DNA of 64,000 nucleotides from Paecilomyces variotii (Eukaryota), in assembly GCA_004022145.1 (NCBI GenBank), contig RCNU01000015.1. One strand, given 5' to 3'. Below the pieces are notes generated by a model, which was not told the DNA's origin, did no database searches, and saw only the letters and a program-made list of their open reading frames with translations. The translations under genes and the position numbers were made by a program. Shown in pieces: positions 1-64,000 of this stretch (position 1 is the first letter of the stretch; every line of letters starts with the position of its first letter).

Positions 1-3000
1 GGACGCTTGTCGAGCTGCCTCTGATGATACTCGCGGGTCACCAGAGTCACCATGCCTTTCTCCAGATCGATGCGTTCCTCCCTGGATAATGTTGACCAGA
101 AAATAGTGAACAACGTAGTCCACAGCCTGTAAGCCACATTGGAATCCGTATGCTGAAGCTGGCAAAGCGGCTCCATTAAATCGCGGACACGAACATCGCC
201 CAATTCCGCCATGAACCGTCTGCGGTCCGCAACAAAGGCTTCCAGTTGATTATCAACAATGACATTTTCTTTATCTTTATCTGCGACACTGAAGAGGAAC
301 GAAACTGGATAGACCGTGAAGTCATCAGGGTGCAGCCTTGCTGGGCTTGCCATATCGATGCAGCCTATCACTAGATGTGATGCTTGAGAAAGCCAGAAAG
401 AGTCGGCAAGGGTATCCCAGTTCTGGGAGGTGAGAACGTAGCTCAGCCGAGAACTGGCCATGCGAGTTAGAGACCGATCGAAGATCGTCATAAAGCGGTT
501 GCGCATTTCGACGTCTTGTGCCCTGGTGCCGATCAAGAAAGCATGCTCCAGTCTAACAGTCAGCTCTGTCCGGGTGATCTTCGAGTCTTCGTAGATCCTT
601 ATGACCAGATCCAAGAATTTCTTTAGCATTGTTTGGTCTGGTCTAGACTCGAAGAGAAGCATCTTGTGCAACACCGCTGTTTTCTCCTTCAGCGTGGGCC
701 AGGATTCAGTAGAGTGGAAGATCCAAGTCTCGACCATTCCAAGAACCTTGCTGCACAGCTTGATATTCTGCGAGCGTTCGACCAACTGGGCCAGAACACT
801 CAAGAACGGACGTCTCTGTTCTCCAAGATGGGACATCCTTACGGAGATTAATTCGATTGTCTTGAAGATCAGATCGACGCCGATTTCAAATTCCTGCTGG
901 TCCGGAACACCCTCTGCAAGTTTGTTACCCGGAGGATACTGGCCAGGAACCTGGTTGTTGGTGTACGCTGCGACATGTTCCTTGGCAAGCTTCTGGGAGA
1001 AGGCCTTCATAACTTGGGGGATATGGGCATCCATCTCGGAAGGCTTGTTCTTGGAGAGAGTCCACAGAGTGTTCAGGCTAGAGATGTAATTGTTGGCTGA
1101 GAGACCCTCGGTTGCAATGGCCGACAAATAAGTGACGAACTCGGAAGATGAGTCGTCAACATCCATTCCGTCTTCTTCCTCGGGCTGATCGTCTGGCAAA
1201 GCATCAAGCACACGTTTGACTGGGGGCGGGAGCTTCGGGGAAATATCCATTTCATCTTCCAACCCGTGAAGTGACTCTTGGATTTCAGGATTATCTGACC
1301 GTAGAGGTTTCTCTAGAAGCTTTTGAATCAGTGGCAAACGGGCCATAATCCAATCGTCTGGCTTCGAGGCAAGCATAATCCGCACAACTTGCAGGGCGTT
1401 GATGATGCTTGTTGTGTGCTTTTCGTCCGGCTTGTCGGCCTTTTCACCAGCGAGTATAGGCTCCGTGACCTTTTGATAGAGGTCGATGTCAAGGTCGCTC
1501 CAGTACTCAGGTGACATTAGATCCCGCAGGAGCTGGACGGCTTTTTTGATCATTTCTCCGCTCAAAACTGGGGGTTGAGGCTTGGAAGAAGGAAGGTCCC
1601 GAAGCTTGAACGCAGGTACAGGGAACCGTTCCGGTATCGTTGTAATAAATGTTATCAGATATTTGACCATGGCGGCCCGGAGGTCATGAGGAGCCAGATA
1701 CTCTGAGCGTTCGCGCATATTTGGTGGCGCGAGTGCAGCCGAAGGAGAAGCGGAAGCTGTTTGCGTGTCCTCGAACTTGCGCTTTCTTCCACCCGGTGAT
1801 TCCGTAACGCTATTCGATGTCGCCGTATAGCCCTTCACTCTCTTCTGCTCCCAGTGCCAGATAAGGCCAATTAGATTAAGAGCGAGCTTTTTGCTCTCGT
1901 TAGAAGGGTTAGGTGGTGCCGCAATCTTGATTAGAGACGGTACAATGAGAGGCACAAAGTGTTCTCTGGACTCGTAAAACAGATCCGGTTGTCGCACTAG
2001 GAAGTGGAAGATACTCATAACCTGCTGCAGATTCGCAGTCTCTTCTGCGAGAATGCGACGAGGCCACTTCGCCCACAACGGATACCGAAGGTCTGCAGCT
2101 TGGTTGTTGCTAGTGGATAGGATTCTCTTCGGCAAAACGGGGGCCAAAACGTCCAGAGCTTGGGTGACAAGAGCTTTGCCTTCGTTCTGATGGGCCCTCA
2201 ACAGGGCGACATATACCTGGACCACGATCTTGGATGGGGTCTCGTAATGCGCTATGAAGTAGCTGATAAGAACATAGGCACCGTATTTGTTGATGATATC
2301 TTCCAGGCGGATGTAGTTCCACGCGAACTTGATGATATCCTTTCGAGAATCCTGTACGGTCTGGTGGTGGTACTTTATGAGAAGGGCGGACAGTTGTAGA
2401 AGCTCCATTCTAGAATGATCAACGCCAGGTTGGTTCGATTCTTCGCTGATATCTCCCAACTGAGGTCTCCAGAGGCGACTCTGGATTGACTCGGTCATGC
2501 TCTTGTCCATGAGTTTCGGGCTGTTAGGCGGACTGTTCCACGTAGTCTTGACATCCATGGCGAAAATGGGATTGACCAAGTTGTGGAACGCGTAGGTTTT
2601 CGTCCTCTGTGAAGAGTTGCGCTGACCATAGAGATCCAAGCACCGCATAATAACCGACCGTCTGTAGTCGATCGACTCATTCGTGATAATATGCTTGTAA
2701 ATGAACTTCGGGAACGCCAATGTGCGCTTCAATGCATCTGCAGATAGGGCATCAATTATCTCGAAAAGGAAGTCAAGGTCCTGCAGGGACTCCGAGAGGT
2801 AGATCGTGAAGACCTGCATCAACTGGTCCTCAGCCTGTTCAACCCTCAGTCTCTCATTAGCAGGTAATTTATCGCCCCGAAGCTTGATTTCAAGGTCTTT
2901 TCCTGCGCTTAGCACACGAGACCTTAGATCTGGCTGCGACACAAGCCACTTTTTAGTAGACGGATATGAGCATATCGAATGCACAGCATAGATAGCATTG

Positions 3001-6000
3001 ATCGCTGCCGTATTCTTGCCGTCAGTCGCCTCCTGTCCAAAACCTGCCGCTATGAAACCTTCTGTGTCTGCAACCAACGCTGATCGCAGTGCCTCGCTTT
3101 CAGGGTCCGCTAAAACCTGCCCGAAGAAACGACCATATCGCTCCTCATGGAATCGGGCTTGAAAGAAGGTCCAACTTTCCTTCGGATAGCGATTCAAATA
3201 CTTGACAAGCGGCTTCCTGAACGGACTGTTCGAAGTGCGCCGAAGCTTTCCTTCGAGGTCCAAGACCTTGTTCACGAGATGTTCCATAAAAGAGGTCGCG
3301 GCCGGTGGGAGAAGGTGGAATATGTTGAATATCGCTGCAACTATCTTCATGGGGGCACTTTGTTCAACCAGACTGAAGGAAACTCTCTGCAACGTCGCAT
3401 CATCCGCAATCATCTTCATATGATCAAGAAGTCGGGCACCGATCTCCACCTTGAAGTAATTCGTTAACAGCGTCAAGAGTCTCGCTAATCCATCTAGACC
3501 CGCGACACTCAGGCGCTTGGGGTCCTGCAGGTTCATTAGGATAGGACGGAGACCATTCTGGAGAAGATCTTTCGGGAGTTTGTTGGTCTGTGTGAGGACG
3601 TCCCTCAACCCAGCATTGGCTGCATCAATTACCTCTAGAGACCGAGAATAAAGTGACTTGAAAAACACCGAAATGATACGCGCGCGGCTGGTATTCTGAG
3701 GTGTATTTGCAAACTCGGGGAAACTCATAGCCATAGATAGGAGACGGAGGCAGGCCACGCGCAAGTTGACAATCATTTCTGCGTTTTTGAATTCATTGGG
3801 CTTCGAGGCAAGAGACTCATCGTCCGCGTCCGCCAGAGCCAGAGACTCTAGCATTAGCCGATTCAATGGATCATTGAACGTAACGATATTGTTATGCAGA
3901 CCCAGGCAGAAAGTTATAGCTTCGATAAAACCTATCTGAGTGGGGAACGGCAGTGCACGCAGAGGTTTATTGAAGATGGACTGCAACAGACGCTCCTTGA
4001 CTGGGAACATGAGCTCGTGGATTTCACAACCGATCACTCCAGCGATGGTAGAGAAGCTACGCTGAGACGACTCGCGCACATATTTGTTCATATGTGCAAG
4101 TTCATAAATGAAGAAGCCGCACAACAGGTAGAGTCTGCTCTTCTCATTCTTTAAATCGTCCTTAGAGAAGTTCTTGCTGCAGCGCTTGAGAATAAGATCT
4201 AGAGTCTCCTGTGCCCGAACACGCGTACTGGCCGGAAAGTCTGACGGCGTGTCTTTGATGACATACATCAGAGCTCGGACGAACTCTGCCTGCTTGTCGT
4301 ATAGCCATGCATCGCCCAAGTCGAGCTCCGTGGCGAGAATATGGATACCAAGACTGCCTCCGGCCTTTGTAAACCATTCCTCGCTATAACAGCTATGGCC
4401 GAATGTGCGAGACAAATGTTGCCAGAAAGGTAGTTTTGGAACTCTTTCGGGGGACCCGAAAATGACAGCAGCTGCGTCCTTGATGACTTTCAGCGCAGTC
4501 TTGGCTGAGTCGCGGACGAGAGGATTGTCCGAAGAGAAACAGTCGACCACAACTTCGGCAAGCAGCCTGGAGTCCAGATACACAGGGCCTTCGCCACTTG
4601 CAACATCGAAGGGCTTGCGACTATGCCGAGCTTGCGCAAGGGAGCGACCGACCTCGATAACAACAAAGTGTTTACAGACGTCTGCTACGAAGGCAGAAGC
4701 TGTTTGCTCAAGATCGGGGATAGTAGTGGCAAGAAGGCAAGCCTTCAACAGCTTCTTCAGCGTCTCCTCTTGAGAGACTTTCTTTGGAATCGAACTAGAC
4801 CGTTCAGACTTCTCGAAAATGTCAGGAACACCGCCAGCTTTACCCTCAAACAGATCGTTGGCCTGTAGTCGAAGAAGAGAACCGAGATCTTCAGGAAGAT
4901 GCTCGAACCCGATGAAGAGCTTCAGCTGGGAGCTTAGCATACGATAGGCTTGTTGTTTATAGTAGCCATCTGATGCTTTCGCTGCTGGTGATTTAGGAAC
5001 CTCCAACAGCTTTCCGATGGCTAGATCAACTCCGATTTCAGCCGGGAAGGGACGCTTCTCGCTGGGGCCAATGAGTTTAATATCGAAGCTCGGCAGGTCA
5101 TCGGCGAATTGCTGGAAAGATAGCTCTGGTGGGTGGTTCAAGAACTTCCTGTTTCGGCCGCCCAACTTCCCGAGGATCCTCATTGTGGTGTGCGCATGGA
5201 AGTGACTATAAGGGTTCGGCCGTAGGTGGTCCCAAAGCGCTGTCATCAACTCATCCATGATGGGCGCCATGATCGGGTCGAGGTAGTCAGCGGTAAGGTT
5301 GTCCACGCAAAGTTCCAGTGTTCTGAGACCCTGTCCGACAAGGTCTGAATCAGCACGGAGGGCCACCACGATCGGCCGCATCAGATGGCTTAGATGGGGC
5401 AGGAGATGGCTCAGTCGTGCCGGGACAGTGAGAGTCAGTTCGACGTAAAGATCGCGTTCCTGGGGCTTGCGGGCTCCCATTAGCAGGTTGTTGAACGTCT
5501 CCAGCAACATTTCAAGGAGTGGAAGGATCTCCTTGTACAGCAACTCGAATCGTCCACCGCCGATGCTACGGAAAAGAGACCGCAGGAGCAGGAAATAGTT
5601 CATAGGCTCTTCTGCGGTCACCGAGAGTTCGATACATTTCGTCACTATCTTGGTGACGTGAGGGTGTAGAACCTGCTCATTCTGTACAGAAAAGAGAGTC
5701 ACAGCCATGAACGAGAGCTTGAACATCCTTAGCAGGATTTTAGCCTTGGTCATATCGGAGGTTCCGACTTCATGGATACGTTCCATCAGGTATTGCAGCA
5801 CCATTCCGGAAAACGCAGGAGAGGTGGCTTCGCTGGCTAGGAAGAACTGAGGCAAATGAAGTAAAGCACCATGTTCGAACATGAGCTCATGGAGATAAGG
5901 AATCTCGCTGTGGAAGACTTCGTGGAAGGTGGCGGTGTCAATACAGTGGAACACTGTGCCAAAACTCTCCAGAAGTTCCTTCTCTTCTCGAGTCATCGGA

Positions 6001-8005
6001 GCGGTGTATTGACTAGCAAGGAATTCGAAGGGCGAAGAGTATTGAACCTCTGGCTGAGTTTGATCCACACCATAGTAACGGAACACACGAGCACCTTCAT
6101 GGAAGAGCTTCTTGATCACCTTGACCTCTTCCGCATTGTAGCCATAGGATACTTCAGACCAATTGATGGGGACACTGTTGGGGTCAATCTGGATATGCTC
6201 CGGGTTGCAGTTCTTCAACTGATGGAAGATGTTCTTCAGGCCGTTGATGAGGTTCTTGAAGAGGAATAGATTGTCTGAGACGGGATCAGCACCGCGGTCA
6301 CGAGGGTTCGAAATCTTGATGGGTGCGGCCGAGAAAATGTCGATTTCGTCCCAGTCTGGAGGGGAGTCCTTGTTCGCAAGGAAGCTCTCCGAAGGCGTTT
6401 CGGTGCCTTTCTTATTCGCTCTGGACACCTTGACGGCGTTGTCGTATTGATGATTCATCGCAGCGAACTTATCACCGATAGCATCGAGGATCATGATCAA
6501 AAAATACCGCGCATCCTGCTTATCTTCTAGCTTGGATATCTTCTCGGCCATGTTCAACAGCAGCTTGGCGCTCATAGTCTGGAAACTTGTACCAGGGAAG
6601 TCATCGTGGAGATTCTTCGTGTACACTTCTACAGTCCTCCGGATTTGATCGCGATTCAGATGATCCCTCACATGATGGATCAGGTCCGCAAGCATGCTAT
6701 AAGCAAGAGGTCGCATAGTTTCGTAAACTGTGAGTCCATCACCGATCAAGGTCCGTTCGTCTAAGAGCTCGTCAATCTTTTCGAGGAATATCTTGCGGTA
6801 ATTGAAGTTAATTATATGACGAATCGCAACCAAAAGCTCTTTCCTAGCGCTTGACTTCTCTCGGGGACAATCTTGAAGTAGACGGACGACGACTGAAGGC
6901 AAGGTCGGAAGGAAATCTTGTAATTGGTGTGCGTACATTCGCAACAGATACGCCAAGAAGCTCATGGTCTTCACTTGAGCGGTAATGAATTCCCCAAAGG
7001 CAGCCCGGTTCTTTATCTCCTTGCAGACACCTGTGAAGATCTTTCCTTGGGCGGCGGCATCTGTGTGCGCTCTTTCCTGCGGTTTTGCTTGTAAAAGAAG
7101 AATGCTCTTGATTAGAGGAACAAAGAGCTTCACATTTGGGTTAACAGAGCTGCGGTGGGCCTGAAAAATGGAGACCACGATAATGGGGCATTCGGCCAGA
7201 ACCTTGAATGACTGCATGCCTTTCAACAGGTGGTGATTAGCCTGCTGATCGGGCCCCAAGTCTGCCACCGATGTTGCTGGTGAAGAGGGCCGCGGCGACT
7301 GGAAATTCTGCGAAGTTGTACTAGGCGTCGATGGCATTCCCGGCGTTGTGCCTTGGGCCGGCGTGTCAAACGTATCACGGACAACCTGTTCCATGCTCTG
7401 GAACATCTCCTGGATGAGCTCAAGAAAAGGCTGGACTTTTGACGCTGTGGCCTTGGCCTGGTTCCGCTCCAGGTCCATTATCGTCTTCATGCAGAGGACA
7501 GCATTTTCTTCGTTTTCAACACGCACCAGTCCCATCAGAACATCTACCATCTCAGCAGCGTAGGGTTCGACATCCGGGGAGGCCATCGGTAACCGGTGTA
7601 GCGTCTCGAGAATACAGTTCCTCATTTTCTGAAGACGTCCACTGGTGTTAGTGCCTTCATAACATCTTCACGTCTCTTTGCGACAAATCCCTTGACTCAC
7701 CTGCTCGTATGACATATTCGTAAACACAGGATCCCCCTTCAATATGTTCTTGAATATCGGCCACAGCTTCGCCAGGAAGATGGGGTAATTGGAACCTGAG
7801 CATAGCGGCTCGATATTATCCCGTAACTCGACCGCGACATTTGTTCTCACTCTGGTATCTACTCAAGGAGTCAGCAAATAACGTCCATTTGCAGTTCGCC
7901 AAAATCCCCGCAGTTCTTCCAGGCATGTGCAGCAAAATTTATGGGAACCATACCGATCTTCTCGTCTGCCAGCTTGCTGGCATAGGTATCGATATTTCGC
8001 TCCAT
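1..8005 (-). CDS. TRA1: Transcription-associated protein Tra1/TRRAP (SAGA/NuA4 PIKK pseudokinase), N-terminal ~2600 aa; 3' end beyond the window
   Basis: ATG at 8005 (MERNIDTYASKLADEKI); introns 7953-7859 and 7700-7629; then a long frame toward position 1. Segments read: KMRNCILETLHRLP, ENEENAVLCMK, GMQSFKVLAECPIIVV, RKELLVAIRHIINF, ELCVDNLTADYLDP, all typical of Tra1. Absent from the ORF track, consistent with it being open at the window edge. Confidence 0.95.
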
Positions 8006-8920
8006 TATTGCGACGACTGACGGTTCCCCCGCCCAGGGATTGCGGGCTGTTATAGTCGGATTGACTCACTGCCAGGCCACAAGGCCGGCTTAGAATGAAG
8101 GCACCAAGCAATGGATTCTGTTATCGTTGTTCACATGCGGAAGAGGAGCTTGAGAATGTCCTGATCTGGCTTGGTGATAAACCCAGAACACAAGTTGGAG
8201 GAAGCGACAATCAAGGTTTCGCAAGGTCATTAGGCGGAGCACATGTTACAACAATAAATAGGGTATCACAAAGGAATAAGGAGCGGCACGGCGAGACGTG
8301 GGAGTGGAGAGAAAGAAAGGAATCTGAGGCTTCTCGCCGTGATATGCGCGCGCGAGAGACCACGCCTAGAGCCTCAGAACAGAAACCAGCACAAGAACGC
8401 GGGCATCGCAGAGACCCTGAAAGGATGCGCTAGTCCGCAATAGGAAGTTCTGGGTTTATGTTTTTCCTTTCCGCTGACCGCGCGGCTCCTCGACCTATCA
8501 AAGTTGCTTCCAGGTACTCGCGCGCTTAGATCACGTCTCTTCATCACTACTGCCACAGGCAACAATATAAAATCTTTATGTAGTGTTATGCGATAGGTAC
8601 TTGAGGTATTTAAAGATCAAAAGGTCCGCCTGACATCTGGGTCGACGGACAACAACGCCGTTCACACCTGTTTTCCATACCCGAACACGGTTCTAAACGG
8701 TCCAACTCGAATGTGCGCTCAAAGATCACAGGCCCTCGGCAGGCACAGGAGAAGGAAAAAGAATTTCGAAGCGCATGTACACAAAACCGAAGGAGGAAAA
8801 AAGGTCAACAACAGAAATGAACATCATGACAGCGCGTATTCGCTATGCCCTCAATTGCAGAGCATTCAACCGAAAGAGACCCCCACTAGCCAGCCTATGG
8901 GACATTATCTGGCTGAGTTG

Positions 8921-11699
8921 CTACTTTCGAAATGCTACTGTCGTTGGACTTCTGGAACCTGAACCCAGAGAACTTCGCCGCTCTCCACGTAGACGAGCTT
9001 CGCTACCGCTGCCACTTCGCCTTCTCCGAGAGTCATCAAGGGACCCACGACGGCGTCTCTGGATCAAACGGACGTTTAGCCATAAGACTCATGACGGCTA
9101 TAGAGAATAAAATCATATCTTAGCAGCTGAAAGAGGGTATCGAAGGAAATGTGTATGCGCAAGGATGCGAGCTCTAGTCAAGAAACATCTTCAAATACTA
9201 ACCGAATTCTGTCGCTCGGGTTCTCGAACTCTCCTCTCCTTTCCAGGGCTCGATTCATCCTGCAGTTTCAATGCATTAAGCCTTTTCTGGCTATCTTGGG
9301 TTATTGGGTCGATGTCATCGGTGCGAGGAGTTGTGTCTGTAGCAGGAGCAGGGGCTTTCGCCGGAGAAGGAAGAAGGCCCTGCTTCCTCAGCTTTGCCTG
9401 TTCAGCGAGCTGCTCCCATCTCTGTTGCCGTGTCTTCTCGCGTTCATCGGCACTGTTCTGCTGCTCGTTGTATTCATGAGAACAGTCATCAAAAAGCTGT
9501 GGGTTTATTTCCATAAACAGTTTCATGGCATTGTATACCATGCTGTGGATCGTCCTGAAAGGCGGGGTAAGAGTAAGCGATGAACAGAGACTAGGATGAT
9601 AATAGCGATGACATACCTATTCCAATGTCCCTTTGAGTTCTCGTAAAGAGGGGCAAACATAATCGGCAGGATCGTCTCGACGTTATCGCTGACCAGGTTG
9701 CAGAAGTATTCATTGTTCCAGAAGTAGAGGGCGCGTTCAGCGACCTTTCTAGATGTTAGAACAGAGCATCAAATGTGATTATTCCGTGTGGAACGAACCT
9801 GGAAATGTGGGCTGGCTACTGATTTAGCCAGCTGCTGAAAAAGAGGCTCTTGGACCTTAGCGAATTCTGCGGGGTCCATGACTTCAAAGATATCTTCCAC
9901 TTCGTTCAAGAACATGACTTCTTTAGTACTGTTGACCTTAGGCCAGTAGCGGAGGAGACCAAGAACGACCTATTTGAATGAGTATTGTTCATCCACGCGA
10001 GTCAATATCAATCACCTACCTCCTCTGTCAAAGCCGCATCTTTCTCCAAAAATTGAACGATACAGTACGCGAGTTGCGGATGATACATGCTGAGACTCTT
10101 GACCTTGTGAAGGGGTATTAGAACTCTTGTCAGGAACAGCTTGTGCTCCTCCTTCAGCGGCAGGGCAAAGCCGTTGATTATGGACCCCAAAATCTCCAGC
10201 AGCTCGGCAATTCCATTGAAGCGTTCGGTCTCGTAAATGAACTGGAAGAATACGTTGTTGATTGAGCGACGGATAAAAGAGCGTAAGTTCAAAAACTTCC
10301 CGTAGATCCTGTGAAGGGTCGTCTTAAGGAAATCACGTTCTCTGGGATCTTCTGAATCGAAGAGTTCAAGTAGCTGGCAGTAACAGTTAGTCTACAACGG
10401 CGTCCGGGGTAACATGAATGAGATATACCTGAAGCACAAAATGGTGGTCAATGTAGGCTTTCGCGATATTTGTGTTGAAGTCCTGGCTCTCAATAAACCG
10501 AAGAAAGAACTCGTAGACCACTTGAATATGAGGCCACGCTACTTCGAGAACCGGCTCATCTTCCTCCGGGTCGAAAGCTTCCCCTTGGGGCGTGACGGGA
10601 GGTGGAATAGGACGGAACAGATTCTTCGCAAACATATCAACAACACGGGGATACATGGGCTCTGTGATGACTGAGCGGTTGTTGGCGACATAGTCCAGGA
10701 GCTCGTGGAGAGCCAGCCTCTTGATCTCCTTGGACTTCATGTCTTGAGTTGGGTCGTTGAAGTCGAAGATAATATTGCACTGGTCGATCTTCTGCATGAA
10801 GAGGTCTTGGCGGCGGTTTGGCGGCACTTCATGAAACCCGGGAAGCTTCTCGAGTTCTCTCTGGCGCTGGTCTGAGATATCAAATCTGGACGAATGTTGG
10901 CGCTTTGGTGTCCTGATACCCTCCTGGATATCCTTGGGGGTTGTCTGTAGCCGGTCAAAAGCATGGGACTTTTTCGGGGGCGCAAGATCACCTGGCATCG
11001 TCTCTGCTGCACCAGGAGGAGGGACATGCTTTAGAGATGAGAAACCGTCAGCTATCATATTACAAACATATCTAGACTGGCAACAATATCATAATGCACC
11101 CTTGCATGTTGATATCGAGACGACGGTTGTTGGTCGGGATAAGTGAACATACCGGTGCGCTTGGACTAATCACCACACTAGGAGCCATTGAGTGCCCTGG
11201 CCTCGTTGGGGTGGTAGGAGCATTGTTCGTATTCTGGGCCGCCGCAGGACTGGCGTTCTGCCCCGGGGGTATATAGTGTGGTCCGCCGGCGGCGGCGACG
11301 TTCGCGACAGGAGCTGCATTGGGGGTGCCAGCAGAAGGGAGGGGGCCACCTGAAATTCCATTATCCGCGGGATGAGCCGATTTGCTTCTCACATCATTGA
11401 CAGAACTGGTGGACGAGGTGGGTGTACCATGATGCGGGCTTGCCGCCGGGGACGGAGCCTGGGGCCCAGCGCTCGCGTTGGACGCTTGACTCTGAGATGA
11501 GTTATTCGAGGAGTCTTTCTTCTTAGAGGACTTGTTTGAATCTTTCGCCCTCGATAACTGTTCGTGCTGAGACGGTTAGCGACAATTGGAACATTACCCG
11601 CTGGGAGCGGGACGTCACGATAGAGCGCTGTTAGGGAGCGGGACGTAAAAGGGGTCACTTCCAAACAGGACTTACCACTCTCTGCCTGAATCCCTTCAT
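8921..11699 (-). CDS. RTS1: Protein phosphatase 2A regulatory B' (B56) subunit, Rts1/Par1/ParA type, multi-exon
   Basis: Exon 1 MKGFRQRV (11699-11676). B56 domain motifs: [86 protein letters not shown]. The last exon is ambiguous (see findings). Confidence 0.95.
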
Positions 11700-11843
11700 C
11701 TTGACCAGTATGATTGTCGGCACATGTACTGTGATACTGTCGCTGACACCGCTACAGCGGGGTAACGCACACTAAGCGGAGGTATTCTCCTGGAGGACAG
11801 GACAGGAGTTGAGGACCAGTGACGGAATCTGTTTATACCGGAC

Positions 11844-12095
11844 CTAGGCACGGCAATCGTTAGCTTGCAACTGAACAAAATCGAGTCAACCGTGCGATAA
11901 GTGAATAAAAGCAGCCTTGAGTAAGCTCGATACAGTAATTGGGATGGAAGATACACGTAGGTTGTGGGGATTCGTCGAGGTCCAAGTAGCTGCACAACGA
12001 GCACGCTCCAGACAGCACAGCACAGGTGTTGTTTCAATGTGTGAAGACAGGCGCAGGTAGTGACGGACGAAGTGTATCAATGCCGTCAAACGTAC
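11844..12095 (-). other. Probable 5'-UTR intron of the B56 gene
   Basis: Donor AAG|GTACGT at 12095, branch GCTAAC near 11860, acceptor CCTAG|G at 11844, all upstream of the start codon. Confidence 0.55.
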
Positions 12096-12862
12096 CTTGC
12101 AGTCCCCTCGAACTTGGTACTGGGGTATGGGGTAGAGTCTGGATGCTGTATAGGAACACTCGTAGTAGTAGTAGACTTGCTTAGGATCCGATCCGTCTCC
12201 GTGTCGCTTAGCGACAAGGCAGGCTGAGCGGGGACGACCCCAGTGCGATTTAGGAGATGAAACTGGCGCGATGAGACGCACTAAACGCGGAACCAACAGA
12301 CGCCCGGTCAAAAGAACGGTTTGTGTCGTGATGAACAGAACATCAAGGCCGAAAAGGGGGACTTTGGGAGGTTTGAGGAGGAGGGGTGTCCCGGTCAAGT
12401 CTGTTGTGAGGCAACGCGGAGGGTCTCTCGACAATAATGTCCAACCGGAGACGCCTTGAAATTCCAACGCACACGGGACTAGAACACAACGTCGAGCGAG
12501 AGTTGTGCCAATATGGAGTACAATTTACGCTCTGGCTTTCTGTATAATCCTATTCTGATTCTAAATTCCAATGACAGACTCCCGCATCTCAACGCTCTAA
12601 CGTTGGAGCCTTCTCCTTTTCCCACGGTTGTGGCGCATTTGATAGGCTCAGGCACAAGAATGTGCGATCGGCACAATTGCCATAGCTTAGTCATCTATGT
12701 TGTGGCTGTTGCATGCAGGTTTTGAGATGCGCAGCCCAGCGAGAGTTTGCAGCAATTATCTTGGGTCTTCAAGTTTTAAGAGTCACTGCATACCTGACTG
12801 TTCTATATCAATATATCAATATATCAATAATCTATACAGTAAAGAGTCTTGTAATGGAGTTG

Positions 12863-12888
12863 CACGTGGTGACGAAAGGTCACGTGAC
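12863..12888. promoter_or_regulatory. Two CACGTG E-boxes, one a 10-bp palindrome GTCACGTGAC (Cbf1/bHLH-type site), in the divergent B56/TFIIIC intergenic region
   Basis: CACGTG at 12863-12868 and GTCACGTGAC at 12879-12888. Confidence 0.4.
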
Positions 12889-13238
12889 GATGATAGGTGT
12901 TTCCTCGGAAGCAGCAAGATAGGACATAATAGTTGCATCGTGTGCTGTTACTGGCATTCGCATGTATTTTCTTGGGGATCCGAAATATATATTGTATCTC
13001 TCTTCATCGTGGTCCTTCATGGGCTGCTATTGGGCTTCCTTGGAGGCATTCATATGATTGTGAACGTTAGTGTACTGGCTGTTTAAATATTTGAGTCGTA
13101 CATTTTCGACTGTACATGCACTTTGTCTGTCGGCCATTTCCAGCACGTATATGAGTACCACCATCCTACCCTGACAGACTCCCTCAATAATTGTCGTGTG
13201 CATTCACCTCCTGCTCCTCTTATTCACCGATATCAATC

Positions 13239-15334
13239 ATGGTAGAGGGGCAGAGAAAGGGGAGGACAGCGCCCTGGTACCCCATACCCTCGAGAAGAAT
13301 TGTGAGCGTCGAGCATCCAGGAATTGTAAAAAACGTGGACAAAGCCATAGACACACTTAATGGCAACTCTGGGATATCGAAGGTGAGTATCTTCCTATAC
13401 AAAAGATCACCCCACGCAATCACCTGACAGAATGCATGTCAGATTCTCAAACCGCAGAAGGCGGATACTCCAGCAAACCTCAACATCCGGCCGGAGGACC
13501 CTATGGCGAGACCAGTTCAATCATCCAGTCTCCCATCAAATAATATCGTCCTCAAAGTCACTGTCCCGAAATGGACTGGGCGCAAGCGGAAACGGGGGTC
13601 TGAAGAGCCGTTCACCGCGGACCCTGCCGCTGAAAACGAGAGACGAACGGCGAAAGACCGACTTAAAAGCCTGCGCGACAACGTAGGCAAGTATCATGTC
13701 GAGGCAGTTGGCATGGTTGACAGGACCCATGTCTTCCGGAGTAAGTACTCAATGACTGGTAGTGGTTCAAACACCTCTCTTACGTTTCCTAGATATGCCC
13801 GATTACGTGTACTCGACAACCGGGAGCGCTTTCACACAGAAATTCAAAGAGCATATCCTCCCTTTCGACTGTAAGGCTATATCGTATATTGACCCTTCGA
13901 ACAGTTTCCCCTGTACTTACACAGCATAGACGAAAAGATGAAAGAATTCGACCTCGATATGAGCAGAGGAGCAGGGTCTAATCTAGACATAATCCCTCCG
14001 CCTTCGTTCAGCCATGGGGATGTCCCCTTCAACTATATGTATGTCTCAAGAAAAGCCACGTCGAAATGCCACTTGCTGACTGAATTAGGTATCGACAAAA
14101 TCCAACAGTAAAGCAATCCATCGATACGTCGGGCAAGGTCACAACTGTCAACACCCAGCAAGCGCCAAAGGTGCTTACTTATCTTGTTACGTATGACATC
14201 CAGGAGGTACCATCAGCTCCGCGGGAGAGTTGTCCGCCCATTGAAACACTGGAGAAGAACCTACAGGACACAATCGCTACTGTCAAGAAGTTATTTGAAG
14301 AGCGTCCGCTTTGGACACGTCGGGCATTGCGCAATCTACTTCCCACTCATGATGAGCGTTATTGTCTTCGTCATGCCGTGCCCTACGTAGGGTACATCTT
14401 CCGCTCTGGGCCATGGCGGGATGCTATAGTCAAGTTCGGTCACGATCCTCGTACCTCGCCAGAATATCGGCAGTACCAGACGATCATGTTTCGCCTTCTC
14501 GCCCGGGAAGCAGAAGTCGCACGCGACGGTGGTGGAGGAGGAGGACGACGGCACACGTTACCGCGACCTGCAGAAGCAGGCCCTGACGCTCCGGGCACGA
14601 GTACATCACACCTGTTCACAGGACAGCCACCATTGCCGCTAGACGGCAAACTTTGGATGATCTGCGATATTACTGATCCTCTCCTGCGCAGCATTCTTTT
14701 TCCACCGGGTCCTCCTCCAGGTTTCTTGCGCTCGACATGCGACATACTGATCGATGGTTGGTATGGTAATGGTACACTTGCAAAAGCGAAGACAATCATG
14801 CGGGCCAAGGTGCAAACATTGATGGCAGAGAATCGCGCCACAGATGATGCTGAGTTTGAGCGCATAGTTGCATTCCCCGATCACGCTGCCACGGAGGCGG
14901 ACCTGGCCAATTTCACGCTCGACCCGGCTACCGCATCCTCGAGGGAGACGCAACTAGCCACCGAAGTCCGTGGACATATCAAAGGCTCTCCTAACTGGCG
15001 GGGTGGCATTTCTACTGGAAAAGGCGGGACTAGGCCTCAAGATGTGGGAACAGCAGAGACGACTGAGACGCCAGAAGCAGAAGATACGCCATCCGTCGTC
15101 GCCGCGGACGGAACGAAGATCAAGGTTGAAGATGAAGATATCATCACGGATCAATTTGCCGCGGATATCAGCGAGGGTGAAGAAGAGGCTCGTGAGCGGG
15201 AGGAGATGATGATGGAAGAGACCGCATCCGCCGCAGCAGCGGCTATAGAAAGCGCACAAGGAGATGAAGAAGAGGTAGACGAGGAGATAGAAGAGCTTGA
15301 CGATGAGGAAGATGACGACGAGGAGGTATATTAA
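13239..15334 (+). CDS. TFC1: RNA polymerase III transcription factor TFIIIC subunit Tau95 (Tfc1/Sfc1), multi-exon
   Basis: IVSVEHPGIVKNVDKAIDTL, NNIVLKVTVPKWTGRKRKR, THVFR, LFEERPLWTRRAL, YIFRSGPWRDAIVKFGHDPR, acidic C-terminal tail; several short introns between 13383 and 14088. Confidence 0.88.
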
Positions 15335-17354
15335 TCATTTAGGACTTGATGTTTCGATACCTAATTACGAACAACGTCCCATTCGAATAAAGAGCAAGAA
15401 ATAAATCAGAAGCAACCAATATCTGTCAATCCTCTTCCGAGCTTTCATACACATCACCCTTCGTATGTAAATCCAGTGGGGATTCCCTCGCCCAAAAAAT
15501 GTACTCAAACGCAGAATAAACATAACCAATACATCTTCCAGGCCAACTCCGCTCATACACGATATCACCCCCCGGTTATATTATCCACGGGTTTGGTCAG
15601 AACGGCCCGCCCTCTCCGTTGAATTCCACTGGCATAGCAAAGAATATAGAAAAAGAAGCAAATAGGAGTAATTAAACATCGGCAGAACAAAAAATAGAGA
15701 GATAAAATATTAGTAAACCGAGAATATGGACTATCATTCATCACAACGGCTAGGTAGGTAGTTACTTATACATACACAAACCTTATCCATGCGCATAGGG
15801 TACGGCCGTTATGGTTCAGATAGTAGTACTCCAAGCTTGGGTTTGAGTTTATTGAGACCTTCATATTATGTATAATTCCCTTATGCTAACTATATAATCA
15901 TAACTATACTTTGATGTAACTACTGCATATATGCATACAGCAGACTACAACCCGTGTCATGATTTATATCTAGCAAAAATTCCCACTACAACCACCACCG
16001 CCTTCAAACAGAAAAGCCATCTTAAATCCAAACCATCACCCACCAACTCACCTACCTAATTTATCTGTTAGAGCTCGACTCAAAAACCCATTCTACCCCC
16101 TAAATCTTACCTTCTCCTCAGATTTCAATAATTAATATCTAGCGCGGATCCCCAACTCCACTTAAGAGACCGATCTATCGACACACTAGTTTCATCCCTT
16201 GCGCGGACAAGTCTGGACTATCTATGAACAAAATAAATAGTCTATCTAGTCTACGGGACGTTTTTTCTCCACGCTCTGCACTGCAGTCTGCACCCCGTGG
16301 AATCTGGATAGGACCCTGCATGAACTCATCCGTCAGACTATAATTGAGATCTGGTCTTTCTTCAGGGGTCGGTATCTACTATACTCTACGGAGTAGTAGA
16401 TATGATGTTTTTTTTTTTCATTCAATCCCATTCTATTGCCATTATACTGCGTAACGATCATTAACTACATACATAACGTGACATGACTGACATAACATGG
16501 TTTGTTTCCTTGTATGTGCATTCATTTCAATAAATTCATATCCGTCGTCCATCGCATCGGAAACTCGTATGTGACATGACATCAGAGGCATTCAAACATG
16601 TACCGTAAAATCTGAACCGAACTGTGAAACTCATAAACTCAAACATGAACCAAACTGGAGAGAATAAACTCAAAAAACAGGGATAAATTAGGGAGATTGG
16701 AAATAGACAAACACGCTTAGATGCAAGAACAATAAGAACTGACTCAGACTCAAACACCATAGGATGATCAATTACCGGGACGCCGATCCGAAGTTCCCCC
16801 TTGCAATAAAAGACAAAGCCACTGCTGTAGACCCGCGTCCAGAAAAGAAGCTTTTGAGCCAACTAATCCGTTCCTGGAGATCGACAACCAGACAAGATAG
16901 AAAAAGGAAGCAAGCTAGAAAGAGGTGGAAAAAGCGGTGGGAGGATGAGGATGAGGAGCACCTGCTATGCTTCTTTCCAGGCCACATCGCGGACATGCGC
17001 GCTGCTCCACCGAGATGGAGCACCCAGTCAACGCTAGTATGTGGGAACTGAATGCTGCGGACATACACTACTCCGGAGAGTAGTCAGTCGACGCGGATGT
17101 TCAGGTTGAATTTGTCAAGAATAGCAGGATATTAAGATTGGTGAGCAATGTGATGAGATTTGAGAAAAAAAGAGAATGCTTGCTTCCTTTCCTATCAGAT
17201 TCGAAATGGGGTATTGTAGAAAACGAAAGTCCGAAGAAACGCCATGAGTGCCGCTATCCATTTGTGCCCAACGCCTTTACAGTAGAAGAAGGGGCCACCT
17301 GCCAAGCAGTGAACCTGTCAACGCCGCGCTAGAGTGACTGAAATCGAAACAATT

Positions 17355-18534
17355 CTACGAAAAGAAGATGTTGGCAGGCTCAGCGCCATCGGTAGAAGCG
17401 TTAGCTGCGGCCTCTTCGGCGGCGCTACCGCTCTCCCAGATCTCAATATCAGTCTCAGTGGGAGTAGTGGTTGCGGTCTTAGGAGCGTCTTCCTTAACTG
17501 GAGCGGTGGCCGCGAGCAAGGAGGAAATAGAAGCAATGTTGGCCTGCTCTGGCTTCTTAGGAGCCTGGACGGATGGAATGTCGGCGATCTTCTCAGAGGT
17601 CGATTGGGGCTCTTCATCGTAAATGACAGCGACAGAAAGAGAGTGGCAGCCATCTGCGTAGTAATCGGTAGCGTCCAGCTCTCCAAGGGGAGAGCGAGGC
17701 TCGATCGTCTTCATGTTCTTGCGGGAAGTAGCGACAGAGACGTTAGTAGAGCTTGCGAGCTGGATACCCAATTCGTGCGGAGGAATGTTTTCCTTGCCGC
17801 GGCCATCGGTCTTGCCCTTGCCCTCGTCATCGCTGATGTCGAGGACGCAGGTCGAGTGTTGCATCAAGTTGGTCATTTCATCCTGCTCTGAGTCGACGTG
17901 GATGTCAAAGAACCAAGTGCTGGGCTTGGGGCGAGAGGAAGCCTTGGACTTTCCGGTCGACAAGGCTGTAGTGATGGAAAACGGAGCACGAGAAACTGGA
18001 GCACGTTTAGGAATAACAGGCTCGACGCGGCTGGTGTTGACTGAGCGACGACCGAAGACCTTGCGAGCCTTCATCTGAGGGGAACGTCCGGCCGGCTTGA
18101 TCTGGGTCGACGCAGGGGTTGAGGCACGGCTGGTACGAGTGCTCAATGGAGTAGCCTTGAGAGTCACATTGGACTCGACAGTAGTCAAAACGAAGCGAGA
18201 CGTCTTAGCCGGCTTCAGGTTTTCCTTGGACATGTCATCATCATCGGAGCAACGCTTGCGCTTGATGGACAGGCCGAAAGTCGCGGGATCGACGTTCTCC
18301 GAATCCGAGTCGGAGGTCGCAGGACGCTTCAGAGAGAGCGGGGAGGCGCCTTTGCGAAGGTTAGAACGTGCCATTGGATATAAAAACGCGTATATATTAA
18401 TTCAGATGTTATCTAGACATACCATTCTGCTGGTTGGTGAGGTTCATCTTGGTCTTCAGCAGGGACCGGATACGCGGGCCGTCCACACTGGCAAACGGCT
18501 GACGGACAGCGGGGCTCATGGTTAAAGTAGCCAT
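17355..18534 (-). CDS. Disordered 368-aa protein with ABBA, KEN and D-box degrons; putative Acm1-like APC/C inhibitor or substrate
   Basis: Exon 1 18534-18423 (MATLTMSPAVRQPFASVDGPRIRSLLKTKMNLTNQQN), intron GTATGT...CTAAC...AAG, exon 2 18349-17355; total 1107 nt in frame. Motifs FDIHVD, GKENIPP, RSPLGEL. The coding call is firm; the function is inference. Confidence 0.85.
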
Positions 18535-18986
18535 GTCGGAAAAGCAATTGTCGCGAGATAGTTATAGCGAACTATTAATAGGCTAACTTATTCAGCGCGA
18601 CTTGGAATAGGCAGTCGAGCGCGGGCAGTTCGCGGTTTCAGACGTGATGATCGTGGTTGTTTTGGTGCGGGAGCGCGCTTAGCGTGGTTGAACTAGAGCA
18701 GTAGAGTCGAGCACGGATAAGGTAGATCGAGTTCGAGTGTTGATGTGATGAGGTCAGGTAGGAAGAAAGAGAGAAAAAGATCTCGGGGGATCTGCGCGAA
18801 ACAATCTTAAATACGCTTGCTCAGACGTGTCGAAGAGATGGAGGTTGTTATTAGAACGGCGGAATCCGTCAGAGCAACACAGGCGGTATGTAGATGGGCC
18901 GGAAGTGGAGGGTGGGCGCCGTCGCACAGAGAGCAAGCAGATCTGATATTAGATCACGTATTAAGCTAGAGCAGATATAATATAGG

Positions 18987-19017
18987 AGACAGAGACAGAG
19001 AGAGAGAGAGAGAGAGA
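18987..19017. repeat. (GA)n microsatellite
   Basis: GA-dinucleotide run with two interrupting C bases upstream of the 18534 gene. Confidence 0.8.
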
Positions 19018-20634
19018 TGGAAAAGAGAGGCAGACAGAGGACCTTCGACCCAAACCACTTTCTATGCAGTCTGAGAGAGACAACTGTAGGAAGAGAGAAG
19101 AGAGCTGAAGAAGGTGGGCATTGAGCGAATGTATATCGACTCTAAGCACGGTCCAGAGGAATCGTTTAAACTATGCAGGTTCCCACCGCGGTCAGCTATG
19201 CTTGTTCGACAGTGCTTCGGGAGGCGGAGAAGGAATTCCTTGGGTGATCATTGATGGCTCCTGTGAACAATTTTACCTATTCGAGAATTTGACGATCGTG
19301 AGAGATACCACCGCAGCGCGTCGTGTCTGGCTCCAGCTTCCGCGCTGAAGCTTCTCAGATGGACTTGACGCAAGGCGCGCTGCCACCATCAATGCTGATA
19401 ATCGAGTTGCGACTGGTTGATTCCAGTTCCTGAGCGCTCTTGATCGTCCCGTCAATGCGCCGGCCCTGCAGCTGTCGCTCTGTACGTGGCGAAACCGCGC
19501 GTCGTGACGGGAATACCGACGCCATACGGACGCGTATCGTCCCGTTGTCTAGACGCGCGCAGGTACCTCTCCGCCCAGAAGCCACGCAACGGGTACCTGC
19601 CCCAGCGCGCGACTCCACGCTCGTCCCGTACCGACATCGCCCGCGTCGTATCGCTGGTTACGCCCCGTTCCCTGACCAGAACCAGCCATTACCAGGTATC
19701 GATACCGCTCGACCTCAAGATCGCATCTATGCTCTACACTTCAATGCGACTGGACAGTTCCCAGGAGCGCATCCCGGGTTCGTTTCACTGCTAGTTCTCA
19801 CCCTTCTTGCTTTTGATCCCGTCTCTGCTGCCGAGGGGAGCGCTACGCTGGATGGTGTGCTGAATTGGTCTCTCCTTGACGTCGTCCAGGGAGCCCATCA
19901 TTGCACCGCACGGGGGAGCATGGCATGTGATGCTTTCAGTAATGTTTCATCCCCATGATGTTATAGCCGGATTACCATAGAATAGCTACTATAGACTAAA
20001 TTATATCCCCGCTTCCAAGATGGGGGCCAGAAGAGGGCTACTAGTAGACGGTAAGAAAAGAAAGTAATACTCCGTGGGATTTACCTCGGACTCTCGGATC
20101 AATGCAATGACCACATCATATCTATGGTAGGTTTCTTTTGCCGCCGTGGTGGGGGGAGAATGTATGTGGCCTACGAGTCTGACCGGGCGTGGCCGCCAAT
20201 TGTATATCGTGTAAACACCAGAGGAATGTACCAAAGCTTGCCTGGGTGATCGGGTGGCATCGTCTCGTGCGTCGATGGCAACGGTATTCAGGGATGCAGA
20301 AGAACGTTCTTCGATCCACCGCGTAGGCCCCCCTCATGGTCACATTTCCAGAAAAGAAAAGGGACGCTGATACTCCTTTGATAGGATTGATACAAGAGTA
20401 GATATGCCCCTCTCTAAGGGGCACGTTCAGTCAAGGCTAGCCCTACCGTTCAAAAGGAGCGAGGATGATAACCCAGCTCGTGCTCCTGACTTCTAGATAC
20501 TGGGACCTGAGGCAGCAAGGAATTGATCTATTATATAATAATCTATATACTGGAGGAAGACGAGGGGTGATTATGTCTCACTATACCTTACTCTACATCA
20601 CTGTCGTCATGTTCATTCCATCCGATTACCCTTT

Positions 20635-21783
20635 TCAGATCTCATCTTGCCACGGGATACTGTCCATGGCACCCTGTCTCTCGACGCAGCGCGCAGCTGC
20701 CCTCGTGGCCGTTCCTATGGCGTCGCTCATCGCACTCTGATACCGTTCCTTCTTGTCCTCAGGCACCAGATCTTCCCCAGCCTTGCCCTTTGCGCGTCGC
20801 TGCTCTCGCCAACGAGCAACCTGCACCGCATATGCGCCGGCAAAGGTGTCTCCAGCTGCTGTTGTATCCACGACCTTGTCTACCTTCGCTGCGGGGGCTT
20901 CATTGACGAATCTGGTCACGCCGTCTGCCGCTCCAGACTGGCCAGGATCGGTGGCACTGTACCAGACACCCTGTGCACCGAGTGTGACCAGGACAAAGCT
21001 GACGCCCAACTTGTGGAAGTATCGCGCCACCTTCTCCTTACCACTTTCACCCTCCGCGTCCGGGACAACTTTGAGCAGCTGCTCATTCTTCGGCGTCATC
21101 AGCTCTGCCTCAGTCTCATTCATAATCAGGTGGTCAACTGCTGCATAGACATCTTCTGGGAGACCCTCTGGAGGCGCAGGTGCCGGATTGAGAATGACAT
21201 CCGGCCCCAACTCAATGCCCTTCTTGCCTTGGCTTCTCGCAGTCTTCTTCCAAGCAGCGATGTCCCGCAAGATAGCAATCGTAGTCTCAACGGGAATCTC
21301 ACCCTGCATGACAATGACATCTGGAATCGGCGCCGCCAATGCTGTCCCCACGACTTCAGGAATCGGCTGCATGCCCGAGTAATTCGCCCCGGGGGAGAAG
21401 AAGATGCGATTCTCTCCGCCAGCAGAAGAATCCACCACAATGACCGCAACTCCCGTGTATGCATCGCTAATTGTTCGCACCCTTGTTGTATCCAGTCCGG
21501 ACTTCTCCAGCGTCGGTCGTAGTAAAGCCTGGAAGTGTCCATCTAGTCCTCCCACCGCGCCTACCATTTCCACCTTCACTTCTTCCTTCGCAGCCACGGA
21601 TGCCGTCGACGAGGGCTGCGGTCGTGAGAGTCGTCCACATGCGACAGCTTGGTTCGCACCCTTTCCTCCGGCGCTGGTGAAGAACGACGTTGCGGTGATG
21701 GTCTCGCCCGGGTCGGGGAAGCGCGGAGTCACCGAGACCATGTCGGCATTGAGAGATCCAATGACGCGGATGAGAGGCGCCAT
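20635..21783 (-). CDS. RBK1: Ribokinase (PfkB family)
   Basis: IGSLNADMV, GGKGANQAVACGRL, ILNPAPA, IMNETEAE, VTLGAQG and the PfkB signature VDTTAAGDTFAG; intronless 382 aa. Confidence 0.93.
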   Translation of the reverse strand: MAPLIRVIGSLNADMVSVTPRFPDPGETITATSFFTSAGGKGANQAVACGRLSRPQPSSTASVAAKEEVKVEMVGAVGGLDGHFQALLRPTLEKSGLDTTRVRTISDAYTGVAVIVVDSSAGGENRIFFSPGANYSGMQPIPEVVGTALAAPIPDVIVMQGEIPVETTIAILRDIAAWKKTARSQGKKGIELGPDVILNPAPAPPEGLPEDVYAAVDHLIMNETEAELMTPKNEQLLKVVPDAEGESGKEKVARYFHKLGVSFVLVTLGAQGVWYSATDPGQSGAADGVTRFVNEAPAAKVDKVVDTTAAGDTFAGAYAVQVARWREQRRAKGKAGEDLVPEDKKERYQSAMSDAIGTATRAAARCVERQGAMDSIPWQDEI

Positions 21784-23149
21784 GATTGCGATTGTGAACG
21801 CGATGGGAGATGTATTCGAGGAGTGTCAGTTGCGAATGCGTCTTGATCTTTCGTTATATCGCGTAGACGAGTATTATTGCTGGCGGCGCCAATACCAGCT
21901 AGGTAGGTGATAAATCAAACGTCAAACGTCAAACTCGACTCAATTGACAAGCCTAGAAGCTTTCCAGAAAGTCAGAATCACCCCAATTAAGCATCCCAAG
22001 TTCTCAAACCAACTTACCTGCTCCAATAGTAATATGTATGAGTATGAACAATCTCCCTGTCCCGTTGCGAGAGGCACCCCGCATCAAGACCTCCGCGGGG
22101 CAGGTTTTGTTTTCCTCAGGCAACAAAACGTAACGAATCACTACCATACATAGTATCTACATACTACTATCCCGAACAACCAGACAAGAAAACCGTTATC
22201 AACCTCCCCCTCCCCAAAAAACCAAAAGGACGTAAAATACCATGCGTCGCGAATCAATTTCCTATTCTAACCTTCGTGTCTCCATAGAACACTCTATTTT
22301 TCTCTGCAGGAAAACGACCGAGCATTTGGAGAAGTTCAAAGTTCTGGATAGCGCCGGGAAAAGCCAAAAAGCGGGGAATATTCTTTTGCCCTTGCGTCGT
22401 TCGTCCGTCTCAGCTTGTTTCAGATGATCCCAGCAGTCTATCTACTCTATAGTTTGGAAGTTGGCTCATAGGCCATGGACTTTTGTGAGAGTTGTTTATG
22501 AATGAAGAGGGGGGCGCTATTTTAGAGTTGAGTGAACTGTTGCGACTGCTTGTCTGCTAGTTATCTAGGCAGTTATAGTATGTAATGTAATAATGATTAT
22601 TTTAGTGTATGATAACTGACTAGTGTATGATTTATTTTCATGCAACGTCATGGGTTTCAGGATCTGCAGGTTACTTTATGCATAGATGTATCGTCTGATC
22701 AGTCTATTTTTGAGTGCGGAGTAGAGAGCCCTGAGGATCGGATGATTGTTCTTTATCTTGAGATCTTCGAGGGACCAGATTCAATTGCTAGATGGAATGG
22801 TTGAGTATATTCAGAAACCGACTGCGAAATAGGCTAGAAAGGTCATATGCGATTGAAATCAAAATGATGATCCGCAAGGTACATAGCACTGCATATTACT
22901 GCATTATACATTGATCTGGAAGAACGCCTAGACTCCAGCCACGTAACTAGTTAGTAGTGCGCGAATGCCGGTGTATCATCCGCCGTTGCAAAGCCCTCTG
23001 TTTCCACTGTCCAGATGCCCCAAACGAATAGACCCGAAAACAAATCTCTTAACGTAAAATCTTTCCATATACACCGCAACAATGATATCGTCATCATAAA
23101 TCGGAGCGAGCAGAGTACACCAAACAGACTAGGAAGGGATATCGTTATC

Positions 23150-25484
23150 TCAAACTCCATTGCGATAGATCTGGGACCCTCCGGATCGGATCTGTATCGT
23201 GTCTCTCCGTTGGAGAACCACCAAGGCCCGATTGAGCGCCTGCTCAGTGTATCCTCGCCCATCCACAAACTCACGGCGCAGCGTAGCTAGACTGGTGCTC
23301 CAGCCGATAGGCAGGCGGCGCTTCAGTTCTTCCTCGACCTTGCCAACTTCTTCCATAAGCTCCTTGCTGCCCTGTCCCTCACCCTGCGTCACGGCGTCCA
23401 TGGTGGAAGCCAGGAATAGACGGATGGCTTCGTCCACGTGGGCCTCAGTGACGACGGGCGACAGAGTGAGTTTGGCGAGCGACTCCGTGATACGGATAAT
23501 AGCCTCGAGCTGACGCACCGTAATTGGGATCGAAGAACGTGCATTGGCATCGAGCTCTGCTCGGTGCACCTGTTTCCTGATGGAAACAAAGTGGGAGGAG
23601 AGCTTCTCCGCCGCTTCGGGGGAGAGCTGGGGCGCACAGCGACTATAGCGAATGTCAGCTTGAGCCTGATGGGCACAAATGGGAAAGATAATCATAACAT
23701 ACCTCTTGCAGTAGCTGATATACCGTCTCATCTTTTCCACTGGGATCTCTGCCTCTACCTGTTCCTCCACGCCTCTTCCTCCCATGTGGATACCCATAAC
23801 GTGTCGCGCAATGCGCTCATCACGGCTCCTCTCATGGTCGTCACGAACAATGAAAATCATATCGAAACGCGAGAGGATCGTGGTCTGAAAGTCGATATTC
23901 TCTCCGGGAGTTTTCAGATCGTCATATCGGCCAAAGATCGGGTTTGCCGCTGCCAACACGGAGGTTCTGGCATTCAGAATCGTCGTGATACCTGCCTTGG
24001 CAATGGAGATAGTTTGCTGCTCCATGGCTTCGTGGATTGCCACCCGATCCTCATCCCTCATCTTGTCGAACTCGTCAATGCAGACAACACCGCCGTCGGC
24101 AAGCACCATTGCACCTCCTTCCAGATAGAACTCTCGAGTAGTATTGTCTCTTTGCACAGAGGCTGTGAGACCGGCCGCTGAGGATCCCTTACCGGACGTG
24201 TAGATAGCGATAGGGGACGCCTTCTCGACGAACTTGAGCAGCTGCGATTTGGCAGTACCGGGGTCTCCCAGAAGAAGCACGTTGATGTCTCCACGGAGCT
24301 TCATCCCATCAGGCAGAATCTTCTTCGATCCACCCATGAGCAGACATGCGATGGCCTTCTTGATGTCCAGATTTCCGTAGATGGAGGGGGCGATACTCTT
24401 GGCGAAAGTTTCGTAGAGGTCCGGCCGGCGGCTCATCTCCAAGAACTCCTGTTCCTCCTCTTCTGTGAAAACGGCGTTGCCTTTGGCGGTGTGATCCACG
24501 TCGCTGCTGATACCCACGGCACGCACATACGGGTTTCGAATAGCGACAGCAGCATTCGACCTGCCGCCCTTGGCCTGGTAGATCGAGAAGACACCCATCA
24601 CAGTACATCGTGATCCGGGAACAACTCGGTTGGCGAGGTAACGGTCTGCAGAGACCAAGATGTGACGCGGCAACTCACCGACAGGCACCTGGTCGGGGGC
24701 TTCTTGGAGCTTGAGGACCTGTTGGTCGATGAACTGAGATTTCTCGTGTACCACTACGTATGGATCGAGTGGACACGCCTGGCCAGGCTGATCACCGGGT
24801 TGCTTAGGGCGTCCACACTGTCTGGGTAGCGTAAGACCAGAGAAACCACCTTCAACCGCAATGTTTTCGGTGTGCGAGCAGCTTTTACACTCAATGTGGA
24901 CGAGCGTCGCTTTTGAGGACAGCGTGGATGCACCAATGACTATTCCAGGAATACGGACGAGGTGCGAGATATTTGTTGCGTTCAGATCACGAATCGAGAT
25001 GTGTGTCACGCTGGAATGGATGAGCAGCTGGTGGGGTGGCACTACCACATCTCGCTCTGAAGGATAGACGATTCTCTGAGTGCATTCCTGAAGCGCAGCT
25101 TCGAACTAGAGTACGTATCTGTTTAGAAGAGCGCCCCAGAGGGTATTAGGCAGAAAGCGTTACTCACCAGAGGAATAATGTCTGCCGGTTCCGTCGTGAG
25201 CTTGTGCGCCAATTCCTCATTGTAAGAAATCAAGTGTGCGATGTCGATGTCACAGTAGTACTGCTTCACTAGGACGTTCTGTCGGAGTTGATCTCTGATC
25301 GAAATGTGAGTATGAAATCTCAGACTTCCACCTTCGAACTCCCTTACCTGTAGATAAAGGCATTATCCAACTGGAAGGCGAGGATAAATTCGCGCAGGCG
25401 GGCTTGGATCTGGGTGCGAGATTCATCGCTGCCGTCCTGGCTGGGCGCAAGGACGCTCAATGTGTATGGTGTACGTCTGTCCAT
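23150..25484 (-). CDS. MCM5: DNA replication licensing factor Mcm5
   Basis: Start [11 protein letters not shown] at 25484 and two 5' introns. [27 protein letters not shown] (Walker A), [21 protein letters not shown]. An in-frame 60-nt intron at 23702-23643 is read through by the ORF track. Confidence 0.97.
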
Positions 25485-25596
25485 CGTAGCCGCAGATCTG
25501 ACGTTTGCGATGATCCGTCGTTGAGACTTCTGCGGAGTGGCATAAAAAAGTCGAGAGAGATAGATATCTTTGTTCCGCCGACGAAAGGGTTGCTGG

Positions 25597-25631
25597 ACGC
25601 GAGGAAAACACGGTCGCGTTCAGAGACGCGT
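25597..25631. promoter_or_regulatory. Cluster of MCB-like (MluI cell-cycle box) elements upstream of MCM5
   Basis: ACGCGA 25597-25602, TCGCGT 25614-25619 and ACGCGT 25626-25631, within 35 bp and ~110-150 bp upstream of the ATG. Confidence 0.65.
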
Positions 25632-26096
25632 TAAGTGGTTTTGGGACCCGGCGGGACTAGGCGACTTGAATAGCACTGGTGCCATCTGTGTGCTGCCAGT
25701 GGATGCGCCTAGACAAAAGGGCGATGCTACTGGAGACGGTCTCCCCTGGCCCCTCCACTGCCGCAATCAGACCGGAAGCCAAGATCCTCCGAGATCCGAG
25801 TGCACGGACAACCTGCGGGCGCGAACGACGCTTTACCGGATTAGGAAAGTAATTGTTGGCCTGTGGGTGCCTTACGAGCTGGTTGAGCTGGTTGAACGTT
25901 GCGGATAGCTTAGGTGTAGCTTCAGCGCTCTCTGTCAGCGAGAGCCAACGTCGACGCAGGTTCGTGATCAATTGAACGCCAGGGGTTGCTTCAGCTTTCT
26001 GAGAATATCGCCCTCACTTGCCATGTCCGGATAGTTCGTCGCTGAATCTACGGTGGATGCGTCTCCGTGTGGGCTTACGCCGCTGGTACGAACGAG

Positions 26097-29000
26097 ATGT
26101 CCTCAGTGAGTCCCCGGAAGTCGACCGACAGCCTGGCTTCTGCCACCTCGATACCCTCTTTATCGCAGTTTTCGTTCACGCAAAATGAGTCGCCTCGAGT
26201 CCCTCCTTCTCAGCGATTCTCCCCGAGGAGAGGGTCGACTGCAAGTTCGATTGTCAGCATCGGTGGCATACTGGACCCGTCCCAGCATCATGCGTCGATA
26301 GCGGAGTCCGGGCAGAACGGTGCGTCTGGACATACTTCCTTCATTCGCAAGGAAAAGTGAACTGACATATATGCAGCAATATCGACTCTCCTTCAGCCTC
26401 CCATTGTGCGCACTGGGCTTGTCCCCCACACGGCCGTGTCCTCTACGGGTTACCGGCCACCGACCACTCGCGATATACCACCAGTGACCCTGACGAACGT
26501 TCCCCATGTGGAATCGAAAGCGTTTCAGCCGTACTTATCTCAGGTCGGATCCCTGTATGATACTTTCCAACGAGCCAAGGAAGGCGGTGACGATGGCGAC
26601 TCCCAGCTGGTTCGGGGGCAGTCCAAGGCCGGGTTGCGGACGGACGACCTGGAGCCCCCAAGTCGAAGAGGGATGGAACGGCGATATTCTACACTGTCGA
26701 TAAGCTCTCGTGCATCTTCTATCGATCCCTCCGGAAGGAAACCTTCGTTTAGCGGACGTTCTCGAGGCCAGGGAGTTACCCCTTTGTCGACAATTCCGAC
26801 TGTTTATTTCGACGAGCAATTTCATCTCGAGAATCCGCGCACGTTCGACGTGGTGTCTGAGCGGTCTGAGGTCATACAAGGAGCATCGAAGGCGTCAGGT
26901 AAGGACGAAAAAGCGACCAATGGGAGATTACTTGAACCAGTCCAGACCGGTAGAAAAGCCTTAGCCACGAACGCAATTTTGCAGGAGAAGTTATCATGGT
27001 ATATGGATACAGTCGAGATACACCTTATTTCGTCCATCTCTACAGCTTCAAAGTCTTTCTTTACCGCTCTTGGCTCGCTGCGCGAGCTGCACTCCGAAGC
27101 CGCAGACTCCGTCAAAAGGATACAGATTCTGCGGAAAGATCTGAACAAGATCGACAAGGAGATGGCTCTAGGAGGACTTAAAGTAGTGAATTTGCGTCGT
27201 CGCAGGGAAAATGTACGGAGACTGGGTGACGCCGTTGCTCAACTACGACAGATCGTTGAGTCTGTGTCCAGGTGTGAAGAAATGGTGGAAAGAGGCGACA
27301 TCGAAGAAGCTACAGAGGGCCTTGATGAGGTCGAGAGACTGATGGCCGGAGAACAGCCTGCGAACCTTCTCAATGAGGGCGATCAGACCCAAGAGCGCCC
27401 AAGCAGGACAGTTGATCTACGGGGCATTAAAGCCTTGCAGGGAGCTTCGGAGGATCTTGCACAGTTGCGTTACCGTATTGGAATGGGCTATGAGAGCCGG
27501 TTCCTTGATGATTTGCTAGGGGATCTGCGACGTCATGTGGAAAACGTGCCACCAGAGGTGACCTTACAACGATGGGGTATGTCTTTGCAAAGGGCTCGTG
27601 GAGCACAAAGAGGCGGTGTTGTATCTGGTGTCCCTGCCTACATGAACTTCGACGACCCGATGAGGCTTAGGTTGCTCTCGGAACTCACTGGTCTCGGCCG
27701 AGCCCATCACATAATGCCTGCAGCAACCGCTTTCAAGGCCGGCGTCCTGCGTGAGATGAAAGGCTTAATTCGGAGACATTTGCCTAGCTCTAGTGACGAT
27801 GACAACGAATCCGTGATGTCGGCTTCTACGATCGGTGGACGCCAATTGAGCCAGCAGGAGAAGTCATCGATTCTTGCTCGGAATCTCAGAGCCCTCGATG
27901 CAGAGGATGCCCAGAAAATGCTCAGCCGCATATATACTGGTGTCAGCGAGTCGCTCAGAAGGCTCAGCGTCCAAGTAAAGGTGTTACTTGACATCACAAG
28001 CGGTCTAGGAACGCAGTCTCCTGGCGGGGGCGTTAAATCACCTCCTAGAAGTCCAAACATGCAAAGCATTGACAAAACCCTTACGTCTACACCTGATGGT
28101 AGAGTTACAGCAGCTCTTGTCCAGGAGGAGATATTGCAGGTTTTGGACATGTCCAGTCTTCTCGGGCAAGCCGTGGATATTGTTCAATCCCAGATTACGA
28201 AGGTGTTGAAAGTGCGATCTGAGCAGACCTCGCACCTTTCTTTGGAAGACTTCCTGAGGTACTTCACGCTGAATCGGCTTTTTGCAGATGAGTGTGAAGC
28301 CATCTCCGGCCGAAGTGGCACTGCTCTGAAAACAGTTGTGGACAACCAGATCAGGGACTTCATCTCTCGATTTGGAGACCGCCAAAGACATCGGATCGTC
28401 GAAGTCATGGATGCCGACAAATGGGATGCCAAAGATTTCGGTGACGCTGAAAATGTAATTCTTTCTCGGATACTGGATGCAAGCACGAAAGACATCGACG
28501 CGTGGTTGGACACCTGCAAGATCTGGCTGCAAAACGATAAGAACCACGATGAGACTCCTACGTCAAATGGGACGTCAGCGAATGGTACGGGGAAGGACAA
28601 GGTCCGCACTGCAGTGGTTGACGAGCAAAAGTACATCCTTCCAGAGTCTGCAATGGCAATAATGAGGAGCATCGAGGAGTTCCAACACCTTCTGTCGAAT
28701 ATACCCAGCATGGCGCAAGAAATAGCGTCCAACCTCCTGGAATGCTTGAAACTGTTCAACTCACGTTCCTCACAACTTATCCTTGGCGCTGGGGCCACAA
28801 GAAGTGCCGGCCTGAAGAATATTACCACCAAACATCTGGCCCTGTCCTCGCAAGCGCTGAGTTTCATCATTGCACTGATCCCGTATATACGTGAATTTGT
28901 CCGGAGATACTCGAATTCGAGCCCTCTGATCGCAGAATTTGACAAAGTCAAGAGGCTTTGCCAGGAACACCAGTCAGGCATTCATGAGAAACTGGTCGAC

Positions 29001-29522
29001 ATCATGAGTTCTCGGGCTGCCGCTCACGTGGAATCCATGAAGAAGATCGATTGGGATAGGCAGCCAAATACTGGCGCAGTGAGTCCCTACATGGAGATCC
29101 TTGTCAAGGAGACAGGAACTCTGCAGCGAGTCCTAGCAAAACATCTTCCAGAGACCACGGTCATGATGATCATGAATCCTGTATTTAAGAGTTACAAGGA
29201 GCAATGGTCTAAAGCATTCCAGGAGGCCGTTGTTAAGACGGAGGCAGGAAGACAAAGGTACGTCTGCTGAAAACAATTCCCAATTGATATCACTAACAGG
29301 GGCGGCAGGATGCAATCGGATGTCGACTTCTTCAAGTCCAAGCTTAGCAAGCTGAACGGTTCTGGCGATCTAGGTGAACATCTTGTGCAGCTGGTCGGGG
29401 CAAAAACCATTACCCCTGAGCCGAACGGCAAAGCTATCTCCCCAAGACCGTCTTCACAGTCGCCTCCGGCCCCAGGTGATAGCAGTCCTGAAAAGAAGTC
29501 ACAAGATTCATCCAAATCGTGA
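26097..29522 (+). CDS. VPS54: GARP complex subunit Vps54
   Basis: LSTIPTVYFDEQFHLENPRTFDVV, LQEKLSWYMDTVEIHLISSIS, FNSRSSQLILGAGA, GLKNITTKHLALSSQAL; introns near 26320-26377 and 29258-29308. Confidence 0.93.
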
Positions 29523-30281
29523 TCTTCTCGAGAAGACCAGTTTATTCTCTGTCAATACATCCTTGCAGACAGAGCCTTTGACCTTCTCTGTGAATTCTTA
29601 GCTCATTCGGAAATGAATTGTATCTCGGGGCATCGTATAGGAGTCTTCAGCAATTAGATGATCTCTTTTATTTTGGGTAGATGTCTATATTCCCCTTACG
29701 CTTGTTGACTTTATCCTGTATTTTCCACTTGGAGCTTGATTCACCCTGTTTCTTCTGTGTTTTCGAGTCATATGTCTTTTGTTGGTGCTTACCATTGTTA
29801 GAGAGAATACCATATTCTGTTTTCATGCAGCCTGGACCTTAGCCAAGTTGGAGTGTCTACCCTGGAGCATATAATAACCATTTGGCGGTATCTACCAGCA
29901 AAATAATATCTGCTCATGGAGCGGCGGCCTCCGCAGGGTCATGCCCTTATGATACGGAGGTGGCGATTTTGTTTCTGGCCTACTGGTCGCGTCCCCTTCT
30001 CCTTTTTAGACGCGTCACGAATATCATCAGGCGTCTTTGTTTGGCACCTTTCTCCATGCAGTGATCTGTCCTCCTCAGACACCTCTTAAATCCTACAGTC
30101 TTGCCCCCTCCACACCTGGAGATACTGTCTCACGTCTATGCACTATCCTGCGACACTGGTTCTGTCTTGCCATTTGTTCTGAGAAGCAGACAAAGCAAGC
30201 AGGTCCAGCAGTGGCTACTCCTTTCATCTCATTGCAACATCAAGCACCTCGACTATCGGACATCTCCTATTAGTCGTCAAA

Positions 30282-32168
30282 ATGCCTCTCTACATGGGCG
30301 GCTGGATACCCTACCCGCATCGTGTTCAACTAGACGGTCTACAGGCTCTGAACGCTGTGAAGCTTGCGCCTAAGCTTCTCCAACACCCGGACATGAGCTC
30401 GTCTGATATCTACAAGATCCAGGACGGAGTACGGAACTGTGACAACTTTCTGAAGTACCCTAAGGGTATGACGCTGCAGTCGTACAGCAAGTTGTCTAAA
30501 TTCTTGACTTCTTATGTCAACCAGCGAGTCCTCTGGTGCCATGGAGACCGTCAGAACCTTGTAGCGAGCGCAGTGCCAGCGGTGTACGAGCTGTCGAAGA
30601 TTGACAAGTCGAAGCTCCCGGAGGATCTCCGCCTTGCTTTGGAAAGACTCACCGATTATGGTGACTTCTATGAAGAAGTCATAGAACTACTGAGTTGCAA
30701 TTTGTGCTTCGGCGAAATGCTGCATAACCAGATTGACCCACGCACTCAGCGCAGGTTTACCTGGACGGACATTTCGAAGGACCTGAAGCTATACCATGAG
30801 TCTCAAAACGGCGCTGACCATCTTCGCGACACCCCACACTTCGATCTGATATGCAAGGTTTCAGAAAGCATTCGTGAAGCAGCTCAAGCCATGGGTGCTC
30901 CCAAGGGTGCCGTCGAATGGCAACTCACACATTATGCCATCTATCAGGAACACCCCCTGGGGCCGAAGAGACTTCTGCGGACCGGAAACTGGCCTGGTCT
31001 TGCAAAGGAGCTCACGGCTTCGCTCCGGGCCTTGGGGGGTCTATGGAGAGGCCCATTCGAAGTCGATTGTCTCCAACGCAACGCAGCACGTGTGATGATC
31101 ATAGTTCTGAGACTCATCGAACAACATTGGTTCAGCAATATCTTTCAGGATGGAAACAGACCTCTCTTTTTTCTCCTGGCAGACAGGGCCGGAGAGCTGA
31201 GCCGTCAGATAGCGGATACCGGAAGCTACCGTCCCCGTGAGGACAGACGCAGTGTCCCAATGTTCAACCCAGCCGATTTGAATGACGCTCTCTGTGCTAG
31301 GGTGAAAATACGTGACTACTCCCTGACCTGGGACAGTTCCGCATTCATATTGACCTACGAGGGTATGGACATTCGCCCTCTTGATGGAGAGACCTGGCCG
31401 CAGGAACTCGATGGCTATGGTCTTATGTCCTTTCTCAAGGTTCAGCCTTCGCGCGCCCAGGCTATCATGAAATTGTGGGAGACCGTGAAAGCAATCAACA
31501 GCAGGCTTGCGGTAGCGCTTCCTCTCGAGGAATGGGTCCTTGAAAAGATCAAACACGATCTTGAATTCACCATGATTTCTGCCCTTCGGTCCCCGTCGTT
31601 CTACACGAACAAATTTCTCGAGAAAGTCCTTCAGGTTGCCGGTCTCGACGACCACGATATGGTCAAACTTGGCTTCTCCTCCTTGGCGAACCGCGGAATT
31701 GTATGTCTGACGACTCACGACGGCATCGCCGCCATTGGCGAAGAGCTGCCTGAACACCGGAAGAGCTCTGTTGCCGTGATCGCGAACCAGCTCGCTTCAG
31801 GGTACGTGCCGGGTAACATGGACTATATCCTCCTCACCCCGCAGATCGAGCACTGCACTATCCCGAGCGAAAACCCCTGCGCGGTCATCATCATCGAGGC
31901 GATGGACCGTGCTGCCAATCAGGCAATCAAGGCCGCCGACGAAGAGCTTGACGAGATGACAGAGGTCCGGGTTCGCCGCGCGTGGATAGATCTCAACCTT
32001 GCACTGAGACATGTCCTCAATGAAGATGGACCCATTGACTACGACGAGAAACTCTGCAAAGAAATTGTCATCAACGCTGGAAAGACGAACATTGAACTTT
32101 ACATGTGTCATTTCGTGCGCCACCCTACCTTTGGACTTCTTCGTCGAGGACAACTTCCTGGGTTCTAG
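30282..32168 (+). CDS. Hypothetical protein, 628 aa, intronless, no recognised domain
   Basis: Long uninterrupted ORF with good start context (CAAAATG) and ordinary globular amino-acid composition. Confidence 0.75.
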   Translation: MPLYMGGWIPYPHRVQLDGLQALNAVKLAPKLLQHPDMSSSDIYKIQDGVRNCDNFLKYPKGMTLQSYSKLSKFLTSYVNQRVLWCHGDRQNLVASAVPAVYELSKIDKSKLPEDLRLALERLTDYGDFYEEVIELLSCNLCFGEMLHNQIDPRTQRRFTWTDISKDLKLYHESQNGADHLRDTPHFDLICKVSESIREAAQAMGAPKGAVEWQLTHYAIYQEHPLGPKRLLRTGNWPGLAKELTASLRALGGLWRGPFEVDCLQRNAARVMIIVLRLIEQHWFSNIFQDGNRPLFFLLADRAGELSRQIADTGSYRPREDRRSVPMFNPADLNDALCARVKIRDYSLTWDSSAFILTYEGMDIRPLDGETWPQELDGYGLMSFLKVQPSRAQAIMKLWETVKAINSRLAVALPLEEWVLEKIKHDLEFTMISALRSPSFYTNKFLEKVLQVAGLDDHDMVKLGFSSLANRGIVCLTTHDGIAAIGEELPEHRKSSVAVIANQLASGYVPGNMDYILLTPQIEHCTIPSENPCAVIIIEAMDRAANQAIKAADEELDEMTEVRVRRAWIDLNLALRHVLNEDGPIDYDEKLCKEIVINAGKTNIELYMCHFVRHPTFGLLRRGQLPGF

Positions 32169-32727
32169 GTGCCCGGCCGAACACATCATCATTCAATTCA
32201 ATACAAAGAAGTCTTCGGAGTGGACAGCTAGGGAAATTTCATGTGGTTGTGGACATGATGAGATTGGCAGTTTTCTTTTCTTTTCTTTTACTTACAATTT
32301 TTCCACGGTCTCATAAGTAGGCGTCATGACTCCTATCATTTGGTAATTTCTGGGGAAGGGGCGGGGAGCATGACTACCTGGGTAATATTTTCTTGTCTAA
32401 ATGTACGAATACCCTTTTCAGAACATAGTATTATTATGATTATGTTTTTCTCTGTGCCTTTCCAGTGAGTAAGCATCCTACAAGTAATACTCTTGAAGGC
32501 CACCAGGGCTCTGTCCCTGCACGCTCAATCGGTAGAAAGAATCATCAGAACCGAAATATTTTTACCTGTAATTCATTTCATATCATCAAAACAACCTCTA
32601 GCTTTCATCACAAAGCCCAAGGCAACAACACTTCTCCATAATTTACTGATATTATTCCATCCCCCAGAACCACAAGTGTCAAACAAAAGCAAACGCCTCA
32701 AGTACAGTACAACCTCGCATAACAAAA

Positions 32728-33090
32728 TCACTTCCAAGGATCAGGCCCATCAGCCTTGTGAGCACCGAGTCCCTTCCTCTCGCCCAGAGTCTTAGGGTCA
32801 TGACCACCCTTTCCGCTTCCAGAGGGTGGGGTACCACGGCTACCTTGTCCGCTATGTAATCCGTCCTCGAAGTCACCGTCAGGGAACGGGGCGGGCTTGT
32901 TGGCGCGGGTGATGTTTTCGTTCTATTAGAATATATATTGTTGGTTGGGGGTTCTGGATTATGAATGAAACGATCAGAGGGGTGTGAGGTAACTTACTCC
33001 TTGGCTGAGTCCGTGTACTGCGTCGGTACCCTGCTCGATGGCGTTGTCGCTCTGGGGGATGCCGTTGTCGTAGTCTGCTCCGCGAGGCAT
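32728..33090 (-). CDS. Small (95 aa) Gly/Asp/Pro-rich hydrophilic protein, two exons
   Basis: Exon 1 33090-32998 MPRGADYDNGIPQSDNAIEQGTDAVHGLSQG; intron GTAAGT...TAATAG; exon 2 32922-32728 NENITRANKPAPFPDGDFEDGLHSGQGSRGTPPSGSGKGGHDPKTLGERKGLGAHKADGPDPWK*. C-ending codon bias and start context CATCATG. Missed by the ORF track. Confidence 0.8.
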
Positions 33091-34258
33091 GATGATCGAT
33101 TGATTGATTTGAGTGAAGTTTGTTAGATGTGTAGCTGGTTATTCTGAGAGAGAGAGACGGTTCGTAGACTTCGCACAGCTTTTTCTGTAGAGTAGAGTCG
33201 TGGACTATAGCTATAGATAGAGTAAGAATGGACTCTCCAAGTCCTTTAAGAAGCTGTTAATATATTAGTCTCTCAACGTGGAGCAAGGAGCAAGAAAGAC
33301 GTCTAAAGATGGCTCTCGAAGATGAATGACGTTTTCGAGACGTGAGCAGCGAATAAGAAGAAAACAAGACGGGTTCCTGAATGAAATGTTGAGTGCAGCG
33401 ACTCGCTGCGTTCGTGTTTGAGCACATCGTGAGGTCATCCCCATGGAGGCACTTTGCCTGTTTGGGATTGAGATCTGGTGGTTGTTAAATTTACAAAATG
33501 TGAATACGAGCGAGTGTCGATATTATTACGAGGTAACAAAGCAGTCATATTAATTATAGTACTATATTTGAGGACAGTCCTGTGGTGCAGTAGTAATAAT
33601 AGTTTGATCAGTAGCGCAAACCTCGGAAGCTGCATCCACTTCCCGATTCGGCATCTCCCGAACTTTATGCACAAACTAACTGCTGGTACAGACTTAGCAA
33701 TCGCGCACGAGAATGTGTTTGTCTACTAGTTACAACTTCATAGAGTATGAAAACAGGAGGAGCAGATATATCATAGACATAATGCAAGTTGGTTCTTGGC
33801 GCGCTCGTTTGGCTGCTTAGACACCTAGGTACCTAACTACAAAGGGACATCTTGTAACTACGGCTCAGGGCAATAGGAGCTAGTCTGCAATCATATATCA
33901 ATTGCTCTGTCAAACTGAATTGGAAGTATCAAGCGCCAAAGGAAACAAGCAGTGGTCTCTGACGAAAGGGAGACAGACCATTTACTCATCTTACGCGGAG
34001 AATAAGAAACCACAAACCCAGATCCAGATGTAGTATCAAATCAAGCTGAGATGGCTTTATAGCAAACATGGGTTATCGATGTCTCCTCAGTATAGGATGT
34101 TCTTTCAAGAAGACTATAAAGAGTTCTTGCCTTTCTGCGAGAAACTGGTGCTCCTTCTGCGTTAGCAATTCACTGCAACTTTCTGAGCTGCGTTGAATAC
34201 GACCTGATTAGCAGCCTGATACCTTACCGCTCAAGAACCCGTCAAGGGCAGACTCACT

Positions 34259-34759
34259 ATGTCCCAGTCAGGCAAGGAAGGAGAGAATTTGCCTGGCACG
34301 CCTTTCTTTGGAAGAGGGAATGAAGACTGGGAGTTGCAGTTCAGAAATCAAGTGGAAGCCCTGACCATTAACCAGCGGGACCAAGGTCAGAATCAAGGCC
34401 AGGGACATACCACAGTTATTTCGCGACCTGAATCAGACATTCGAGTCTTGCATCCAGTGTCGACATGGTCTTTCCCAATACAGCGACCGCCTTCCTTCTC
34501 GTGCGCGAGAGCAGGGAACCCTCGCAATATCACCGAAGGCGTCTGGATAGATAATGAGAGTCGAGCACGGATCGCCCCCAATCTTCACTCTCCTACGCAT
34601 ATTGGGCCATCACCGCTAGGAAACAGTTCTGACAACGTGAGAGGTGATGAGGATATGGAAATGCTGGCATCGATGATGGCAGCTGCGTTTCATGAGCAGC
34701 AGGATGCCACGAATGTCACAGGACCGTCCCAACGGGATATTGGCACACAAGCTCGTTGA
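34259..34759 (+). CDS. Hypothetical protein, 166 aa, probably disordered
   Basis: ATG-initiated ORF in an otherwise AT-richer intergenic region, TATAAA ~140 bp upstream; no motif recognised. Confidence 0.35.
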   Translation: MSQSGKEGENLPGTPFFGRGNEDWELQFRNQVEALTINQRDQGQNQGQGHTTVISRPESDIRVLHPVSTWSFPIQRPPSFSCARAGNPRNITEGVWIDNESRARIAPNLHSPTHIGPSPLGNSSDNVRGDEDMEMLASMMAAAFHEQQDATNVTGPSQRDIGTQAR

Positions 34760-35396
34760 CAGACCTATGGAAGTGGAAATTCGACAGCAGATGCTGATAG
34801 AAGATGTTCAGGCAGCTTAGGTCATAGATGTGGGAACTAAGGAAGGATCTGGTACTTACGGAAGGGGCTCTTCCAAGGAGTACTATCTTGTGAAATCGAT
34901 ATTTGCGTTGCCTTGTACCACTAGTATTAATTTTAATCAGTGTCTGTTCTCTTTATGTATTCACAGAATGTATTCTCCAATGGTGTCCAGATAATATGGA
35001 GGAATACATTCTGAGGATACAGGGAGCACAAGGATCTAATATGTAAATCTTTCAATGGAGGACAGAGAAGCCTTGAGGTCTCTGCAGATGTATGGTTAGT
35101 TTGCAACGAAGAGATGTTTGATATTAGAATCCTGGCAGTTGTGCTACAATAGCATTAGTTTGAAATATGGACACTGACTGACCCCCCAGTTATGGGACTT
35201 GCCGCTACATCCCTCAGGCTAGCCTCACCGACGCACGCGGTTTTCTTCTTCTTTGTTCCATCACTTAGCACACAAGACGCGTCGAGAACCCCAAGAAGAT
35301 CAACCGACAGTTCCTTTACAGAAGACCATCTCGTTTCTCTGCGTTGATCTCATGTAACTCGAATCTGGAATATCAGCGCGTCCGACTCTACCAAAT

Positions 35397-36579
35397 ATGA
35401 CACTCAGTCCTAGAGGTCGACTCGACCAGCTTCCAGCTGAGCTGCTTCACAAAATAGTCCGTTATCTCGACTTTTTGTCCTTGAGAGATCTGTCCAGCAC
35501 CAACAGGACCCTGCGAGATGTCGCTATCCCACGTCTTTTCGAATGCATTTCTGTGCCTTTCTCGGCCTCTGGCCTTGACATCCTGAAGGAGGTTGCCACT
35601 TCTCTTTTAGTGAAGGTGGTAAAGTCATTACAATTCAGGGTCCTTCCTCGTCTAAAAAATGGTATAGGTGTCCATAAGCCTACCTTGGTATCACTCGCTG
35701 ATCTGTCTAGTCTGTGCCAGGTATAAAGTGAGAACCTCACCAATGGAAAGAATCTACTCTCGGGAGACACACATTTTTTACGAAGAAAATGGATGGCTGC
35801 CTCAGAACACTACATATGAGAACGTTATTGAACGTATGAGCACGATCTGCGAAGAACAAGCAAAACTTATAGGGAACGACAGTGAGTTGTCATCATTAGT
35901 GACCGTTCTGCAACAGTTTTCGGCTGTCGAAGAATTGGACATGCGCTGGGGTACCTTCCCCGCGGACACCTGTGGGCTTGGTACTGTTCTCAAACTGTGT
36001 ATCGAGAAGCATGACTCGTGCTTCGAGCGGTTCATGGAAGTGGCTTCTAGGACGATTGGCCTTCGCTTGAAAGCAAATCCAATTACTTCCCTACAGGTTT
36101 CCGCTTGTCGAATGCTCCCTGGGTACGACTTTTCATGCCCAGTACGATATTTACAAGAGGCCTTTGCTTCAATTAGGAGTCTTCACATTCGGGCCCATGA
36201 TAGACTCCTTCACCTGCTGGCGTGTCAGGTAGATATGTCTGGGCTGAAATGTCTCAAGGTAACATTTGAAGCCCTTGCACTGGATATACTCGGCAAATTG
36301 TGCAAAAGGGCGGGAAAGACACTTGCCGTTTTACATATTCAGACCAATTTCCTCTGCTACAACGGACGCCGTTACGGAGGAACACCACCGTCTATTGTCT
36401 ACCACGGCCTGGACCGCCAAATAGTGATCTTTTTACACACGCTCGGGCAAGATATGTCTCTGGGAGAAGTGAGTGTTCGGATTGGAGGATACACAGAAGA
36501 ATACATGAGGCTGCTTGAATCTGTTCTTCGCAGAGAAGTTTCGGTATCTGATTGCGAGCCGTTCATCGAGGATCGGTGA
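35397..36579 (+). CDS. F-box domain protein with LRR-like C-terminal region
   Basis: N-terminal LDQLPAELLHKIVRYLDFLSLRDLSSTNRTLR matches the F-box pattern. Intron 35662-35710 joins the 35397 ORF to the 35668-36579 frame. LxxLxL-like repeats (ITSLQV, IRSLHI, LKCLKV, LAVLHI). Confidence 0.75.
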
Positions 36580-37262
36580 GGAAAGTGAAATGAAAGGGAC
36601 CTACGATGCAGAAGAAATAGCGCACCTGCTGAATAGATCCTTGCCTGGTTCCCACCTTGTTACTTTTGAAGATGTGTATTATTTATCAAATTGAGAACAG
36701 ACTCTACTTTTCTAATGACCCTGGTATTATTTTAGCCTGCTGGTGTGTAGAGTAAGAATTTTTTCGCGGATTAATGCTCTATATTGCCGGTGTATTTCTG
36801 GCATAGGCCCAATCTAACGACGAGGCGCTCGTCGAATCATTGTCAAAATAGACCATCACTATTAATTCGCTTATCAAAGTTCTATAGCTACTCTAAGCCT
36901 CTAGGACATCTACTTTATGGGTCTTTTTTGTTTAAAACTAAACCAAAATGATAGTTCCGTTTTGAAGCAAGCGGGAAGCTTACTCAATTACCAACTATAC
37001 GGGTCAAACCAGAGAGCATGGATGACTTTATATACCTTCCACAAGCTTCAACAGAGGCCAGGGCAGTATACAAATCAATCAATGAATTATGAAGCAGACC
37101 TACAATGTGCGCACGAAATGAGTCTAATAGCTGCCATATGCCAAGACTTAGTGATAATGGTCTTTGAGATCAGTACCAAATAGTCTGAATCTTCCATATC
37201 CGAATATAAGCGATGCATACCATAGACGATACTAGCACTAACAGGAGATGGAAATCAAGAGC

Positions 37263-39069
37263 TCACTCGGGCCCAATCGATTTCAATTGGACATATAAAC
37301 CATTAGCCGGCTTAATTGTGACTGCACCCGAAGGCACGACCCGATCCTCAGGCATGGCGAGCGTCCACTCGAACTGGCCAACCATGGCAGCAATCAGACA
37401 ACGCAACTCTGCCCTGGAGAAATTTTGGCCGATGCAGCCCCGGGGCCCGCGCAGAAAAGTCAGACTGCCGGAATTCCCAGCGGCGGTTCCAGCGTTTGAT
37501 ATTGGTCGCTTCCCACCAGGACTGATCCAGCGATCTGGCCGAAAGTCGCTGGCATCGGCTCCCCAGAATTCTGGGGACCGATTGATCAGCCACGGCGGTA
37601 TCAAGATCCATGTGCCCTTGGGGATTGGACGACTGCAGAGATGCGTATCAACGGCAGCGACGCGCAGTAGTATCGGTGCGGCCGGGTAGAGTCGTAATGC
37701 TTCCTCTACAACACCATGGAGGATGGGGAGGCTTTCGAGGATGGAGCCAAGATCCTTGTGTTGGATCGACACAGAGGAGGAACTGTTCAAATGAGAGGAG
37801 AGTGCCTGGCGAACCTCTTCACGTAGGGCTGTCTGCCAATTGGGATGGGTGGCCAGGAGGTAGCATGCCCAAGTAAATGCCAAAGACGTGGTTTCGTGAC
37901 TGGAGAGGGGAGTTTATAATCAGATAACAGTTCTTGGGACAGGGAGTCGGCTCAGCTCAACTGTCCCGTTCTTTGGCACTTGAGAGTGATAGCTAAATCA
38001 CGACAATGTATGATCAAGAAGCAACTTACCCAGCAACCAAGTACGTGAGCAGTTGGTCCACGAGTTCCGAGTCAGAGAAATTATCTGACCGAATGAGTAA
38101 AGAGAGAATGTCGAAATTGTCGTCCCCTTTCCCAACGATAGCTTCGCGTTTCTCCCGGACCAGATCCTCTGCAATGCGTCTAATCGACTCGATATTCTCC
38201 CTGAAGGTCACATTGAGACTCCAGAAAGGCAAGCGTTGAACCATTTGGTAGGAAAAGCTTGAGCACAGGAAGGCGTACACTATCTTTTCTAACGATGGCT
38301 CAGAGATATATTCATAAGCCTTGAAGAGCTTATCATCTGAGTTCTTGAGCATATTGAATTCACGACCGAGACCAGCAATGCCGATGACGTCTAGAGACGC
38401 CCTGGTTGCCCAAGGACAAATGTCTACTGTGCCCATCGAATCGGCGGCTGTTGACTGTTGTTGAACTTCATCTCTCAATAAGCGGGTGAGGGTTAGTGCC
38501 TTAGTCCACATCATGGGGTAGAGGTCCTGGAGAGCCCGTGAGCTAAAAGCCGGTCGTGTATTCTTGCGAATGAACTTGTGTCGTTCACCTTCGGCGAAGA
38601 ATTGTCCATTCTCCCCCAGAATGAGACCAAGAAATTTGCGGACGACTGGGGGCTTGATGAAATCGTAAGGGTGATCGGTAAGCACCTCAGCTATGGAATC
38701 AGGCTTGGTTAGAAGAAGCTGCGTTTTTCCTAGACCTCGCAGGGCTATAACGCTGTCGTTGGAAAACCTCTTCGCTATGGTCACATATCTTTCAGCCGGT
38801 ATGACTGTAGTCGTAAGTCGGAACCAGAGCAACTTCAAACCATTCACGCTCGAAGGACCTGGAAAGCTGCGCAATGGGTCGACGAAGACTGGGTATATCA
38901 TCAGACGGTATATCAGCCAGGTCGTATAGTTCACGGCAAAGATGAGGATTATAATGGATGAAAGCGACATCTTTCGGATGATGTCTGGAAGATAGCTGGA
39001 TAGGGCTCCCCTGGCCACAAGCAGCACCTCAAGCACCGCGGCAAACGTAAAGACCTGTAGTGCCACCAT
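37263..39069 (-). CDS. Cytochrome P450 monooxygenase (558 aa)
   Basis: N-terminal membrane anchor; I-helix AGHETT formed across intron 38029-37900; EALR (ExxR), FRPDRW and heme-ligand motif FLRGPRGCIG. Confidence 0.95.
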
Positions 39070-39865
39070 GACAACAACTTCAGCGTAATGGTATTCTTGG
39101 ATGCCGATGAAAGCCCAGTGACAATATTGATGGAACAGAAGAGCCAAAGGTACGAATTGACTCGGAGCCACTACCCAGTGGACGGCTTTGTTGCACTCAC
39201 ACAGCCTTATATTCGTTCACACGCGTGACTATGGTGGTACACCAAAGCCATTCAGGATTATGGCGCAGCGAAGAAAGAACAAATACTCCTAGATAAGTCC
39301 AGATCCCAGGTTTGGGGGCTTGAAGTAATCTTTCCAGCTATGAGACATTATTATGTATGCCTTTTCGGTTATAACCTTATCTGGTAACTTCCGAGGAGAG
39401 TAATACAGGACAATTTGTCTCGATATCACCGGAAACCCCCGCTCGGAGGAAACGATAGAAATACATTCGTGGAGCATCAGATTCTGTATAAGCCGCATGT
39501 AGTGTCAGGTAAAAATCCTTTTTCTTTGTTTCTATGTTTCTTTCATGTTTTTCCGAGGAGGGCAGCGGGAGGGTGAGAGTTATGTTCGCACTCGTCTAGT
39601 CTAAACTTGTTATTGGTGTATGGGTGCTAGCTATGGAAAGTCCTCACTGAGCTTCTGTAACAACCTGCCCCTTGATACTCTTTTTACAGAATTAGGGATA
39701 TCTGCAATCTAACATTGTTGGTTGCGTGACTGCAGCCCTATTCATTCCAGTTAGTACCGTAAGTATCGCCTGCTTTAAGATTGACAACTAGAGACCAGTT
39801 TCTTTATCAGATAGTTCAACAGCCCCAGCAAGCAAACCGCAGAGCAAGATGCAGCCACAATGAAA

Positions 39866-41353
39866 TCATGCGAGGAGAAAAGCATATGGTCCGAAGCCCT
39901 CGCCTTCTAGTAAAAATGGCCATTCATCCTCGAACAGACTCACAATGAACTCGATGCCACCGCTTCTCTTCCGTGGCAGTATGTAACAGGCCGGTACTTT
40001 GAAACGGTTGCGCATACTCATTAATGGACGAGAACCTTCCGCTCGACCACCGTTGCCGAAGAACTTATCACCGAACGACGAGGCCTCGTCACCAGGAACC
40101 ATCAGCATTGATGACATCAACCAGTTGCCCTCAAGAGTTGCATAGCGTGGTCGCTGGATGTGATTATAATCGTGCATCTCTCGTAGTAGCATATAACCGT
40201 CCATCATGGTGGTGTGATCGATCTTCGCAGCGCTTGTACGAATGGCCTGCGCTACTGCGGCGATGCTTCCTTCCAATGTACCTTCAACAAAGACACAAAG
40301 CGGCAGCGTAGGTCGATGATGGTAGATAAGGTTGCCAACATACGTTGGTGGCACCGACATGGTCTGCGAAAAGTCTGGCCGAGCATCGACCGGCACCTGG
40401 ATTTCAAAAGGTGCATTAGGATCGACATCACGCCCTTGTGCCGCTATTGCTGCTGCCCGAGCTTTGATGAGACCGCGCCAAATACAGGCCATGAGAACGT
40501 CGTTCCCTGAGACGTCGACTGTGCATATTTTCCGAAGTGATGCAAAAGCCACCGGTGACATGTAGAACAACTTCGAGGTCATGACTCGCTCGTGTTGAAC
40601 GGCGTTAGACGACCTTTGCCCGTTCTGACCAGGATGAGACAGCTTTTCTGCATTTGGAGGATCGAGTCCAATCGCATACCAAGGCTCTGGGCCAACATCC
40701 TGAGCGGAATGACCTGTTCTTTCCTTCTTCCAGACACTATCAAGTAGGGTTCTGTCCCAGCTCTCGGGTGGAAGCGTGAGGGCAGGATCGCCAGAAACTG
40801 AGGCCAATTTTCTACATTGGTCTGCCCATAGCTTGTAGAAGATTGCCATACCTGTCGCGTCACACGCCGCATGGAGCACAGACACACACAGGAGACAGGC
40901 ACCTGGCATGAAATTTGCTTGAGCCGCCACGATCTCGGCTCCGGCGTCGAGATCTACCCCTCGATACGTCACCCAAATCAAGTCTTCATCAGCGAAAGCA
41001 TCCAGAGGAAAGCCTCTTGCCTTGAGGTCAGCATAAGTAGAAGACGTCGTCTGCTTGAGCTCATTGTAACGAAGCTGATAAGGGGGCGGTGCATCAGCAG
41101 TAATTGGGGCGTAACGGATTTCGAGCCGTCCAGGACGCCAACCAGGGGTATCCGGGGCCTGATGGTACAGCTTTCCATTCAGCCAGGGCACTTGCAGGAA
41201 GGTGCGCCGCAGTCCTTCTTGTAGACGTGCAAATACTGCTTCCCAACTGACACCGGACTTGATACTGAAGTAAACGGAGCCTGGAGGGTACACTGGTGGA
41301 GACAAGTGGTCTAGTGGACCAAGAGGAAGGTGTTGGATAGGTGTTGAGCTCAT
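39866..41353 (-). CDS. BAHD/transferase-family O-acyltransferase (trichothecene 3-O-acetyltransferase/Tri101-like)
   Basis: LGPLDH N-terminus, VPWLNGKL, AQANFMPGACLLCVSVLHAACDATG (HxxxD), VSGNDVLMACIWR, VPVDAR, TYVGNL, CYILPRK; intronless. Confidence 0.9.
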   Translation of the reverse strand: MSSTPIQHLPLGPLDHLSPPVYPPGSVYFSIKSGVSWEAVFARLQEGLRRTFLQVPWLNGKLYHQAPDTPGWRPGRLEIRYAPITADAPPPYQLRYNELKQTTSSTYADLKARGFPLDAFADEDLIWVTYRGVDLDAGAEIVAAQANFMPGACLLCVSVLHAACDATGMAIFYKLWADQCRKLASVSGDPALTLPPESWDRTLLDSVWKKERTGHSAQDVGPEPWYAIGLDPPNAEKLSHPGQNGQRSSNAVQHERVMTSKLFYMSPVAFASLRKICTVDVSGNDVLMACIWRGLIKARAAAIAAQGRDVDPNAPFEIQVPVDARPDFSQTMSVPPTYVGNLIYHHRPTLPLCVFVEGTLEGSIAAVAQAIRTSAAKIDHTTMMDGYMLLREMHDYNHIQRPRYATLEGNWLMSSMLMVPGDEASSFGDKFFGNGGRAEGSRPLMSMRNRFKVPACYILPRKRSGGIEFIVSLFEDEWPFLLEGEGFGPYAFLLA

Positions 41354-42166
41354 GTTCACCGTCCCGTCCCTTTTCAACTTCAATGAAAAAATTCTTAAGC
41401 ACTCGAGACTGACGGAAAGATAGGGAACCTAGGAGTTGACGAGGATCGCAAGAGTCTCGCCATTTGCCTGGGTCAAATTTTACCACTCCTGACAGGTCAG
41501 GACTCTGAGCATCTGGTTATTATACTCATCTTATCTTAAGTGCATTTTGCTTGATTGTATATACATAGAGCGAAGGAAGTTTGAGTCTTCGGAACTTACC
41601 AAGACGGGGCAAGACCGTGTTGCACGATATACCAAACCGCCATACTTACAGTGTGGATGATAGACTGTGTATTACATATTATGTCCTAGTCTAACTTAGC
41701 TTTCTTCCACAACAGTAGCTGCAGGGCATGGGTTGCAATGAGGGGCTATCCCGAGATAACACTCTAGTCCATCATTCCCAGATCATACTTACAAGGGCAT
41801 AAACATATCCGAATATGGTAAATCAGCTTGGCACCATATTTAAACGTCTTCGAATTGGCCTGAAATGTAGTACCCGTCAGTTGGGGTTCGGGCGTACTAG
41901 GGAGCAGACGTACTTCACGTAATCTCCGTCGGGACAAAGTACACTGACAAGTCTGCTACAGGTTCTATCGAATAAGAATCATACGCATAGGTAAGCGCTA
42001 ACTGTACTGCTTTACAGCGTCACGGAAGATATACCATTCAATAACGTGTATAGCTTGTCTCAATTGTTAAAGAATCGGTAATATATCAGCTTCATGCCTC
42101 TGACCTCGCCATATCTTCAGCAATCTGCATCAAAAAGAACACTCAGAACTGACGCACGAGAAGGAA

Positions 42167-43586
42167 ATGGTCATGTTTGGTGTTTTGCGATGGGACCAGA
42201 CAACCAGAAATCACAGTCACGTTGAGCTTTCCAGTGAGAAAGGAAACGATGCTCGCGGTTATGTTCTCATGGCATGTGATCGGTGCCGCGCGCGAAAGGT
42301 ATGTAATTATCCAATATACTGGTGCTTGATGGGACGCCCTGCCGTGATGGTATTTTTATGACTCTGATTCATACAACCGGGCTGACAGATCACCAATTCT
42401 ACAGCTCAAATGCAACGGAAACAAGAACGGTTGCGAAAGGTGCCAATCTATGTCCCCACAAAGCATCTGCACCTACACAAGGACCAGCCGGACTACAGCA
42501 GATCGGAAAAGGTCGTACCTGCAATCTATGCCACTGACACCAGAAGAGCGCTGCTTTCCAGAGGAAAAACGATCAAGAAATCTTCAGAAATCGATAGGAA
42601 ATGATATCGATGATATCGCGGCTCATCGCGGGCTTGACTCCCCCAACTCATCACCATTTACAACCGCCGGTGTCGAGAACACACCACACCCGGAGTCCTC
42701 TTCTCTTTTCTCGGAACTTTCGTGGGAAACAGTGCTCGATGATTTTCTTGGGTCAGACGAATCAGACCAGATCTCGGCGAGCCCATTACAGCATGGACTG
42801 GTTGCAGAAAGGGGCTTTCCGTACGCGGCGGAATCTCATACCCTCAATCTTCCGTTGACTGCAAACGTAGTCTGGCACTGCGATGCAGGAATTACTATTC
42901 ATGACTCCCAGACCCAAGATCAGATGATACCTGAAGGCGACGGAGGTTCTAGAAACACAGATCTTACTGACAGCCAAGCGATAATAGATGCGGACAGCAA
43001 GACCCATTGCAGCTGTCTCGACACTATGGTGCGGCTGCTGGAAGACGTGGATGTAAATACGAACTATGACAGAGAGCGGTTTGAGTTCGATACGAGTCTC
43101 ATGTGCATGGCTCAGGGAACTAAGACATGTTCTGGGTTGCTGACGTGCGCCCACTGCAACGCGTGCGTTGACCACGCTATGCTCGTTGCAAGCATTGCGC
43201 AACAGCTTGGTACCTTGGCCAAAAAACTCTCAGATAGGCTGGTCCAAACATATCCTTCGGAAGGGACACTGGACCAGCAACGACACTGCTGTAATCTCCT
43301 CCGGACTTCAAAGCCACTCTCTGTTGATGGAAAGGAGAGGCAACGGGAAGACGCTATGATGCCGGAGCACATGGGGATTTCTCTGGGGCGGTACAAAATC
43401 GAGTCGCCTCAGGTCAATTTTCGTCTTGTATCTGAACTGCTGTTCCTGTACCTGATGGAATTCCAAACTCTGCTGGCAACCATGAAAGCACGCATCGCGC
43501 CAGAACGAGGGGCCTGGCGGTTGGTCGACCAAGCTGAGAATATGATCGCAAAGCGTCGCCGGATAGTCGAGCAATTGAAAATATGA
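42167..43586 (+). CDS. Zn(II)2Cys6 pathway-specific transcription factor with AflR-like C-terminal region
   Basis: ACDRCRARK|intron 42299-42403|LKCNGNKNGCERCQSMSPQSICTY gives CX2CX6CX6CX2CX8C; C-terminal CSCLDTMVRLLE...LLTCAHC segment. Confidence 0.9.
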
Positions 43587-43852
43587 GCAATTCCCAGCCT
43601 CGCAATGTCAAAAGATTCAAAAACAATAGACCCTTTACTTGGTTTATCCCTAGTAAGGTTGTTAGTTCGGAGCTTTGAATGCCTAACTCATCCGCCCAAG
43701 CTAAATTGAGCGAGCAATTTTCTCAGAGATAGAACGTTTACACGGAGCAATATATTAGGTACTCGGTGGGAGCCTGGAGGAGCCTTAACTTTGTTTTTTT
43801 AAGTGCTTATATGAAAGACGCTAAGCTCTAGGACTTCAACCGGTTTTTGGCT

Positions 43853-43869
43853 GTATATATATATATATA
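43853..43869. repeat. (TA)n microsatellite between the convergent TF and PKS genes
   Basis: About 8 TA units. Confidence 0.7.
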
Positions 43870-44062
43870 GCGTGTAACGGCCCTCTTTAGATCTGATAAT
43901 AAAGGCTCGAACCTCGTTCATCTGCTTGTCTGAGAAACCGAGTCATACATATGAGATTTCCCGAGTATGTCTGGAATTGCTCGGAAAAATGACTGCAAGT
44001 GATAAATCCACTACCAACGACGAAGTTGTTCAAAATCTAAACCGAAACTCTTCACCTTTCTC

Positions 44063-47000
44063 TCAACTGGAAACTTCCCCATTAACATCTGCTTTCTCTG
44101 GCTCTCCATTCGAGACATTCTCCTCCTCCGGGACTCCATTGATAACATTCTCTGATTCTCCATTGGTAGCCGCTAATTTCGAAGCACAGAACTCGCTCTT
44201 GGTCGCTAGCAGGGAACCAAACTCAACGAGGGACGCGCTTTGAAGGATTTCAAAGACAGAAACCTTCGCGCGAATAGTGCTGCTTAGCCAATTTCGCAAT
44301 TCCACTGCAACAAGGGAGTCGACACCATAGCGTGCCAGGGGCAGGCTAACGTCAATCTCTTGTGCTGATATGTTAAAGATTACTGCAAGCTTGGCCGCAA
44401 GAGCATCCACGAGATGAGCTGCAGCTTCCTCTAAGGTGATGCCCGGGCTGGATAGAGCGCGGACCAGCGCAGCCGTGGCCTCTCCTTCACCAGAATCGGA
44501 TGCTGAGCTCCTGGTCCGTGAGCGCGAGTTCGCCAGCTGAAGAGTGCCAAGACGCCGATCCTTCACCATGGCACTCTCCCACATCGCGGGCATCTGCTCT
44601 GTAATGCCAATGATCACTTGGCTACTGGCAGGTGACGCCGCTCGCAATGGCTCACGAATAGCGGCCTCGACAAGGCGTAGCACCTGAGGGACCTCCATAC
44701 AGTATAGATGCAGCTTCTCAAAACGCTTACGAATGTGATCGTCACCACGATTCTCTTGATCTGCGACGTATCCCACAGTACGGACGACTCCCAAATCCAG
44801 CGTGACAGCGGGCTGACCTTTTCGCGTGCGGTACCTCGCCAATGCGTCCTGGAAGGCATTCCCAGCTGCGTAGTTAGACTGGGATGTGTGACCTAACACG
44901 CCGAGTAAGGACGACAGCATGATGAAGAAGTCCAGATTGGGCAGGTGCTTGTGCAAGTTGATGCTGCCCACAGTCTTGGGCCGCACAACATGGACCCATT
45001 GATCATACTGCATGCGTTCGAGAACAGTGTCATCCAGGACCATGGCACCATTCACGACGCCCCGAATAGGCGGCATGCCCGCATCAGAGCACTCGGCAAG
45101 AAATTTAAGAAAGCTCTTCTCGTCGGCGACATCACAGTCGCGAATCACAACATTACAACCACACCTCTCACCCTCGTCCCGGAGTCGCTGAGCAGCTGGA
45201 TGCGAAGTTGCATTTCGGGACGTCAGTAACACATTTCTAGCACCGGTCTTTGTGATAATCCATTCAGCGATTGCACTGCCAACCCCGGTCAACCCACCGA
45301 CAACGAGATAAGTGGCGTCGATACGTCTTAATGAAATTGGACGGGGTCGTGAGGTGACCTGTTTGTGCAAAACGTTAGCAATCATGGTCGGTATATGACT
45401 TGGACGTAGCAGCGGGCCAAAGACAAATGGGTGTTGGCGCAGATTTACCTTGACAAGGTCTCCAGCGCGGGGAACCAGGATCAGTTTGCCCATATGTGTG
45501 CCTCCTTGCATTTGACGCATACCCTTTTCGATCTCTGAGATGGAGAACGGCGTGATGGGACTGACTGGCTTATGGCCGGTCTTTACCTGTCGCTCGTTAC
45601 AGATGCGGACGCTCTCTGTGAGGGCCGCGAGATTCAATGGTCCATTAAATTCATGAAGTTGAAGAAGATCAACACCCGCATACATTGCGCAGCGTCGAAA
45701 CGGGGTCATTTCGAGGTGTCTACCCGCCTCAAGGTCCATCTTTCCGACTTCGATGAATCGGCCGAATCTGGCAATGCAATCCCATGTCGCTTTTAACATG
45801 GCTCCTGATAGCGAATTGACCACAACATCGACTCCCTTGCCATTGGTTGCAGCCATGATTGCTGGTGCGAAGCTTGTGTCTCTGCTTGAGAGAATCATGT
45901 CCGGGTGTATACCATATTCCTTCATCAGAAGATCTCGTTTAGCTCTGGAACTGCAGGTAGCAAAAACCTCGGCGCCGACATGCTGTGCCAACACTACGCA
46001 GGCCTGGCCAAAGCCTCCAGCGGCTGCGTGGACCAGCACCGACTCGCCCTTTTGCAGCCTCGCGATATGGTAAAGAGAGTGATAGGCTGTTGCATAGGCG
46101 GTCGGGATTGACGCTGCATCTTCGAAAGACATATCGTCGGGTAACTTGGCCACGCTTGTCCAGTAGGTGCGCGAAATACTCGCATATCGACCTAGGCTCA
46201 AACTTACAACCCTGTCACCGATCTGAAGACCGCTCTTCTCGGTGTTGGGACCTAGTCGAGTCACAACGCCAGAGCATTCATGTCCTATAACGGTCTCGTC
46301 TAACTGACCCAGCGCAACAAGGACGTCGCGGAAGTTCAAGCCGTACGCCTTTGCCTCAATCTCAACCATACCGTCAGGAACGTCGGATTCCGCCAAATCT
46401 GGCATCTCAGTGAAATGTAGATCACTCAAAAGACCCGTGCTAGAGGTCTCCCAGACCAGCGGGCGACCAGGTTGGTGGAATGGTTGGAGCTCGGGCTCAG
46501 GATCAATTTGCTTGGCGCTGGCTATCCGACTCTGAGACTTGTCCATGAAAAGTCTTGGTACATGCAGCATCGAATCCTTGACAGAATATTCACATTCAAT
46601 ACTGTCATCAGCCGTCTGATTCTCGATCCCGGCGTTGAAGCTCTGTACGAGGACATGGATGACGTGGGGAATATTGTCACTCGCCCATGCCTTACCGTTA
46701 TGCTCGAAGTCCAGGTGGACATAGCGCTTGCTTCGATCTTCCACTCTCAAAGTCCTTAGGAGACCTTGACTCAGTGCAGATGATGGATTCGTGGCATCCA
46801 TTAGGCCCCCACAGCTCAACCATAGAACCCCTCGGCTGTTGACGAGGAGATTCTGCAATCTTGCGAAGGCAGCTTCGTCTATTCCATCCACGAACGGATT
46901 GTTCATCTCTGCAGTAAATATACAGATCTTATCTTGCCAATGATTGGGTTGATCTATATCTAGGCTCTCAATCGAGGGAGAGATCTTCGTGAACGCATGG

Positions 47001-50000
47001 ATCTGATCGACAAATTGTGATAACCATTCCTGAGGGGGACGGTCTTTGGAATATACGATGGAAAGTGGACCCATCAACGAGAACTGTTCTGTCGTGCTCG
47101 TAGCAGTGGACAGGATTGTGCTCGACGATTGAAATTCCTTCTCCTGATAGTCGGGTATCTCAAAATCGACACCGCTGAAACCTGTCTTGCGGAGCACCCG
47201 GTCCCAGACGTCGAGCGCTGCGTTAGGACTCGTCTTGCGATCTGGTTCCTCTCCTAGCCACCAGCCAGGAAGGGTACCGAAGGACATCTGTGTATCAAGA
47301 CGGTCTTGCGTGGATTCAATGAGCAGCAGCTTCCCACCCGGCTTGAGCAGTTTCCGAACGTTTGATAATGTCTTGGACAGATTTTTGGTGGCGTGGAGCA
47401 CCAGGGCCGCTACTATCAAGTCATAATGGCCGGCTTTGAAGCCCTGCTCGACAGGGTCGTCCTCAATGTTCAACTGCTTGAAATCCATCATTCCTTGCCA
47501 GGCCGCAAACGTCTCACGTGCAGCTTGAAAAAACCCTTGCGAGATATCAGTAAAGGTATAGTGACCGAGCAGGGATCCTCCAAACCCATCCTTAACGCCT
47601 CTGGAGCCAAATGCTTCCAGCACCATCTTTGTTGCAGCTCCAGTACCTGCCCCGACCTCCAGGACGTTCGCTCCTGGCTGCTTCACGGCATATCGCTCCA
47701 TCAGGGCTCTCACGTGCGTGCCGACACGTGCGACAACTACGCTATGGTCCCTATAGTACTGGTTCAACAACCCTCCCTGCATCATCAGCTCGAGCGGAGT
47801 GACCTCGCCCCTTACGATAGCTGCCAGCTTGGCGCCGACTCTTACGAGCAGTTGGTCGGTTGGTGACCCAACTGCAAGCTCGTCCGCAAGCATCTGCTTG
47901 ATGCCTCGTGTCGCTTTGGACCATGTTTCACTGCCAGTCCGCAATTCACCGCATTTGCCAGATTCCACAATCTTTTTCATCCAATCATAAAACAATTTGT
48001 GGTGCCATTTCCAGGAGTCTTGATTGGGAGGCCCAGCCGCTTCGAGCTCACAGACAGCATCGTTGATGAAATTATACGATGCTCGAACACGCTTTCTCTC
48101 TTGTTCAGCCTCATCTTCGGCCAATGGGATCATCAAAGACTTTCGGAAATCTTCTGGAACGTGGTGTAATATGTCCTGCTCCCAACAGAGCTTGGAACAT
48201 ATTCCCGACGGCTCTGCATTATCCCCTGCGTCATTCCAGTCACGAGGGACGGCCTGGCAGAAGAAATCTTGCATTTCGAAGACTGAGTCTGATTCATTAG
48301 CATCGTCACCTTCTTTGTCATTCACAACCTTGACATTCGAGACAATGCCCCGTTTGTCGAGACTGATCAGCTCTGTGAAGGATTGCAGCTTGTCACCACC
48401 ATTTCGACCAAGGTTTACTGGTACGAACATGGTGCGAATCGACCGGGGAAGGACCATTGAGCCTGCCGTTTGATCTTTAGGTAAGCTACTGTACGTTGTC
48501 TGGAAGATAGAATCGAGCGTCGTTGGATGCAGGACATAGTGATTGGCTTTGCTGATTGGTGATGCGATGTCTGCAACCCGAAACTTGGTAAAGGCTTTGT
48601 TTCCTGCCGCATGACTGTCCTCCAAATTCCGGAAGGTGTCTCCATGGTTTATACCCATCTTGTTAAGACTGTCAAATAGCGATGCAATGTCGACGTCGGT
48701 CACTTCGGATGTTTCGAATTTTAGATAGGAGTCTCGGTTTGGTGGTTTTGATTCCCTTGTTGTAGCAACCTTGACTTGAGTTCCTGTCTCGGCCATGACA
48801 AATCCCTTACAGTTGTCTACCCAGAGATCGCCAGCTCCCAGAGAACAGACATCGAATTCATACCATCCTGAGCGCTCGAGATCCGTATCCCTACAACGAC
48901 GCAAGAAGATCTGTACCTCCACTCCGACCATAGACTCTTGGATCACTAGCGCGTTCGTGATATTAACATCACGCAATCGGTAACCCCAGATTGTCTCCTC
49001 CGATTCATCGGTCAGGAGACGTATGGCCTCAATGGCCATGGCGACATAGCCAGCACCGGGTAGCACAACTTTTCCGTCGACCTTGTGGTCTCCGAGCCAC
49101 CCCATTTCTGACAGGCGCAAGAAGTTTCTCCATGTGGGCGCGCTGCTGGTGGCGGTGGCTAGAGGACTGCCGAGCAGTTCATGTGGTAAGAACTTTCTGT
49201 GCCGTAGTTCTTTACTTATCCTCGGCTCATTCCAATATTTGACTGTATGATTCCAGGGATATGATGGAAGACCAGTGAGAAATGTGGGCTTTTCGTGGCC
49301 CAGCGGGAAATTCACCGGTTTCAGGTTCAGCGGATAACCTCGATGCAGTAGCTCGCACACGAGCTCTTGCATGGTTTCAACCGCATCGATCGGCCTTTTA
49401 AGACAAGAGAAATATGGAAGTTCGACGCTTGGTTCTCTGACTTTGAGGATTTCTCTTATCGGACCTGACAAGGTGCTGTGTGCTCCAATCTCAATAAGCA
49501 GATCCACATCCGGAGTACCACCTATTGAGTTCGAATCAAAGCACATACTTTCCAAAGCCTGATGGAAAAGTACAGGCTTTGTAAGATTATCAACCCAATG
49601 GGAAGGAGACCTCAAGATGTCGATTGATGTGATGCGCTCACCGGTCACCGGTGATGAGAACACGACATTTCTTTTCCTCTGGCTATCCGTATCCGTCGAG
49701 GAAAGAATAGTCTCTAGTTCTCGAGTGTAGTCCTCGGCCATATGCAGCATATGATGAGAGTGGTATGCCATTGGTACGTTTAGTTTCCTGTTGAAGACGC
49801 CGTCTTTTTCTAGCCGAGAATGGACCTCAGCAAGGGCTTCGGTATCACCTGAGAGCGTGACACTATTCGGACTGTTGACACAAGCCACAACTACGCGACC
49901 GCCTGCATCATTAACTGGAAGGTACGCCTTGACATTTTCAGGTCCCAAACCAACGGTAAGCATCCCTCCGTCAAGGGTGGAGCGCTTTTGGTGCATTCGG

Positions 50001-52497
50001 GCAAGTTCACCGCGATAGTAGACAACGCCAAGAGCTTCTTTGAAAGATAATGCCCCAATTGCATAAGCAGCTGCAATCTCGCCGCTGGAATGGCTAGTCA
50101 CGGCCGAAGGAGTGATACCCCATGACTCAAGAAGGTCCACGAGACAAAGCTGGACAGCAACTGTCATGGGCTGAGAGAGATTGACCTCGGATACTCGAGT
50201 TGAAAGTTCGTCGCGCATCAATTCAGCTTCGAGCATGTCAGTTCAATACAAAAATAAACTATCATGAACGTTGACATACCACAGAGTGACCACGTTGCGC
50301 CATATTCATTCTTTAGAATCTTGTCGGCCTCGCAGATCCGCGATTCAACCAGAGGATAATCCCGGATGAGTTCCCTTGCCATGGCGTACCATTGCGCTCC
50401 CTGGCCATTGAAAACAAAGCCAAGACGTCGTACTGGTCGTCTAGTCGAATGATATGGTCTGATCGACGGCGATTCTAGGCGCTCACAAAGCTGTTGCAGG
50501 TCTTTGGCAGGGACAGAGATCACCCAGGGAAGTAGTGATCGCCGCTCTGCCAGCGTGTATATGAGGTTTTCCGAGAGAATAGAGTTGGTTTTGTCATTGT
50601 CCTCCTTGATCAACTCACGGATGTGTGAAGCAAGTCGTTTCGCCATCATTTTGGCCGCCACTGAATCTTTGGCGCTGAGGATGTAGACGCGAGATCGGTT
50701 CAGGATCTGTTGATGCCCATCTTCGAACTTTTCTCTCTCACAATCCATTGCCGGAGCCCGCTCCATGATGATGTGTGCGTTGGTTCCGCCATAGCCAAAA
50801 TTGTTGATTGAAGCTCGGAAAGGTTTATCCTCTGGCCAAGGTGTCAAAGCTGTCGAGACCTGCAGATTCCATTCGTCCAGATGGATGTTTTGGTGTGTTG
50901 TCTCGTAATTCAGATTGGGAGGAATCAATCCATACTTCAGAGCGAAGCCGGTCTTGATAACTGACGCGATACCGCTGACGGGTTCTGTATGGCCAATATT
51001 CGTCTTGACGGAACCGACAAGAAGGGGGCCAGAGTTCTGAACTTTGCGTCTCTGCCCAAAAGTTCTAGCCAAGGCTTCGGCCTCGATAGGGTCTCCAGCA
51101 GCGGTGCCGGTCATGTGGGCTTCAACGTATCCCGTTTCGGCGAGATCAAGACCAGCACGCTTATAGCAGTCCCGAATCAGCTTGATTTGGGCCTCCAGTG
51201 ACGGAGACGATATTGTGGGTGTATTTCCATCTTGATTCACACCGGTTTCTCGAATGATTGCGTGTACGTGATCGCCATCTCGCAACGCTGCACTCAACGG
51301 CTTCAGGATGAGCGCTGCAACGCCCTCACCACGTCCAAATCCCTGAGCTCGAGCGTCCCAAGCAAAGCATCTTCCATCAGGGCCGAGAACACTACCCGGG
51401 AATGTCAGCCATCATCTTCGAAAGTCAACGTGGGAGAGTTCGGAGAAGTTCAAATACCCCATGGTGGACATTCCAATGAACGAATCCTGATTCAAAAGCA
51501 AGTTTGAACCACCAATAATCGAGGTGTCTGACTCTCCGGACCAGATGCTTCGACAACCTTGATGAAGTGCCACCAGACCTGCTGAGCACCCGGTATCGAG
51601 CGGCATGCTTGGCCCGCGTAAGTCGTAGAAGTGGGAAATTCGATTTGCAAGCATAGCTGTGCCAGTTCCGAAGGCAGTCTGTGAGACAAGCTCAGGGTCT
51701 CTTGCCAGTATTTCATGGTAATCCTTGCTGAAACAGCCTGTGAATACCGAAGTATTCGAGCCAGCAATCTTCTGGAGTGGAATACCAGCTGTGGGTGACG
51801 ATGTTTTGGTTAGCGTTTGCCATGTCAAGCACTTAAATGAAAAGCACGAAACGAACCGTCATCCATTGATTCATAGACGACCTCAAGGAGGAGCCGGAGT
51901 TGAGGGTCCATCACCTGACAGATCACGACGAGTTAACATGCCATGTCCAATGCAAACAAGTTCGTCAGAAGAAGAAGAGATGGAAAGGAAACCGGACTCA
52001 CCCTCGCGATATTTTCTGACACTTGAAAGAACCCGGCATCAAACAGGGAAATATCCTCATCGAGGAAATAAGCACCCTTCACGTGAGTCTGTTGTGTCTA
52101 TCATTAGCCATGCAAAGGGCAATCTCTACCTGTAGCGTCTCCATCGAAGAGGAACAGTAGTTTCCTTGTGATGAGCCTCAGATCTGACAAGGTTGAGTTT
52201 TACCTTGCCCGCTCTCTGGGGATCCGGATGATACCAAGCGTCGGCATCAAAGCGCCGCGACGGAATGGGTGACCACGCATCTTTCCCAGCAGTACACAAT
52301 TCCCAAAGCTTGGATGGGTTGGTAGCCCCTCCAGCAAAGCGGCAGGCCATGCCAACGATGGCGATGGGGGTCTGCGCTGACGATGCCGTGCCATTGCTCT
52401 CCAATGTATCGTTGACTTGCTCATCTCCATTTGCCGTAGAATATCCAGTGACACCATCTGGTGTCAAATGGCTGTTTACCAGAGCTTCGACGACCAT
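44063..52497 (-). CDS. Highly reducing iterative type I polyketide synthase KS-AT-DH-cMT-ER-KR-ACP (~2651 aa, 7 exons)
   Basis: Exons 52497-52204, 52088-52002, 51914-51857, 51788-51458, 51391-50280, 50226-45449, 45358-44063 (7956 nt, in frame). KS DTGCSAG/EAHMTGT/NIGHTE; AT SHSSGE/AYHSHHM; DH HKVDGKVVLP/HPTTLD; cMT LEVGAGTG; ER HAAAGGFG; KR GGLTGVG/VLDD/YAAGN; ACP GVDSL. Confidence 0.97.
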
Positions 52498-53157
52498 GTT
52501 GCATAACCACGGCTTGCGTAAGTATTGGTTGCCAAGACCCTGACCTGGACCGGACTAGAGACTCTTGTTGCTCTTCATGAATCCTTCTGACAGGAAGACG
52601 ACTCTTATAATACCATAGCCTCCATTTCTGAGCTTTCGGATATTGCTAACTTCAGGGGGTCCTTTGCAATTGCTCATTGACCTGCCTTTCAGCACGCCTG
52701 CCAATTTTGGAATGGCCCTGTATCTATTGACCTTCTTACATATTCACATAATCTCGTGCTACCCTTGCTGTCCATCAGAGATGTTCGGATATTTCCAAAC
52801 TAAGCAAGTTCCGCATGGGATTGGTAACATCTCACGTAATGGTGAATGAAGCAATGTATGAACTGAACAGTAAGCAAAACACATGATCGAGACCATAATC
52901 CAGAGATGAATGAAAATGTGGTCAATATTGGTGTTGCACTGCATCTCAGACGGCAGGCGGTGCAAACAAAGAAACGCATAGTGAGACAGATAATCAATCA
53001 CACTCCAGGTTCATCTCGGGTGTAACCATTCCACATTACCTACCTTGCTCCTTTCCGGTTGATATTCTTGCCCTACTTACTATCGCTCAGTGTTAGGATC
53101 GATAATATCGCATTCAACTACGCTTTTTCACCGCGGATCAGAAAGTTCGTGGCCGCC

Positions 53158-55014
53158 ATGGCATCAGCTGTGGGTGGTTCGGAGCTTGAGAACAATGCTA
53201 CGCCAACCGATGAGACGACCAAGGTCGTTACGGCCATGGGGCCCAGGTCAGGGTCGTCACCACAGTTGACAGTGCAGGACGACGGAGAGAACTATCCCTC
53301 AGGCCCAAAATTCTGGCTGATTGGTGCTGCGCTGTGTCTTGGTGGCTTCCTCGTCTCATTTGTTAGAAACTCGTTCTTCATCTTTGTACATTTTGAAAAA
53401 GATGAGTGACTCACTAATCTAGGATAGCACCCTTCTCTCTACCGCAGTCCCCGTGATCTCTGATGAGTTTCACTCTCTTGGTGATATCGGATGGTATAGC
53501 AGCGTGTACTTCCTCGCCATGTGTACCCCTCAGATGGTTTTGGTGAAGCTGAACGGTCGATATCCAATCCGATGGAACTACGGTATTGCCATGGCGCTCT
53601 TCATCGCTGGCTCTGCCCTCTGTGGTGCTGCTCCGAACTCCCCTGTGCTGATCGCCGGGCGTGCTCTTGCTGGTCTAGGCTCCTCTGGTCTCCTGGCGTC
53701 GAGCGCTGCCATGGTTCCTTTTCTGGCTCCTCCGTCAGAACGGCCGACCTTGTTTGGCTTGTTCGCAGGGGCAATGGGACTTGGCGTTGGTAGCGGTCCC
53801 CTAATCGGTGGCGCGTTGACTGAAAAAGTCACCTGGCGATGGAACTTCTATATGAATATCCCCATCGGCGCCGTCATCTACGCCATCTTCTATCTCACCG
53901 TACACCCCCAAAAGCCTGACTACTCCACGCCATGGCGAAGTTTCCTACGGACCCTCGATCTCCTTGGTCTGGCCACCTTCGCGCCCGCTACTGCGTGTCT
54001 GCTCATCGCCCTCCAGTGGGGAGGAACAACATATCCATGGGCTGACGTCCGCGTAATCGTTCTGCTCGTTTTGTCTGGCGTCCTGGCAGTCATATTTCTC
54101 GTAGTTGAGTTCTGGCTCGGAGACAGTGCCATGCTCCCGCGCCGCATCTTCTCCAAACGCAACGTTTGGTGTGCTGTCTGGTTCTGTTTCTGCGGTAATG
54201 GAGCTGCTGTCGTGTTGACATACTATTTACCCATGTAAGGCTCTGACTCATAAATCATCTCGTCGTGATCAAGTTGCACCCAATGCTGACCGTTTCTAGC
54301 TGGTTTCAAGGGGTCCAAGGAGACACTCCAGTCCTATCAGGGGTACATACTCTCCCACTCGTAGTCACGACGGTGTTCACCACGATCTTGGGTGGCATTC
54401 TCATCACTCTTTTCGGACACGTCGGACCCTTCATGGTTGCCGGATCCATCTTCATGGCCGTTGGAGCCGGCCTCTTAACCACTCTTGACAGCAACACCAG
54501 TGTCAGTAAATGGATCGGCTACCAGATCATCTATGCGTTAGGAGCCGCTTTCGGCAGACAATGTCCGAGTGTCTGCTTACAAAATCTGCTCCCAGAGAAA
54601 GATGCCCCCCTCGCCTACACTCTGGTCACTTTCATCTCGTTCGTTGCTGGGTAAGCTGTTATCTCAATTTCCATGCCTCCTTCTTCTTCCTCCCTTCTTC
54701 GTCTTCATCTTGCTCACACATCCCTCAAACACAGCGCAATCTTCGTCTCCACAGCGCAAGCTCTCTTTTCCAACCGTCTCGTCTCAGGTCTAGAAGGACT
54801 CGGAATGTCCAAAGCAGAAGCCACCGCATCCTTAGCTAAAGGTGTCATGTCCTTGACCCAGGGGCTGTCAGATGACGCCAAGACGGCGGTTCTGCACGTC
54901 CTGAATACGTCAATCGTGAACGCATGGCGCCTCCCAGTGGCCCTGTCGTGTATGAGCATCGTGGGGGCGCTGGTGTTGGAGCATCAGAAAGTGAAGGGGA
55001 AGCCGAATATCTAG
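53158..55014 (+). CDS. MFS drug/toxin efflux transporter (DHA2, AflT/GliA-like)
   Basis: ISDEFHSLGDIGWYSSVY, GSALCGAAPNS, LIAGRALAGLG, GPLIGGALTEKVTWRWNFYMNIPIG, LQWGGTTYPW, KWIGYQII. First intron 53362-53422, further introns near 54235-54299 and 54651-54734. Divergent from the PKS. Confidence 0.93.
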
Positions 55015-55893
55015 CCATCTTAATGTAATGTGGTTATGAGAATGGACGGCGTTGGTTGGGTGAATTTTAAAAGGAGGCCGGCGCGCCTTCCACTCGAATT
55101 GCTTTTTCTTTTTCCTTTTCCTACTCAGAAAAGGGGGCTTGAAAACAACTCAAGTATATGTTCGAGACGGGAAATTATTCCTCCGAATCAATCTTCATCT
55201 GCCATCATCAGGAACGTATGATGTAGGGATATTTATTTAACCAGAAGCGGGGTCTGCGGCTACCTCTCAAGCTACTCACAACAACACGATCCAATATCAT
55301 CATACGATAGAAGTATCGGATCCTCATGACATCCAATGCTTTCGCAAAACAAAACAAAAATACTACGTTCTCCCCGTGCTATTCCCCCACCGTCTCTCTC
55401 TCTCTCTGTAACTACTAGGTAGTTAGTTGGTTAGTCCGTCTTATGTAACTGCATAATTACCTCTCGGAGGTTAGATGCATTGAGCCGTCGCTTAACTCCG
55501 GTATTGGATAAGTCTGACGTGTAGGGTCAGCTGTTTGTTAGTTATGTTGTACGTTTCTGGATTTTATAAGTCAGAAGTGTCGTTTTTGTTGTTTTATTCT
55601 ATTTTCACAGATGATGGTGAGGATTTAGAATTGGGACTTTTGAGAGTATGTTTTGTTCTGATATACTTTTGTTATGATAATTGGTACTGATTAACTTGTA
55701 TATTCTAGGCCTTATATGACGATTCTATCTATCTACCTATCTAATACTTAAAAGTCCAAGAAAGAAGAAAACAATCCAACCTCATCATACTACCCGAAGA
55801 TAGACGATATAATTAACTACCTACTTACCATACTACTAATCAACCACCGTGGCTCGCTTCCTCTCTCGATCACCGCACCAACCACTCTCCAAA

Positions 55894-56871
55894 ATGATGA
55901 AAGCCATCGTAATCCACGAGCCCGGCGCTCCATCCGTGCTCAAACTCGAACAACGATCCATCCCCCGTCCCAGTCCAGGAGAAGTCCTCATCCGCGTGAA
56001 AGCCTTCGGACTGAACCGCTCTGAGATGTGCACGCGTCTAGGCCAGTCCCCCAGCGTGAAATTTCCCCGGATCCTCGGTATCGAAGCCGTCGGAACGGTT
56101 GAGCAGGCGCCCGGGAACGAAGATACGATCCCGTCCGGCGCGACGGCCGTGACGTGCATGGGTGGGATGGGCCGCATGTTCGATGGTGGGTATGCGGAGT
56201 ATACGTGTGTGCCGGCGAAGCAGGTGCAGGTTGTCAAGACGAAGTTATCGTGGGAGGTCCTGGGGGCGTTGCCGGAGATGATGCAGACGGCATGGGGGTC
56301 GTTGTTCACGGCGTTGAATCTGCAGAAGGGCGAGAGGCTGCTTATTCGCGGGGGAACGTCGTCGGTAGGGTTTGCTGCGGCTGGGATTGCGAAGCAGCAT
56401 GGAGCAATTGTGGCGTCGACGAGTCGCAAGAAGGAGCGGGAAGGGGTGGTTCGTGAGTATGGTGCTGATGAGTTCTTTGTGGATGATGGTGCGATTGCGA
56501 AGCAGCTTGAAGGCCAGGAAGAGAGGAAGTTCGATAAGGTGCTGGAGCTCGTCGGGACAGTGACGCTAGCGGATTCGCTTGCGTCGACGAAGAAGGGCGG
56601 TACGGTCTGCGTCACGGGGATCGTGGGCAATTCGTGGTCTATGGAGAAGTTCTCTCCGATGGAGATTATTCCTAAGGCGACGAAGCTGACGGTGTATGGA
56701 GGGACTGAAGAGGATCTGAAGACTATGCCGTTTGATGAGCTGGCTGAGCAGATCGAGCATGGCAAGTTGAAGGTCAAGATCGGGAAGGTGTTTAAGATGG
56801 ATCAAATCGTGGAGGCGCATCGTTGTATGGATGAGAGCAGGGCGGAGGGGAAAATTGTTGTTTTGACTTGA
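55894..56871 (+). CDS. MDR-superfamily NADPH-dependent quinone oxidoreductase-like / zinc-binding dehydrogenase-family protein
   Basis: [75 protein letters not shown]; intronless. Confidence 0.9.
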
Positions 56872-58641
56872 GAGTAAGCATATGTGTGCTTATATCAATA
56901 GCTCTGGGAGGAGTGCTGTGAAGCAGGTAATTCTCATTCGTCTCCCCTTAATGAAAATGTAGCAAGTCAAGTCTGAAAATGGCATCTGAAAGTCGCAAAT
57001 CAAATCTACTGTGTTATCATCCAGGGGTATCATTATCATCCTCATAAGCCTCAAGCTGTAGACAGAGAAGCAAGGAACTCATCTACCCAACTTCCAGTCT
57101 TTCCACGTCTCTGTCGTCGAGCATATTCCAGGGTGGACTTTGATTTGGCCATAATAACCATCGTTCTCATTCCTATCCAAAAAAAACCCCCTCTCCATCA
57201 ATCCAGCCACTAGGGACCAATGACTCGAGGTGCGGAGGAGGTATAGACTAGTAGAAGAAGTTGCTGAGGGGTTTGTATTTGGATACATAGTTTTATCTTT
57301 TTTTAGACGTAGATAGGAAAGAAGGTCTACCAAGTAGTCTGGATAATGTGAATGAAGTGGTAAGCTAAGGTACCTAGTGGAAATCTCACCGGTGGTACCA
57401 GTGGGCGTTACGCCGAGAGTTTTTAGAACCAGGATAAGCTGGCACCCCCAGACGCTCTTCGGCGGCTATGTTAGTTACTACTAGTAGTACTACCCATGTT
57501 TGAAGTAGCTGTGAGCCAATCGGTTCCTGTCACATCCCGCTTTGTAACTTCAGGAGATGCAAGTTAGCGCTCTGTACAACAGTGTATCCTATGGTCTTGG
57601 GGATTTGATCCTGACGGATTTTGTGGTGTTGAGCGTGAAGTGGACGAGCTGGTGCTTCGGTGGTGAGAATCTAAACCCACGCCTCTGCTCGACGATGCGC
57701 GCGCTCCAAAGTGCGATAATTTTGTTCCGTTGATGCGTAACCAATACATCTCAATTTACAGCTAGGTATTTTTTCATCTGCTTCCTTGAGAACGAATGCA
57801 AGATGTTCTGTTAAATCAGTCATGATCTTCATGATAATTGGTCGCTGCTGTCAGCGAATCCGGATGAAATTTCAAAGAAAAATTATACCTCTTATGGAGC
57901 CTTCAGGTAAGTTAGGTACATACTTCCTAGGTACTCAATGACAAATCCGCTCTCTTCGATTATATGAATCTGCCGGTGAGATTGAATCAAACATTGTGAA
58001 TTTTCAATGGAAAGTTATCGGGTGCAGCGTCCTGTATTAATTATCCACCAAAAACATCGTTTGCAGCTTCGGGTTCGTAAGTCCACGAACTTGAGCAAGA
58101 CAGTAGGGGAGGAAGAGAGGGGGGAGATAGCGGTCATAGGAAACGTATCTATCGTGCTCGAGAGATCATCGGTCTTCATTGTTATCTTTCCGGTAGATGC
58201 CATCTTGGCAAAAAGACTCTTGCGCCGTTGTGTACAAATGGTATTCAAATTGGAGTTGCGAGGTGAGATATGCAAGAAAAGGGGTCTCAACTGGACATTT
58301 CTAGTTAATCATTAACATAGAGACAAGATAATCAAGCTAGTTCGCAGCGATAACATGCTTGATTGGTCCAAGGGTGAATCCCTGTCGAATGATTGGTACT
58401 ATCCCTTTCACGCGCCTCTAGTAGACTCGGCGGTTATGTGTCTCGTCACAATCGTTAGCAAACAAAGAAGCAACAAGACGCTATCTTGATTGGGCAGCAC
58501 TCCTTGAACTGTCTGCAGTCAGTGGCTGCGGCAGCACTGCTGCCAGTCCCTTTGTCTTGCTCATAAACTGCTGATGCCTCATCTTTCATCCTCAGAATGT
58601 GTCCCTGAATCGGCAGAGTGGCAGTCACGAAGTTCTCTACA

Positions 58642-59675
58642 ATGATTTTTCTCAATTGTCGCGATCAGCGCCCTAGGCTAAGGCCAGTTCTACATGTTGC
58701 TCTCGTCCTTCTAGCGTTCTCATGGCTTTTGCATTCTTTTCACAGGTACAGTATGTGATTGAACGAGTACATCCTAGACTCTCCATTGATAAGTTTTCTA
58801 ATTGGACCGATCATAGACTCCACTGAGAACGATGTATCTCCATTGTCTCGACGGAAGGTCGGAAAAGTAATGGCGATATATGGCAATCACACGATCTACA
58901 AACGAACGATGGCTACACACGAGAAACAAAGTCGCCGGTTGGGGTATCCGCTTTTCGTTCTTGAGAGTCCTATACTTGATAGCTACTGGAATAAGTACGC
59001 TATTATCCTGTCAGTGATGTTACAGGAGTTAGCAAAACCAGCCGATAAAAGGCTGGAGTGGCTGTTGTAAGTTGTCGACTCACTTATGGTGTGGTAGTAT
59101 GTATGCTTACTTGCTGTGATCATCATAGTTGGTTCGATGCTGACACCGTGATCATGAACCCTTATATACCTTTAGAGACATTTCTACCTCCGCCACAACT
59201 ATCAGACATCCATCTGTTACTAACCAAAGATTGGAATGGTATCAACAATGGTGTTTTTCCAATTCGTGTGCATCGGTGGTCTGTCGAGTTCCTCACTGCC
59301 GCCATATCATATCCGGTCATTCATCCTGACGTATATCTTCACTGGCCTGATCAGTCAGCGATGAGCAATCTCATCCAAGATAATGATTACTTTTCCCGAT
59401 CAATTATTCACTGTCCATTGCGATGGTTCAACGCCTATATGAGATCGCCAGACGGCGAAGAACTAAATCCAGACTCGCCTCCGGAATATCAGGTACATCC
59501 TGGTGATCTTTTGGTACATTTTCCTGGAACCCCTGCAGATCACTTGGATCAGACCTTGGAACCGTATCTTGCCATAGCTGAAGCACACCGAGCTGAGTGG
59601 GAGTTGCCCCTTGAACAGACGGAGTATATAGAGCAAACACAGGAATTTTGGAGACCAAAACTGTCTCACCCGTGA
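58642..59675 (+). CDS. Glycosyltransferase family 34 (Mnn10/Gma12-like), type II membrane protein
   Basis: N-terminal TM segment VLHVALVLLAFSWLL; YWNKYAIIL; EWLL|WFDADTVIMNPYIPLETFLPP (DxD motif); DWNGINNGVF; WPDQSAM; GDLLVHFPG; two introns. Confidence 0.85.
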
Positions 59676-62215
59676 GATTTGATATGTGCGATTGTCAGAT
59701 AGTTCAGATTAGATGAGTTCATGTCGCGTTCCTCAATCAATTATGGCTGGCCATTCACCATGTTATTCGGGAAATTTCCAGGGAAGCCTCTACGTTGCTC
59801 CTCAATACTGACCGAGCCCTTCAAGTCTTCCCGGAGACAGCCAACATTGCTTGCGCACCTGACATGGTCAAGTGATGTTATGGGCAGTTCCGTCCTTTCT
59901 GAGTGTAATAAGTCGTTGGGAGAATGTCCTATCTTCCCATCAATCCCTGAAGATCACTGTAAAATTTCATTCCAAGGATAATCCCTCGCCTAAGATTATC
60001 TGCATTGGCTAGATCCGCCGATACAACAACGGGAACTTTATCGGACACTATGCAACTTTCGAAGCACACCGGGTGATCCGCGAACTAAGTACGAGGTGGA
60101 GGCAGTGGACCTGCCGTGTTACGAACTGCAGGTGGGGGTAACTAGGTAGTTATAGATGGCAGCTTACTCACAGATATATTATCAAACGCTCATGTTCTTC
60201 TACATAGATCCCCCTTCCTGTATACCTTAGACAATTTTCTCCTTGTCAGTTGCCAATAGCTCCTGCAGTACATACTGGTCATAATTGCTTTGTTTGAGGC
60301 TGCATTGAAAGAGAAAGCTGTTGCGATCAGTGAGTGTAGCTGATTCGATGAGAGCAACCGGGCGAAACCGGGTTTAGCTCGCCACTCAAGTGGGAGGGCG
60401 ATATACAAGAGCAGATAATACCGTAGGGTTTGTCTGACTTGATTTGTGTGGTTTCTAGCCGGTTGATACTTTTCATGTTATCGTTATTAGTAGAAAGAAC
60501 TTACATATCGAAGCGATTAACTTGATTACAGACACAGAAAATAACCAGACTGCAATAATGTTCGACAGAATTAATTAATTAAGTTACAGAAGTCGCCCAT
60601 CCGATCGAGTAAGTAACGACAGCCAGCCATGTGATCTGCCATGTGCCGCTGGAGAGCAGGTAATAATAATAATAATGAATTATTAATGATCAACATGTAT
60701 TTATCCCATGCCGTCCACTGGCACGTGTTGAAATTCTCCACGCTATCCCCGGACGATCCCGAGTGAGATCGACACCACGCAAACCAAGTGGTAGAAGCAC
60801 AGGACAATTGCTGGCCTGACTGGGGCCCGGGTTGATCGCGGGGCGTTTGCAGGATGCCAATGACATATTATTACGAATTATTTATAACAGAGCCGATCAG
60901 CAACACCGAGAACCAAAGAGAACAATGAAGCTGGTCGGCATCTCTCACCTGGAGGGAAACCCGCTCGGATGACATCGTTCTGCAGCGAGGGGCCGAGAAA
61001 TCGCCTAGGCCAGTTAGTGTCCCTTTAGTAGTTCAACTACGGAGGACTAAATATTATTTTCCTGCATGCATGCAACACTAGACTCCGGAGTCATTGTTGA
61101 GGGAAAAAAAAGATGCGGGGTTATCTGAAATACTATGGTACTATCTCGTCCTCCTGTCAACATCGCAAGACCAACGGTGAGCGAATCTGGACGAGAGCCA
61201 AAGGGTCGTTCAGGCACCAAAAGGCACCAGACGGCGCCAGACTCGTTCTCGCCTGAGGCTCGAGCGCCAAATGGCTGGGCGGGTGGGGCAAGTCACCTGG
61301 TCTGTGCCTTCCCCAGACAAACAGCGCAAACCGGAAAATGACGTCTTGTTGCTGCTCTTATTCTGATTCTTATGCTGAATATTGAGAATCATATTGATGA
61401 TGGTTTTCTTTGTTTGAATTGGATATCGGTGACACAGAAATAGAATAGAATATGAATAGAATACAAGCAGGTTGCATAGAATAATACAAGCAGTTGCGGC
61501 ATGTCCAGCTCCAGCAATCTGACCGGCCGTGACGTCGTTTTCCCCGTCCGGCTTCCCCAGATCGGCCGGCCATTCAGCGCTCCCCCCAGCACTGAAACTC
61601 CCAAGAGGTTCCCCGGGTCAATTCCATTCGCCATGGATCGGACACTCGTCTATCTAGTGTGATACACAAAGAGATCGCTCCTTGCTAACTTGACACTGGG
61701 ACCAGAAACCAGGTGGGAGGCAAGATCAAGACTGGTCACACTAGCTAGCCGGCTGGATCGCATGATTTCCTGCCGTGAGCTTGGTAGACAGCTTCTTCTT
61801 CTCTCCCTCGTCCTCCTCTGCGCCAGCTCCCCTTTCGATCATCTTTTCCATCTTCGCACGAAGCATCTTCCAGACCTTTCTCCAGAACGATTCGCGGGGG
61901 AAACAGATCCTCCCTCGATTGGCCCTCCCAATCTCAGATCGGTTTTCCAGCCTGTGAGACAGATCAGATCCAAGCAAGCTTCCTCCCGCACTGATCCCCC
62001 GGTCAACCCCAGTCCCGCCGTCGCATCCCCGCACTGCCAACCTTCAGAACAAAAAACTCCCTGTCGAGATCTGTCCTCCTTCAAAACCCCCCAGGACCCT
62101 TGCGCTTCGGGTCGATTCAATCCTCTACGGGTGTGCTGCTCGTCGTCTGGTCCGTCATCGTCTGTCAATTGCGCTGTCTTCTCCTCCAGGCGATCTCAGA
62201 GATCCAGATCACGTC

Positions 62216-64000
62216 ATGGCCGACTACGATGATGGCCCCGAGCCTCCCAGGCGGGACACTAGGAACCATATGCTGTTTGAGGTGGCTACGGAGGTTGCCA
62301 ATCGAGGTGAGCACGCTCTAGATAGAGATGGGAAATCAAATGCGATGCAGTATCAGCTAATGGTTCCTGATAGTCGGTGGGATCTACTCCGTCCTCAAGT
62401 CCAAGGCGCCCGTGACGACGGCAGAGTATGGCGATCGTTACACCCTCATCGGGCCCCTCAATAAAGCTTCCGTAGGTCCCCGGACTAGCGAGATGCATTG
62501 TACATACGTGATAGCTGCTGACTTCCTCCTAGGCTGCTGTGGAGGTGGAAGAGTTGACCCCGTCGAACCCGCACCTGGTCGAGACGATTGCGTCCATGAA
62601 GCAACGGGGAATCCATATTGTCTACGGGCGATGGTTGATTGAAGGCGCTCCCCGCGTGATCCTGATCGAGACGGGAACCGGATACAAATATCTGAACGAG
62701 TGGAAGGGAGATCTATGGAACTCGTCGGGCATTCCATCGCCAGAAGGTGATCATGAGACCAACGAGGCCATCGTCTTTGGTTACCTGGTAGCCTGGTTTC
62801 TAGGAGAGGTGAGTAGGATGCGATCCATCAGGAAACGACTGCTGACGGATCTTCTCAGTTCATCGCCCACGAACGTCGGCGAGCTGTGATCGCCCATTTC
62901 CATGAATGGCTCGCGGGAGTCGCCCTCCCTTTGACCAAGAAGCGACACATGGACCTAACCACCATCTTCACCACGCATGCTACTTTGCTGGGACGATACC
63001 TGTGTGCAGGCTCGGTCGACTTTTACAACAACCTGCAGTATTTCGACGTCGACGCTGAGGCGGGCAAGCGCGGCATCTACCACCGCTATTGCATCGAGAG
63101 AGCAGCTGCTCACTCCGCCGACGTCTTTACCACTGTCTCGCACATCACGGCATTCGAGAGCGAGCACTTGCTGAAGCGGAAACCCGACGGCGTGTTGCCC
63201 AATGGCCTCAACGTGAAGAAGTTTTCAGCGGTGCACGAGTTCCAGAACCTGCACTCGCAGGCCAAGGAGAAGATCCACGACTTCGTCCGCGGGCATTTCT
63301 ATGGATACAATGACTTTGATCTCGACAACACCTTGTACTTCTTCATCGCTGGTCGTTATGAGTTCCGGAACAAAGGCGTGGACATGTTTATCGAATCCCT
63401 GGCTCGTCTGAACCACCGTCTCAAGACAGCGGGTTCCAAGACAACCATCGTGGCCTTCATCATTATGCCGGCGCAGACGTCGTCTCTCACCGTCGAGGCC
63501 CTCAAGGGACAGGCGGTGGTCAAGTCGTTGCGGGACACCCTGGAGATGGTGGAGAAGGGCATTGGCAAGCGACTGTTTGAACGTTGTCTGTCCTGGAGAG
63601 AGGGCGACAACATGCCCGATGAGAAAGACCTCATCACGGCGCAGGATCGTGTGCTGCTCCGTCGCAGACTGTTTGCCATGAAGCGCCACACGTTGCCTCC
63701 GATTGTCACCCACAACATGATCAACGATGCAGAGGACCCGATCCTGAACCAGCTGCGACGGGTCCAGCTCTTCAATCACCCTGAGGACCGGGTCAAGGTC
63801 GTCTTCCACCCCGAGTTCCTCAATTCATCTAACCCGGTGTTGCCATTGGACTACGATGATTTTGTCCGGGGAACGCATCTGGGCGTCTTCCCGTCTTACT
63901 ATGAGCCATGGGGATACACCCCTGCCGAATGTACCGTCATGGGCGTTCCCAGTATCACGACCAATCTCTCTGGGTTCGGCTGTTACATGGAAGAGCTGAT
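62216..64000 (+). CDS. GSY: Glycogen synthase (GT3), 3' end beyond the window
   Basis: [95 protein letters not shown]; three introns in the 5' part. Confidence 0.97.

What the first reader, a model, noticed from the sequence alone, without database searches (positions are those of the whole stretch)
37263..55014. Compact HR-PKS gene cluster (P450 + BAHD acyltransferase + Zn2Cys6 TF + PKS + MFS) that I cannot match to a known pathway
Seen: five contiguous, apparently intact genes in ~18 kb, with two divergent promoter pairs (acyltransferase/TF, PKS/MFS). Known: a synthase, tailoring enzymes, an in-cluster regulator and an exporter together form a self-contained fungal biosynthetic gene cluster. 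Inference: it makes an exported, C-methylated, reduced and P450-oxidised polyketide ester. I do not recognise this exact gene set as a characterised cluster, but I could not search.
Basis: partly seen in the sequence, partly recalled or inferred. Interest (0 to 1): 0.8.

Follow-up and report, generated by a model that had tools for sequence, protein, structure and literature searches.

The report
Orphan polyketide cluster in Paecilomyces mould
A food-spoilage mould carries five intact, neighbouring genes that probably make and export one still unidentified fatty-acid-like ester; such orphan clusters are common in fungi, but this one has a synthase and transferase that travel together across distant species and a shared candidate control sequence that makes it easy to test.

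Summary
Five intact genes of Paecilomyces variotii (P450, TRI101/BAHD-fold transferase, Zn2Cys6 regulator, 2651-aa KS-AT-DH-cMT-ER-KR-ACP synthase, MFS) lie between housekeeping genes, keep their catalytic motifs, and three of them show spliced RNA joints. I could not link the cluster to a characterised pathway, but MIBiG was not available. Added here: (1) the synthase and transferase are a co-inherited pair across many ascomycetes (Mantel r 0.73 on 23 pairs), and the P. variotii pair is sister to Apodospora's inside Sordariomycetes, which suggests horizontal gain. (2) A 12-bp CGG site, TCGGAWNTTWCC, occurs once in each of the three promoter regions and in 7 of 17 related loci (few are independent). 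(3) One relative pairs the two enzymes with a diterpene cyclase; here no scaffold gene is present, so the acceptor is unknown. (4) P. variotii strains carry two old haplotypes. Most likely the transferase unloads a methyl-branched chain onto a hydroxyl acceptor, the P450 hydroxylates, and the MFS exports; all chemistry is inferred. Verdict: new member of a known kind, modest interest.

The parts
37263..39069 (-). Cytochrome P450, 558 aa, exons 39069-38030 and 37899-37263; AGHETT, ExxR, PDRW and FxxGxRxCxG motifs present
   Evidence: intron 37900-38029 spliced in runs X1 and X4
39383..39394 (-). Candidate regulator site TCGGAWNTTWCC, 314 bp upstream of the P450 start
39866..41353 (-). TRI101/BAHD-fold transferase, 495 aa, one exon, HxxxD kept (H161, D165)
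41589..41600 (+). Candidate regulator site in the transferase/TF divergent region (236 bp from the transferase start)
42167..43586 (+). Zn2Cys6 transcription factor, 437 aa, exons 42167-42298 and 42405-43586
   Evidence: no splice joint among the 15 of 24 joints listed
44063..52497 (-). Highly reducing PKS, 2651 aa, KS-AT-DH-cMT-ER-KR-ACP, no terminal release domain; exons 52497-52204, 52088-52002, 51914-51857, 51788-51458, 51391-50280, 50226-45449, 45358-44063
   Evidence: in-frame intron 45359-45448 spliced in run X1
49186..49256 (+). GT..AG intron of an antisense transcript inside the PKS gene (one contig, one run)
52785..52796 (+). Candidate regulator site in the PKS/MFS divergent region (288 bp from the PKS start, 362 bp from the MFS start)
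53158..55014 (+). MFS exporter, 548 aa, exons 53158-53361, 53423-54234, 54300-54650, 54735-55014
   Evidence: introns 2 (X1) and 3 (X1, X7) spliced
53346..53414 (-). GT..AG intron of a minus-strand transcript overlapping the MFS 5' end (antisense RNA or long PKS leader)
   Evidence: (X1, X4)

Best explanation
A working, pathway-regulated secondary-metabolite cluster, probably gained from a Sordariomycete. The Zn2Cys6 protein binds the shared 12-bp site and switches on the other genes (inferred). The HR-PKS builds a methyl-branched, partly or fully reduced acyl chain on its ACP (domains and catalytic residues shown; chain unknown). It has no release domain, and its co-inherited BAHD-fold partner unloads the chain onto a hydroxyl acceptor to give an ester (inferred). 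Because no scaffold gene lies in the cluster, the acceptor is either a common cell metabolite (a polyol or glycerol) or a second chain that the P450 has hydroxylated (inferred). The P450 oxidises an alkyl carbon (inferred) and the MFS exports the product (inferred).
For: Intact models and motifs. Splice joints for P450, PKS and MFS. PKS and transferase accessions lie 1-5 loci apart in P. variotii, Apodospora, Clonostachys, A. clavatus, A. alliaceus, A. homomorphus and others; 20 of 78 outside transferase hits (20 of 52 on contigs of 15 kb or more) share a contig length with a PKS hit; trees of the pair are nearly congruent, Mantel r 0.73, 0 of 5000 permutations. TRI101 fold, TM 0.74, HxxxD kept. 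In L022 the pair lies with a polyprenyl synthase, two P450s and a copalyl-diphosphate-synthase-like cyclase, as expected of an acyl-donor module. The P450 beside a 60%-identical transferase in L035 is sister to the window's P450 (support 0.96, 146 residues); a TF relative flanks the transferase in Apodospora and L025. One of the three nearest own-genome P450s with a long match (40-42%) lies in the sphingofungin-type cluster, whose myriocin counterpart MyrH is proposed to oxidise the chain. Shared promoter site.
Against: No metabolite, enzyme assay or deletion is known to me for this cluster or any close relative. No Apodospora P450 was among the 92 hits, so the P450 is not a fixed member. 27 of 79 transferase relatives lack the HxxxD histidine, so the family's job need not be acyl transfer. 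The PKS 5' introns are unspliced in the listed contigs, antisense introns occur, and X1 and X4 are only guessed to be RNA; co-expression is not shown. The motif is absent from L025, the locus with a TF relative next to the transferase, and only two of its outside hits are independent of its derivation. Old paralogy with losses could mimic transfer; no Apodospora housekeeping control was available.
Confidence: 0.5

Rival explanations
1. The chain leaves the PKS as a free acid or lactone (transferase acting as a hydrolase, or release by a PKS domain); the P450 hydroxylates it, and the transferase, if it acylates at all, adds an acetyl group from acetyl-CoA as TRI101 does.
For: Nearest solved structures are TRI101 acetyl-CoA transferases. 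An acyltransferase-like hydrolase and KS-catalysed release are named as fungal HR-PKS release routes in PMC12291444 (passages). No scaffold gene in the window.
Against: The tight co-inheritance with one PKS clade in clusters of very different gene content fits recognition of the PKS-bound chain better than recognition of a shared downstream alcohol (inference). Identity to TRI101 is only 19-20%.
Confidence: 0.22
2. The pair supplies a side chain for a scaffold made at another locus (a terpene or aromatic polyketide), or for a foreign compound.
For: L022 and the Pseudogymnoascus model P0016 place a close PKS beside a diterpene cyclase. The genome has terpene-synthase-family matches (5, one of them broken by stops).
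Against: The 12-bp site is no commoner genome-wide than its reversed control (65 against 64). Four other site-bearing places were read (C10, two on C12, C7) and showed no biosynthetic core by eye; the other sites were not read. The cluster has its own exporter and regulator.
Confidence: 0.13
3. It is the source of variotin or viriditin, a methylated, hydroxylated dodecatrienoyl chain on a pyrrolidine ring (structures recalled): PKS for the chain, P450 for the hydroxyl, transferase for N-acylation.
For: The enzyme set fits the recalled structure; viriditins are listed for P. variotii (PMC8228970, passage).
Against: Variotin was consistent in P. formosus, not in P. variotii s.s. (PMC2789542, passages), whereas no P. 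lecythidis or 'No. 5' record appeared for transferase, P450 or TF. The genome has three PKS-NRPS hybrids with reductase-type ends, and the C12 one has cMT, a trans-ER, a P450 and a regulator. A PKS-NRPS origin of viriditin is recalled; that paper was not held.
Confidence: 0.05
4. A relic: a transferred module that lost its scaffold genes and now makes nothing useful.
For: No scaffold gene; antisense transcripts; PKS annotated in pieces in several strains, and one strain (DTO271G3) shows only a 573-aa piece with no transferase, P450 or TF listed.
Against: Both haplotypes, 6-11% apart, keep full-length frames; no RIP-like composition; promoter sites intact; the split models bracket the antisense intron and look like a prediction artefact.
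Confidence: 0.1

Closest known systems
Uncharacterised Apodospora peruviana locus (KAK3315921 PKS, KAK3315923 transferase, KAK3315924 Zn2Cys6)
   Same: Closest relative outside Paecilomyces: PKS 71%, transferase 70%, TF 35% over part; sister in both trees.
   Different: Gene order differs, KAK3315922 was not seen, no P450 relative found; product unknown.
Alternaria alternata pksH cluster (PMC3391263, passages read)
   Same: HR-PKS of the same KS-motif clade (44%; a cluster member is named PksH and one carries both primer-derived peptides) with a P450, a transferase and an F-box gene.
   Different: Too distant to share a product; its own product was not identified there; its partner genes were not compared.
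HR-PKS plus trans-acyltransferase side-chain systems: lovastatin LovF/LovD, rasfonin Rsf3 (PMC10290801, passages); chaetoviridin CazF/CazE and sordarin SdnO (recalled)
   Same: Release-domain-less methylating HR-PKS whose chain is esterified by a separate enzyme; several hits are auto-named after LovF or compactin diketide synthase.
   Different: Those clusters encode the acceptor (second PKS or terpene cyclase); this one does not. Rsf3 is described as LovD-like; this enzyme has the TRI101 fold. No sequence comparison with these enzymes could be run.
TRI101 trichothecene 3-O-acetyltransferase (PDB 2zba, 2rkv)
   Same: Fold (TM 0.74) and HxxxD.
   Different: 19-20% identity; no canonical DFGWG; tied to a PKS instead of an acetyl-CoA detoxification role.
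Sphingofungin/myriocin cluster family (PMC13612406, passages)
   Same: HR-PKS, transferase, MFS and a P450 40% identical to this one occur in the genome's own cluster of that type on C1.
   Different: The window lacks the PLP-dependent release enzyme and the PhyH dioxygenase; it is a separate locus.

Membership tests
Fungal highly reducing iterative PKS | KS-AT-DH-(cMT)-ER-KR-ACP in one chain | tested here: met
Fungal highly reducing iterative PKS | Catalytic motifs of each domain present | tested here: met
   15 of 15 motif patterns found; expected motif forms are recalled. KS variants DTGCS/EAHMTGT are clade-typical (EAHMTGT in 53 of 56 long hits)
Fungal highly reducing iterative PKS | Activity of cMT and ER, chain length | not testable with these tools
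   needs expression
BAHD/TRI101 acyltransferases | Two-domain CAT-like fold | tested here: met
   model pLDDT 87.8; Foldseek 2zba E 1e-25, TM 0.74
BAHD/TRI101 acyltransferases | HxxxD catalytic motif | tested here: met
   HAACD, 161-165
BAHD/TRI101 acyltransferases | DFGWG-type C-terminal motif (recalled) | tested here: inconclusive
   only an FGD word near the expected place in the alignment; not checked by superposition
Scaffold-acylating clusters (azaphilone, sordarin, lovastatin type) | Acceptor-making gene (NR-PKS, second HR-PKS or terpene cyclase) in the cluster | tested here: not met
   none in the window; next 19 kb downstream read by eye
Rasfonin cluster | Two HR-PKSs, three P450s, FSH hydrolase, LovD-like transferase | tested here: not met
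Sphingofungin/myriocin clusters | PLP-dependent oxoamine synthase beside the PKS | tested here: not met
   found on C1 instead; paper passages
Viriditoxin cluster | Non-reducing PKS VdtA with neighbouring vdtX | tested here: not met
   two adjacent PKS matches lie on C6, read as that cluster; the window's PKS is reducing
Any MIBiG cluster | Same gene set with high PKS identity | not testable with these tools
   no MIBiG library; no characterised name among 120 PKS, 79 transferase and 92 P450 hits, where only about a quarter of proteins carry names

The most novel reading that the evidence does not exclude
The EAHMTGT-clade HR-PKSs and this transferase family form one dedicated, mobile 'synthase plus unloader' module with its own conserved regulator site, which fungi plug into different scaffolds. 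In P. variotii it works with no scaffold gene and esterifies a primary metabolite or its own hydroxylated chain, and the two haplotypes are balanced chemotypes. In a third of the family the catalytic histidine is gone while the pairing stays, which would point to an undescribed release chemistry.
Probability: 0.2. Interest if true: 0.6.

Novelty: new member of a known kind. Interest (0 to 1): 0.33.

Why it matters
P. variotii spoils food, grows in fermented foods and occasionally infects people, and it has few PKS genes (ten by BLAST in PMC6600887, of which three were tested there). An expressed cluster with no known product is a gap in what it secretes; nine runs on record as RNA from food or food-fermentation metagenomes hold part of the stretch (only two were laid, and one looked like DNA). 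The cluster is a minimal five-gene case for learning what a widespread, uncharacterised PKS-transferase pair does, and the 12-bp site gives a direct handle on its regulator. It is not a new kind of system.

Tried and rejected
Variotin/viriditin source: lowered (see rivals). ADH gene 55894-56871 as trans-ER of the cluster: rejected for now; no 12-bp site, no haplotype split (96.3-98.2%), 27-28% to the PKS ER. F-box gene 35358-36579 as member: no support beyond an F-box in the Alternaria cluster. Mobile-element borders: no long repeat in 29-60 kb; GC and GC3 like the flanks. Unlinked scaffold locus by motif: nothing in four places read; the terpene-family match near one of them lay in an unrelated frame. 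ACLA_061390 (tag recalled) proved to be a non-reducing PKS in PMC5635595; whether it neighbours the A. clavatus pair was not shown, so the azaphilone link is not claimed. Clonostachys pks22/pks29 (2490 and 2378 aa, other neighbours) do not fit the 2592-aa relative. PDB, Atlas and earlier-findings look-ups gave no functional name. A 55-row KS-AT tree did not finish and was not repeated; no tree with characterised PKSs exists here. Flanks of related contigs beyond 10 kb were not available. Papers PMC9114375, PMC12953777, PMC12824588 and PMC6300479 (passages) added nothing on this locus. No complex prediction was sent.
Full report
1. Observation. The window is a stretch of a 30.1-Mb fungal assembly. 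Its left half holds housekeeping genes (Tra1, PP2A B56, Tau95, ribokinase, MCM5, Vps54), its right end a zinc-type dehydrogenase, a GT34 and glycogen synthase. Between them lie the five genes of the finding. Exon models with GT..AG introns give open frames for all five; PKS, transferase and P450 equal annotated Paecilomyces variotii proteins, which gives the species. The PKS has KS-AT-DH-cMT-ER-KR-ACP, all 15 motif patterns I looked for, and no terminal release domain. The transferase model (pLDDT 87.8) matches TRI101 best (E 1e-25, TM 0.74, 20% identity) and keeps HxxxD. The P450 keeps its heme motif; the regulator has a Zn2Cys6 head.

2. Transcription. Of 24 runs listed, 18 hold part of 37200-47100, 9 of them on record as RNA. 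Four were laid, all as contigs. Among 15 of 24 joints shown are the P450 intron (X1, X4), the in-frame PKS intron 45359-45448 (X1), and MFS introns 2 (X1) and 3 (X1, X7). Against a simple picture: X1 and X4 are only guessed to be RNA, X2 is unspliced throughout and looks like DNA, the PKS 5' introns are unspliced in the listed contigs of X1 and X7, no TF joint is listed, the transferase has no intron, and three joints are introns of opposite-strand or non-coding transcripts. So three genes are transcribed somewhere; levels and co-expression are not shown.

3. Relatives. The PKS search listed the best 120 of 2265 hits among 8000 scored candidates: P. variotii 92%, Apodospora peruviana 71%, the rest 44-67% and scattered mainly over Sordario-, Leotio-, Eurotio-, Dothideo- and Lecanoromycetes (classes recalled). 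None bears the name of a characterised enzyme other than automatic labels (LovF, compactin diketide synthase). EAHMTGT occurs in 53 of 56 long hits, so the odd KS words mark a clade and are not damage. The transferase search gave 79 hits, Apodospora again first outside the species at 70%. 20 of the 78 outside hits share a contig length with a PKS hit (20 of 52 on contigs of 15 kb or more), and accession numbers or locus tags put the two genes 1-5 loci apart in Apodospora, Clonostachys, A. clavatus, A. alliaceus, A. homomorphus, Collariella, Xylaria grammica, Anthostomella and Apiospora. For 23 pairs (the second P. variotii haplotype left out) the two trees agree, Mantel r 0.73, 0 of 5000 permutations, largest 0.35; kinship alone gives some agreement, but both trees break the species tree in the same way. 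In both, P. variotii is sister to Apodospora (support 1.0) among Sordariomycetes; a clade with the A. alliaceus transferase is rejected (p-AU 1e-6). P. lecythidis (two records) and 'No. 5' share the ribokinase at 95-96% but are absent from the fully listed named members of the transferase cluster, the main P450 cluster and the TF cluster and from the hit lists; 7 of 22 named PKS members were not listed. Horizontal gain is the simplest reading; old paralogy with loss is not excluded.

4. Partners vary. In 17 metagenome loci the transferase has differing neighbours. L022 has two regulators, a polyprenyl synthase, two P450s, a copalyl-diphosphate-synthase-like cyclase and a PKS 64% identical in KS; L028 a P450 and an FSH1 hydrolase; L023 FAD oxidases; L025 a TF relative (32-50%) head to head with the transferase; L035 a P450 that is sister to the window's (0.96, 146 residues). 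The P450 search (92 hits) found 86% or more in six records (four named, all P. variotii; two unnamed), 44% at best over full length elsewhere, and no Apodospora protein. The pair therefore looks like a constant acyl-donor core with changing partners. The window has no scaffold gene, and other transferases of the genome are only 25-33% alike.

5. A shared promoter site. TTCGGWTAT, picked by eye, has 5 copies in 64 kb, all in or beside the cluster's non-coding DNA. In a test that allows for picking, 4 of 100 shuffles gave any 9-mer in all three promoters and 0 of 100 one with CGG. Comparison with L029, L035 and L036 led to TCGGAWNTTWCC: once in each promoter region and nowhere else in the window (0.12 expected, uncorrected), 65 in the genome against 64 for the reversed control, 7 of 17 related loci and 1 of 23 own-genome loci. 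Dropping the three loci used and three near-duplicates leaves 4 hits in 11 loci against a shuffle mean of 0.20 (0 of 300 reach 4); but L024 and L037 share L029's spacing and are close kin, so only L022 and L028 are independent, and L025 lacks the site. A CGG site fits a Zn2Cys6 protein (established knowledge); binding is untested.

6. Variation in the species. Against the window, ribokinase is 97.6-99.7% and the dehydrogenase 96.3-98.2% in 12 strains, without groups. The cluster splits: P450 93-97% (6 strains) or 89-90% (4), transferase 94-98% (6) or 89-91% (5), PKS 99.7-99.8% (5) or 94% (2 full-length). The second group is 97-99.8% alike within itself, and one P450 is equidistant from both. 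Two old haplotypes with recombination; balancing selection or introgression is inference.

7. How it most likely works. Shown: genes, domains, motifs, fold, some splicing, co-inheritance, shared site. Inferred: regulator activates through the site; PKS makes a methyl-branched reduced chain; the transferase unloads it onto a hydroxyl; the P450 oxidises an alkyl carbon (one of its three nearest paralogs with a long match, 40%, lies in the sphingofungin-type cluster); the MFS exports. I give this 0.5, hydrolytic release or acetylation 0.22, an unlinked scaffold 0.13, a relic 0.10, variotin/viriditin 0.05. 27 of 79 relatives lack the histidine (one more is gapped), a warning that the family's chemistry is open.

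8. What is known. Ten paper searches gave no paper on this locus; the library lacks most subscription journals, where much fungal biosynthesis is printed. I read passages of PMC2789542, PMC3391263, PMC5635595, PMC6600887, PMC13612406, PMC6177402, PMC8228970, PMC10290801, PMC6300479, PMC12824588, PMC9114375, PMC12953777, and passages plus the reference list of PMC12291444; no whole text and no supplements, which (for PMC6300479 and PMC6600887) may list this PKS. PMC6600887 tested VdtA, PvpP and VdtX only. Statements on CazF/CazE, sordarin, SphH, and variotin/viriditin structures are recalled. It works like HR-PKS/trans-acyltransferase systems; it is a member of none that I could test.

9. Verdict. 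Real, intact, uncharacterised as far as I could search; new member of a known kind; interest 0.33.

Noticed in passing
window 49186-49256 (+), 53346-53414 (-), 41965-42034 (-): Introns of antisense or long-leader transcripts inside the cluster; longest open frame across the first is 99 codons. The split PKS models of several strains (875 + 1650 aa) end and begin on either side of the first, which suggests an annotation artefact.
   Followed up: partly
transferase family, e.g. P0154, P0166, P0188, P0191, P0196: 27 of 79 relatives replace the HxxxD histidine by P, A, S or G; six of them form one clade that still sits with its PKS.
   Followed up: partly
L022:5479-21458 and P0016: Diterpene cyclase plus same-clade HR-PKS cluster; the Pseudogymnoascus model P0016 (3460 aa) joins cyclase and PKS in one protein, while L022 has stops between them, so probably a merged gene model.
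   Followed up: partly
window 41706-42131: Run X2 shows an inversion and a replaced stretch in the transferase/TF promoter region, about 4% divergence over P450-transferase and a 26-base deletion at 48393 in the PKS (one contig).
   Followed up: no
window 42167-42298: Several strain annotations give the TF as 352-391 aa, too short to hold this Zn2Cys6 exon plus exon 2; probably the first exon was missed.
   Followed up: partly
strain DTO271G3 (P0212, P0385, P0403): Only a 573-aa PKS piece is listed between the flanking genes, with no transferase, P450 or TF member: possibly a decayed cluster.
   Followed up: no
window 30183-36579: A 661-codon frame without Pfam match, a short frame at 34220-34759 that reads by eye like a regulator's tail, and an F-box gene lie between Vps54 and the P450.
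   Followed up: no
L013, L014, L038 (G000:C12 about 696-720 kb): PKS-NRPS with cMT and reductase end, trans-ER, P450, desaturase, SDR and regulator: a candidate for viriditin.
   Followed up: no
P0007 cluster: One PKS is 90% or more identical across A. clavatus, A. alliaceus, A. homomorphus, A. pseudotamarii, A. flavus AF70 and Penicillium antarcticum, which suggests recent transfers of a histidine-less pair.
   Followed up: no
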